DNA of 60,264 nucleotides, filler included, from Sphacelaria rigidula (GCA_964200075.2; 9 parts of 9 records of this genome joined end to end with filler, not necessarily neighbours in it); one strand, 5' to 3'. Positions 1 through 60,264 are shown, counted from the first letter of the whole stretch. Program-made: numbers and translations. The notes: generated by a model not told the origin, from the letters alone.

Positions 1-570
1 GGCAGTTCTCAGCGACGGAGATCAGCTGCCTATACACAGCTTGTTCATCCCCACCCACTACATACATGTTCACAGTGTTCTGCAAGTCATCGGCAAAGGG
101 ATGGACACGATTAATGACGGTACCCCCCTTTGTCTTTCCACCGCCCACGTGGGTTTAGTGCCTCATAAAAATGACCATATTGTGGCATGTACACTCCTTC
201 CCGGTTTTCCCCACTCCACCCTGTGTTAGTGTAATTACTACATTTTAGTACAGACTGGCGACCCATAAAACCTCCTGGGAATCTCCGGGAACGCTATTCT
301 GGATGCAAGTAATATGATAAGTCATGCTCCGAGCATCCCGGCTTTGTAAACCCGGGAAGACTTATCTGGGCCAGGGATAGGCGCCCCACACGATCTTTGC
401 AGTGACATCACACTCGGCAACAGTCCCCGCGCTGGTCGTTCGGGTCTGGTCGATGAATTTCGCCTCGCCGTGATTGGGCAGGTCGCTCCCTGACTTATTT
501 TTTTATTATTCCACTAAGACATGGTTAACCTCGAGTGAGTAGGGGGTCGGTCTCAAAAGGATTAACAGGG

Positions 571-866
571 CAAGCACTCGAGTCATTTTTTCGTTGTGGG
601 AACAAACTAATGGGGCGAGCACTCGAGTCATTGCTCGTTGTAAGAAAGAGTAATGACTCGAGCGCACGAGTCATTGCTCGTTGGGAAAAAAGGGTATGAC
701 TCGAGCACACGAGTCCTTGCTCGTTGTAAAAAAGGGTATGGCTCGAGCACATGAGTCCTTGCTCGTTGTAAAAAAAGGCAATGGCTCGAGCACACGAATC
801 ATGCTCGTTGTGTCTTCGAAAACCATGCACGAGTGCACTCGTTTTGACGAGTAATGACTCGTCCGA
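571..866. repeat. Degenerate tandem array of ~42-45 bp units (about 6 copies) with a hairpin core
   Basis: Unit ~CTCGAGCACACGAGTCATTGCTCGTTGTAAAAAAGGGTATGA starting near 571, 616, 659, 702, 744, 787; core ATGACTCG-N6-CGAGTCAT is an inverted repeat. Confidence 0.85.
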
Positions 867-867
867 C

Positions 868-1455
868 GTGTGAAATCCTGCTTGCCCCTCGCTGATTTTC
901 TCTTCCGTCTGTAGCATTGTTCCTACTCTATCGTTCAGTATCTAACAGAATGTTTTCCCTACCGTACTCAGTTGCGGCATCGCTCTAACATTTCCTGGGT
1001 CAGCCTTGTCTCCTTTTTTGAAAAGGGCGACGACTACTCCCCGTCTACACCTCTGTGGCGTGTACTTGTTTTCCCATATCCAGTTATACGGCATAACCAT
1101 CGTGGTAATCATCCCCTCTTCCCGTGCTTTAGAAGCTCATTCACCATTTCGTCTGCCCCTGCCGCCTTTCTGTTCTTGAGTTTAGCTACGTACTCCTTTA
1201 CTTCGCCTCTGGTAAACTCTCTCTGCAATTCTTTCGAACCACTATCCTTCCCGTTTTGACGTCTCTACATTTGTCTCTGTCCACGCGTTGATTTCTTTTT
1301 CGAATTCCCTGTGGAACTCCGTGCTTGTTCCTGGTGTTCCTAGTTTACGGTAGTGCTCGACTAGCACTTTGAGCTACTCACCATTATACCGTTCTGTGCC
1401 CGAAGTGTGGCTATCCCCTCGTCCATCTTTCCTGCCTGGTTTCCCGTCATCCCAT
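868..1455 (-). mobile_element. LINE (non-LTR retrotransposon) ORF2 fragment, RT N-terminal region, degenerate
   Basis: Minus-strand translation across a frameshift and stops: EVKEYVAKLKNRKAAGADEMVNELLKHG, VVALFKKGDKADPGN, LSTVGKTFC*ILNDR, EEKISEGQAGF; these are typical LINE RT N-terminal motifs. Confidence 0.9.
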
Positions 1456-1872
1456 GAAGGGTGAGCTGCAACCTGCTAAGGTTGTTCGGCCCGAAGCCTA
1501 CTGATTGTCTTGCATTTGAGTGACAGCCTACAGTGAGTTGCTTCATTTTCTGGTATCGCCACTTCCAGAAACAGCCACGGCTTATACGCTGCGTCATGGG
1601 TGCCTCGTCATTTGAACACTACGTGGTACGATCATCTCCACTGTGCGGAGTTAAGGGTCTCCCACGCCGCACAACATGATCTGGCTCGACTACCGTCATG
1701 GTTACCGCAAAACAAAACGCGAGCGCGCAGAAACAGAATCGATAACCTGGTTGCCTAGCTGACGCAGTGAGTGGCGTGTCTGACAGCGGTATGGTCGACC
1801 GACGCGCCAACCCCATCGGGGGTCCGCCCCAGCAAAGCCGAGACAGAGCACGCCGGATTCTCGCCGGACCAG
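1456..1872 (-). mobile_element. Dispersed repeat family A (non-autonomous retroelement sharing the LINE 3' end)
   Basis: Homologous to 8079-8361(-), 19548-20023(+), 20125-20278(+), 26898-26945(-), 27637-27928(+), 35040-35522(+). Confidence 0.85.
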
Positions 1873-1879
1873 GAGGGGG

Positions 1880-1950
1880 TACTCATTTGTTACTCGCCTT
1901 GCATAGTTACTTGAACATTAACAAAGCATCTCTTCCGCGAGACGGAGCAC
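1880..1950 (-). mobile_element. LINE 3' end (family F), 5'-truncated copy
   Basis: Reverse complement reads GGTGCTCCGTCTCG...AAGGCGAGTAACAAATGAGTAC followed by a C-tract, matching other family F copies. Confidence 0.7.
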
Positions 1951-1952
1951 CA

Positions 1953-2293
1953 CACACGTAGCCATTTGGCTACCCCCCAAAATGCCTCCGGAGGGATGCG
2001 CGGCCCTCCAGAGGCGTTGAATCCCTCTGGAGGAAATCGAACACTACCGATCTGGGGGACTGCGCACCCCTCCGGAGGACTTCGGGGGTAGTAGCAAAGT
2101 GCCTTTAAAAAGATGCGCGGCCCTCCAGACGCAAAAACAAGCATCCGGAGGCGTTTAATCCCTCTGGAGGAAACCAGAAAGTCTCCTCTGGAGGGCCGCG
2201 CGCGCACCCTTCCGGAGGCGTTTAATGCCTCTGGGGGCTCGAAAAGTTGACCGACTTGGAGGAATATGGGGGGTAGCTAAATGGCCGCGTGTG
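1953..2293. mobile_element. MITE with CAC...GTG termini (CACTA/CMC-like)
   Basis: ~26-bp TIR CACACG(TA/CG)GCCATTT(G/A)GCTACCCCCC; CA on both flanks (possible 2-bp TSD); many internal CCTCCGGAGG/CCTCTGGAGG repeats. Confidence 0.8.
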
Positions 2294-2803
2294 CATTCAT
2301 TCCTATTCCTAGTAGACACGTCCGATATTTGTGCGGTCATCCCGTTTTTTCCATTCGGGACTACCAACTACAGGAGGCAAAACTGACGCGATAGAAACAT
2401 ATTTGGTATCACGGTGACCCCCACGATCAGGGGAACAGTGTGACATGGCCATATTGTTTCTTGCATCCGTTGTCGTGGTGTCGGCTACTCAGGGGCCTTC
2501 ACAGATTCCTCGGGAAATAAAAATGCGAATTGACGACCCAATTTGTACTCAATCTCATCATGAATTAATAAAAAAAGATTGATTAACCGCCATCGGCCTG
2601 GGAATCTAACGGGGGGAAACTATGTATAAACAGTTTGTAGGGATCGAATTTCAGCCCAAAATGTGGTATTTCGGTGATGTGGGGTTTTGGCGTCGTCGGA
2701 TTTCCACTGATTTTGTATGCATCGAAGACCCAGAAAGCCTCTTGGCGTTTTCCCTTGTCGCTTTCGTACAAGAGCTCCGATCGTCCTCGAAATCGGCAGT
2801 TTG

Positions 2804-3062
2804 GAGTGATGCTAGGGTAGAGGTGCACATATGTTTTCTGAGGTTCGAACTGCTAGGAGCCCTGCGTATCTCATCCAAAACATCACTTACGAGGAGTAGG
2901 AGGGTACGCCAGGATTACTACTTTCATGCGCTAGAGATATCCCGAATGAATTTGCAAACGGGGATGCCCTGGCCCATATTCTCATGAGATCTAGAATCGT
3001 TAGGAGCCCCTGAACCAGACAAGATTTCGCGCAAAAAGTACACCCCTACCGTAGCATTGCTC
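2804..3062. mobile_element. GAG...CTC MITE with 4-bp TSD (Sola-like)
   Basis: TIRs GAGTGATGCTAGGGTAGAGG / CCCCTACCGTAGCATTGCTC; flanks TTTG and TTTG; colinear with 39584-39840 (reverse orientation). Confidence 0.88.
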
Positions 3063-4108
3063 TTTGGTAGATATGGGTACTGCGAATCAAGAATAAATAA
3101 GCGTTGAAGAGGATATCGAAGCTAATCCGCTCTCTATCGGCTTCCTGGGGTCCCAGCGTCAAGAGCCCCAGAAGCCGGCACAGATTGCTTGAAGATGAAG
3201 AAATCAAAAGTTCAAATTTGACTCGCCCCGAGGTAGTCCAAGGAGCGTTTGCACGAATTTTCGTTGCGTAACTACAAAAGAGCTGATCCGAAACGGTCGA
3301 TATAAGCCCAAGCCCACAACAAGGACAACGTCGGTAGCATACTAGCACATGATCAAGTGATTGTGAGGATTCCGCGTATACATTTGTATACTCCACGCAC
3401 ACACGGGCGATTACTCACGCCGTTTTCTCGAGTTATACCCTGAAATTTTGCACGCAGGTCCCGTAGGATATGTAGTGAGGCTGTATGGCTGGGTTGTTTC
3501 TCTTGTTCGCCAGATATCCGGGGCCCAGGAGGCGGTTTGACCCGTGTGCAAATTTTTTATTGCAGGTATAACTCGAAAAAATGGCTTGCATGATAGCTGG
3601 GAAGTACAATTCCGGTCGTCCACCCCGAACCACCCGGTATGAAGTTTCTCAAGGTTCATCCTAAAATAAAAACATCCACCTCAATTAAAGTATTAGTGAA
3701 ATCCCGTGTTTCGACTTCTTCAGCCGTTCACGTGGAGGAGCTCCAAGAAGATGAGCACGCAAGTGTGTCGAAGTTCCTGGCGCTTGGTATTGAGGAAGGA
3801 ACGCACATTCAATTTGCTGCGTGTAATTTAAAATATTCGCTGGCCAAAAACCGCCCTCGACTTATCGGGCCGCCTAGGCTCTAAGAGCATACGACGAGTG
3901 AGTATCGAAGTGGCATGCAGTCTTGTGTCTTGTTCCGATAATTTGATGCGGCCCTGACAGCTACAACGCTGGCCAAAAGCCCTTAACTCGGTCGAGCGCC
4001 ACACATACACACATACACATCACACACATATATCTGGAGCTCCAGGTGCACGCGTCGTGTTGATGTGTCGACTTACTGTTATACAGTATATACACACGGT
4101 ATACAGTA

Positions 4109-5699
4109 CCTCTGGGCGGATTTATAAGCAAGGTTCGGACCAAAACCGGTGTAACTCGGGCATATGAAGGTCTTTTTCCGAACCGTTTTTTGTTGTTGTT
4201 TATGGACCGCCACTGCGGAACGCACAGAACCGCTGTCTTTCAGAGGTCGCACCGAAAACATTCATCACACCCCAGCAGAAGTTGCTTGAAATCACCACCC
4301 CAACTTTGGACCACCGCCCAAAAGCCTTCCCATCTGCTGGTGAGACATATCTGCTGCTGAGAACGCCTCTCAGGGGCAAAAACGCAAGAATTTGGATGAT
4401 CCAGAGAGAGAAGAAGACATTCGGTACCTACTGACGCGCAGCGTCGATGGGGTTCTGAAGCGTGATGCGTACAAGAACACCGCGGCGAAGTTCGGCTGCC
4501 ACTGGGAGACAATTGAGAGAGTGTGGTTGAAATACGAGGAGGAGATCGCAGCTGGTTTCGCCCATCCTAACCTGCAATCCGGATGCAAGGGGAACAGTGG
4601 TAAGAAGGGGATCGGAATCGAAGAGTTGCGTACCCGTCTGCGTGATATCCCACTGAACAAGCGTACCACACAGCGCCGCTTGGCTGCGGCGCTCGGGGTT
4701 GCCAAGACTACGCTCCGGGATAACTTCAAGGCGCTTGGATTGAGAGCAGACTCGAACGCGCCACACCTAAGGAAGGTGGGGACAATACCTACAAACTGCC
4801 ACGCCTAAGGAAGGACGCTCGGGCACGCGCTGGGACCCCGACCCCCAGGCGATTCCCTATTTCCGAGGAGGCGTGGATGGAAGGGACGGCGGCAGCGGGG
4901 GCGGCTGCCGTGTAGCATTGGGTTAGGGCGGCGTAGAGGCAGTGGCTTCTGCGTATGGGGCGAGTGCGGCGGGGCAAGGGGCGACTACTGCGCCTTAGAA
5001 GGTCTTATGCTGTGTAGGGGGGCGGCTGCCGTGTAGAGTTGACTTATTGGGGCCTAGAGGGGGCGGCTGCTGCGTCGAAGGGTTGGCTGAGTTGTAGAAA
5101 AACAGCTGCTCTGTAGACCGGGCGACTACTACGTAGAACCGGCTGGTGGCGGGGGGGGGGAAGTGGGTCAAGCTTAGGTCTACGGTGCCCCAAACCGGGG
5201 ATGATAATGAAATATCCCCTTTTTTTCGACAGGGGACTCTTTATTTTTTTGCATCAAATCTCGTGCCTCATTCATACGGGGTATTCCGGGTTGTGAAACC
5301 TGTGACGGGGCTTGCTTATCCGTCGCTGGGTACAAAAAAGTTGGATCTCCACCGAAATGACTGACCAGGGGATTTTTACGCACAATCCCCGCCCCCCAAC
5401 CTCATCGTTTTTTTTTTTTTTCAATTTTGTAACCTCTCCTTTTCAAAATTTGTTTGGTTTTCCCNNNNNNNNNNACCTCGGGCCTCATTCACGCGGGGTA
5501 TGGCGGGTTGGGGGATTTGTGCGGGCGCTCCCCGCCCCCCAACCTCATCGTTTTTTTTTTTTCCAATGTGGTACCTGCTCGTATACAAATGTTGTTCGAT
5601 GTCCCACAGTGCCCGGACGACCCGTTTTGGGCCATATCATACCAACCTTGCTTATTTTCCGTTTTTCCGAACCTTGCTTATAAATCCGCCCAGAGGGAG
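4109..5699 (+). mobile_element. Internally deleted DD39D/plant-type mariner element
   Basis: TIR (CTC)CCTCTGGGCGGATTTATAAGCAAGGTTCGG at both ends (left end short by a few nt); TA at 4107-4108 and 5700-5701; CTCCCTC terminus is Stowaway/Osmar-like; carries a transposase N-terminus. Confidence 0.88.
4347..4765 (+). pseudogene. Mariner (DD39D-type) transposase N-terminal DNA-binding region, truncated
   Basis: AAKFGCHWETIERVW...KGNSGKK...IPLNKRTTQRRLAAALGVAKTTL matches plant/oomycete mariner HTH regions; in-frame ATA at 4347 may be a mutated start; no catalytic domain follows. Confidence 0.82.
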
Positions 5700-6009
5700 T
5701 ATATTTTAGCAGTAGATAATGGGACGACAACACAAACGCAACAACATCATCATCATCATTCCAATTTTCAAATTGGTTGTTGTCTCAGGCTATTCCAGAT
5801 CCGGCATTAAATTTCTGTGACAGAAAACACTCTCGCTTTTTTCGAAATACTTATAAAAAAACGAGCAGAACGTTTTGGAAAACGAGCAGAACGTTTCGAA
5901 ACACTGGTCGAACCATGACGCCAATATATGGAGTACAGGCCAGTACACTCAAAACAAGATACTTTTGCAGTGGTGTATGAAGTGCAGACTACTACACTCA
6001 ACACCAGAC

Positions 6010-6142
6010 AACACGGCAGTGTTTTCTAGTTTCAAAACCTGTAAACGGACCTTCTGTGTGTGTGACCCCGGCTGGTGCGTCCACATATACCAAAATGTCT
6101 AGACCGGCGTCCAGAATAGATGAGACAACACACACGCACAGT
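6010..6142 (+). mobile_element. tRNA-derived SINE, 3' portion with CA-rich tail
   Basis: TGTGACCCCGGCTGGTGCGTCCACATATACC...CCAGAATAGATGAGACAACACACAC matches the 3' half of 29133-29512. Confidence 0.75.
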
Positions 6143-6608
6143 GTACATACAAATGCCGCACAGCATACAGCAGACAACTTGTAGTCTGCCGATGTGTGTG
6201 TGGGGGGGTATTGCTATATTGCAGCGGAAGCTTCGAGGCGAAGATACCACCATCAAACCCAAGAACAAAGAAAAGAGGCAGATGCCCGCAACAGCAGCGG
6301 TCCAAAGTGGAGATGACTGGCGAGTACCGGAAACGGAGCGCACACTACTGACGGCCCGGAGCAGAAGGAGAAGGAGGAAGGGATCGTTGATCGGGGGTGG
6401 GGATGGGGTTATGAGCAGAGACGATCGGCTGCGTACCATTAGTCGGGGTGAGCCGCATGCAGCATGGTGTCACTCTGTGATGTTTGTGGTCTACCGTGCT
6501 TTCGTCGTTAGGATGGGATACCAACCCGTACATGTTGATATACCATGCTTTTCTTCGTTACATTGCAGTTTTGAGCACGTGTTCTTCAAAGTGAATTGAA
6601 CTTAGTAC

Positions 6609-6708
6609 NNNNNNNNNNNNNNNNNNNNNNNNNNNNNNNNNNNNNNNNNNNNTTAATTAATTAANNNNNNNNNNNNNNNNNNNNNNNNNNNNNNNNNNNN
6701 NNNNNNNN
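6609..6708. other. Artificial linker N44-TTAATTAATTAA-N44; also at 13317-13416, 20024-20123, 26731-26830, 33438-33537, 40145-40244, 46852-46951, 53559-53658
   Basis: Identical 100-nt six-frame-stop spacer every 6707-6708 nt; elements such as the Gypsy pol and SINEs are cut abruptly at the linkers. Confidence 0.99.
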
Positions 6709-7130
6709 TTAGGTCAGGGAAAGCACGGCTTGTGAGTTGAACACCATCTTGTTTTTCAACCTCATTTTCGAGAATCCACTGTTTTCTGCTGTGAGTGCCA
6801 TGGTACACATTACTTTATTTCGCGGGAGCTGAACCAATCACGTGGACAAGCAGCAAGTAGCGCGTATTGACCTAATTCAGACCGCCAAAGAGATCCGGTA
6901 GTAGAGGACGAGTACGTTTGGCAAGATTGCAAAAACGCGATGAAGTGTTCATTATTGGAAAGCAATGTGCAGTACTACGAGCGGAAAGCGTGTACAAGAA
7001 AATAATGACGGAAGCGCATTATCGTAAAGCAACTATCGGTTTCGACCACACTGGTCAGTGGCCCAAAATGCGTTTTCGTTAAATATATTGGTTTTAGTAG
7101 AGAGCTCAGCGCACAAATCACACCTGTTAA

Positions 7131-7285
7131 CCCTTTGGGAAATAGACCCCCAGGGAGTGCTGATTTTTGTTTTGGTGAATCGGCATCATTTTCAGTCNNN
7201 NNNNNNNTCAGTCATTTTCAAGTCAAAATGATACCGATTCACAAAGATTCACAAAATAAGAATCAGCACTTTAGTTCCCGAAGGG
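7131..7285. mobile_element. piggyBac-like MITE
   Basis: TTAA|CCCTTTGGGAA...TTCCCGAAGGG|TTAA; contains a 10-N gap. Confidence 0.8.
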
Positions 7286-8078
7286 TTAATAGAAGGAACA
7301 TCCATATACACACGAGAGCACAGGATAATACCTATAAAGAAACATGCACACCCGCCCGACGAAGGGGTAGGCAAGCACATGAAGGAGGCCGATTGCCACA
7401 GCAACGGCCGTAACACTCCCGTACCCCGAGCAGCCGGCGGTGGCAGCGTGCGTGGTTAGCGGCGTGACGGCCCTCTCGATTGCCAACACCCACCCTTGGC
7501 GGGCATGAGAATTCGTTTCTCCCACCCGCTGGCCGTGTTTTTGTATTTGCGAAGCCAAACAAGCGGTGGGTACCTTGGTGAACGTACGTGCCAATCGATG
7601 AAAAACATGCTTTGGCTGCCCACCCGGGCCACCCCGACCTGTGCGCCAAATACGTAGGTCAATAGCGATGGGCACTATGACACGCAAATCCACACGTCGT
7701 CGCCGATGCACAGCCCTCATGCCGGGAGTCAGTTCTGGCGATGAGGTTGTGCGCGAACGCATTATACGCTGTTTATAAAGTGTTGTGCCGGTAGGTGGAA
7801 GGAGTGTACTGCTGCGAGTGCGCGCATATAGTACTACTACTGCTGCTGTTGCTGCTACTACATACCACGACTACTACCACTGCTGCTACTACTACACTTG
7901 ATCTAGGGAACGTCTTGTAGAGGACGCGCTCTGAACAGGGGAATGTATATAACTTCTTGTCTTGAACGCTTATGACCTTCACTCACCAAACACAACCGTG
8001 CAAGCTCCACCCGAGCTGCTCTCTCCCACCCAAAATGCAATGACAAAATGCACCAAAAACATGAAAGAACCGGGAGGT

Positions 8079-8361
8079 GTACCCATGATCATGCATGCCA
8101 TAGTCACAAAACCAATGACCTCGCATCCCTACAAAGCCGGGACGGAGCACGNNNNNNNNNNCGCCGGGGTTTCGCCGGACCAGGCTCGCGCTCAACCACC
8201 CAGCGCAAAGCGCCGTGGTGTGCTCGGCGAGTCGCATGAAGGGTGGGCTGCATCCTGCTAAGATTGTTCGCCTGAAGCCTATTGATTGTCTTGCATTTTG
8301 ATGACAGCCCACAATGAGTTGCTTTATTTTCTGTTGTCGCCACTTCCAGAGACAGCCACGG
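8079..8361 (-). mobile_element. Family A copy, 3' part
   Basis: Ends (minus strand) ...GACTATGGCATGCATGATCATGGGTAC next to a C-rich flank. Confidence 0.8.
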
Positions 8362-8597
8362 GAGGGGCGGGAGGATCGTATACTGAGTTGCCTTATGTGT
8401 CATACATCCAGTCATGACACAATCCGTTACCGCAGACGATATCCTGTTCCCATCATGATACATCATCAATCTACACCGCATGTACCCGACTTAATCTACG
8501 TACACATGCACTAGTGTTTAGCTCGGCAATATTCAATCAGCCCCCCTTGTCGAGGTTTAGTCTTACTTGGTATCACACAAAAAGTCTTGGCTCCATC

Positions 8598-8854
8598 TGT
8601 AGACCTAGTCACCATTGTTACCTAAGCTCAGGGATATTGTAGGTGGGGTTGCGGGTCTGATTGCCGGACTCTGTGATGGTGACCTCCATGACGAGTAGAG
8701 CCGGTTTTGCTACTCTGGTGGGGAGAGGCTATGGTCCTGCTCACCTGTACTATACCGAGGGTTAATATATGAATAACCAAAGCTGCCGAAGTCCATGTGC
8801 CCGTGATGGGAGGAGTCCACATGGCAATCTGATCTTGAGTGACAGAAGTCTACA
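8598..8854 (+). repeat. Left LTR
   Basis: TG...CA with 7-bp terminal inverted repeat; copy at 12063-12319. Confidence 0.92.
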
Positions 8855-11800
8855 ATGAACGTTCATTAAGTCCGCTGATCGCGGTAGATCCGCTGAAAAG
8901 CAGCTGACACTTCAAGATAGGGAAGTCTGCAGGCCTGATGACTTTGCAGCAAACAAGACCAGCTCAAGGCGTATTAACGTCGCGAGGAGTTGGAGATGTA
9001 GAGCCGAGGAGATTTTCAGGCAGTGCTAGCGTGGTCTGTGGTATCGTTCGTGCGAGAGGTGCGGGGGGTTGACCGACAGCTGGCGAGCCCGTGCTCGTTC
9101 CAGGAAAAGCGGCGCAATTACCGTACTGACTAGTGGAGCCAGCGAGGGTTGCGTGTTCCACGCTTGGCCAGTTACGGCCAGGAAGGAGTCTAAGGACTTC
9201 AAACACGTGGTGAGATCTGCGTGAGGAAGAGGTGCTGTGGCCATTGTTATTGTAATGTGGTACAACGCGTCTCGGTATAATGAGAGAGAGTTGTTGTCCC
9301 TGTAAGTGGGAGGCGACTTCGTTTTTCAAAAAGGCGTGTGGAGTGCTGTACTGCTGACCGAAATGTACGAGGTGCAGGAGTATGTCGCGGTGGACGGCCA
9401 TGTTGTTCGTGCGCCACAACAATATGTTGTCATCGATGGTCGCTGTCCGTGTACGATTTCTGTATATGCCCTACTGCGGCCGCAAGTTCTCAAGTGGAAA
9501 ATCTGCCCAGTTTCTGCGGAAGTATGAGGACTACCTTCGTGAGGTGCACGCAACGAACGAGCGTCAAGCACGCTGGCACGTTGTTGAGGAGCCAGTGGTC
9601 TCTGATCTCATGCCCGCACATGTCGAGAACTGTCTAGTGACACATTTTTGGATGGTGCGAATGATGTTGGGCAAGAGAAATTGCTCTTTGCGCTGCGCAA
9701 GCATGCATCTTACGCATCGCCGAGTGTTGTGCAAGATTGTGTGAAGATCGGCGGCGGTGGAGACAGGCACGACATTTTGACGGGCAAGAAGGCGACACAA
9801 CATAGGACTGTCCGAGTGCGCCGCTATTGCCGTCAAGGAGCAAGCCGGACAGAAGGTGGCGGCTGTAGCGAGTATGGGTGATACTGTTGCTGCTGCTTGC
9901 GATGTAGAGAGCGGGGCCCACATGGGCCAATGAGCAAGGACTGATGGGCGGAGGTCCCAGTTGCTTGTTGCCGCCGGACCAGCGCGTAGCTGGAGATATT
10001 CCTTGCATGCTTGAAGCTGCAGGGGGGTGTTGTTCGGGTATGGCGAGCGAGCAGGGTGAGCTTGGGGCTTGCCGTGCTCATGGCGAATCTATCTGCGCCA
10101 GTGACATGGCGGGAGATCGTTCAGATGATTCGCAGGGGTGTCTGCTTGAAGGACAGGTGGATGCCGGGTTGGCGGAATTGCCGCCGGACCAGCGCGTGGC
10201 TGTGGACACGCCTTGTATGATCGAAACAATAGGGGCGTGTGACCCACGTGAAGCGGGTACGCAGAGCGACCTGCGAGCTCGTGATGCTATTAGCGATCAC
10301 TATTCTGACAGCGACGACGAGCGTCGCGTGGTGTTGGGGTGGTCGTGTGCACTGCTGTATGCATGGACAGGTTTGGCGTATTTGGCGGGGTCGACTGCGG
10401 TGTCTTTGCCGCTGTACGGTCAGGTACTGGAGGAGGATGGCGTGGTGCCATCGGGAGGTGTTGCTGTGCGGGACTGTATGGATGTTCCCGTTTTGCCTCT
10501 TACGTCCTCTAAAAGAGCGACTGAAGAACGAGCGTTCGTGAATGCGCAAGCATCTGTGGGGGCGGAGGATTCGTCGCATGGGTTTGGCGGTGCGAATATA
10601 CCTTTTAGAGGCGTGTTGAGCTACCCCATGGTGGTGCCAGGTGTAGCTTGACTGAAGGTGCAAGGAGGGAGTATCCGAGAGGAAAGGCTGCTCTACGCTA
10701 TGCACGGGGTTGTGGTTCGAGTGCAGCTGTTTCTCAGGAGCGGGCTGAAGGACTACAAAGAAGGCATTACCTGAGGTGTTTGCTGTTGTGGTGAGCGCCG
10801 AGTTGGGTACTGATGTTGAGGAGCAAGTGCTGTGGTGATTGAATGCGTATTGAGAATGAGGAAACACAATATGAGTGGTATTCGCGAATCGTTTTGAGAA
10901 CGATTGCAGCTTGTCATTGTGTGGTTTGTGGTCATGTTTGCGCATGAAACATGGTTGTTGAGCGAGTATGATGGTATCGCGTGTGCAGGGTAATTCTCTG
11001 GCGTACACATGTATATTTGGCATATATATGTGGTGCTGATGTGGTTGGCACGGACGATGCATCGTGTCTGCTGCGAGGAAGGTGGCATTACATGTGCTGA
11101 GTGAAGTATTGACATGCATGGGTAGATTTTAATATACTGAGTGGAAATTTGGCAGGCATATGCGAATTTCTGCTCGAATGCTACTGATATGAATGGGATT
11201 TGGTGACGACCTAGGGTTGGGCAGTTTTTAATATACTGCTGTATACTTATTGAAGTGAAGCTCGTATAACCTTGTTCGCGCAGGAAGACAGGCGAACCAT
11301 ATTTGTGCGGTTTGCACGTACTGACTGCAGGATATAGGATTGCTGCTGTTCGCGTGAAAATGAGCTGAAATATACGAAATGCGTAGGCCCGTCGCCGTTG
11401 TTGGATTGGTAAACATGGCTTGAAAAGTGGTTTGAGCCATAACTTTCCTTTGATTGTCCTCATGAAATGAAGGCAAGTTGAAGCATTGAAGCTTTAACGG
11501 CGGGGAGGCATGCGATGCACACCTTTTTTACGGGGTTGCAGAAGCAAGAGGCCAGTTGCGTGTTAGACGTGTTGGGTGCATATTTCCTTCTAGCGTGAGG
11601 ATGATGTATCNNNNNNNNNNTGGCTGTTGCACTCCGTTGCGCAGGTGTTGAACGTGCGAAGAGTGAATTTTGGATGTTGAGAAGTACCTTGTCTCGGATA
11701 AGAGGGACGAGTAGTCACGAATGCTCTGGAATTTGACGTTTGCTGGTATTTCCGGTTTCGTGGCGATGAAGAGTCAAGAAACTTGTTTTGGGCGAAGGTT

Positions 11801-12062
11801 TGAGAATTTGGCGCTAGCTATCGCTTTGTAACTCGAAGTGGTGCACGTAGCGTGATCGCATGTTCATGATGGGCGATATTTTCTTGGGATCTCTTGCGAG
11901 TTGTTCGGAAGTAGGGCTAGCTTGTATGGAGCTGTTGTCGAAAGCAGCGGAAGAGATTGCTATTTTTTGCGGAATACGACGGTACTATCAGGCACCAATG
12001 ATCTCTGAGTTTGCCGAGCTCTGATGTAACTACTTGTTGGTAGTAGAGAGCTTTGGAGGTGC

Positions 12063-12319
12063 TGTAGACCTAGCCACCATTGTTACTTAAGCTCAGGGAC
12101 ATCGTAGGTGGAGTTGCGGGTCTGATTGCCGGACTCTGTGATGGTGATCTCCATGACGAGTAGAGCCGGTTTTGCTACTCTGGTTGGGAGAAACGATGGT
12201 CCTGTTCTCCTGTACTATGCTGAGGGTTAATATATGAATATCAAAAGATGCCGAGGTCCATGTGCCCATGATGGGAGGAGTCCACATGGCAATCTGATCT
12301 TGAGTGACAGAAGTTTACA
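12063..12319 (+). repeat. Right LTR
   Basis: Direct repeat of 8598-8854. Confidence 0.92.
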
Positions 12320-14713
12320 CATCCCATGAGATCAGACAAACTCCAAGGCACGAATACCGGGATATATGGAAGACTCAGCAAGGAAAAAACAAAACCATCG
12401 AGGAAACTCGCCTCCTGTATTATGTGCCCCCCTGACCCCATATCATTTCACCATATTCGGGAGCACAAAATGTCAAATCTCGGGACGTGTATTTCCAAAA
12501 ATACCTCACAAAAATATGGCTCGAAATCCAAGATCAATAAATTCATCAACCAAGAAGAATCCGTCATATGCCATGATCCAAAAAAAAGTTAATATTGCCA
12601 AATCGATGGATCCCTCGACCTTGGAAACTCTTGAACTTCATGCCGAAACCCAAACTCACATGAAGGGAAAATTCCCACCATGTCGTGATCTCGGTGATAA
12701 TATGAAAACCGAGAGTGAATCACAACAATCGGACTCAAATCGAAGTGCGGTAAAATGCATGATACACTACACAGCTTAATAATGCCATCCCTACGCAAGA
12801 TCAAATCCATGTGTCTGGATTTTCACGCGGTTGAGGAGCGCGCCAGCTATTTTTACGCAAAACGATCCCCAACAAACGTCAAACAAATCCTTGCCAAGCA
12901 TTCCAATCGCTGTTGCGCATATGATGCCCACTTGTCAGATCACTGCACTCGGACAGTAGTCACATTGCTGCGCTTGTACTCAAAATCAGAATATCCAATG
13001 CATGAATCTACCATCAAGCTGAAGTGGTCTACAAATAAACAGTTGACAGGCCACATTCGGAGTACAATATCCTCCAAAACCAATCTCCGGCTTTCGGCAT
13101 TCTTCCATGGTCACGCGTCCCCCTCCTGCATCGAACCGGCACCTCATACTTGCTTCACTCCACCGGCATCATTTCCCTGCTCCAACCCATCGTCACCGCT
13201 CCCCCGTTCCGAGTCATTTCAACCATGTCGTAGGTTTTCAACCCATCGTAGTTTTGAGACCGCATGTAGCGGCCACGGGGGAACACAGAGTTTCTCCTCT
13301 ATGAAAATGCCAGTCTNNNNNNNNNNNNNNNNNNNNNNNNNNNNNNNNNNNNNNNNNNNNTTAATTAATTAANNNNNNNNNNNNNNNNNNNNNNNNNNNN
13401 NNNNNNNNNNNNNNNNCCCTAGAAAAAAGACGTGAGAAACAGTCTTCCGGCAGCAGGACGTCATATGTTGAATCGAGATCAATATCACTTGGAAAAAGTA
13501 TGCATGATCAAGATGCACTGCCTTCGCCATCCAAGGGTCAACAAGCGGGACGCCCAATCTTTATATGGGATGGGTTTGAGGTCGGCAGCTTTGGCGGCGC
13601 ACTACAGCACTTGTGCTCGGAACGAAATCGGGTCTACTGTTGTATATTGCGATAATTGAGCACCAAAAACCCACGCCACGAAAGCGAAGCAAAACTTGTG
13701 TGCGGAAAAAGTTGAGTCTGCGGCACACCGACCATACATGGAGGGATGGATTTTTTGTAGTGAAATGGAAAATTCAACCAATCAGAGGCCCTCCAGTGAG
13801 GTATCGGCGCAATCGAGCGCCAATGAAGTGCGACCTTTGTATAATAGTGAATTGATGTAGTGAAAAATACTTGTGATCGGCCCGCAGACTTGAGTCGCGC
13901 CGGGACGAACAGAGCAGCAGCAGGGAAACGAAGCAGCAAGCAGGGAAGCAGACAACAAGTTGCACATTGCTGCCGCAGGGGGTCAATGGTCATGGCAAGA
14001 ATTACAGCACACACCGATGCTTGTGTTTATCGGCGTATCTCCATCTCAGTACGACTGGTTGCGTCTTTCCGTGGCCGCGAGCCGTGGCGCCTGCCAGCAG
14101 CAGCTGCCGCCAAGTTGCCGGGTGCGATCAGTACCCTGGCGATGCAGTATACCCGCCCTGTGCTGTGGTTTGCTCTTTTCAGCGGAGCACGGGGTCTGGC
14201 CCAACGGGTCCACGTTGTGTGTCTTTACTCAGCCATGTTTGGCATTGTGCAAGTGATGGGTCTGGGCAGCCCCTTATTCTTTTTACGGAGGACAAAACAG
14301 CCTACACACCATGGAGTTTCAAAGTCTTCAACAGCCAGTGTGGAAACATCACTGCGTGGCGACTGACCGTATTTTTTACAGAGACGAACACGACGACGAA
14401 ACGGCAGCTCATGCAATCGTAGCGGAGACCAAACCGTCTGCGCAAGGTCTAAACACGCCACAGAACAGTGATAGCTAAAGGACACGAGAGAAGGCATGAG
14501 TGTGTCTGTGCTGCAGGATAGTGAAGCAGGACATGTCCCATTATTCAGTTCTTCGCCTGGTTATAAACGGATACTAAATATTGGCCGCTCCGCGCAAACC
14601 ATTTATTCGAGTGGAAAATCATTCCCATGTATGGGTCCTGTGCCGAGTGTGCAGCAACCAAGACTTCGGCACATATCTGTACATCTGACAAGTTCGTTCT
14701 CCTCCGACAGTAT

Positions 14714-15142
14714 CTTAGCGCACCATTTTTCGATCGAAAAAGTGTGGTGGAAAACAATAATTCCGATCTGATAAATCGTGATTTCAACATTACATGATTA
14801 GGACGAATCATCACGAGTTCGATTCACCAACTCCACGATTTCTTCGGCCTGATTGCCCAAAGGGAGAAAAGAGTTGACCGCTGGTCCAAGGGGTATCCAC
14901 GCAACTTTTGCGCTATTCCACTTGTCTGGGCTGCGTGTACCGGGGTTGCAACGCTGAAAACAAAGTCTAGGGATTGATTTGTACGATTCGAATCAAATGC
15001 ACGAAAATCAAGTGATTTCCAGACGAATCGTTGATTTGTCCGACCCTTGCAACATGATGAATGGCACGAGTTGAAATCACGACCCATCAGATCGGAGTTG
15101 TCCTTTTCCACCACACTTTTTCGATCGGAAAGTAGTGCTAAG
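14714..15142. mobile_element. MITE with ~75-bp TIRs
   Basis: CTTAGC...CGATCGAAAAAGTGTGGTGGAAAA...TCCGATCTGAT...TCGTGATTTCAAC at left and its reverse complement at right; TSD not resolved. Confidence 0.8.
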
Positions 15143-15204
15143 ACACGCCCTTACGCCGTTTCTTGGGATAAAATAAGAAAAAAACTGTAGAAATGTTTTT
15201 TTTT

Positions 15205-15616
15205 TTGTCCTTCTTCGTCGTTTTACGCCCTAAACGAGAGCTAGGCGGAGTTTGACACCTTGGAATAACTTCCTCTGCCCGTTGAGAAGGTTCCAGAAAA
15301 TTTTGCGTTTTCCGGGGGCCGCAGTTTTTTTTGGCCAAACTAGTATTTTTGTCCGAGAACGGTCAAGTCCAGAGAAAAATGACAGTTTTTCCTAGATTTG
15401 ACCGTTCTTGACCGTTCTTGGACAATAATGTAAGTTTGGCAAGAACAGAACCGCGACCACCGGAAAACGCGAAGATGCGTCCGTCTCAACAGTAGAGCAA
15501 TCCATTGTAAGGTGTCAAACTCCGCCTAGCACTTTTTTCAGGGCGTGAAACGACGAAGAAGGACTGGAAAAAATATATTTTCAGGACTTGTTTTTGGTTG
15601 CCATCAGGAGTGGCCT
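15205..15616. mobile_element. Degenerate foldback element related to 17509-17990
   Basis: Inverted arms (GTCCTTCTTCGTCGTTT, CTAGGCGGAGTTTGACACCTT, AGAACGGTCAAG and their complements). Confidence 0.7.
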
Positions 15617-16966
15617 TACTCGTGGGAATCAGAGCCGTTGAATTGATTTGCAGTCAGCTTTTTCTGAATAGCTTGTGTGAATAGAGCCAGGCTCGTTCTC
15701 GTTTTCCGGATGATCCCCATTGGCTGGAGTCAGACTCCGTCCTCCTTCCCCGCCGTGACTCGTATGGCCAGGGTCACATTCGTCATCATTTTTTCCCAAC
15801 GAGACTCGTGATGACTCGAGTCAGTGTACGGTACGAGTAGTAGAAGACTCGCTGAATACAATTTTTCAAATTTCAAGACTTTCCAAAATGCAACACTCGA
15901 TGCCGCGAGCTGCAAAAATGATGGCAGGCATTTCTTCAGTCGGGAGGGAGGCACGCGCTCTCTTCATCGTGCTGGGGAGCGGGTATAGTGTGCGTGCATA
16001 ATATGTGTACACCTTCATGGGTACAGTAGACTTGACCGTTTCATCACAGTGACCGCCCTCCCTCTTCCCGCGGCTTCGACACGTTACCCCTCGGACCCCC
16101 GGCCACCAGGCCTCATTTCGGAACAATATCATCGGCTGACCATTTTAAGCCGTAAACCCGACGCTATAGCTGAGCAGCTCCTCTCCGTTTGTGAGCGTCA
16201 CCCCCAATGGGAACATATAATCATTATTGTTTTTTCGTCGTCTCCTCTTTCTTCTCCGTATTACTTTCGCACATGCACCAACCCCTGACCCGTGTTCAGT
16301 GCGGGTCCGGTTACAGTGCGGCGGGTTTTCTCACCTCCTATGAACGCACCGCTGTGGGACCTCGCGTGCCAGAAGACCCCCCTTGTAACGGGACCCTAAT
16401 TGTATATTGTAAATGCGGTGTTCGAAGGTAAGTACTATTGTAAAATCAAAGTACGTCCACTGCACACGCCATGCCCAGATATAGATTTTTAGAACCGTGT
16501 GGCGGGAAATGGTTCTTCACTGCTCACACCCGCGGTCACTCGCGGGGTTGCGGATTTACACAAGTTCGTCAACACGAGGTCATGGTTGCAATGGCCGAAC
16601 CAATCGTCACTTGTTCAAACACCAAAACTGACGATTTCTGCGCTGATTGCTCGAAAGAGAGAAAATTTGTCCGCGGGTCAAACACGCCTCTACGCAAACT
16701 CTGCGCTATTCCACGTGCCTGAGGTGCGGGTATCTGGGGTGCAACACTGCACACGTCGGACATCTCATGAGCTATTATACCAAAAACAACTAATTGAAGA
16801 GGACTCTCAGATCCGTATATACACGTGACAGTCGGGTCCGAGAAGTCAACGCGGCGTCCAGCGCTGTATGGAGAAAATATGGAAAGTGGGGCCAAATGAG
16901 CCAGCTCATTTTCCGGATCAGTACACTAATGAGGATTAGTATTCGGGTAGCTCATGGGTTGTCCGG

Positions 16967-17383
16967 CGTGTGTGTCTGTGTGTCTGTGTGTCTGTGTGTG
17001 TGTGCGTGTATGTGTGTGTCGTCATCACATCTACTCTGAGCGCCAGTCTACACATTTTTCGGTATATGTGGGCGCATCAGCCGGGGTCACACGGTAGGAA
17101 TGTCAGCACAGGAGTTTTGTTGTTTTGTTTTGTTTTATAATGGTACTCTACCTTCCTTCTGCGGTGTTTGCCTTTATTGTGTATCGCGAGAGGGGGTTCA
17201 GCGATCCCTTGCCCTCGTCGACCGTGACGTCGAAAGCTGTGTACCCACGACATGGTCCCTTTCCACAGTTGGGCATGTTGTGAGAAAAAAAATCTAGATC
17301 ATGTGACTTCACCGAGATTCGAACCCACGACCCAATCGTCAAGAGGATTCGAGGTTACCGACTGGGCCACCGGGGCGTCTGGC
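16967..17383 (-). mobile_element. tRNA-derived SINE, near full length
   Basis: Minus-strand head with A box TGGCCCAGTCGG and B box GGTTCGAATC, conserved body, (CA)n-like tail. Confidence 0.85.
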
Positions 17384-17508
17384 TAATACATGTGCAACGC
17401 TGAAAACAACGCCCAAGGATCGGATCGTAGGGTATGAATCAATCACACTACAAGCAACTTATTTTGAGACGGATCATTCTGCGTCCAACCCTTGAACTTA
17501 TAACTCAA

Positions 17509-17990
17509 AGGCTACTTTTTATGTATGTAAAATGAAATTTGTTGCAAAAGTACATTTTTGGCCCTTCTCCATCGTTGTTCTCCCGAAAAGAGGGCTACAG
17601 TAGGCGGATGTTGACACCTAGGAATAACTTGCTCTACTCGCTGAGACGGTTACAGAGCACCTTTGCATTTCCCGTAGGTCACGGTTTCATTTTTGGCCAA
17701 ATTTGCATTTTCAATAACAAACGGTCAAGTTATAAAAAAAATGGCAATTCTCGCCCTGTTTTTTGATAACTTGACCGTTTGTTATTGAAAATGCAAATTT
17801 GGCCAAAAATGAAACCGTGACCTACGGGAAATGCAAAGGTGCTCTGTAACCGTCTCAGCGAGTAGAGCAAGTTATTCCTAGATATCAACATCCGCCTACT
17901 GTAGCCCTCTTTTCGGGAGAAGAACGATGGAGAAGGGCCAAAAATGCAGTTTTCAACAAATTTTATATTTTGATACATAAGAAGTAGCCT
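17509..17990. mobile_element. Foldback MITE / near-perfect palindrome (possibly PIF/Harbinger-like)
   Basis: AGGCTAC...GTAGCCT ends; inner arms 17553-17733 and 17766-17946 differ at 3 of 181 positions; ORF track gives almost the same peptide from both strands. Confidence 0.9.
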
Positions 17991-19136
17991 AATCCTGACC
18001 CCACTCAGACCGGTAATTGTCGGACAGGAAACGGGGGGTAGAGGGGACCGCAGGCAAGGTGTTCGTGCGTTGGCAAAACTCAAATTTGCGCGGGAGGCAC
18101 CGATCGGAACGAAAAAAAGGGGTGTTGTACAAGCTGGCGAGCGCGCAGGGCTGGCGTTTTTTTCAAGATTCGAACCTTAATGTCCACACTATATCCTACT
18201 AGCTAAACAACATGAACTGTTTTTGATAAGTTTGCGTTGAATTCCACTTGTCGCGGGTCGGGAGAGGACCCTTCATGTGGATTTTTTGTCCCTTGTCAGC
18301 GAAAATCCCGGCAGCGATCTCTCTTCCTCGCCTGTGTGTGTATATGTGTGTGTTTGTGTGTGTTAGTGTGTGTGTAAGTGCTTTTTTGTTCCTGAACTCT
18401 CCTGATATCGGGACTTTCAATATATCGTGCTATTTTCTATAACAGCAACCATCAAGTCGCACACACGTTCGCATTGACACTTGCAGACTCAATGGATAAT
18501 GACCATTTCATTCGCGTAACTTCGAAGGGTTCCAGAAACAGAAAAGAAAAGTGGAAACACACACACATGTATACATGTGTTGCCTTTCATTCCCTTCCCT
18601 TGCCTTGCTTTGCCTTGCCCTGTCCTGTCCTGACTGGTTCGGCACGCCGACCTGCGTAGGCTCCCTGTTTTGGCTTTCTCGGCCACTTATGGCCCGCGTA
18701 CCATGTAGCCGACGACTTCTGTATCCTTCTTACTTGAGTTTGTTCTTTCGGTCCGTACGTATATTCTTGTGTGAGAGCGTGTGTGTTTTTTTCGCTGACG
18801 TGTTTGTAGAACCCCACCCTTCGGGGCGCCGTGTTTCCTCTTCGTGGGCATATATATTTTTGGAACCCGTCTTTGTCGTGCCATGACCTTGTGACCGCGG
18901 GTGCTAAATATATGGAAAACGGCTAATATGATGAACGCGAAAAAATACACCCACGAACACGCACAATTGGACGCAGTACATGCAGCATAAAACCACAACC
19001 ATGAGATGCTTCGTACCTGTTACTAAACAACTCTTATGTTCCGCGCCTGCTCACTTCCTTTGACCCATGTATGCACGACGCAAATAAAACAGACACATAC
19101 GACACACACATACTCACACATACGTCAATCCCCGGA

Positions 19137-19478
19137 ATGGCGGGGACGGATCGAGAACACGACAGCAGCGATGGAGCTTCCGAGGGGCAGACTTGTAGCA
19201 GTAATGCCGGCAGTACTTCTACATGTAGTGGTGATGGCAGTAGCGCTGGTGTCCGAGGCACGTCTGCGCCATGGAAAGGATATCCCAGGGTGATTTACCA
19301 TGATGTCCACGCACGTGTGAGCAGCTTGAAGAAGGCGAGAAGACTTGCTGCTGCCTCTACTTCTGCCTCGGCGAAAACCAGAGCTAGGATCCGGCGTGGG
19401 AGCGATGAAGAGGATTTGCGACTCGTCGACCTCGTGGTAGATCCTCCGGGCGACGTCTTCGAGTACATCTACGACAAG
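19137..19478 (+). CDS. Candidate coding exon, unknown protein
   Basis: ATG-initiated 114-codon S/G-rich frame ending ...DLVVDPPGDVFEYIYDK|GTGCGT (phase-0 donor). Confidence 0.4.
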
Positions 19479-19547
19479 GTGCGTTCTTCCGACCAGAGGA
19501 TGGGGAGGAAGGGGAGGGGGGCGGGGGGCGGAGAGGGAGCTCCTTTC

Positions 19548-20023
19548 AGCCTGGTCCGGCGAGAACCCGGTGCTCCGTCCCGGCTTTGTAGGGGCGGACT
19601 CCGATGGGGTTGGCGTCGGTTGGCGATGACACTATAAAACACTCCCCTCACTGCAGAAGCTAGGCAACCAGGTCACCGTTTTTCGCGCGCTTGCGTTTTG
19701 CGGTAACCTTGATGGTACTCGAGCTAGATCATGTTGTGCGGCGTGGGAGAACCTCCATTCCGCACAATGGGGATGATCGTACCACGTAGTGTTCAAATGG
19801 TCAGGCACTCGTGAGGCAGTGTACAAGCCGGGGCTGTCTCAGGAAGTGACGGTACAAGAAAGTGAAGCAGCTCATTGAAGGCTGTCATTTTATTGCAAGA
19901 TAATCAGTGGACTTCGGGCCTAATAATCTCAGAATGATGTAGCTCACCCTTCATGCGACTCGCCGAACACACCACGGCGCTTCGCGCTCGGTGATTGAGT
20001 GCGAGCCTGGTCCGGCGAAAACC
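19548..20023 (+). mobile_element. Family A copy, cut by linker
   Basis: Colinear with the reverse complement of 1456-1872; AGCCTGGTCCGGCGA(G/A)AACC present at both ends. Confidence 0.85.
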
Positions 20024-20124
20024 NNNNNNNNNNNNNNNNNNNNNNNNNNNNNNNNNNNNNNNNNNNNTTAATTAATTAANNNNNNNNNNNNNNNNNNNNN
20101 NNNNNNNNNNNNNNNNNNNNNNNC

Positions 20125-20278
20125 ATCCTGGTCCGGCGAAAACAAACACACCTCGGCGCTTCGCGCCTGGTGTTTGAGTGCGAGCCTGGTCCGGCGAAAA
20201 CACGGCGTGCTCCGTCCCGGCGTTGCAGGGGTGCGAGGACAATGGAATTGCGACTATGGCATGCATGATCATGCGTAC
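20125..20278 (+). mobile_element. Family A 3' end
   Basis: ...GACTATGGCATGCATGATCATGCGTAC then poly-C. Confidence 0.8.
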
Positions 20279-20798
20279 CCCCCCCGCCCCCTCCCTCCCG
20301 CGCGCACGCCACCCACTGTTGTTTGGATAGCCGAGCCGCGTTGGTTTAACATACCGGGATCTATGATATATCTGTACGAGATCCCGCCCCCCCACCGCCT
20401 CCCCCCCTCCCCTTCTCTTTTAACGCCGTGCACACTGCACTGCTTGCGATTGTTGCTTCACAAGCAGGACAACTACCGTTGGTAGAACGTTGTACTTCAT
20501 GATGCAGTCCGTACTGTCCTGAATTGTCGAAACTCTGTGCGATATTGTAGGCACTGGAAATTGCGGCAAATTTTGCCTACAACAGCGACCATGGACGTTG
20601 TGTATCTACTCGATTGCACTGTACAGTGTATTACAACGCCACAACTACGTTAGGTCTGTGCTGTAAGCGACCATTTTCATTTGTATCCCACAGTACACGT
20701 GACATTGCTGTCCAGTATCATATCGTATCGATACATATCGTGTGTCGATACGATATCGCACTGTACTAGGTCATACTGCCTGTGCTACGTAGTCTGTA

Positions 20799-21363
20799 GG
20801 CCCTCCAGAGGCAAAAACAAGCCTCCAGAGGCCTTCAATCCCTATGGAGGAAACCAAACACTACCGCCCTGGAGGGCCGTGGACCCTTCCGGAGGAATTT
20901 GGGGGTAAAAAAATGCCTCCGGAGGGATGCGCGGCCCTCCGGAGGCAAAAACAAGCCTCCGGAGGCGTTCAATCCCTCTGGAGGAAACAAAAAAATACTC
21001 CTTTGGAGGACCACGCACCCCCCTGGAGGGCCGCGCACCCCGAACAGCGTTTTCGTTCAATTCAGAGTAGAGGCGATTGAGAGTGAAAAGCGATCAGTTC
21101 GTGAATGAATCGTTTCAGTTCTGAAATACCCCTCCACGAGGCCCTATACACTTTCTGCAAGTGATGGAGGCAAGGAAAAGCACGCAGGGATTGAAAAATT
21201 GGCTCAATTAAAGCGAGTAATCAAAGCCACTCTCAATCAGCGCTCCATCTACTCTCAATCTCGCGAGAACGTTGTTTCCCCCGGAGGCGTTTAATTCCTC
21301 TGGAGGCTCGAACAGTTGAGCGCCCTGGAGGAATTTTGGGGGGTAGCCAAATGGCCGCGTGTG
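20799..21363. mobile_element. Second copy of the CAC...GTG MITE family, left end missing
   Basis: Right TIR GGGGGGTAGCCAAATGGCCGCGTGTG and CCTCCGGAGG repeats as in 1953-2293. Confidence 0.8.
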
Positions 21364-22618
21364 TGACCGTACCGCCGATCCAGCAGAAGATACGCCGGGT
21401 AGTCACAATCATAGCTATTTTCGGTTAAATTACACTCCATAGAAAAAGGCCGAAACTCAACGACCAAGAAGAGAGTGTAGCCTCCTGCTAGTTGGCCCGA
21501 GGATCCGGAAAATCCAAGGATGGATACAGGGCGCTTGTGTGCCGGAGCTCACTAAGATCCGACGGACATGTGTGAACGAACATCTTGCCGACACACACGC
21601 CCGAATGGCGTCACGTGGTGACAACATCAGAACGTTGCGGCATCTTCAATTTGTTTCATGATTTAACAGCGTTTAACTGAAACCTGAAGAGTGATTATGG
21701 TCGTTAACTCATGAAACAAAAATATGTGTTTGGTTCTATTAATAAATATGTTTAACTATGCCCAATTCATTGTCCATACCAAATGTCAGGGTTCAACTCT
21801 AAAAATTGAGTCAAGAATCGGCCTGCAAACTACAAATCCGCTTCTAGGCTGGCCGAGCTCGTGGTGCTGTAAATGAACATGGTTGCAACAGCGAGGATCA
21901 GGAGGAAAAAAATCCATTGTACAGTCTATGTAATCGGATTCAGACGTTCTTCCTTTAATCCGGAATCCGATCGGTGCCCATCTTTGTTTTCGATTTGCAA
22001 ATCTGTGGTTTTGGTTCGGTCAAACATGCTAAGCTACTGTCGAACAGTAATACCATCCTATTCTGGGGTTGGCATAGAGCAATCAATGTAGAACGGAACT
22101 GAAATGGATAGGTTTACATTTTGAATAGAAGACTGTGCAGATGAAAAGGGTTGCAGGTGAAGAACGCGGAATTTGAATTGGAGAAAACTTTGTGCCCCTG
22201 TCAATGTTACATGAACTTGCAAAGACTCTGCCATGTCGTCGTTTCTTGAACACATGAAGGGAAGCGGGGAAGTCGCCCTCCCCACAGCTCTTAAGAGTTC
22301 CTTGATTGTGTGGAATGGGTTAAAATATGGAACTGTTCAATTTGACAACCGTTGTCAGTTTCGGTGTTACGGTGATCGTACAGACAGTTACTACAGTTGG
22401 GGGTGCGAAAAATCGCTCACAAAACATGAAGGAATATTTTCCCCAGGAGTGTCCCGGCTCTTTCTGACGGACAAATCAGGCCAGCTAGTCAAAAACAAAG
22501 GGTCCGTCCGGTCGGTTCCAGAAAAAGCCCAGAAGGCCTTCTGCGCTCGCTACACACACTGCGGCAATGCTCATGGCCGTACTGAAAATTCATTTTTCAT
22601 GCAAAGATTATTTGATGC

Positions 22619-22871
22619 AAGCAAATGCTACGATAGGGGTTGTACTTTTTGTTTCTGGGTCTCGTTTTTGTAGGAGCCCAAATATATGGGGCTTACTGTG
22701 CGACCCAAGTTTCCGGGGACAGGACATGGAGATGCCCACAGGGGCCTTTTTCGTGAATCGGCATCATTTTCAGTTTTTTTCAAGTGAAAATGATGCCGAT
22801 TCTCAAAATGATCAGCAACACCCCGAGAAACATTTTCGCACAAAAAGTGCAACCCTACCGTAGTATCACTC
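22619..22871 (+). mobile_element. GAG...CTC-family MITE, first of an inverted pair
   Basis: AAGCAAATGCTACGATAGGGG...CCCTACCGTAGTATCACTC; colinear with 25772-26026. Confidence 0.9.
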
Positions 22872-22918
22872 CTGTAGCCATCCCTCCTGTAGCTACCCCG
22901 AGGGTGGTTCATCTGCAT

Positions 22919-23169
22919 GAGTGATGCTACGGTAGGGTTGCACTTTTTGAGCGAAAATGTTTCTCGGGGTGTTGCTGATCATCTTGAGAATCGGCATCAT
23001 TTTCACTTGAAAAAGACTGAAAATGATGCCGATTCACGAAAAGGGCCCTATGTGCATCTCCATGCCCTATCCCCGGAAATTTGGGTTGCACAGTAAGCCC
23101 CACATATTTGGGCTCCTACAAACACGAGACCCAAAAACAAAAAGTGCAACCCCTATCGTAGCATTGCTT
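22919..23169 (-). mobile_element. GAG...CTC-family MITE, second of the inverted pair
   Basis: Reverse-complement copy of 22619-22871, separated by 47 bp. Confidence 0.9.
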
Positions 23170-23412
23170 ACAGTAAACGTCCCTCTGACGGAACAGTACC
23201 AATTAAGGAACCCTGTTTTTTAATCTTCCATAAGTCCGCGAAATGTTAACCGTTTTCCATTTTGTTTTTTGCTGTGTGTGCACAAGAGCACGACGCCTCT
23301 TTCGAGCTACTGCATATGCGGTTTACATAAGAAAACACCATCCAACAGCACTGCGAATCAAGGGCGCGTGTCTTTCTTCAAGATCAGCTTTTTGATCGAT
23401 CGGCTGCTAAGC

Positions 23413-23928
23413 ATGCAGAGCGTAAGGTGGACCCAGAACGTGCAGTCGAGGCCGTAGAAGCGATACGCAGCGGTTGCATGACCTTCTATGCTACTGCAAA
23501 GACCTTTGACATCTTCGTTGGTTCGCTGCAGAATCTTGTCAGTGATAGCGTGGGCATAGCTGGCAGGTTTGGTCCGGGTACTGTACTGTTGAGGTATGAA
23601 GAAAATTCCATCGAGGATATGCTGAAATTTGACGCAGCTCGTCAACGGGCTTGAATAGAGATGGCCTGGAACAGGCGATTATGGCACTCGGAAGCGAAAA
23701 CCGACCGGTGCCACAGGACCCAACAGTAGGCTCAGGTCGAAAATGACTCAACTTGTTCCTTCGGAGGCACCCGCGGCTACGTGAGCGCAGCAACCGCATC
23801 TACAAGGCCAACAGGGTGGTGCGGCCGACGAAGAAGATCGCATGCCGGAGTTTTATGCGGCCTGTGAGGACAACGTGGAAAAAGAGAAGCCAGCAACCGA
23901 CTACAGATGGAACACTGACGAGACAGGT
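23413..23928 (+). pseudogene. pogo/Fot1-like (Tc1-mariner superfamily) transposase relic
   Basis: psq-type HTH (AVEAVEAIRSGCMTFYATAKTFDI), CENP-B-type LFLRRHPRL, and first catalytic motif WNTDETG, spread over frameshifts; CAGT candidate terminus at 23171. Confidence 0.8.
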
Positions 23929-25771
23929 GCTTTACTATCTATCAAGAGCCGTTCTGTGTATGTGATATAAGGCATGTGTCTAGAGCTAGAGCCAGGGGCT
24001 GCTGCTGTGGAGTGGTGTTTGTCTGCTCTCAATCATGTTGCGTTTCAAACGAAGTTATTTTCGCCGCATTCTTCGCCGACAAAGCACTTGGCGTTTGCCT
24101 GCTCGTTGCGGTCTCGGCGTGTTCTGTTGATTGCACTTACTCTTTATAGAGGTCCTGCCTGTACTGTTAGGGGTGCTAACCGGGGCCAAAATATAGAGGA
24201 AATTTTTGCAAAGAGTGTACAGGATCTTCCTGTTGGAAAATCGCACAAGCCAATGAGATGGGAATGATCCGCCCGGTCGAACGGCAAAGAAGCGAATGGG
24301 CCGCCCGGTCGGTTAGGAGAGAATGCAAAAGGCCATCTGCACCCATGACACGCACATCTTCCTGCTGCATTGCATCGCCCATTCGGTCTGTTCATCTTTC
24401 ATTTTTACATCAAAACTGTGACAATACAACAGTGATCCACCCTGGAGGTGCCCGTCTGTATGGGTCGAGGCAGAGGAGATCGAAAACACACAGTACAGGA
24501 CAGAGTGCAATGCTTTATATTACAGTAGGGTGTTGTCTTCTCTCTCCCACCCGTTGAGTTCGTTCCGTTTGTCCATAGGTATCACCCACTAAGGATCAGA
24601 TTACACGAAACCTTCCGACACCGCCATCCCTTCCTGCCTTCAGTTTAAAAAAAAAGCCCTTGATCTACGGTGGGTATTCATTTTTGAAGTAAATAGTACG
24701 CCCATACAAACACAACTGACCCATCATGAGGCGGCTGCTGTCTGGAAATGGATAAAGCCGAAGTGCAACAGCATCGGATTAGTCCTTTGGAGAGCGCCAC
24801 TCTTCCCTGCCGCTCCCGTGAAAGTGACGCTTGATCGCCAGGGTGGTGTCTTGTGTTCATTTATCAAGTCAAAATCTCTGGAGACGGTCGCCTCTTCCTT
24901 TCTACAATAATAACCGGCTCTAAAGTTGAACTCTCAGAGCGCCTATTGGATCATCTGGGTTTTGCATTCATTTTTCAAGTGAAAAGTATGCCAATACAAT
25001 ATAAGCCTGACCCTGGGGTGAATAGAGGGTGAGTGACACATGTCCGTGTATTCACGACATACAAGCTCAAGTCTCAGCAGACGGAGGATATAGAGGCGGT
25101 ACGGCAAACAGGGCGGTACCAATACAACCAACACCGCAGGCGAAGAGGAGAGCACAATTTAATTCGGCCATCATGATGTTTTCTATCCCAGTACACGCCA
25201 TGCTCTTAACCTTGGGTTCCTTGCGTGGCTGTGTACAGAAGCGACGGAGCTCTTCTCAACAGAAAATTCCTGAGTGTATCATGTTTGCACAGGCGCACGC
25301 ACCGAACAAAAGTTACTCCGCGACCGATTGAGACCTGCCTCTCGACGTTTACCCCGGAGCCCCTTTTGCCTGTGATTATTTTTCACTTGTATGTGTTCGG
25401 GTACACCATCAAGGGGTAGGTTTTTTCCGGGCGGTTCTCCACGTTCACGTGCGCGATTCGAGCGCCGTTGGTTGCGTTGGGTGCTCCCAACCCCATTGCG
25501 ATGCACTGCAGTGCCCATTTCAGGGCACGTCCTGCGGTCAGATCATGAATCCGGAAATTATATTCAAATTTCATTTTTTTTCGGGTTGAGGATGCACGAC
25601 TTCAAAGCTGGAAGATAAGGCCGCGGCCATGGGCTGCATGTGGATGGTCAGCAACAGGATGTAGGGGGTGAACAGGGAGAGTGTTGCCTGCGCGCGCGGT
25701 CAACCCGTCGAGAGATTGGACTGTAAATGCAAGTGTATTTGGGCGGAGCATCCCAGGACAAGAAAGGAAAA

Positions 25772-26026
25772 GAGCAATGGTACGCTAGGGATTGCATTTT
25801 TTGTTTCTGGGTTTCATTTTTGTAGGAGCCCAAATATATGAGGCTTACTGTGCAACACAAATCTCCGGGGAAAGGACATGGAGAGATGCACACAGGCGCC
25901 TTTCCGTGAATCGGCATCATTTTCAGTCTTTGTCAAGTGAAAATGATGCCGATTCTCGAAATGATCCGTGCAACACCCCGAGAAACATTTTCGCTCAAAA
26001 AGTGCAACCCTACCCTAGCATCACTC
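25772..26026 (+). mobile_element. GAG...CTC MITE with 4-bp TSD
   Basis: GAGCAATGGTACGCTAGGG...CCCTACCCTAGCATCACTC; flanks AAAA and AAAA. Confidence 0.88.
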
Positions 26027-26195
26027 AAAAGGGGATTTTTTGTCTGTGGTCGTTGTGTTTTCCTCGAACAGCCCATTCGCTTTTGTTGCCCCGATTAGCA
26101 CCCCTAACTGTCTGAAGAGGTGTTGCAAGTACCGCGGTTAGAGGTGGTGCCGAGTGCGGTGCGTTCACCCGCTACTCGACGTACTACTCTGTACC

Positions 26196-26204
26196 GCGCC
26201 CCCG

Positions 26205-26249
<45 letters not shown>

Positions 26250-26390
26250 CGGCATCTCCCCCCCCCGCCGTCCCCCCCCCGCCCGCCGGGGGNNNNNNNN
26301 NNGGGTGCCCGGCGGGGGCCGCCCCCCCCCCACCCGACCCACTACTCTTCACCGCGCCCCGCCCCCCCCCCCCCCCAGCCCCCCGCCCCT
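26196..26390. repeat. Poly-C/poly-G low-complexity tract around an assembly gap
   Basis: Long C homopolymers; the poly-Pro/Gly ORFs are by-products. Confidence 0.9.
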
Positions 26391-26611
26391 ACACCCGCCA
26401 CTCGTGGTAATCTTCGCCGCAGGTGCTACTCCGCAAGGGACCAGGGTGTGGAAGGTCATCGACGAGAAAGATTCGGCGAAGTTTTCGCAGCTTGGCTTGC
26501 TCTGTTTCGTGCTTGCTGCTTTCTGCGAGCTACGTCTGCCGTTCTCGTACTTTAGTCACTGTCGATTTGGCGAGAATTCTGTGTGTGGGGGGGGGAAGGC
26601 AAACGTGTTTC

Positions 26612-26730
26612 ATCATAACTCGGTCACATCCATCGAAGTGATGTGGGATTTTTCTCACATGCCCAACAGTGGAGAGCGACTATGTCGTGGGTACACAAAA
26701 TTCGACTCAAGGGTCGACGAGGGAAAGGGA
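26612..26730 (+). mobile_element. tRNA-SINE middle portion, cut by linker
   Basis: CATGCCCAACAGTGG...ATGTCGTGGGTACAC...GGTCGACGAGGGAAAGGGA matches the SINE body. Confidence 0.75.
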
Positions 26731-27203
26731 NNNNNNNNNNNNNNNNNNNNNNNNNNNNNNNNNNNNNNNNNNNNTTAATTAATTAANNNNNNNNNNNNNN
26801 NNNNNNNNNNNNNNNNNNNNNNNNNNNNNNGAGAAACCGGTTTGTGGACACCATTTTTCGATTTTCCTCATTCTCGACCACCCCTGAGGGGGGGGGTGTA
26901 CTCATGATTATGCATGCCATAGTCATCAGACCATTGACCTCGCAGGGGGGGGGGGATATATACCGTTTACCAGTCTGCAAGGCCCCTTGGTCTCAAGGGA
27001 TCAAACCACCTTTTTTTCTTCCCGCACCTCACCTTGTTTGCACCTTATTTGGTTTATTGTGTTGTTCTTGTCATACTTCATGAATAACCCTTCCGTTCCT
27101 CGGGACGGATCCATAGTAGTCTCGAGGGATCAAACCGTTTTTTTTTTGTCCTGGCACCTGATTTTGTTACGTCGATATTTTTTGCCATTATTCGTAATAT
27201 ATA

Positions 27204-27374
27204 GCACACCGTGGACAATATATGGCCGATAGATGCAATAGACAAACAGTGTATTGGGTTTAGTGAATACCTTTTGCAGCTTGTCGGCCGTCAACAGTTG
27301 CAACAGGCTGATACTTTATCCGGTACATATTTTTGTCTGTTGCATCAATTGACCATATATTGTCCAGGGTGTGA
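27204..27374. mobile_element. MITE with ~45-bp TIRs and TA flanks
   Basis: CACACCGTGGACAATATATGGCCGATAGATGCAATAGACAAA versus TTTGTCTGTTGCATCAATTGACCATATATTGTCCAGGGTGTG. Confidence 0.75.
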
Positions 27375-27549
27375 TACATAGCCCTCCCCCTCATCGGGGC
27401 GAACCCTCGGTCTAGAGGGATCAAACGCTTTTTTGTTGTTGTCCCTGCACATTGTTCATTTTTTGTATTTCTCTCGTCGCAATTTGAAAATACGATCTCC
27501 CACTTCTTTGGGACGAGACCGCAGTCTCGAAGATATCAATCCCCCCCCC

Positions 27550-27928
27550 CTCGAAAGGGATGCGTGGTCAATGGTCAAATGACTAAGGCAAGCAACAAAT
27601 GAGTACGCCCCCCCCTCCCTCTAGGGGTTGCCCCCCCTATGGGGTCGGCGTCGGTTGGCGATGACGCTCTAAAACACGCCACCCACTGCGTAAGCTAGGC
27701 AACTCATTGGAGTCTGTCGTCCATATGCAAGATCACTGGGGTGCTTCGGGCCGAACAATCTTGGCAGGATGCAGCTCACCCTTCATGCGATTCGACGAAC
27801 ACATCATAACCCTTTGCGCTTGGTGATTGGAAGACCGGTCTGGCGAAAAGCCGGCGTGCTCCGCCCCGGCTTTGCAAGGATACAATGCCAAGAGTCATAT
27901 GACTACCGCATGCATGATCATGGGTACC
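27550..27928 (+). mobile_element. Family F LINE 3' end (27550-27606) followed by a family A copy (27637-27928)
   Basis: Both end in ATG(A/G)GTAC followed by C-tracts. Confidence 0.8.
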
Positions 27929-28598
27929 CGCTCCCCCCCCTCCCGGTACCCTATCTATCTGCCTGACAATTTGATTTGTTAATAAAGCATCGGGTGATGA
28001 TTATATTATGCTACAATCATTCAATTGGATAGCGACCACTCCCGCTGGACGTCGACTTTCGGTGAACTCGACGATGGGAAGTAGTAGTGATGGTGATGCA
28101 TGAACCATCACTACAGTATCATGATTCGAACCCGCCACTCTGCCGAAGCGACCGATGGTACTACAGTTTGACCGACGGGTCGCGGTGGCGAACATAGCAA
28201 AATGAAACAGAGTAAAAGGGGCATGAGAAGCACGGCGAACGGCGGCTTCGTTTTACTCACGTTGAGCTCACGTACGTTTCATTTAAAACCGTTTGGGCCA
28301 CCGTGCATGATATGTGTGCGTGTGTGTACCGAAACCCTGTTGCGCAACCCATATCTTTCCTTCCCCCTCTTTCGTTGTCTCTCTTTTCCTGATTTGATTG
28401 CCTTTCTTTCTCGCTTTTTTATGTTTTCATTTACTCCGTTTGTTCTCCCCTCTTTTCTTTCTTTCGTTCTTCACCTTCTCCCCTTTTGGGGTTACCCTTC
28501 AACAGTGCTCTCGTCTAGGTATTCCTTGGGTACAATGATCTCGTGCATAATGACCATGGCTACATCCCTCTGGAATAAGATAAAATGTGAAACAAAAA

Positions 28599-28857
28599 GT
28601 TTCTACGATATCTCTCCCCCCCCCCAGAAAAAAAATACGTGACTGGTTTGAGGAGTCAAAATCTACACGTAAATCGAAAGGAAAAACGCCGAGTACAATA
28701 GGCAACTAACCGTTATTCTCACGCTTGGGTTCGTTTTCGCCAATGTCGCCCATATGAGGCGCTTCATGCAGCCTGAAACCAAACATCAGGCGCGGTATGA
28801 CCATTTTATTTTTGGCAATTTGGAGTGGTTTTGGGAGGGAGGGGCTATCGTAGAAAG
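28599..28857. mobile_element. MITE with TTTCTACGATA(G/T)C-C-rich TIRs
   Basis: Inverted termini; homologous reverse copy at 53659-53811. Confidence 0.7.
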
Positions 28858-29132
28858 ACTCGACAATTAGTCAACCAATCGATCTGCCAATCCACGAGTA
28901 CACCTACTCCGTCTGAATAAGGACCTTGCTTTTTTTTGTCGGGCACTCACACCGTTGCTGCCGGCTGTGGTCTTCGGTTCATGCGAGTCATGAGTTCACC
29001 CTGCCCCATATTTGTGAGAGATTGTTGTCATCACCCAGAGGACTGGAAGTTGGAATTCGTTTGACGCTCAAGCATATCGCAATAATAACTGTGGATTGTT
29101 TCTGTTATGGTTACTGCACTATAATAGTCTGT

Positions 29133-29512
29133 GCCGGTCGCCGCAGTGGCTCAGTTGGCAACCTTAAAACCTTCTGACGGTTACGACGTGGCTTCGACAT
29201 TCGGTGAACTCACACGATCTGGGAAATTCCCGTCACATCACGCTCGACCGTAGAGAGCAATCATGTAGGTACAGATATAGACCGCTGAACCATTCTCGTG
29301 ATGAAAAGAACAGGGCAAGCACCGCAGAAGGAAGGTGGAATACTACCGTTGAAATATAGAAGAAACTAGTGTATTGACCTACCTTCCTTCTGTGTGACCC
29401 CGGCTGATGCCTCCACGTGTACTGAAAGGTGTAGATTAGCGCCCAGAATATAGGGATGACAACACACACGCACACACACACACACACACGCACAACCGCA
29501 CACACGCACGCA
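29133..29512 (+). mobile_element. tRNA-derived SINE with (CA)n tail
   Basis: Head GCCGGTCGCCGCAGTGGCTCAGTTGG (A box), degenerate B box, body matches the 16967-17383 copy. Confidence 0.82.
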
Positions 29513-29587
29513 CTTGTCTGCATGGAGCTATGTCATGTACTTTACTCCCCCCCCCCCTCCCCCCTCCGAACTGAATCGAATGATCAG

Positions 29588-29758
29588 AGAGGTTATGACG
29601 GATGTCTTCCTGGCGTCCACCTCTTTTGTGACGGACTTCAGCGCTCTGTTCGTGGCTTGGGGCCAACTGATGTCGTTTGATATGTTTCTCACCGAGGACA
29701 ACGTGGCGGAGCCGTTCGACGTGGACTGCGACGATGGCGGAGGGTTCGCCGACGTCTG
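29588..29758 (+). CDS. Animal-type heme peroxidase-like (peroxidase-cyclooxygenase superfamily) protein, exon
   Basis: EVMTDVF...FSALFVAWGQLMSFDM...ADVW; CAG acceptor and phase-2 GT donor that joins in frame to 32301. Confidence 0.8.
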
Positions 29759-29879
29759 GTGACCGAACCAACTCAGAACCTTCAGCATTTTGTTTTCTCG
29801 CAACATTCGAGTTTCATGGTGGGAAACACGTACACAATATGACGAACAACGTTCCATGTTTCACCGGAAGTTGCATTTG

Positions 29880-30120
29880 TCATTATTATCATATTTATAA
29901 CTAGTATTGTTAGTATGATTGTCATCATGTTTCATTATTCTGTTACTATTAATAGTATCGTTATTATTGTTACTGTTCTTATCGCTGCCATTGTTATTAT
30001 GAGTATCATGATTGTTATGATGGTTAATATTATAATGATCACGGTTTATAGTATGATTATTTTGATCATGATCATTGTTATTGTTCTTCTTCTTACTGTC
30101 ATACGAAGTATATTTCATCG
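29880..30120. repeat. Degenerate (ATT/ATC/GTT)n low-complexity tract in intron
   Basis: Triplet-rich AT sequence. Confidence 0.8.
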
Positions 30121-30216
30121 TGGTATTGACTGGATCTGCTTGTTATAGCTTTGACTGTTTGCTTCAGATAATGTTTTGTACACGAAACTCCCTGAGTATT
30201 GTTTGCGTGGGGATTA

Positions 30217-30539
30217 TGTAATGAACATGGATCTCATATGTAGATTCTCGGGCATGTAGTCAACCAGCCTAGTAGAAGCCAGTACGGTTCAGTACAAAGT
30301 ACCAAAAGGAACGGTCCGGGAACCAGTACTGTAGCCAGTGTACAGTAGAGCGAGAACGGCTCCGCGGCTCTACATTGTAGGCTCTAAAGCTAGATCTTAG
30401 GGCTGAGAGTCAGAGAGAGAAGGTTCAGATAGAGCTGTACACAAGCGGGTGACATCTATATGAATAATGAAAAGCACAGCGATGCAGCGCCCCAAAGTGG
30501 GTATGTAGTCTGCTCAACCCATCAATATCTCTCGTGACG
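30217..30539 (+). mobile_element. Possible solo LTR in the peroxidase intron
   Basis: TGTAATGA...TCGTGACG imperfect inverted termini, flanks ATTA/ATTG, TATATGAATAA motif shared with the LTR at 8598. Confidence 0.35.
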
Positions 30540-30849
30540 ATTGCTTTGCACCGCTATAAAAACTGTTCAGTTGATTTGACTGGTTGTTGATTTTACGTTC
30601 GTATCTTGTTTTGGGCATTCGCGCATCACACACCTCATGATCCCCGTCTTATTCCATGGCTAAAAACTGGAGTATGATAGTGCGGAAATTTCTTGTGTAT
30701 ACCATGGTTGTCCACCACGCAGTATCCTCCGGTGCAATTACATTTTATTTTATTTTGGTTTCTTCTGCTAGCCTGTGACCACGGAAGGCGTCCGCATAAG
30801 ATGCCCAGTNNNNNNNNNNGCAGATATCGGAACGGCTTTTAATGTGAAG

Positions 30850-30887
<38 letters not shown>

Positions 30888-30985
30888 TACAACGCCCGCC
30901 GCGCGCCCCGGTGGGTTACATGAAAAAGCTAAAACTGAAACCAAATGGGTCGGAAACAGCGCGGGTTCGATTCCTGGCAGATGCA
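30850..30985 (+). repeat. (AAC)n microsatellite followed by a tRNA-like SINE head
   Basis: About 12 AAC units; CGCCCCGGTGG...GGGTTCGATTCC B box. Confidence 0.6.
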
Positions 30986-31999
30986 ATTCATTTTCCTTTT
31001 TTTCCTTTTTCTGTTGACTTCTTATGCTTTCTTCTTTCTTCTTGTTTTTTTCTCCAAGAAGTATCTGAGTTCCGTCGTTGAGAACGCGAGGACATGGGCG
31101 CTGCAGAAGTCCTTATACAAGGATCCGTGATACTAATAACATGTAAACCGTGACCGTTGGAGAAGATGGGTTGATTGCTTCAGACTACGGGCTCTCATCC
31201 CCACCAAGGGAAGGGTTTTGAAAGTATGACAGGGAAAAGGAACGAAAACGTTCACCTGAGGTGACTCAAAAATCTGCCCTTGAGTTTTTTCTCTCGTACA
31301 ATGCAGCGGCCACCGCTGCCGAATTAAGTGCCTTTGGGGTTGATCCTGTCAATATTTTTTTTCGGTCAACGGGATCTTCACTGCAAGTAATCCGGGGTCT
31401 TCGCTTCTAGAGAAGGTAGGGGTAGGGGTTGGATGTCTTGTGTTCCGAGTAAAGATTTATATGCTCCGTAGCTCAAGGTAAAATCAACGGCTAGATCAAA
31501 GAAGTGCACAATGTCTTGATAACAGTATTCCCAGTACAACAAAAAAGCGAAAATGCAAAACACGTGGTTCCTGGGCTCACTCATCGGGCGTGTCCCGCCG
31601 ACAGAGATAGATAAGTACACAAGCTTGTACGTACCGTGCACATATACATGTACACATACCCACCGAAGGAATAACGAAATCGTAGCGTTAATGTTGATTG
31701 GTTGTTTGATTGTCGCACATGAAGTGATTGTCAAGGGATCCAGCCGTGGTGACGTGATGGACGTACCCGAGACAAATACATATATGACACTATATGTGTA
31801 AGCAAGCAAAACATGCGCACATTCTTTTTTTTTTCATCGGCTAGAAAAGGAACACCAAAAACAACGCAAAACATAACACAGAAACACAGAAACGAGAACA
31901 AAAACGCAACACACGAACACGAGCCTCGACAGGAAAAAGACATCGTGGAGCAAAAACGCCCAGCGCCCTGTACTGTGCTGCTACAACAAAAGCATTCAG

Positions 32000-32170
32000 G
32001 AGTCATGCCACGGCCGGGGGTTGTATATTTGGATCCAGGTGCTTCTGATTGAGAGGTTCCATCTTGACTTGGGTGCTGCACAAGGATATGGGTAAACGGC
32101 ATTCCCGTTCTCAAATTCATTCGAGCTACCTCTACACCACTGGAATACTAATCGTGGCGTGCTCTCACAT
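32000..32170. mobile_element. Diverged partial copy of the GAG...CTC MITE family
   Basis: GAGTCATGCCACGGCCGGGGGTTGTA terminus; body resembles 39584-39840. Confidence 0.55.
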
Positions 32171-32300
32171 GTTAAATGAGTCGCTTTTCTAAAAACGGTG
32201 AGAGGTCTCCTAATAACTGAAACCTGGTAAATATTCTGTGCCCCCGTACCGTGGTATGACTCTCAACTACATATACCGCTTCCTGCTCCTGTTGTTGCAG

Positions 32301-32526
32301 GTGTCCGCTGGGTGAAGCATCGGACCCCATATCGTTTGATCGATCTAACGCTACGGTGAATTCCACGGTAAGGAGTCCCACGAATTACGCCACCGCTTAC
32401 CTGGATCTGGATTTCGTGTACGGTCGAAGCGAGGAGGAAGCGGAGTCATTGCGTACACTGTCGGGTGGAACAATGCAACTCTCCGACTCGGGCATTCCCC
32501 TGCAGAATACGGACGGCACTTGGTTG
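32301..32526 (+). CDS. Heme peroxidase-like protein, exon
   Basis: TTGCAG| CPLGEASDPISFDRS...RSPTNYATAYLDLDFVYGRSEEEAESLRTLSGG...WL |GTGAGC; N-x-x-T-x-YLD-x-x-x-VYG motif. Confidence 0.9.
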
Positions 32527-32853
32527 GTGAGCTGTCTCCTTGTCTACCTTTTTCTGTACCCTTTTTCCCCCGTCTGTGTGTGTGTCTCTCTCTCCCTCTC
32601 TCCTTCGTGTCTCAGTGTCGGCCTCATCTGTCTGTCTATGTCCATCCCTGTCTTCGCCCTTGTCTCCGTTTCCCCCCCTCTCTCCGTCTCCGTCTGTCCG
32701 CCTTCCTCTCCGTCTCCCTCTCTGTTTCTTACGACTACCCCCGTCTCGGAAGGGATGCATGGTCAATGGTCAAATGACTCAGGCAAGCAACAAATGAGTA
32801 CGCCCCCCTCCGTCCCCCCTCCCCGTTATACGTCCGCTTCTATCACACAATAG

Positions 32854-32973
32854 ATCGCGGATCAGAGAAGTGCCCGCTTCCCGGTCACGTTTGCCCTGCA
32901 CTCCGTACTGCTGTCGGAGCACAACCGTTGCTGCGAGGAGGTAGCCCCAGACCTGGGCTTCACCACGGACGAG
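32854..32973 (+). CDS. Heme peroxidase-like protein, exon
   Basis: TAG| IADQRSARFPVTFALHSVLLSEHNRCCEEVAPDLGFTTDE |GT; D-x-R and EHNR motifs; in phase with previous exon. Confidence 0.9.
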
Positions 32974-33194
32974 GTGTGTATATTTCTGCATGAGTTCGTG
33001 CACATGAAGGTATATTGTGTATGTACCTACATATATGTACACATGCAATTTTCAACCATTTTCCCTTTTGTTGATGAACTTCGCACATAAACAAAGAATG
33101 CCTTATCACCTCTTTTTTCTCGCTGTTTTTCTCCGTTGGTGTACTCTTGTTCTGTTTTTTCTTAAATCCCTCCACTCCCCCTTGACGGCGAAAC

Positions 33195-33359
33195 AGGACG
33201 GGGATAAGACATGTAACAGGTTTTTACGTAATGTGTGGAAGAAACATAGTGAGCACCGGAATATTGGAGAAGTTTCTACCAGGAGTAGGAACGGTGCTCC
33301 GTCCCGAAAGGGATGCGTGGTCAAAGGTCAAACGACTAAGGCAAGCAACAAACGAGTAC
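33195..33359 (+). mobile_element. Family F LINE 3' end (short copy also at 32742-32801)
   Basis: DGDKTCNRFLRNVWKK...KASNK reading, ends GAGTAC. Confidence 0.75.
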
Positions 33360-33537
33360 GATGATCAAGGCTATCGTCGAACGTGCTGTCGAATTCGATT
33401 CTTTGCACACTGGACAAAACACTGGTCTCCCCAGACANNNNNNNNNNNNNNNNNNNNNNNNNNNNNNNNNNNNNNNNNNNNTTAATTAATTAANNNNNNN
33501 NNNNNNNNNNNNNNNNNNNNNNNNNNNNNNNNNNNNN

Positions 33538-33754
33538 CTTCTGCGATGCTTGCCTTTGTTTTTTATCGCGAGAGGGGTTCAGCAGTCCCTTTCCCTGGTC
33601 GACAGTCAAGTCGAATTTTGTGTACTCACGACATAGTCGCTCTTCACTGTTGGACATGGTGTGAGAAAAAATCCTATCTCGCTCCGAGATTTGAATCCAT
33701 GACCCAACCGTCAGAGGGTTTCGAGGTTATCAAGTCAGCCATCGGGGCGACCGG
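33538..33754 (-). mobile_element. tRNA-SINE 5' half
   Basis: Matches 17155-17383. Confidence 0.8.
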
Positions 33755-35039
33755 TCCCTCATCGCTTGAAACCACAACTCCGGTTACACGCTGGCTTAGG
33801 CCACCGCACTCAGGTCACCCCATGAACCTCACGCCCCGCCGTACGGCATGGATGGTGTTGTTGGTATGCACGCGATGAAGATCGTGTAGAACCTTCAAAG
33901 AGCTCCGCGTCAGTGTAGAGGGCACCGGAGCAGGTGTGTGATGTTCGTTCTTGTGTTAAAACGTTCATTGGTTGTTATCCGTTGGAGTATATGACAAGAG
34001 TACCAGACGGTATTGGTTTCTAAATACGTACAGATTTTCGGTGAGATCTGACTTTGTGCTGCCTGCGACATCATCGCAGACTGCGTGTCTTCGGTTGCCA
34101 ACCCACCAAACGCACGCCCTGTTCTTTGACGTGAGTGATGGCGTCGGGTCAACGGTCTAGGCCTGGAATAGGTTTGAAAGCACGTGCGGCGGCGTACAAA
34201 AGCACTACCCCTCTGCGAATTCCACACACACGACGTATGTGGTCGATCATGATGTACGTGTGCGTGACGACTTCAAGCGTTCGAATGCGTGATTGCATCG
34301 TTTAAATATTACGTGAAGACCGGAAGGGAGGGAGAAACAACTCGGGGAGAGAAGTTTGCCCGAGTACACACCCCAGAACTGTAGCTAACTCTATCCTCGC
34401 GATGGGTTGGTGATTTACGAGCAGAGTTCGTCAAGCGTACAGTATGTTCCCCCTTGAGAACATCGAGGTCGGAGCGTATTATGTGCCCCATAGCATCTCT
34501 GGTAGACAAGCCTGTGCCGGATCATCAGGACAGTGCACCATAGATGGTTTTAGTAGGCTCTTCAAACACCGCTCCGAAAAAGCTGCGCTGATTCCAGCAG
34601 TTGTCGATCCATGCTCTAAATGTCTTGTAGTACGTACAATATGCTTCCCCTCACTTCAGATTCATGATAGATGTCCGTTTTTGTTTTCAGACACCGTAGA
34701 GCACGCCTGATCTTGCCCTTTTATTTATCCCAGGGTTTTTTACTTGTTCCGAGTTTTTCTACCGGATACTACACGCTTAAGCTGAAGCTTCTCCGAATAT
34801 CTCTGGCCCAGGCATTCCAGTTTCCTCTTCATTTCATGCGCACGGTGATTCAAGGTTTGTGTTTTGGTGACTTTTCGGATTATCGCGGCTACCTCTTTTT
34901 CTTTTGTGCGTGTTCGCTCTCACTACCCTCCATGCTACCACTCCCGATATAGTTCCCATGTTTCCGAAGGTGCGTCACCATGCTCCATCGAATTTTTATG
35001 CAAAGTCTAGATACGGCCAGCCCTCCTTCGCCCCTCCGT

Positions 35040-35522
35040 ATAAGGATTGACTTCGGTTGGCAACGACGCTGAAAAAAACACGACCCTCACTGCGAATGCT
35101 AGTTAACTAGGCCACTGCTCTTTTTTGCTTGCGTTTTTCTCGCGGTAGCCATGTGGTGGTCGAGCTAGATCCTATTGTGCGGTGTGGGAGAGTCTTAACT
35201 CCACGCAAAGCCGATGACCGCACTACGTAGTGTTTCTATGGCGAGCCACCCATGAAACAGTGGAAGCCGTCGCTGTTTTTGAAAGTAGCGGTACCAGGAA
35301 ACGAAGAAATTCATTCGAGACTGTCATCCATATGCAACATAATTAGTACCCTTCGGGTCAAACAATCTCAGCAGTATGCAGCTTACCCCTCACGCCACTC
35401 ACGGCGCTTCGCGCTTGGTGACCGCGAGCTTGATCCGGCGAAAACCCGGGGTCCTCCGCCCCGACTTTGTTGGAATGCGAGGTCAACGGTCTTAAATCTC
35501 CGGTACACAAGAATATGAGTAC
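35040..35522 (+). mobile_element. Diverged family A copy
   Basis: Colinear with 19600-20023; ends ATGAGTAC + C-rich flank; C-rich 5' flank. Confidence 0.75.
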
Positions 35523-38500
35523 CCCGTCCTCCCTCGCCCCGTGCGCCCCCTCCCGACTGCGTTCTTCGTTATATGTTTCGTTCCGGGTCTGAAGCCTCCT
35601 CTTCTGGACTCGCTTGACTTATCAGCCGGCGTGCGTTTAGAAGAAGAGGGGGAGGTGAAACAGGGACCACAACCCAAGGAGGTGAGCATCGCTCTCTGAA
35701 AGCAAATCAACAAAAGTGCTGCTGGCTTCTACCGCATCATCCCTATTGCCGTTGCATCGTCGGCATTATTCTTCATGTGAGGCCTTGACCACGGTGCAGG
35801 ATGTGTGAGTCAGGGCACTTTTGGGTATGCTTGCATGTGATTGTCCGCCGCCCCGTTATATATATGCTGCATGAGGTCGAGGACAGAAACCGACTTGTTT
35901 TCCAGTGAAAACGGAACCTGAGACAGACAACATTACGAGCCGCTACTGTTATACATCGGAAAACCGCAACGATCTCAGGAAGGACACATATATTGGGCGT
36001 GCAGAACTGCGCCCCCCAGAATGCGTCGTGTTGGGAGAGCAGAGGTTACGGTACATGCCGTCTACCATTCTGCTTTCAGCGTGAAGATTGAGCATTTCAC
36101 TCCGAGCGATCAACCTTCACAGCTTAGCTCGGCTGTTCACCATTCCTCAACGAACGTTCCCGGTATTCCGCACGTGTTCAGGGATAGCCACGATATGACA
36201 CCTATACAGGTTACCCCAGAGTTTGCATCCCCGTAAGCGATGTTATACCACGATTCATGGACGCATGTCTTTCCCGTCGAGCACCGGATGCTTATCTCCC
36301 CCGTCGCTGCTTCCTTTTATAGGACACAGAGCACATGTCACGGTCGGCGTTTCAGTCTACCATCGCGGACCCTTCCCGTTTTACGACCCCTTCCTTGGAT
36401 CACACGTCCATAGACGTGAACGCGATGATGCCTAAGTGCGGGTGAGTAACGCCAGCAGAAGAAGAGATGCTGGCGCCGCTGTACGAGTTTAGTGGTACAT
36501 GCTTTCGAAAGTTAACGCGAACCGTGTGGGACTTGAATGGCGCATAGGATGTGCAGAAGTAAGCCCTTCATGGTCAGAGTCTAATGTACGAAGTAATGAT
36601 CTTTGCAGACATTATGCTCTTGGACGATTGTTTAGAAGCGGAAAGGGTGGTCTACGGCACAAGTTATGTGCGTCGCCCGTGACGAGGCGAGTGCACGAGA
36701 AACCCTTCGTTATTTTCAAGCGTAGGGTGAGTTCCCCCGTGCTCGGAGAAAGAACAAATGTAGCCGTATCCCCCGCCCTAGACGGGTGACCGCTTGAACG
36801 CGATATCCGAAGTTGTCATCATGCGTTAGGTTGTAGAATTGTTGACGGAGGATACTCGACATGTGTGACGCTGGCAACGTACCCTTACAACGTGCTTCAC
36901 GCTGTACTCCTATTGTCAACATGTCTTTCACCTGGGGAGCTTGAGAAATGCGAATGGGGTACGATGTCGAGTATCGTCAGCCATATCGGCTACTGCATCA
37001 TGGAAAACTATTGCCGTAGCGGGGTCGTCATTTGACACAGTGACAACTACACGGCAACATATGACTGAAGCGCTCGTTACGTTGTCTTCCAACGATCATT
37101 GCGTTATCGATAACTTTGACGCAGCTACTCGTGTCCTCACCGTCAGGATACGATCACAATAATTCCAAGATTCCTTTTTGCATACGGGCTCGCTGCATTT
37201 TCATATCGAATGGCGATGGTCATCTCGTAAACCGCACACCTTTCGCAATAATGAAAACAAAACAAAATGCTTTTACGCATTAGATTTTCTCCAATCAATG
37301 ATGGCTTCTCGTCATGTCTTACAACTCGCCTCGCCTTCAAAGTTTCGTCCCACGCAATCGGACACCTACGCCATTCGCAACGATTACAGCACCGAGCAGA
37401 AACCAGCAAGCCCCATAGCGAACACGCACACTGTTGGAGCCCAGCCAACAAGCAACAGCACCGCCAAAAATATCACCGCCGACATCATTGAGACGAGCAG
37501 CAACATAGCCACCGAGCAGTGTTCACCTTCAGCTGTGGCTGAGCCAACGCCACGAACAAGTACCAGGACACACGTGGCAGAGGGGGTCAAAATCTTCGAT
37601 CCAATGGAGGGGGGCACAAAGGTGCAACCCCGGTGGCAAGGCGGACATGCTACAGTGCAACGGGGGCACGGCAGGAGACAGGAGAGCGTGGAAGAGGGGG
37701 TTTTGCTGGAGAGAGGACAGTTCTTCGAAACTGTCAGCAGTATGGGTGAAAATACGATTTTCCCGCTGTTTTTTGTCCGGGTGCTGGTTGTGGAATTGTG
37801 ACGGCGGAAATGCTGTGACGTTCTTCCGAACGTACCTCGAGTGCTCGGTGACTTCATCGATCGATTGAATGATTAATTGTCGTGCATTAACCGATTCCCG
37901 AGGAATCTAGCCGAGGTTTACTGCGCTCGGGTATTTCGCAACAACCTTGTCTACTATGCCCGAATGTTGTCATGACGGTGGTAGATTCTGAGCATTTTTT
38001 GCTGCGGCTATTACTACCATTTGTAATATCATTAATGCTGCCATCACCACTCTCGTTAATAAGGGCGGAAGTCGCACTACAGGGTAATTAGTAGGTGCAG
38101 GTACTCATCACAAGCGTGCGGATAAATCTTCAATTTTTGAATAGTCGAAAAGGCATACTGCTTGCAGGTGAACTGACAGCTCTGATTTTACCAGATGATA
38201 TCAATAGTAATCTGAAGAACGTCATTTTGTGTTTCCCTCGAAACCTGTCTGTTCTTTTTAAATTTTGTCAGCATACAGGTGATTCTGTGCCTCTACATCA
38301 TTATCACATCTCCTAGGCCTGTATTTACTGCATTCCGACAGATGGGCGATCGGAAGCCGACCCTCAATGGCGCTTGCACAAGGCGGGCTTTGGTGGGCCA
38401 GCGTCTGGAGGATCTGGTTTGGGCGACGGGTCTGGACAGCATGAGGCGAGGGATATTCGACCGGTACCGCCACCGCCGATACCGCGCAAAATAGGAACAC

Positions 38501-39583
38501 GAGAGAGACAGCGCGTGCGGCTGCACCAGGGACTTCGTGGGCCGAGAGTGAGTGGTGTGCCGTAAATGATATTCGGGGTATATCAACCATAGGAATGATG
38601 ATTTTGTATCATTCGTTTCCCCGGAAGGAAGCGTTCTGCACTCCCGGAAGATCTTGCTGTATCCAAGGTATTTCGATGGGTTTTCCCGCACGAAAACATG
38701 TAGCTTTTCCCGAAGCACGTCTGTTCGACAGCAATCTGCATGATCTCCTCTTTCAATGACCGACCGTAAGGCTCTCGTAAGGTCGTCTACAGCCGCGTGT
38801 GCTCGCCGCAGTTTTCGATGACAATCAACGAGCTATTGTTTGCGCGGGGTGGCAAGCGCTGTCATTTTTCTTTAATCGCAGAGGAGCAAGAACAACAGCT
38901 ACGTAGAAAGCGAATCGAGAAAATGGCCGGAGGCGATTCCTTGGATCTAGGAAATCAACGATGCTGAATGAATGCATCATACCCACTACGCGTCAGACCG
39001 GATCGAGAACACTTGTGGCCGACCTGTTGCGTTCTGGTCTGATCATGGTGGACATCCAACCGCGGCGACTTCTCGAAATTTTCAAGACACGGTAATCGTG
39101 ATAAGTTTGAGAACTGATTATTTTTGCTGGACCAAGATTTCGAGGCTGAAGGGAGTAATCATGAATCAGAGAGTGGAAATAAACAGTGAGAATGTTGTCC
39201 AGGAACAGACGCTTTCCGGGCTATCCGTATTTTTCTCTCCTACAACGATGTTGGGAAAATCAGCTTGTGATGAGAAAATTGGTGTCTGGCCCAAACGTAC
39301 TTGTACGTAGTATGATGCCGATGGTGGCAACCACATCCATCGTTCCTTAAGTACGACCCATTCTCATACGGACCATTTCCTCGAGGCGCAATACCGCTTC
39401 ATTTTTCCAGTACTGGTCATTTGCCTAGCGCTTGAATATCCATATTCAGTAATAGAACACCCTTTTCAGGGCTGACGTGGATGAACCTGTATTATTACTT
39501 CAAGATACAGCTAACGGCATTTCAGCGGACATTTTCCGACGGTCTCTACGCCTCAAACTCTCACGTAATATTCCTGATACATA

Positions 39584-39840
39584 GAGCAATGCTACGGTAG
39601 GGGTGTACTTTTTTCGCGAAACTATTTCTAGTTCAGGGGCTCCTAACGATTCAAGATGCACAAAAATATGGGTCAGGACATCCCCGTTTGCAAATTTATT
39701 CGGGATATCCCCAGCACATTGAAGTAGTAATCCTGGCGTACTTTCAAAGATTTTCATAGGTCGCGTTTTGCATGAGATAAAGGGATCCTAACAATTCTAA
39801 GCTCAGACAATATTTGTGCACCCCTACCGTAGCATCACTC
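39584..39840. mobile_element. GAG...CTC MITE
   Basis: GAGCAATGCTACGGTAGGGGTG...CACCCCTACCGTAGCATCACTC; flanks CATA/GATA. Confidence 0.88.
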
Positions 39841-40335
39841 GATAGCGATTCGTTTTGAAACATATTTCCACATCACAATGTCTTCGAGTAATCGACTGCC
39901 GATCACACACACATACATATATACACAAGAGCGTGAAGGAAAGTGTAGAGAGTGTAACCAGTACTGTACGAAGCGCTTCAAGGTGAGTTCAGCTGTAAAC
40001 ACCCCGATGGCAATGTGTGTGATGCTGTATCGCATACCCATGAATTCCACCTTTGATATCTCAAAGGGACCCCTTCCTACAACATTTGGCTTTAACCTAA
40101 CCTGCCCCCCCCCCCGCCCTTTGCCAAGTCTCCAGGGGACGGGGNNNNNNNNNNNNNNNNNNNNNNNNNNNNNNNNNNNNNNNNNNNNTTAATTAATTAA
40201 NNNNNNNNNNNNNNNNNNNNNNNNNNNNNNNNNNNNNNNNNNNNCCTTTCTATTTTTTTTTTTTTTGTTTTTTTTTTTTTCCCGTTTCTCCGCGGGTGGG
40301 GTTGGGTGTGTGGTGGGGGGGGGGGGGGGGGGGCG

Positions 40336-40500
40336 TACTCATTTTTTGCTTGCCTTAGTCGTTGACCATTGACCACGCATCCCTTTCGAGACGAAGCACC
40401 GTTCCTACCCATAATAGAGACATCTTCAACATTCCGGCGCTCATCACGTTTCTTCCATATATTGCACAAAAACCTTTTACATATCTTATCCCCGTCCTCG
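40336..40500 (-). mobile_element. Family F LINE 3' end
   Basis: DGDKICKRFLCNIWKKR..., ends ATGAGTAC + poly-C; C-rich on both flanks. Confidence 0.8.
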
Positions 40501-41209
40501 AGAGGGGTGGGGGGATTGAGAGCGCGGTACCACAATGAAACTACACAGAACTTCGAAGTGACTTTAACAACAACAGCCTGCACCTGAGAGGCTTTCGCCC
40601 CAACTCTGCAAGTTAGAGGCAGAATTCTTACTCGTAACTACACCTATGTTCTTAAACGCGAAGGGGGGCGAGGGACGAGGGTGACACGTGAAGCGACGGG
40701 TGGTACACAGTGTGCAAACAAAAAGGGAGCAGGCGAACGGACTCGGCAAACTCAGGATTGAAGTGATGAGAATACGCCGCACATACTTGTGGATGTGGAT
40801 GACTACTGATAGAAAGCCCTGCGCGCGAACATATAGCCTAAAAGTTGGAAGAGAAACTCCCACATTCGGGGGGGGGGAGGGCATATATCTTGTGCCTACA
40901 CACTGCAGTGCTCGTCGTTTATTCGCACAACCAGGGCGAGAACATAGCGGTGATGAAGAGAACTAATACTAGCACTAGCTAAAACAATAACAACAACGAT
41001 AGCAAAAACACGAACAACTGAGCCTCATGAAACCAACGTAAAACGTGTGCAGCAGTACAGTGCTTTCAGTGGTTTTCATTCTGCATAGTATTGCGAGTCG
41101 CACATGTACAGTGTGGAACTTGTTAATTTGCATACAGTCAATCACAACTTGTAATTTCTCTGTTTTTGCGACGACCACTCATGCAGTACGTAGGCGAAAA
41201 CGGACAAAC

Positions 41210-41352
41210 ACACACTTACATACTTATATACATACAGTACATACAGCACATACAGCACATACATATATACATACATACATACACAAACACATACGTACGT
41301 ACGTACGTACTTATATAACACGTACATACATACGTAGACATACATATCCATA
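41210..41352. repeat. Degenerate (CATA/CGTA)n microsatellite
   Basis: Visible tetranucleotide periodicity. Confidence 0.8.
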
Positions 41353-41400
41353 CAAAAACACGCGAAGGAAAAAAGAGAAAGAAACATGACAAGGACTCGC

Positions 41401-41508
41401 CTGTCCGAGGTAGAGCAAGACGGCCTTCTGTAGGATATTGTTCCGCTGACCTTCTTCATCTTTTTGGGATTGGGACGTATCTTCGTCGAACCAGCCCGAC
41501 TGTGACTC
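41401..41508 (-). CDS. Probable BCS1-like AAA ATPase N-terminal region, exon
   Basis: CAG| ESQSGWFDEDTSQSQKDEEGQRNNILQKAVLLYLGQ |GCGAGT; polypyrimidine acceptor; RNNILQKA-x-x-LY recalls stramenopile BCS1-like AAA proteins (from memory, not a search). Confidence 0.65.
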
Positions 41509-42989
41509 CTGTGTTCGAGAAAAAGACGAGAAAAAATAAACGAAAAAAATAGCCTGTTGCTGCTCTTGTTTTTGTGAAGGCAAAACGACGGTGGCCGGCA
41601 CAAAGATGACACTACGGGACAGAACGAAGAGGGGTAAACGAACACGGGCGCGGCCGATATATCATCAAGGCCCCCATACCGCGAAGCCCTTGAAGGTGAT
41701 AACCGTCAGCCAGCACCCCGCCAGCACCCCCACAAAACAGACAGGCTCTCAGTAACGGCGAACAACAGGCGATGTTTCTGTGTGTTGGGGCGGTAAATTT
41801 AGGTTTCAATCACGCTATTTCGCCCAGGTACTCGGCCGTCAGATTCGGAATACGTCTAGCATGCGGAAAATGACACAAATATACTCAGCCGTGCCCTTAC
41901 TCGTTCGCGTAGGTGTCAACTTTCCGCCTGCGGTACTTTGTTCTAGACATTACGCGACACTTATAATCCATAAAAAAGGCGAAACTCGGTGTATGCTTTC
42001 ATGGACAACGCTGGGCGGGACGCGATGGACAAATAATTAAATTAGTTGACCTGCTCAGTCAGTTGTATATGGCCTTTGATACTAGTTTCAACACTTTTCT
42101 CTCCCATGTCTAGCGTCTGCCGCGACCCGGTGGTGTGATGGTCTGACTGTCGTCATTAGGGTGGAGAGAACGAGGGTTCCATTCCCGATGCGTTGGGTTT
42201 TTTCTTCGTCATGTATGATTTCCGCCGTGGAAAGCGTGAGACCGTGAGTATTTGAAACAAAATAGTCGACTGGGTTTGTGTGACGTGAGTTGACGCGGTG
42301 CGGGAGTGCTGACCCAATCCGCGGGACCAAAATGAAAGGCACGTACCGGGGGAGAGATGGGTTGATCCCCTGAGACCACGGACTCATCCCGAGGAAGTGG
42401 AAGGGTTCAAAGTGTGAGGGGAAAAAAAATGTACGCAGTTGAAACACCGGTTTCGGCTTGCTGCAGCATCGAAACTACGTAGGCACCGCAGTATTCATTA
42501 TCCACCAGTCACGTGAAAAATCATGGACGGGACGGAGTCCTGTTGTAGGGGAATATGGGACACGGTGATGGCAGGCGGTAACAAGTATTGGCACAGAGAG
42601 ATGCCAGTGCTTTTTTATCGCGCTCGGGATTTTATCGGTATACCGTGCATGGTGATGATACCGCTGCTTGCCGTCGGTGCTTATACAAGAGAAAAAGGGG
42701 AGCAAACGGAAAGGACGAGGTCATGGGAGCGGCGATACGATCAAACTCCACCACTACTACCGTAGACAACTAAACGCAAGACGAGTGAGAATATTTACCT
42801 CGTACACACATACTGTACATAGCAATGGTAATGTTCATTCAAACTGCTTTCCCCCCTCTTGCGCCCACGCGAAATCTGCGTGGCAAATAATAAGTGTGAC
42901 CCTCTATCCTCTCAGCCGTTCAAGTCAAAAATATAAGCTACTATATGCTCACTACTTTTCAAGGACAGAAGGAACATATTCGCGCACAC

Positions 42990-43250
42990 CTCTTGCTCGA
43001 ATTCGATGGTGGTTTCGTAAGTGTGCCGCAGGTTGGAGCACCGCTGGATGATGGAATCTTGCAGTCTCTCCCTGTACCTCGTCAGCGGATCGCTTCCAAG
43101 GAGGCGGAAGGCGGCGAACGCCAGCATGTCTAGCACCAGATAACCGGTGATGCTGACGTTCGGCATGGCCACTCTGAGAAAAAGTGGAAAGAGCGCTGCC
43201 ACCGCCGTGTCTACAGCCAGGTTCCGAGTGGAAACGCGGCGAAGCATTGC
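42990..43250 (-). CDS. Probable BCS1-like AAA ATPase N-terminal region, upstream exon
   Basis: CCGCAG| AMLRRVSTRNLAVDTAVAALFP...YETTIEFEQE |GTGTGC, 87 codons, phase 0, joins in frame to 41508. Confidence 0.65.
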
Positions 43251-43299
43251 CTGCGGTAAATTCGAACGTGGAGTAGCGGGGGGGAGGGGGGGGGGGGGC

Positions 43300-43445
43300 A
43301 TCTTTGTTCCTTGCCCGAGTCGTTTGACCGTTGACCACGCATTCCGTTCAAGACGGAGCACCGTTCCCACTCCTATTAGAGACACCTCCAACATTTGGGC
43401 ACTCAATACGTTTCTTCCATAAATTGTACAAGAATCTTATACATA
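43300..43445 (-). mobile_element. Family F LINE 3' end
   Basis: RFLYNLWKKR..., followed by poly-C on the minus strand. Confidence 0.7.
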
Positions 43446-45354
43446 GTACATTCCCTCCCTGATTCGCCGTCTGCGGCCACCATCTATATCCTCGTGTAGT
43501 GATCGGCGGGAGGGGGGAACGGGGTAAGGGCCACAGAGGCACTTTTCGAACAAGTTTATAAATAAAAAGTGGCTTAACCCTCGGACAACGAGAGTACAGT
43601 AGGTCATCTGTAGCACCCCCTGCACCCCTTCACTTGAAAAAGTATGTATGATCCAGACAGACTACCCTTGCGGTCGAAGGGTTTATCCTTTTGAAACTCA
43701 TTGACGATTTTTGTTTGTGAACCGGCATCATTTTTAGTCATTTTCGGGTCAAAATGATGCCGATTCACACAAACGAAAATTGCCAATGGGTTCCAAAAGG
43801 GTTACTTAGATCGCGATGCGGGTCGTCCATCTGGATCACGCATGCTTTTTCAAGTGAAATTGATGCCGATTTAGCAGGTAACCTACCCTCGTGGTCAACT
43901 CGAAAACCGGCGTGAGGTTTTGCGAATGAACCGAGGTTAGTGTTTACCACTTGGTAGGGGTGATAACTTTCTCGGAAATTCAACATTGCGAATAACTCCA
44001 TCCCTAACCCTGACCCTCACACCAAGTAAGGCATACCGAGAACCCTCGGACGAAGGGGGTGCAAAGTCCTCCTCTAGGTAAAGTGAGTGTTCTTGCTAGA
44101 CCTTGAAGTGGCGCCACACACGGCGATTTAGACAAAAATGCGTTCCGCGCACGCTGGGAGCATGCCAAGAGCACAGCCCCCAACAAATTTCCGGATTTCG
44201 ATGTCTAGAGTAAATGCAAATCGGACTACGAGTATAAATAATAAATCCCTACTAAGTGGTGAACTCTACCGGATGAAACAGCCTGTAGTAGTACAGTATT
44301 AGTACAAAACACCTGCCACGGCTGCTACTACTGTACATCCGCAACCTGTTGGAACGCTTCGCAACACGCGAACTGGGTATTTGACGACCATGCGAACCAT
44401 ACATCCTACAAGCGTCCGAATCCCAACTGTCCCTTATTTGTTCCCATTATAGATTCATCATGCAGCTGCACCATCTTCCCAGCAGTCCAACTGCGCTCTA
44501 AGTTTTCTACAGCAGCACAGCAGCACAGGAGCACAGGAGCACAGGAGCACAGCAGCCGGAAATAACGATATCCGTAACTGCGCCGTATGGGCGAAGACAT
44601 GTCCCGATCAACTCAAAAGTTTAAAATTCACACGAACCCATGACACATATCTATGTCACCACTTACCCATGCGCCGCGATCATGCTCGCTGGTGAGGAAA
44701 TCAATCTTCATCATGAAGTCCATGATGATGCCCGAGCCACGCTCTTTTGGCGCTGGGATGGGAAAACGGGATCAAAATGGCCTGCCGCAGCAAGCCACAA
44801 ATCGCTACTTGAACACTAGTTGCGCCCCCCTCCTTGCTTGAAGAGTTGTCACACAGACAACTGTTTTTGAACAACAAGTTTTAAGTTTTGCTGTGCCTTT
44901 TGTTGCTTATATACTTGAAGAGCGTAAACGGCTCGGTACTTCGCCTGTGAATCTTCTTCATCCAACAAGGGTGGGTTGAAGGTACCGTACAGAAGCTGGT
45001 TGTGCAGAGGAAGTGGTCACAAAGGGCAACGAAGACGGCCGGACGTACGCAAAGCGCGTCGGAATATCGAGAGCGGTCCGCGCGGCGGTCCTTCTTGTTT
45101 GTAACGAGGCGTTCCTTGTGAACGCGAAGTGGAGGTGACGTGTCTTTATGTCATAACCGACCATGTTTCATCCCGATCGCAGTGGACAGAAGATATGGCA
45201 GTACGATAGCCAACACCCTTTCGAATTCTGCCGATGATGTAAGCATGACAGGTTGTTTGCAGACTCCATGATTGCCGCCAAGCTTCCGGCTAGACTAGTA
45301 TGACTCCAGTCTGTGTTAATTCGCATGACTCACTCGACCATTGGGCTCTCGTGT

Positions 45355-45730
45355 CATGTGCGTGTTCTCATCCCATCTACAGTACTCCGGACACCAGTCT
45401 ATACACCTTTCGGTATCCGTCAACGTATCAACCAGGTCACACAGGATCGAGGGTCAACACCGGAGTTTTCCTTGTCCAAGCGCTCCACCTTCCTTCTGCA
45501 GTGTTCGCCTTCTTTTTTCAGCACGAGAAGGCTTCAGCGGTCCCTTCCCCTCGACGACGGTGGAGTCGATCTGTGTACCCACGACATAGATGAAAGAAGA
45601 TTCAAGTAAGGCAAAATTACAGATCGTGTGAGTTCCTCGAAATTCGAACCCACGTCCCAACCGTCAGAAGGTTTCAGGTTTGAAGGTTTCCCAGGTTACG
45701 AACTGAATTAGAGTAACCGAGGTGACCGGC
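45355..45730 (-). mobile_element. tRNA-derived SINE, diverged
   Basis: B box GGTTCGAATT on minus strand; body matches other copies. Confidence 0.78.
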
Positions 45731-46261
45731 ATCGCTCGTGCATTTGACTATAACATGTCGCCCTGTCTCTTTTATCGATCACCTGTTGCATATGATTTTA
45801 ATGGTGAGATAAGCTGAGAGAAGAGTAAACATTCAACCAACTGCGAAGGTTTTCAAAATCTGGTGCCGCAGCTCATCACCTCCTGCTGCCCAATGATTTA
45901 AGCTCGATCAATCGCACGTGTGTGTGTTTGCTCGGCATATGCCAGAAGAAGATGCAGCTCAGTTCTCGCGCATTGCGTCACTATTTCTCGCTTCCTGCAA
46001 GCTTCCTGGTGAAAAAATCTACATCTAACCCCATAGGTATTGTCTGGGTCATCATTGTACAGACGAGGAGTGTGCGCAGCAAGTTGCATCTTCGCACGCC
46101 GGTTACAAGTTGGGCCAGCCAAAAATCTCGCATTTCTTCGGCACAGAATACAGCCGCCTTTTTTCTCTTGTTTTTTTCAGTTTCCCTGATCAACTTTGGA
46201 CCATTTTTTATGGTAGCAACCAATCCGTATTCGTACACATATCATCATATCATTGCTTCAG

Positions 46262-46792
46262 CAGTGTTGCACATTGAATATCGATAATCGATATGATTTC
46301 AATAAATATCGGCGGTATGCCATATCGGCATCGGAGCGTAGAACACCGATAAATGTGATATTTATCAACATCGGATATCAATATCGCATATCGAATATCG
46401 ATATTCTCGATGTACTTTATTATTTTTCGTCACATTAGCTCAATTTCTCGAAACCGTCGTCACAGTAAACGCAGGGGGGTGGTGAAAAACGTTGAAAAAC
46501 GTTTCCTGTTATTATTGGTGGTGAAAACGTTGAAAAAGAAGAGCTCGCATTTGAGTTTACGCATGATCGTTTTGACACATTTCCCTCTTCCAATGAACGA
46601 GCAGAGTCGACGTATGCGCTCATTCAATCGAAACACACAGAATGGTGACTGTAGAAATAAAGCATAACCAATACCGCACCCGGCCCGCTGCGATCAACTA
46701 TATATAATACATCTTGCACGATAACGAAATATATTCGCAAGACATCTGTATTACCGCATGCCGCCGCTGCTATGATCTTAATGTGCACACTA
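46262..46792. mobile_element. hAT-like MITE with TATCG/CGATA subterminal repeats
   Basis: CAGTGTTGCACATT ... AATGTGCACACTA imperfect TIR; no 8-bp TSD seen. Confidence 0.5.
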
Positions 46793-46951
46793 CCTGCTGC
46801 TGTACATCATGTGTCCACTGCTATCCACTGGAAACTACCGTAAGTTGCTTGNNNNNNNNNNNNNNNNNNNNNNNNNNNNNNNNNNNNNNNNNNNNTTAAT
46901 TAATTAANNNNNNNNNNNNNNNNNNNNNNNNNNNNNNNNNNNNNNNNNNNN

Positions 46952-49400
46952 ACTTCAACGTGAAGCTGTAGGAAGACAGGATTTCAAACCAGCGTTGAAC
47001 CCGGGCGTTGTGTTCCGCCATTTTGGCGAGGTTTTCCAAAGACTTATGGTCGGTATAAATCACAAACGGGAGGTCATAAAAATATTGTCGGAGCCGGCGC
47101 ACTCCCCAAACAATTGCACCGGCTTCTTGTTCCATGACGGACCAATTCCGTTCGTTTGGGTAGGTGGTTCGGCTCAGATGTACAATGGGGCGAACACTAG
47201 CATCGTCTTGTTCCTGTTCCAGTGTGCGGCCAAACCCAACTTTCGAAGAATCCGTGTGCAGTCGGAACGGACGGGAGCCATTTTCAGCAGCTGACCAGTC
47301 GGGAAAAACCAGAATTGGCGGCTTCGACAATGTGTCGAGCTGCTCTAGTACAATTTTTTCCATTGCCGACGTGAACACGAATTTCACCCCCGTCTTGAGG
47401 AGGGTGAGGGATTTTAGAGCTTGGGCTAAATTTGGCAGATATTGGCGGTAGTAACTCAAACCACCGAGTAAAGAGCGCAGTTGAGAGACATCGCGTGGCA
47501 TGGGCATCTCTCTAAGTTCGGCAACTTTGTAGAGGTTGGGGCTACGACCGTCAGGGCTGATACAATGGCCTAGGAACTCGATGCGTGTGGCTCCATTGCG
47601 GGATTTAGATGAGGCGAGATTCAACTTGTGTTGTTCAAAACGAGCAAAGAAGGACGCCAAATGTTTGACGTGCTCAGTAGGTGTACTGCCGTGAACCACC
47701 GCATCGTTGAGGTACATACGGCATTTGGACAGTCCATCAATGACGCGAAACATCACACGTTGAAACGCTCCTGGGGCGCCGGCGGCACCTTGTGGAGTGA
47801 CCAGTCACTCATATAGACCTGACGGGGTGCAAAACGCCGTCAGCTCGATAGAGTGCGGATCCATCACCAGTTGGTGGCAACCGGACTGCATGTCGAAGTT
47901 CGAAAAAGAATTGCCCCCGCCGATTGAGTCGATGATTTCATCTATCCGGGGAAGAGGTAGACGTGCGATTTTGGTGACTGCGTTCAATCGTTGATAATTG
48001 ACGGTCAGTCGTATCTTACCATTCTTCTTCCGGACGACAACCAAAGGCGAGGCCCACGGAGACGCTGAGTGCCGTATTAACCCGGCGGACAAGTATTCGT
48101 CGAGAATTACTTGAATTTTACTTGCTAGAAGAGGGTTTGTACGGTACGGACGCATGGCGATAGGTGTCGTACCATCGGGAATGTTGATTTTGAACGGTAT
48201 AGCGTTGCAGCGGCGTAAATCCGTTGACGATTTGGAAAACCGTTGAGAATATCGTATCAAGATGGAACGCAACCGATCAATCACCGTGGGTGTCCAACCT
48301 TCACCAGATGAATCAAACGCAATGTGTCTCAAATGGGGGGGAATCTCATCCCATAATCGTGGAAAACTAACACGTTGCTCTGGCGAGAATGTATCTAGTA
48401 AGGCAGTCGGAGGGTTTGTGTGAGGCGCATCAATCGATTCGTCTACAACCATGGGTCAGTCTTGTCGAACGAAGTGGAACCGTGTGTCTCGGAGCTGTCT
48501 GATGATGTTTGCGGTGGCACCTTCAGACATACACTCGACAAGGCTGCCCGTAGGAGGGGCGCTTGAGCAAAACCCAACAACTGACCAGGGAGGACATCGA
48601 GACATGCAGAGGACGTGATGGGTATGAATTGCCGACCCTCATGCACAAATACATCGGTCTGATCGAAGGGGGGAATACTGTCTGGGGTTTGGTGGGGATT
48701 GGTTAAGTCGACCAAGTACTGTCCAGTGAGGGCGGGGGATCCGTTCCGTCTCACCAGATTCACATGAATGTGTTAAGGTTCACGGGACAGAGAGACGACG
48801 TGGTTTCCAACATAATACCGTCGAAAAGCATCACCTGTTTGTGTTGGGTCGTCGACATAGGCCTGAGCCCCTGGATCAGCGTCGTGATGTCCCAATTGCA
48901 ATCTTCCTGTCAGTGGTCGGGTCGAAACAGGTGAGTTTGTCGTGTATGTATGTGTGGAAAAACGTTCCAGCTATCACGTCCCAAGAGAACATCAACCGAC
49001 ATGGAACCATCGGGCACAATGAGTGCCCACACAGCTAATTGTGCAGTGGGACCCGTGTCATCGAAGAATTGCACACTGAGTCGTATTGATTGATCAACCG
49101 TAAGGGGAGTGGAGGCACCAAACCCGCCAAAAACACGAGGCGGAACAGTAGGGAAGGCAATGTTTACCTGCTGCCCCAGCGTTCATCATGTGTTGCCAGC
49201 AGCTGGCTGTGATGAAAGTGTGTGGCGAGCCAGTGTCGGGCAGGGCAACGGCCATCAAAGGGCGTGTTGCATGCACTCCACTATGTATACCTATTCGGTT
49301 TGTGAAGGAGGCGTCATCCGTGAGTGCAGTTCCACTTACCAAGTCCGGTCCGTATTCCGACAAGTGATCTGCAGCCACATCGCTCTTGTTTTGTTGGGCA
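46952..49400 (-). pseudogene. pol: Gypsy pol (protease, RT, RNase H)
   Basis: ALPDTGSPHTFI (PR); SPWASPLVVVRKKNGKIRLTVNYQRLNAVT, LPRIDEI, YLND in place of YLDD (RT); HTDSSKVGFG, ERNWSVMEQEAGAIVWG, YTDHKSL (RH); in-frame TGA at 47805 and frameshifts. Confidence 0.95.
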
Positions 49401-50642
49401 ATGGTACTAAAATAGACTCGAGATTGATCCTCCGGAGCGAATGTGTTTTTCGAAGGGCCGTCGTGGCACGGGGGGTTTTGCATGGCGAGTGGTGCAGTAG
49501 ACGAATGTTGGATTTCGTACACAGTCAGGGATGGACGACGCCTGGGAAAGGAAGTGGATGTGGATGTTTGCGATAATTGTTTGGAGCTTATGAGAAACAG
49601 GGGAGAAACAGTTCTGATCGGACTGCAATTTGGACGGCACAGCCGGGGTTTATCCGGCACCATGAGACATACATGCAGGGCGTAGCGGTTTTACTGTCCC
49701 AACAGTTGTCAACGCTACTTTATTCTTCAACATGGATTCCGAGGGGTCGGCAGGAAGCGGTGCTGATCTGTTCGGGATCTGGGAAACACCGACCTGTTTT
49801 ACGACAAGGCCTTCATCCGCTGTGCCCGGCACCCGGGCACCTTCTTGATGAGCGGATGCAGCGGCAACTACAGGTGTATGTACAGTTTCATCCGGGAGAG
49901 CCTTCTCCTGGTGTCGCGTATAGCGCACTCTAGAGCCGGCTGTTCCAGGGGCTTTTGGGAAGTTGACAAGGTCAGTGCGTTCGTGGCTACACGCGTGGTG
50001 ATTGGTCGGCACTGTTGCTTGGGGTTCCTTCCCAACCCGCTGAGCTACGGAAAGCAAGGGTTCGGCACTGACGCGCGTAGTGCACGAAAAATTACGCTCA
50101 CCGAATAAAAGGGGACCGGACACACGCGGAATTTCGCACGCATGTGTTACCGTGTTCGACGGGACTCCTGAGTCCTTCTCGGGGCTGGGGAGTCTCTGTA
50201 AATGTTCCATCCTACGATGAACGGTCATAGGGGTAGCAGCTACCGTATCAGAAGATGTTCCTGCTTCTAAAGCGGTAGGCGCTACGCTACATGACTGCCG
50301 ATTCCGCGGGGCGATCGGATCCAACTGGCATTGATTACTACCACTCGGAAATACAACTGGGTGATCAGATCCAGTATGAAAACACTGGGGTTGGTCATTG
50401 CGCATTTGGAAGTCATGCAATGTTGCACGGGACTGTGCTGTCATGGAACCCATCATGACAGAACGGTCATCGCCAGCGTACCCACACCACAAGCGAGAAC
50501 CCACGCTGGCCGACGAGGATTTTGTTAAGTGGTGATGGTGCACTGGCTGAGTGAAAGAAAATATATTGCCGCGGGTTTGTTGTTGAAGGTTGTTGGGGCC
50601 CGACTGTGGACCTGTGGTCGACAATGGGGTTTGAAGTACAAG

Positions 50643-50821
50643 TGTTACGCTTCGTCGTGGGAGACAGCACAGTTGTTGAGGATTAAGGCGGAGTGAACAA
50701 AAATAAAAAGAGACATAGTGGCAGGGTACTACTGTCGACAGTTTTCGACCGACATGTAGGTCCGCGCACTCCGCACATGTAGCGGTCTATCACCTTTTGA
50801 ATTAGGTGCAGACGAAAGGGG

Positions 50822-50860
<39 letters not shown>

Positions 50861-50943
50861 GAAGGCACGCAACAAACCGTATGTGTGTGTGTGTGTTGGA
50901 ATAAATTGTAACAGCAAGAAACAAGAAAACGAAGGTTGTCACA
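50643..50943 (-). repeat. Candidate 5' LTR of the Gypsy element, contains (TA)n
   Basis: TGTGAC...GTAACA termini on the minus strand just upstream of the gag-like region; partner LTR not in window. Confidence 0.55.
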
Positions 50944-53658
50944 ATCAACAGACATACAGTGTCACCAGCGCAACAGCGTATTAACAAACCTGCATGCCAC
51001 GAAGGAATAGACGTATCGGATGAAGCGAACAGTAACGTCAAACCGTTCAGTGTTATTTTGAGACACGTTCAAGCTGAGAAAAAAAATAACTACCGAATGC
51101 CGTGTCTAGAGGCAATACCAGCGCAGCTGGCGATACTGATTATAGTACCGCGTAGGTCGCTGAAAATGGCCCCGAGTCGGGGGTTGATGACGTATCATCG
51201 TGCAGGTGAACAGTCAATAAATGTACAAGCCCAACCGTAATACAAATATGTAGTGCAGTACAACAGCAGCGTACAAAGCACCAGACAGCAAAATGCACGG
51301 TGGCACACTACAGTACATGTGATCTTCGCGTGGGGTAGCGGAGGGTCGGGTCAACGATGCTGTACCGACGTCAATTCTTTCGGATTATACGCAGAACACC
51401 CGACACCCGCTATATCCGCGCCGTGTTCACATGTACAATGCGATATAGATGAGGTGCAGATAGTACAGCAGTAACAACGTATACACACCACGGCACCTCG
51501 CCGTCCGCAACATTTTGCCCGCCGAGACCATTTGGAACTCACACACGCAGGACCGTGAGAAGAGGGTGGTACTGTAGTGTTATCACGGATGTTTGGTTCA
51601 CATACATTGTACAGGGTGGGGTCGGATGATGTACAGTCAACACCCAGGTTGGGCACAAAAAGAATGTGCTGCACGGTGAGCATATTTTGAGACAGCAAGA
51701 GACGGTCAACATTAGCTACTGAAGTATAAAAGGCCGGCGGTACATGCGGCGGGGTGGGTGTAACGAAAGGATGCGCGCTGATACAGTGCCGGTGATGGTA
51801 GAAAAGAGTTGGTGGCTGATAGAGTACGAGCAGCTTATGTAGGAAGAAATGTAATGGGGCAGGGGAGTCACGGTATAATTGGACTCTACATGGTGACTCG
51901 CATCCGCTACAGAGTAGATGCGTATCATTACTGGGGCAGTTGCCACAGATAGGCAGCTGGAACGAGTAGGTGAGGATGGTGGGAGGGCAAGTGCTATTGC
52001 TCGCGTACGTTCGCGTCCGAGTCGGCGCAGGGTGCGAGCGTCTAGTGTATCAGAGGCCCTTGAACTCATATCGCCAGGGATAGATGACAGAGCAACAACT
52101 ACAGACGGCTAGACGATGAACAAACAAAAGAGACGCGCATGCAAGGCACACAGTGGTGGTGTAGTGTACACGGCAGCTCGGCAGTCTGAACACAACGCAA
52201 CTAAAAACAAAAGGACAGCAGAGGCAGTGAGGGAGCTCCAACTGTGATGAGATAAGAATGAAAGCACCTGGTGGAGGTTGCAATGGCGTTCACCAAGAGT
52301 ATTCCAGGTTCAGACCTCTGCGTACGTTGTTTGTTTACTCAGCAGCGCGAGCTGACCACAGTCGCTCTCGTGTTGTTTTCACACAAGGAGACAACAAGCA
52401 ATTACATACAAGAGTAGCACTGTATTTGTTTCACACAATTGATTGTATCCGAGCTTCATCTACAGCTCAGTTACAGAACATAAATACAACACAAACCGAA
52501 ACAGGCCTAAGCTTTAATCAATATAACACACCAGACAAAACAGCAGCCCGACTACTGCTCTTATCTCTGGGACTCACTTTCTCGCGGTTTGTAGATACTC
52601 CAATGGTGAAACTGGTGAATCGCAGCCAAAACCCGAGATGAGATGAGAGAGTGATCGTAGGGGCTGCTATTTTGAACGCCCTTCGCCGCCCCCTAGATCA
52701 ACATAGCTAAGGTCATACCATACAATCCAAAAAGGCGTGCTCGTCAATTCATGCCATGGTTGGGTCACTACCTTTTATCGAATTCAAATACATGCTCTCC
52801 GTAGAACGTCAACCTCAAGGAGCAGCGAATTCTCCGTTAATTGAGCATGAAAATGTCCATCATTCAATGTCACTTTTGCCCAAGATCATGGCTACGTCCT
52901 GCAGTCACATCATATCACACATGTCAGAACACGAAAAACATATTTTTCGAACCTCGTTCACTTCATAGACACTAGAGAAAATTTGTGTACCAGTACACTC
53001 GTTCATTTGACAACGACTTGTACTGCGAATATCCTATCAGGGAGAGACTCGGAAAATAAAACCAAACTCTGTGAGCACAAAAAATATTTCTACCAAAATT
53101 AGCGGTTGATCAGTCCACTTCATTTCGAATTACTGATCTTTGATGCAAATTTCTCTCGTTATCCGGCTCGATAAATTCCCAAAACCGTCAAACTCATCAT
53201 CCCACTCTTAAAACATTTGCTCTTTCACAAAACAATCAATCCCTGTACGCCAAAGTCCAAATGTATACAAAGAAGTCAAATTAGGAGTTACTCTGCATAA
53301 ACAGTGCTACCACCCCAAATATATCAGGACGGATATTACTCCTTGAATAAACGCCACACCCTGAGAGAACATGAAATAAATTGCTCCGTATTAAAACGCC
53401 CTACCCCTCGATTCAATACTACATATTGATGCGCAGGGAGTATTGCTTCCAGGTGCTACATGAAAACATAACGAGTCATCCTACGATAGGGGGCGGGCAT
53501 TTTGGGCCACAAAAAAAAAAAAAAATCGAGTCAGATCGTCGTTGAAAGCAGCAACGGTNNNNNNNNNNNNNNNNNNNNNNNNNNNNNNNNNNNNNNNNNN
53601 NNTTAATTAATTAANNNNNNNNNNNNNNNNNNNNNNNNNNNNNNNNNNNNNNNNNNNN

Positions 53659-53811
53659 AGCGCCTCATATTGGCGACATTGGCTAGAATGAACCTAAGCG
53701 TGGGAATTCCCAGCTTTCCGTTGTGCTAGGCTTTTCCCATTTCAATTTACGTGAAGATTTTGTCTCTCAAAACCGTGCACTTTTGGGGGGGGGGGGCTAT
53801 CGTAGAAAGTG
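53659..53811. mobile_element. Partial copy of the 28599-28857 MITE family
   Basis: GCGCCTCATATTGGCGACATTGGC...GGGGCTATCGTAGAAAG. Confidence 0.7.
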
Positions 53812-54228
53812 TCAGGAGATGGTGTTGAATACTTGAATAGCCGTTGATCACAGTTGGGGGAGGTGGCATGAAGTAGTTGGGGACACATCGGCACGGGAGA
53901 ACATCATGTCCACCAGGAGAATCTCCGGCATGAGCTGTCGCGTTTAAGCCGATAGATGGCGTGACAGTGATCAACGGTGCACCCCATCCCCCGTCTGCCC
54001 CCCGACCCCATGCCCAACGTCATTATCATCTTGCATGCACGTCATGTGCAGGGTTAGTGTTCACATTACATTAATGCCCATCCCGGGTCCTACAAAGAAA
54101 TGAAAATGCGTGGTGCAGCCCGCGTGGAAGCTATTGATCCGAATGCGGTGGGCTGCGACGAAGCCCTCGTGCTCGCGAAACCAGAAGCAAGGCGATAGCG
54201 AGGCCTCTTGAAAAGAAATTACACTCAC

Positions 54229-54392
54229 TTGTCCGTTCCGTGCGTCACTGTCGAGCACATGGGTAGCGCGAACGTCGTTTGATTGGCCGCATCTGCTTGG
54301 AGCGACACGCATTTCAGCGGGGTCAGCTCCGCCCTCGCCCGACGTGCCGCGCCAGCGATGTTGGCGAGATATTGTCGATCCCGATCGACTCT
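54229..54392 (-). CDS. Sola/DUF7869-like transposase, exon D
   Basis: TCGCAG| RVDRDRQYL...RRARAELTPLKCVSLQADAANQTTFALP...GTD-AA |GTGAGT; resembles S-x-x-IDG-x-DQ-x-x-F-x-LP. Confidence 0.75.
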
Positions 54393-55386
54393 CTGCGAAG
54401 TGTTGGGGGGGATAAAGCGGGAGAGGATCGAGACGAGATGAACGCGGCCATCTGTAGAAGGGGATACGGCGGCAGCGGGGTAGGGATTGGGCGGGTGCGA
54501 CGACACTTTCGGTGGACCACAAGTTATTTTATACTCCGACCCCTCGTACACGGGTGTGTTGTCAGCTTCAGGGTTGGGTATGACCAGCGGCTTGAACGCC
54601 TTGCGACACGTGAGCAAAACATTCTCCAAACTACAAGGTACGCAGTTCGAACGGTACGAACACTGTCACCACACGTCGAAGCAGACCCGTCTGTCGCACG
54701 AAGCGAGGGGCCTTGCAGAGTGTACCTTTTCATGCACTCCGCGCCCCCCCCCTCCCCCACGGGCGGTCGAGAAAGACAATGAACTGGGGCCGTGCACTGG
54801 CTGCTCTGGCCAGTTAACTTCAAACTGGCCGCTGGCGCGCCCAGTACATCGAGTGTTTTCCAGTTAATCGGCTTCACCGATTGACGGGAAAACAATCATC
54901 GGCGAGCGGCGACGCCGTCAGCTGCCAACGGCCCTCCCCGGCTGGTGAGGGGGTCCCGCGGGAGCGCCGCCGCAGGCGATAAAAATTGCGGTATTCAGCT
55001 CGTTTTTTCTTCAATAATGTGGAAAATTGTACGGAATGTGACCCCTCGCATTGAGCAGCCAAACGTCTTGGGTGACACAGGAGTGCCCGACAAAAAACTC
55101 TCCGGAATCCGACGTACTCTCCCCCCTGCGGCGGTCTTACGATTGTTTGTTTTTTCATGGGGAAACACTCAATAAATAGCCATTTCGGGGCGACTTCGGT
55201 GACGTGGCGCCCATGACTGTTGGCCGTATCTGCCACCAAAACCTGCGACGCACATTGGGTGCAAGTCGACTGTGCAGCTAGTTGCGTCTAGCCTACTTGG
55301 GCAAGCCCCTTTTTCCTCTGTGGTATTTGTCTGGTCTTGTTGTCGTGGAAGTGTGATGTGCGATGTATCACCGAAACCCACGAATA

Positions 55387-55591
55387 TTGACTGATTGACT
55401 GATTGACTGATTGATTTGATTGATTATCTCACATTAGCTGATTGCAATAATCCAGCCCGTGGTCGGGAGCAGCGAAAATAGAGCAGAATAATAAAAAAAT
55501 AAAATGAAGCAAGAAAGGAACAGAAAAACGACAGAAGCAACGGCCTCAGAAAGGAAAGAAAGGGGGCAGCGATAACAACAACAAAAACACC

Positions 55592-55640
<49 letters not shown>

Positions 55641-55885
55641 ACAACAACAGACAATAGCAGAAACGAACAGCTGTAACAACAAAATAACGACAAACACAAA
55701 GACAAACACAAGCACGAACAAAGGCAAAAAGAATGATGGTCGTGCATTACGTAGCTGATTGCAACACTCCAGCTCGTAATCAGAAACAACAAGGAGAAAC
55801 ATGAAACAAACGAGAGAAAAATAAAAGAAAGGAAAAACAAATAATGATAGAACGTAAAAACAAAATAATAATAGAATGTTAAAAA
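55387..55885. repeat. Compound microsatellite / A-rich tract: (GACT/GATT)n, (CAC)n, (CAA)n
   Basis: Directly visible; source of the poly-V/poly-C ORFs. Confidence 0.9.
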
Positions 55886-56141
55886 AAGGGAATACAATAG
55901 ACAAGAAGACAGAGCCAGGCTCGTTCCGGCAGCGGGGGGGGGGAAGGGGGGGGGAGCACAGAATATACATTACTTGGCCTCACTTGGCTCCGAAGCTATA
56001 CGAAAACAGAAAGCTTCATGAACACGAATTTTAAGGTTTATATACTGCTCATCTATTTTATTTTGTTTTGTCTATTCCTCATTTATTTGTCTATTCCTCA
56101 TTTATTTCATCATTTAGTGCCCGCCCCCCCCCCCTCCCACC

Positions 56142-56200
56142 GTCTCGAAAGGGATGCGTGGTCAATGGTCAAACGACTAAGGCAAGCAACAAATGAGTAC
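56142..56200 (+). mobile_element. Family F LINE 3' end with C-rich TSD
   Basis: CCCCCCCCTCCCACC occurs immediately before and after the insert. Confidence 0.85.
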
Positions 56201-57280
56201 TCCCCCCCCTCCCACCGGCAAGACTCCAGGATTCAAACAAGGAGCATAGGGTCTCGGATGTTGTTTTTTGGGGAGGGCACTGTCGGATGACATTTAAATC
56301 CCATCGGAAGCATCTGTATTATGCAGCAGCAGACTGTCAGTGAGGAGAGGTTGATGCAAACAAGCCAAGGCTGGCAACACGCGGAGATAAGAGCGCAAAA
56401 TGATTGACGTACGGACCCACAATCACGCATGCGGTTGGATTGCAAGCCATGGGGTACTTGGTATTTTGTGGCCTCGGATAACCGTTTGTGTGCTATTTTC
56501 AACCCCAGATGTATGTCGTGCTATGAAACGAGCAGCCTGGCATACACCCGCAATATCACTTCAAGGTGCAATGACCACGAGTTCTGTACTGTACTGTCCG
56601 TACCTGTGCTGTTGTCAGGTGCAGTCCTATCGCCATTGTTCTTAGTAATCATGTGAGCATCTTTGTTGTAAACGAGCCATACTAAAAATGGTTTAAACAC
56701 AGCCGATAACTTCAAATAAACTCGATAAAGTGGAGTCCTCATCACCAGTGCCAGTGAAACACTTTTTAATTGCCAATGCAAACTGGTCCAGTTCAAAGCC
56801 CTACAAAATATCGGAAAATAATGTCCAAAAACATGTTTCTCCTGTTCCGGAACCACAACACGGAATGGAACGGTGTCTTCGCGTCAACGATGCTGGCCTG
56901 CACCCGTGCAGCCCAAAACCGGAGCGTTTGGACACACTATTTGTTGGAGCGGCCGCAGGAAATAGATGCCGGCCGTTCGATTATGATACGTGCGTCGCGC
57001 GTGGTTGCGTGGCAGAAAATAACGCCAAGCAACTGCAACGAATCTTGGAAATTACCCTGTGAAAAATGCTCGTGATTGCCTCGCATAATCGATTCACACC
57101 TATTGTGTTCGTCGTACGGTACGAGGGTGAACAGTGTCGCTGGGGCGAGGGCCGGTGAAAACAATATCCCTGTGTAATGCGTGAGAGGACGGCGTGCTTA
57201 GTGGACCGCGCCGTCGTTCAAAATACGTCAGGATCGACGTTTTGCGAACTCAATCGGATCAGTCCCTGCAGATACCACGC

Positions 57281-57325
57281 CCCTCACCCTAACCCCAACA
57301 CTAACCCTTACCCCAATCCTAACCA
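57281..57325 (+). repeat. Degenerate interstitial (CCCTAA)n-like repeat
   Basis: CCCTCA CCCTAA CCCCAA CACTAA CCCTTA CCCCAA TCCTAA. Confidence 0.65.
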
Positions 57326-58209
57326 CAGGGGAGTTCCAATTCCGATGCGATCCTCGGAGCACGCGGTCCTCCCATGCATTACATCTGAACTCACACTACC
57401 CCCCCCCCTCCACCGACAGCTCCGGATTTTGAATATTTTTTTCTCAAACGAGGCAAGTGTTTATCACCCTTTCGGGCGTCACCTGCTCAGCAAGACGTTG
57501 TCGAAACAATTCGCACGAGCCGTGCTTGGTTCGGTCGTGTGTTTCATGAATAAACTTGGATGGTGTGCAGTGGTTTGAGTAGTGTTGAGTGTTGCTTTCA
57601 ATATATTTATCAATAACAAAAGTGCTTTGATGTTTCAACATGATTCAAGTAAGCAAGGAAAAATAATCACGCCAAAAAAATAGCGCGGACCCTCCGGCGA
57701 CACCCCCTTAGTCACACTAGTGCGGCCGTTGCAGCGGTTGCTGCGGTCGCAGACGGGTGAAGAGTTTGTGGTTCGTCGCAACTGCCCCCCTCCCCCGCCT
57801 CGGTCTTTTGCCCCAAGTTATTCGTCTCGCGGTGTTTTCGCGAAAAAGTCCTTGGCTGTGCTTGTTCTGGTCTTGGGGTGCCGAACCGTAGTGATTTGAC
57901 TCACTTGTGTTTGCTACGATTGATTCATGATCACTTTGCATCATGCCAAGGATCCGGCGGTTTATGTTCGCTTCCACAGCGTGCTTCAAGCCCAAAACCA
58001 AACCAAACAAAGGTTCCGACCCAAATTTTGCCGGGGTGATTTTGCGCCATTTCATGTGCCTGGACTCAGTGTACCTCGGCTGCAACCCTAAAAGCAAAGG
58101 TTGAGGGTGCTTTCGCGCGGCACGAATCAACCACGAGTGCACGAAAATGGAGACATTTTCACACGAGGCATTGCTTCAAGAACATGCAATGCCCACAGCA
58201 TTTCCTCAC

Positions 58210-58449
58210 CTCCAGATGCTCCTTCTGCTCAGCTTTAACCGCCTCGACGATGGTGGGATCCTGTGTCGCCCTGACACCAGGAGTGCCGTTCAGGGTATCT
58301 TTGTACACGGTACAGGCGTGGCATTTCATGAACGTCGAACCGACCTTGGGCTGCAGCTTGGGTCGGTCCTCTCGCCAAACGCGATAAAAAAAAGCTTCGC
58401 TCGCAACTAATCCTCCCGTTTCCTGTCCTTTGTAAAGTGCATACAGCTC
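58210..58449 (-). CDS. Sola/DUF7869-like transposase, exon C
   Basis: CCGCAG| ELYALYKG...SEAFFYRVWREDRPKL...FMKCHACTVYK...KEHLE |GTGAGG; 80 codons, no stop. Confidence 0.82.
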
Positions 58450-59102
58450 CTGCGGGACGTACCGACCATAAACCCGACAAGGGATGATTTGTTATCGATA
58501 GAGGTAGGGTTGTACCGACGGCGTTGACACCCCCGTTGTACATCTTATGATAGTATCCTGCTGCTATATACCAGGATGACCGGCGCAAGCCCAGTCTCGG
58601 CCATCGACATATTCGTGTGATGATCTCCGCATCGACAATTCGTCCATTATATGACGTCAACGAATATCGGGTAACAGATACCTGTTCTCCAATCAACGTG
58701 GAGTTGAGAAGATTAAAAAACCAGGGGCACATGTACATTGTCCTCATGATGACAGTGACGTGCAACGGCGAGGCCCCTCGACTGCAGGTCTGACGGGGCT
58801 GCATCAACACGAAAATGAGTGCGAAAAACCGTTGTTGTACTGCTACGCAGGCTCGCCCGGGAAAGGAGCTGCAATGTACTGGCCCGGGTGAGAGCCGTGC
58901 GGAGCATCGAGCGTGGCGATCGAGCGGAAGAGTCAACGAGAGCCTTGCAGGTGCAATGAATATCAATCTAACATGAACTAAGGTAGACGTCGGGGTGTTC
59001 ATAGCTTGATCGAAGACGAAATGTTTGGGCCTAGTACAACGTCTGCGACAGGTGACACCATGCATTGCTTCGCACTTGATGTTGAACACCAGGACAACCC
59101 AC

Positions 59103-59229
59103 CTTCTTGCTTCGAAGGTAGAGGTACGTGGCGTCTCTATGGGGCATGTGCTGTCCGAAACTTGCGGCGAAGTGGTCGAGAAACGCCACGACGTGCTCGT
59201 GTCGGCTGCGTACCTGTGAGCTATCAGCC
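59103..59229 (-). CDS. Sola/DUF7869-like transposase, exon B
   Basis: ATGCAG|G ADSSQVRSRHEHVVAFLDHFAASFGQHMPHRDATYLYLRSKK |GTGGGT. Confidence 0.8.
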
Positions 59230-59819
59230 CTGCATGTCAAACACGTTGTAGGAGAAACGCCGACGGATTGACGTGGTGGGAGGTTAGACTGTACGGAGGA
59301 AGGTGGAATCAGCATCGTCACGGCACTCGGTCGATCGAAACTCGGTATAACGTGGGCTGCGCCGCTGTCATGCACTCATGGTCTGTCTGTACGGGCTTGA
59401 AGAGAGGGTGCTGTTGGCACGGCGATGTCGGCGTGCGGGATAGGTGCCTGTGCGATAGGTTGTGGGGGATTCAAATTTAAATCCCATGCGTTCAAATGAT
59501 GCAAGGGCTACGCGGTGAGGTTTGCAACACTGCGCTGGCGCTCGGGAAACATTAGTGACACCGCGACCCCATTGCTTCGCCGTGAACTTGTGCTGACTGC
59601 AGAAGTTGTGCACTTTTGTGAGGAGCTGCACGCCGCCATGATGGATCGGTGTACGCGCTGCGACCCAACTGCACTCATGAAAGCATGCCGGCCACATGAA
59701 CATCGACCAGCACTGGAAACAATGTATCCATTTTTAAACATGACCCCTGTTCCGGTCAACAACGACAGGTGAGCACCGCAGAACGACGGCGAAGTACAGT
59801 GCTCAAAACAAAAACAAGA

Positions 59820-59960
59820 AAAAGCTTTTGGGTTGACCTTTCCCCTGTGCGCCCGCCGGCAGGTACGCCCAGATACACCGAAAGGTGTACACCGGCGTGC
59901 AGGCGTCCAGAATAGATGAGACGATAAGCACCCGTGCACACACCCATACATACACGCACG
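59820..59960 (+). mobile_element. tRNA-SINE 3' portion inside transposase intron A-B
   Basis: ATACACCGAAAGGTGTACACCGGCG...CCAGAATAGATGAGAC plus CA-rich tail. Confidence 0.7.
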
Positions 59961-60072
59961 ACCCCGCGTGATCGGTGTAACAATTACAGTACACAACGAG
60001 CACGGGCGACGGGTACAGCCTGAGTAGTTGGTCTCGATCCCGCAGAACACTGTAAGTCATGGCACGACATAC

Positions 60073-60264
60073 CTGTTGAGGACTACCGAAGACCGTGGGT
60101 TCCTCTTCGCGGACTCGATGGTGTTGTGCGACACTCGGAACGCGAGTGCGAAAAACGAGTTACAAACCAGCTCGTTCGCCGCTAGCATGGATCCCCGATT
60201 TTTTCTGAGCTTCACAAGCGGCACCTGTCGACTCACCCAATCGAGCCTAGCGCGGCATGACCTC
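60073..60264 (-). CDS. Sola/DUF7869-like transposase, exon A (open to window edge)
   Basis: RSCRARLDWV...ELVCNSFFALAFRVSHNTIESAKRN...LN-AG |GTATGT; VC-x-x-FF-x5-VS motif. Confidence 0.78.

Follow-up and report, generated by a model that had tools for sequence, protein, structure and literature searches.

Results

Structure of the locus

At the end of the window, by which we mean the whole 60,264-nucleotide stretch of Sphacelaria rigidula DNA that was analysed, four exons lie on the minus strand (60264-60073, 59229-59103, 58449-58210 and 54392-54229), with lengths of 192, 127, 240 and 164 nt. AG is found before every exon whose upstream flank lies inside the window and GT after all four, the donors of exons 1-4 being GTATGT, GTGGGT, GTGAGG and GTGAGT. 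The exon phases are 2, 0, 0, exon 4 ends in phase 2, and the joined exons make up 240 codons with no stop in the frame originally proposed, the other two frames having 7 and 10 stops. An earlier note on this DNA had described such a stop-free, four-exon GT-AG gene, and its boundaries, phases, codon number and all quoted motifs were confirmed. The exon chain stands above chance because each exon alone was matched by tblastn, in the correct order, and because the joined peptide aligns from end to end.

The coding frame of exon 1 (60073..60264, minus strand) is open past the window end, upstream of 60264; its peptide includes ...RLDWVSRQVPLVKL..GSMLAANELVCNSFF.., it ends in phase 2, and its donor GT is at 60072-60071. 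Exon 2 (59103..59229, minus strand, 127 nt) encodes ..HEHVVAFLDHFAASFGQHMPHRDATYLYLRSKK. Exon 3 (58210..58449, minus strand; ELY..FFYRVW..FMKCHAC..HLE) has 80 codons, starts and ends in phase 0, and forms a conserved module with C-x-x-C and, further on, a His; its columns F21, W25, F40, M41, C43, C46, T47, G55, G58 and H78 are invariant or nearly so, and all 10 are intact in the window copy. Exon 4 (54229..54392, minus strand, 164 nt, end phase 2; RVDRDRQYL..SLQADAANQTTFALP..THGTD) carries what is, judged by sequence comparison, the family's first catalytic Asp (DAANQ). If its donor GTGAGT (54223..54228, minus strand) were left unspliced, a K codon and an immediate TGA would follow, giving an ORF that ends in ..THGTDK.

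All three introns, likewise on the minus strand, are of the GT..AG type: intron 1 (59230..60072) has 843 nt, intron 2 (58450..59102) 653 nt and the repeat-swollen intron 3 (54393..58209) 3817 nt. The last of these contains a 688-nt insert (54505..55192, minus strand) with the near-repeat CACCGAA(A)GT at both flanks, an (ATTG)n microsatellite (55386-55425), an (AAC)n microsatellite of 26.7 copies (55574..55654) and a dispersed repeat, about 75 nt long and edged by C/G runs (56134..56216), of which six more copies with 80-95% identity are present within the window. Thus, repeat-filled introns of up to 3.8 kb, as previously claimed, were found, but the LINE and SINE insertions ascribed to them were not: the introns gave no LINE or reverse-transcriptase signal in a Pfam search of window ORFs of at least 100 aa, and no tRNA-derived SINE in a search within the window.

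Splicing and copy variants

Contigs of sequencing runs were aligned to positions 53659-60264 at 90% likeness, low-cover parts and depth figures being excluded as evidence. Runs X6, X7 and X8 were guessed to be RNA, and X1 is DNA-like. A contig joint 54392->58210 skips 3817 nt, which is exactly the predicted intron 3, and its ends read CT..AC on the plus strand. It occurred in one contig of X6, two of X7, one of X8 and none of X1, with sides of only 21-29 letters, below the 30-letter comfort line. As the contigs of X6, X7 and X8 are all unlike the window at 58419/58420, this junction may stem from an orthologue or paralogue. Taking the guess on the RNA nature of these runs as correct, transcription takes place at the window locus or at a near-identical copy, with removal of intron 3. 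A splice junction as the gene model predicts was seen, in the form of a contig joint, for intron 3; for introns 1 and 2 none was present among the 15 joints listed, a further 199 lying outside this listing. The intron 1 donor was read through unspliced by contigs of X6, X7 and X8, one X6 contig ending at 60072, and contigs of the junction-bearing runs also crossed the boundaries of introns 1 and 2 unspliced. The exon 4 donor was crossed unspliced by X6 and X8 contigs, which are about 8% different from the window.

Structural variants of the introns were found in the runs as well: a 141-nt indel in intron 2 (58521-58661; joint 58520->58662 in X6, X7 and X1), the 688-nt indel in intron 3 (joint 54504->55193 in X7 and X1, the insert being missing from another copy or allele) and a form devoid of exon 2. 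Within single runs, the same places were covered by several contigs at 2-8% difference. This suggests that more than one copy of the locus is present, and that the copy variants include intron sequence.

Relatives of the encoded peptide

Similarity to proteins of brown algae spans all four exons. The joined peptide is 40.2% identical over 249 aa (E 3.6e-48) to P0057, which is filed, like P0051, as an 'unnamed protein product' of Ectocarpus sp. 12; P0051 itself showed 32.9% identity over 213 aa. The values were 35.2% over 250 aa for P0060 and 35.4% over 229 for P0039, both of Pylaiella littoralis, and 32.9% over 240 (E 6e-31) for P0056, which is g06018 of Undaria pinnatifida. Searched exon by exon with tblastn, brown-alga relatives were matched in the correct order at E 1e-5 to 6e-11: exon 1 by P0056 (residues 76-124, 49% identity, E 3e-6) and P0051 (102-164, E 3e-6), exon 2 by P0051 (166-205, E 1e-5) and exon 4 by P0056 (215-269, 43.6% identity, E 1e-7). 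Exon 4 is also 75.9% identical to P0005 over 54 aa, and P0001, from Sphacelaria rigidula, is 90.7% identical over 86 aa, a match spanning the join of exons 2 and 3.

A search with exon 3 gave 55 representatives of clusters built at 50% identity, 17 of them at E<=1e-10; 53 were judged by hand to be true relatives, and P0010 and P0043, bacterial-type repeat proteins, were dropped as false. Similarity ends at the end of exon 3 in 40 of 57 relatives though their sequences continue. Among these 57, the 3/4 join is crossed by nine, the 2/3 join by nine and the 1/2 join by five, and intron positions are, as far as alignments tell, common to the family over deep divergence. In P0006 just about 40 codons (~0.1 kb) separate the equivalents of exons 3 and 4, as against the 3817 nt of intron 3. 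No relatives were recovered in a word-index homologue search with exon 3 among longer proteins (0 of 58 candidates), in a single-protein metagenome scan (0 of 269 pattern matches) or in a viral-contig scan with P0057 (0 of 512).

Kinship with DUF7869 (PF25273), which the earlier note had proposed from the order of motifs, is supported through full-length relatives that are collinear to the joined peptide and carry this domain. In P0056 it covers residues 278-456 with 121 bits (cut-off 26; E 5e-35), P0057 and P0058 have it in a precomputed table, and of the 30 named Atlas clusters closest to P0057, 29 have one family set in common, DUF7869. In the relatives PF25273 begins just past the equivalent of exon 4. 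The profile search gave nothing for the locus itself: Pfam had no match at all with the four single exon peptides, and PF25273 was found neither in these (E<=10) nor in 126 window ORFs of at least 100 aa nor in 143 minus-strand ORFs from 33.7-54.2 kb. No mention of DUF7869 was found in the literature searched.

Search for the catalytic core

The full-length relatives P0056 and P0057 keep three acidic motifs, namely DAANQ, QMDNT..NKNN and GHTHxxIDQ. The first was previously regarded as an oddity of this locus; it turns out to be normal, being present in P0056, P0057 and P0005, with DAADQ in Pylaiella. An AlphaFold model of P0056, built on a six-sequence alignment, had a mean pLDDT of 34, a quality insufficient for fold searching; the order of strands and helices round the three motifs fits an RNase-H-like fold. 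A profile search against PDB sequences gave no match.

The second and third Asp motifs (QMDNT..NKNN and GHTH..IDQ) were not found in the window by tblastn, with the spacer at 53559-53658 as a caveat. A purpose-built family HMM gave only matches of E>1 on six-frame window ORFs of at least 12 aa, and no core was supported by Pfam among the 126 window ORFs or the 143 minus-strand ORFs from 33.7-54.2 kb. Of the three Asp residues that define a DDE/DDD transposase, the window copy thus shows the first only. Several candidates were rejected. The one at 48241-48179 (minus strand) falls within a Ty3/gypsy-like pol ORF but out of its frame, and those at 10.0-10.5 kb lie within Pro/Thr-rich ORFs. Collinearity was seen for the segments 34665-34724 (TVSENKN) and 34152-34301 (minus strand), but with E values of 8-15 for each and no Pfam support; we estimate the chance of such a pair arising randomly at about 0.1. 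The match of ORF 54093-54218 to Tnp_DNA_bind (E 0.005) is at chance level for 143 queries.

The reading of this result depends on the nature of the spacers. The nearest one, of 100 nt (44 N, TTAATTAATTAA, 44 N; 53559..53658), lies 570 nt downstream of exon 4 and restricts the conclusions on the rest of the gene. Eight spacers occur in the window at exact 6707-nt steps, and one copy of a dispersed repeat continues colinearly across that at 20024-20123; this regularity and colinearity fit masks over continuous sequence. If the spacers are joins instead, the missing core proves nothing. Animal-haem-peroxidase-like exons on the plus strand likewise stop short of a spacer.

Discussion

The locus is probably the 5' portion, with 240 codons or more in four exons, of an intron-bearing transposase gene from a brown-alga lineage of the DUF7869 family, and what is left, in truncated and non-autonomous form, of a large DNA transposon. 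In full-length relatives, an N-terminal module (GSMxAANxxVCNxxF..FGVS..I..AK), probably DNA-binding, would be followed by the C-x-x-C...H module and by a putatively RNase-H-like core that holds the three acidic residues. An enzyme built in this way would bind to the termini of its own element and move it by cut and paste. Of these parts, the window copy has the N-terminal modules as well as the first Asp; the introns stand at family-conserved positions and are swollen by nested repeats. Since no exons that would encode the other two acidic residues occur in the window, this copy is most likely truncated, and neither a functioning transposase nor a gene domesticated by the host. The intact state of the 10 conserved residues of exon 3 would also fit a gene still under constraint.

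It is unlikely that the gene is complete and possibly active, with its catalytic exons out of view because the pieces meeting at spacers are non-adjacent or owing to an extremely long intron 4. Such a gene would account for the strong donor GTGAGT at the end of exon 4, for the conserved residues of exons 1-4, all of which are intact, and for the mere 570 nt left before the spacer, ahead of which the peroxidase-like exons also end at their own; however, the exact spacing and the repeat running across 20024-20123 both fit masks, and in a continuous sequence 54 kb downstream would be without a core on either strand. Very improbable, too, is a host gene whose transposase-derived protein has been preserved by selection because it serves the cell. 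The earlier note took the open frame for a sign of purifying selection and possible domestication, an interpretation that was not supported. The family comprises many diverged lineages (53 cluster representatives) rather than a single copy, variant copies that include introns occur within single runs, as expected from copying of whole elements, the core is absent and the gene incomplete in the window, and all three acidic motifs are still there in full-length relatives, as in working transposases. Retention of 240 open codons despite repeat-filled introns, the conserved residues, the spliced junction and the intron positions preserved over deep divergence would agree with domestication, but with copies just 2-8% from the window a 723-nt frame can, we infer, stay open without selection.

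The in-frame TGA inside the exon 4 donor raises the question of a product that lacks the core. A spliced mRNA stopping there would yield a protein of about 300 aa, comprising a helix-turn-helix-like part, the C-x-x-C...H module and the first core strand, which might bind the element's ends and so repress or regulate transposition, or which the alga might have recruited as a factor that binds DNA; we consider this very unlikely. The P element, with its repressor made by intron retention, offers a parallel. That retention of intron 4, with K and a stop after exon 4, serves on purpose to make a protein that regulates the transposon family by binding DNA is highly improbable. P0005, which is 66% identical and has exons 3 and 4 joined, likewise terminates in ..HGTDK, but may merely end with its 716-nt contig, and P0017 continues beyond the junction (..TDKG); a phase-2 GTGAGT donor always yields such a TGA; and the X6 and X8 contigs that are unspliced across this donor are about 8% off the window and come from runs whose RNA nature is a guess.

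Compared with known systems, the locus on its preferred reading as a transposon remnant is closest to the brown-alga DUF7869 proteins, which are collinear with it in the N-terminal 240 residues at 33-40% identity (91% for the Sphacelaria fragment) and share its C-x-x-C module, its visible intron positions and, in full-length Ectocarpus and Undaria members, DAANQ; unlike these full-length relatives, it has no DUF7869 core in the window. The D..D..D layout common to the full-length relatives is also that of the Sola superfamily of DDD transposons, eukaryotic cut-and-paste elements reportedly described by Bao, Jurka, Kapitonov and Jurka in 2009. The KDZ, EnSpm, Plavaka, Harbinger, piggyBac, hAT, MULE and Tc1 superfamilies of brown algae have their own Pfam models, and P0056 matched no Pfam family besides DUF7869 at E<=1. 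The putative link between DUF7869 and Sola is drawn by elimination, and we would call the family 'Sola-like'.

A report on Ectocarpus describes Sola1-1_Ec32, a giant Sola-1 of 21.5 kb with 282-bp imperfect TIRs and a 4-bp TSD, and attributes to the giant Sola-1, KDZ and EnSpm elements nested TE insertions, intron-containing genes and often pseudogenised transposases (PMC12477816). By that description, these elements resemble our locus in having a multi-exon transposase gene spread with nested repeats over many kb. A search of the window revealed neither TIR nor TSD nor a ParB-methyltransferase accessory gene, and the 5' end of the gene lies outside the window.

Beyond annotation the importance of the locus is slight. 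A core-less isoform, if real and functional, would give brown algae a first candidate for a transposon that regulates itself through retention of an intron. The present results indicate that an exon chain read from raw sequence alone can be correct, and that the brown-alga DUF7869 lineage apparently has introns at fixed positions over deep divergence, with DAANQ as its usual first catalytic motif. Proteins of this family are now filed as 'unnamed protein product', and should be masked or labelled as transposon-derived.

Exon model and family assignment

Four minus-strand exons between 54229 and 60264 most likely form part of a transposase gene with introns, an ordinary and probably truncated copy lying among repeats in a brown alga genome. 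The model, rebuilt from coordinates on the minus strand of 54000-60264, consists of exon 1 (60264-60073, 192 nt, followed by GTATGT), exon 2 (59229-59103, 127 nt, between AG and GTGGGT), exon 3 (58449-58210, 240 nt, between AG and GTGAGG) and exon 4 (54392-54229, 164 nt, between AG and GTGAGT). Joined in phases 2, 0, 0, they give 240 codons with 0 stops, against 7 and 10 in the two alternative frames; the GT-AG chain of about 240 stop-free codons proposed in the earlier note was thereby reproduced. Exon 1 is open at the window end, thus the gene start lies beyond 60264. Searching the window by tblastn with each exon returned self matches and otherwise E values above 0.29, which makes the exons unique within it.

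Exons 1-4 taken singly had no match in Pfam, and a word-index homologue search with exon 3 likewise gave none. When exon 3 was compared by HMMER with 1.84 billion representatives (cut-off E ≤ 1e-3), 55 matches were obtained, 17 of them at E ≤ 1e-10; two, P0010 and P0043, were discarded on reading as bacterial-type repeat proteins. All matches with names come from brown algae. A Sphacelaria rigidula protein, P0001, has 90.7% identity and spans the exon 2/3 join, P0039 and P0060 belong to Pylaiella littoralis, and P0051 to Ectocarpus sp. 12. Starting from P0039 we found an 850-aa Undaria pinnatifida protein, P0056, in which Pfam places DUF7869 at residues 278-456 (121 bits, E 5e-35), and starting from P0056 two further DUF7869-bearing proteins, P0057 of Ectocarpus and the JGI protein P0058. 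The joined window peptide aligns with P0057 over the four exons (40.2% over 249 aa, E 3.6e-48), and with P0060 (35.2% over 250 aa), P0039 (35.4% over 229 aa), P0051 (32.9% over 213 aa) and P0056 (32.9% over 240 aa). In the Atlas look-up, exon 3 alone gave a DUF7869 cluster score of just 0.77; among the 30 named clusters nearest to P0057, 29 had DUF7869 as their single shared family set. As the domain starts directly after the exon 4 equivalent, the kinship of the locus with DUF7869 rests on these relatives. The previous assignment to a DUF7869-like family was right in substance, by way of DUF7869-bearing relatives aligned across all four exons.

The name DUF7869 did not occur in the papers searched. 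To our knowledge, brown-alga superfamilies other than Sola have Pfam models of their own; DUF7869 is the sole family that Pfam finds in P0056 at E ≤ 1, and by this elimination the DUF7869 lineage is a candidate for Sola. A 2025 account of Ectocarpus describes giant DNA transposons from three superfamilies (Sola-1, KDZ and EnSpm) as exceeding 10 kb, carrying nested element insertions and intron-containing genes curated with RNA-seq, and having frequently pseudogenised transposases; Sola1-1_Ec32 measures 21.5 kb, and it has imperfect TIRs of 282 bp and TSDs of 4 bp (PMC12477816). The locus, an intron-bearing transposase gene amid repeats, matches this picture.

The layout of P0056 and P0057 can be followed through the exons: GSMxAANxxVCNxxF..FGVSxxxIxxAK, taken for a putative helix-turn-helix, corresponds to exon 1, V(V/A)xFL....GQxMP...xYLY to exon 2, YF..VW...P.LK.K..G.FM.C..CT......H to exon 3 and LQVDAANQSxFATP to exon 4. 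Past the last segment the two proteins continue with QKIY..GTGSN, then IQMDNTVSENKNN, then MVGHTHIQIDQ, an order with the D...D...D spacing found in the cores of cut-and-paste transposases. A low-confidence structural model of P0056 (pLDDT 34) puts the three acidic motifs where strand 1 ends, where strand 4 ends and on the helix following strand 5, which would fit an RNase-H-like fold without proving it. Searching PDB sequences with a profile gave no match. The first acidic motif reads DAANQ in P0005, another relative, as well as in full-length proteins of Ectocarpus and Undaria, and DAADQ in Pylaiella; the concern once raised that DAANQ departs from D-G-x-D-Q therefore falls.

Splicing and copy number

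Contigs of X6-X8, three sequencing runs presumed to be RNA, and of X1, a DNA-like run, were mapped on 53659-60264 with a likeness floor of 90%. A joint 54392->58210, which skips 3817 nt ending in CT..AC (GT..AG on the minus strand), coincides exactly with the intron 3 borders predicted beforehand. It was present in one X6 contig (short side 29 letters), two X7 contigs (21 letters) and one X8 contig (28 letters), and in none of X1, all short sides being under 30 letters and the RNA nature of X6-X8 a guess; should these runs be DNA, the joint would be an intron-less copy. All X6-X8 contigs differ from the window at 58419/58420, hence the junction may come from an orthologue or paralogue. Junctions of introns 1 and 2 were absent among the 15 joints listed, and X6-X8 contigs pass unspliced through the borders of both introns (records 14, 18, 19, 22, 28, 30). 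Of the splicing implied by the earlier gene model, intron 3 thus found a junction, in presumed RNA, and introns 1 and 2 found none among those joints. In X6 and X8, and not in X1, another joint links 58971 to 59601 through four extra letters; it describes a variant copy in which the exon 2-bearing stretch (58972-59600) is replaced.

Several contigs per site were found in single runs (five of X6 at 58419, seven of X1 at 58116), and structural variants coexist in X1, where a form without 58521-58661 accompanies contigs lying inside 58521-58661. Divergence from the window among the contigs listed is 1.4 to 8%, as high in introns as in exons, and clustering at 50% identity leaves the family with 53 credible representatives. 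The contig and cluster evidence points to more than one copy, and copying of an entire unit together with its introns is typical of a transposon. At divergences of a few per cent, a rough estimate gives about one expected stop-creating change in the 723-nt frame, so that about one third of copies would stay open by chance, and the open frame is poor evidence of selection. The former suggestion of purifying selection and domestication finds no support in these multiple diverged, intron-bearing copies.

The missing core

In a continuous window, the remainder of the gene would be expected below 54229 on the minus strand. The core, that is the DUF7869 part with the second and third acidic motifs, was found neither by tblastn of the window with P0056, P0039, P0051, P0060, P0057 and P0058, nor by Pfam in 126 whole-window ORFs of at least 100 aa or in 143 minus-strand ORFs at 33.7-54.2 kb; an HMM of the core from four relatives matched six-frame ORFs of at least 12 aa exclusively at E > 1. 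Two minus-strand candidates were rejected: 34665-34724, with 7-residue identity to the ..NKN.. motif, as the second acidic motif (E 8, chance level), and 34152-34301, with V-x-H-T-x-I-x-I-D-x-I, as the third (E 15, chance level). They share a frame; as a joint core they lack Pfam support and have stops around both.

Eight identical 100-nt spacers (6609-6708, 13317-13416, 20024-20123, 26731-26830, 33438-33537, 40145-40244, 46852-46951 and 53559-53658), each composed of 44 N, TTAATTAATTAA and 44 N, recur in exact 6707-nt steps and look artificial, like a six-frame stop linker or mask. Six 10-N runs occur elsewhere in the window. The last spacer lies just 570 nt below exon 4, and a break in the sequence could hide the core of a complete gene. 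Peroxidase-like exons likewise stop ahead of a spacer: plus-strand ORFs at 29460-29759, 32260-32850 and 32854-33087 match, collinearly, An_peroxidase profile positions 50-99, 127-183 and 213-242 in Pfam (E 0.004, 1e-9 and 0.026), and past the spacer at 33438 no more such exons were found among 124 plus-strand ORFs of at least 45 aa. Against a hidden core, one copy of a dispersed repeat runs colinear through the spacer at 20024, evidence for the spacers being masks over continuous sequence. Weighing this repeat against the peroxidase exons, we give the larger share to a truncated copy and consider a hidden core unlikely. The boldest reading, in which the locus encodes a core-less regulatory isoform that stops at the TGA contained in the donor of exon 4, is very unlikely.

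Introns

The intron positions appear in 57 stored relatives matching the joined peptide. In 40 of them similarity stops where exon 3 ends (peptide positions 183-188), with sequences running on for 1 to 140 residues, which looks like genomic ORFs presumably entering an intron; the exon 3/4 join is crossed by a further nine, exon 2/3 by nine and exon 1/2 by five. These breaks and crossings indicate an old origin of the intron positions in the family. In the sequence from which P0006 derives, the equivalent of exon 4 lies about 40 codons past exon 3 in a different frame, which points to an intron of about 0.1 kb there; intron 3 of the locus has 3817 nt. It contains two microsatellites and a 688-nt insert with near-repeat flanks that is absent from another copy. 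Intron 3 also holds a dispersed repeat of about 75 nt (56134-56216), flanked by long stretches of C or G, whose other copies (26889-26944, 27542-27619, 32735-32808, 33299-33359, 40319-40393 and 43286-43356) are 80-95% alike; three of the seven are less than 80 nt away from a spacer. Very many contigs stack on it in all four runs, and it may be a short non-autonomous element of very high abundance. Of the SINE, LINE and microsatellite insertions previously attributed to the introns, the microsatellites were recovered, while neither a reverse-transcriptase remnant nor a tRNA-like SINE head was found there. A short degenerate telomere-like array of CCCTAA-type units occupies 57286-57324 in intron 3.

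Other features of the window

A single-frame plus-strand ORF of 125 aa without introns (24180-24554) bears weak likeness to Pylaiella members of the DUF7869 family (31.6 bits with P0060; 30 shuffles reach at most 22.3). It has ..F-C-K-E-C-T.. near its start and later G-G..Y..RQ....H-S-T-G-Q-S, and may be another relic of the family, in a decayed state. The plus-strand ORF of 154 aa at 4344-4805 matches the DUF7769 helix-turn-helix above cut-off (E 4e-7) and is probably a remnant of another DNA transposon; weak transposase-type HTH matches were seen in it as well. On the minus strand, 47808-50786 holds a broken Ty3/gypsy-like pol remnant, scattered over several ORFs in differing frames, and its segment 47808-48455 resembles the beginning of a reverse transcriptase, judged by a weak RVT_1 match (E 0.007) and by motifs recognised by eye.
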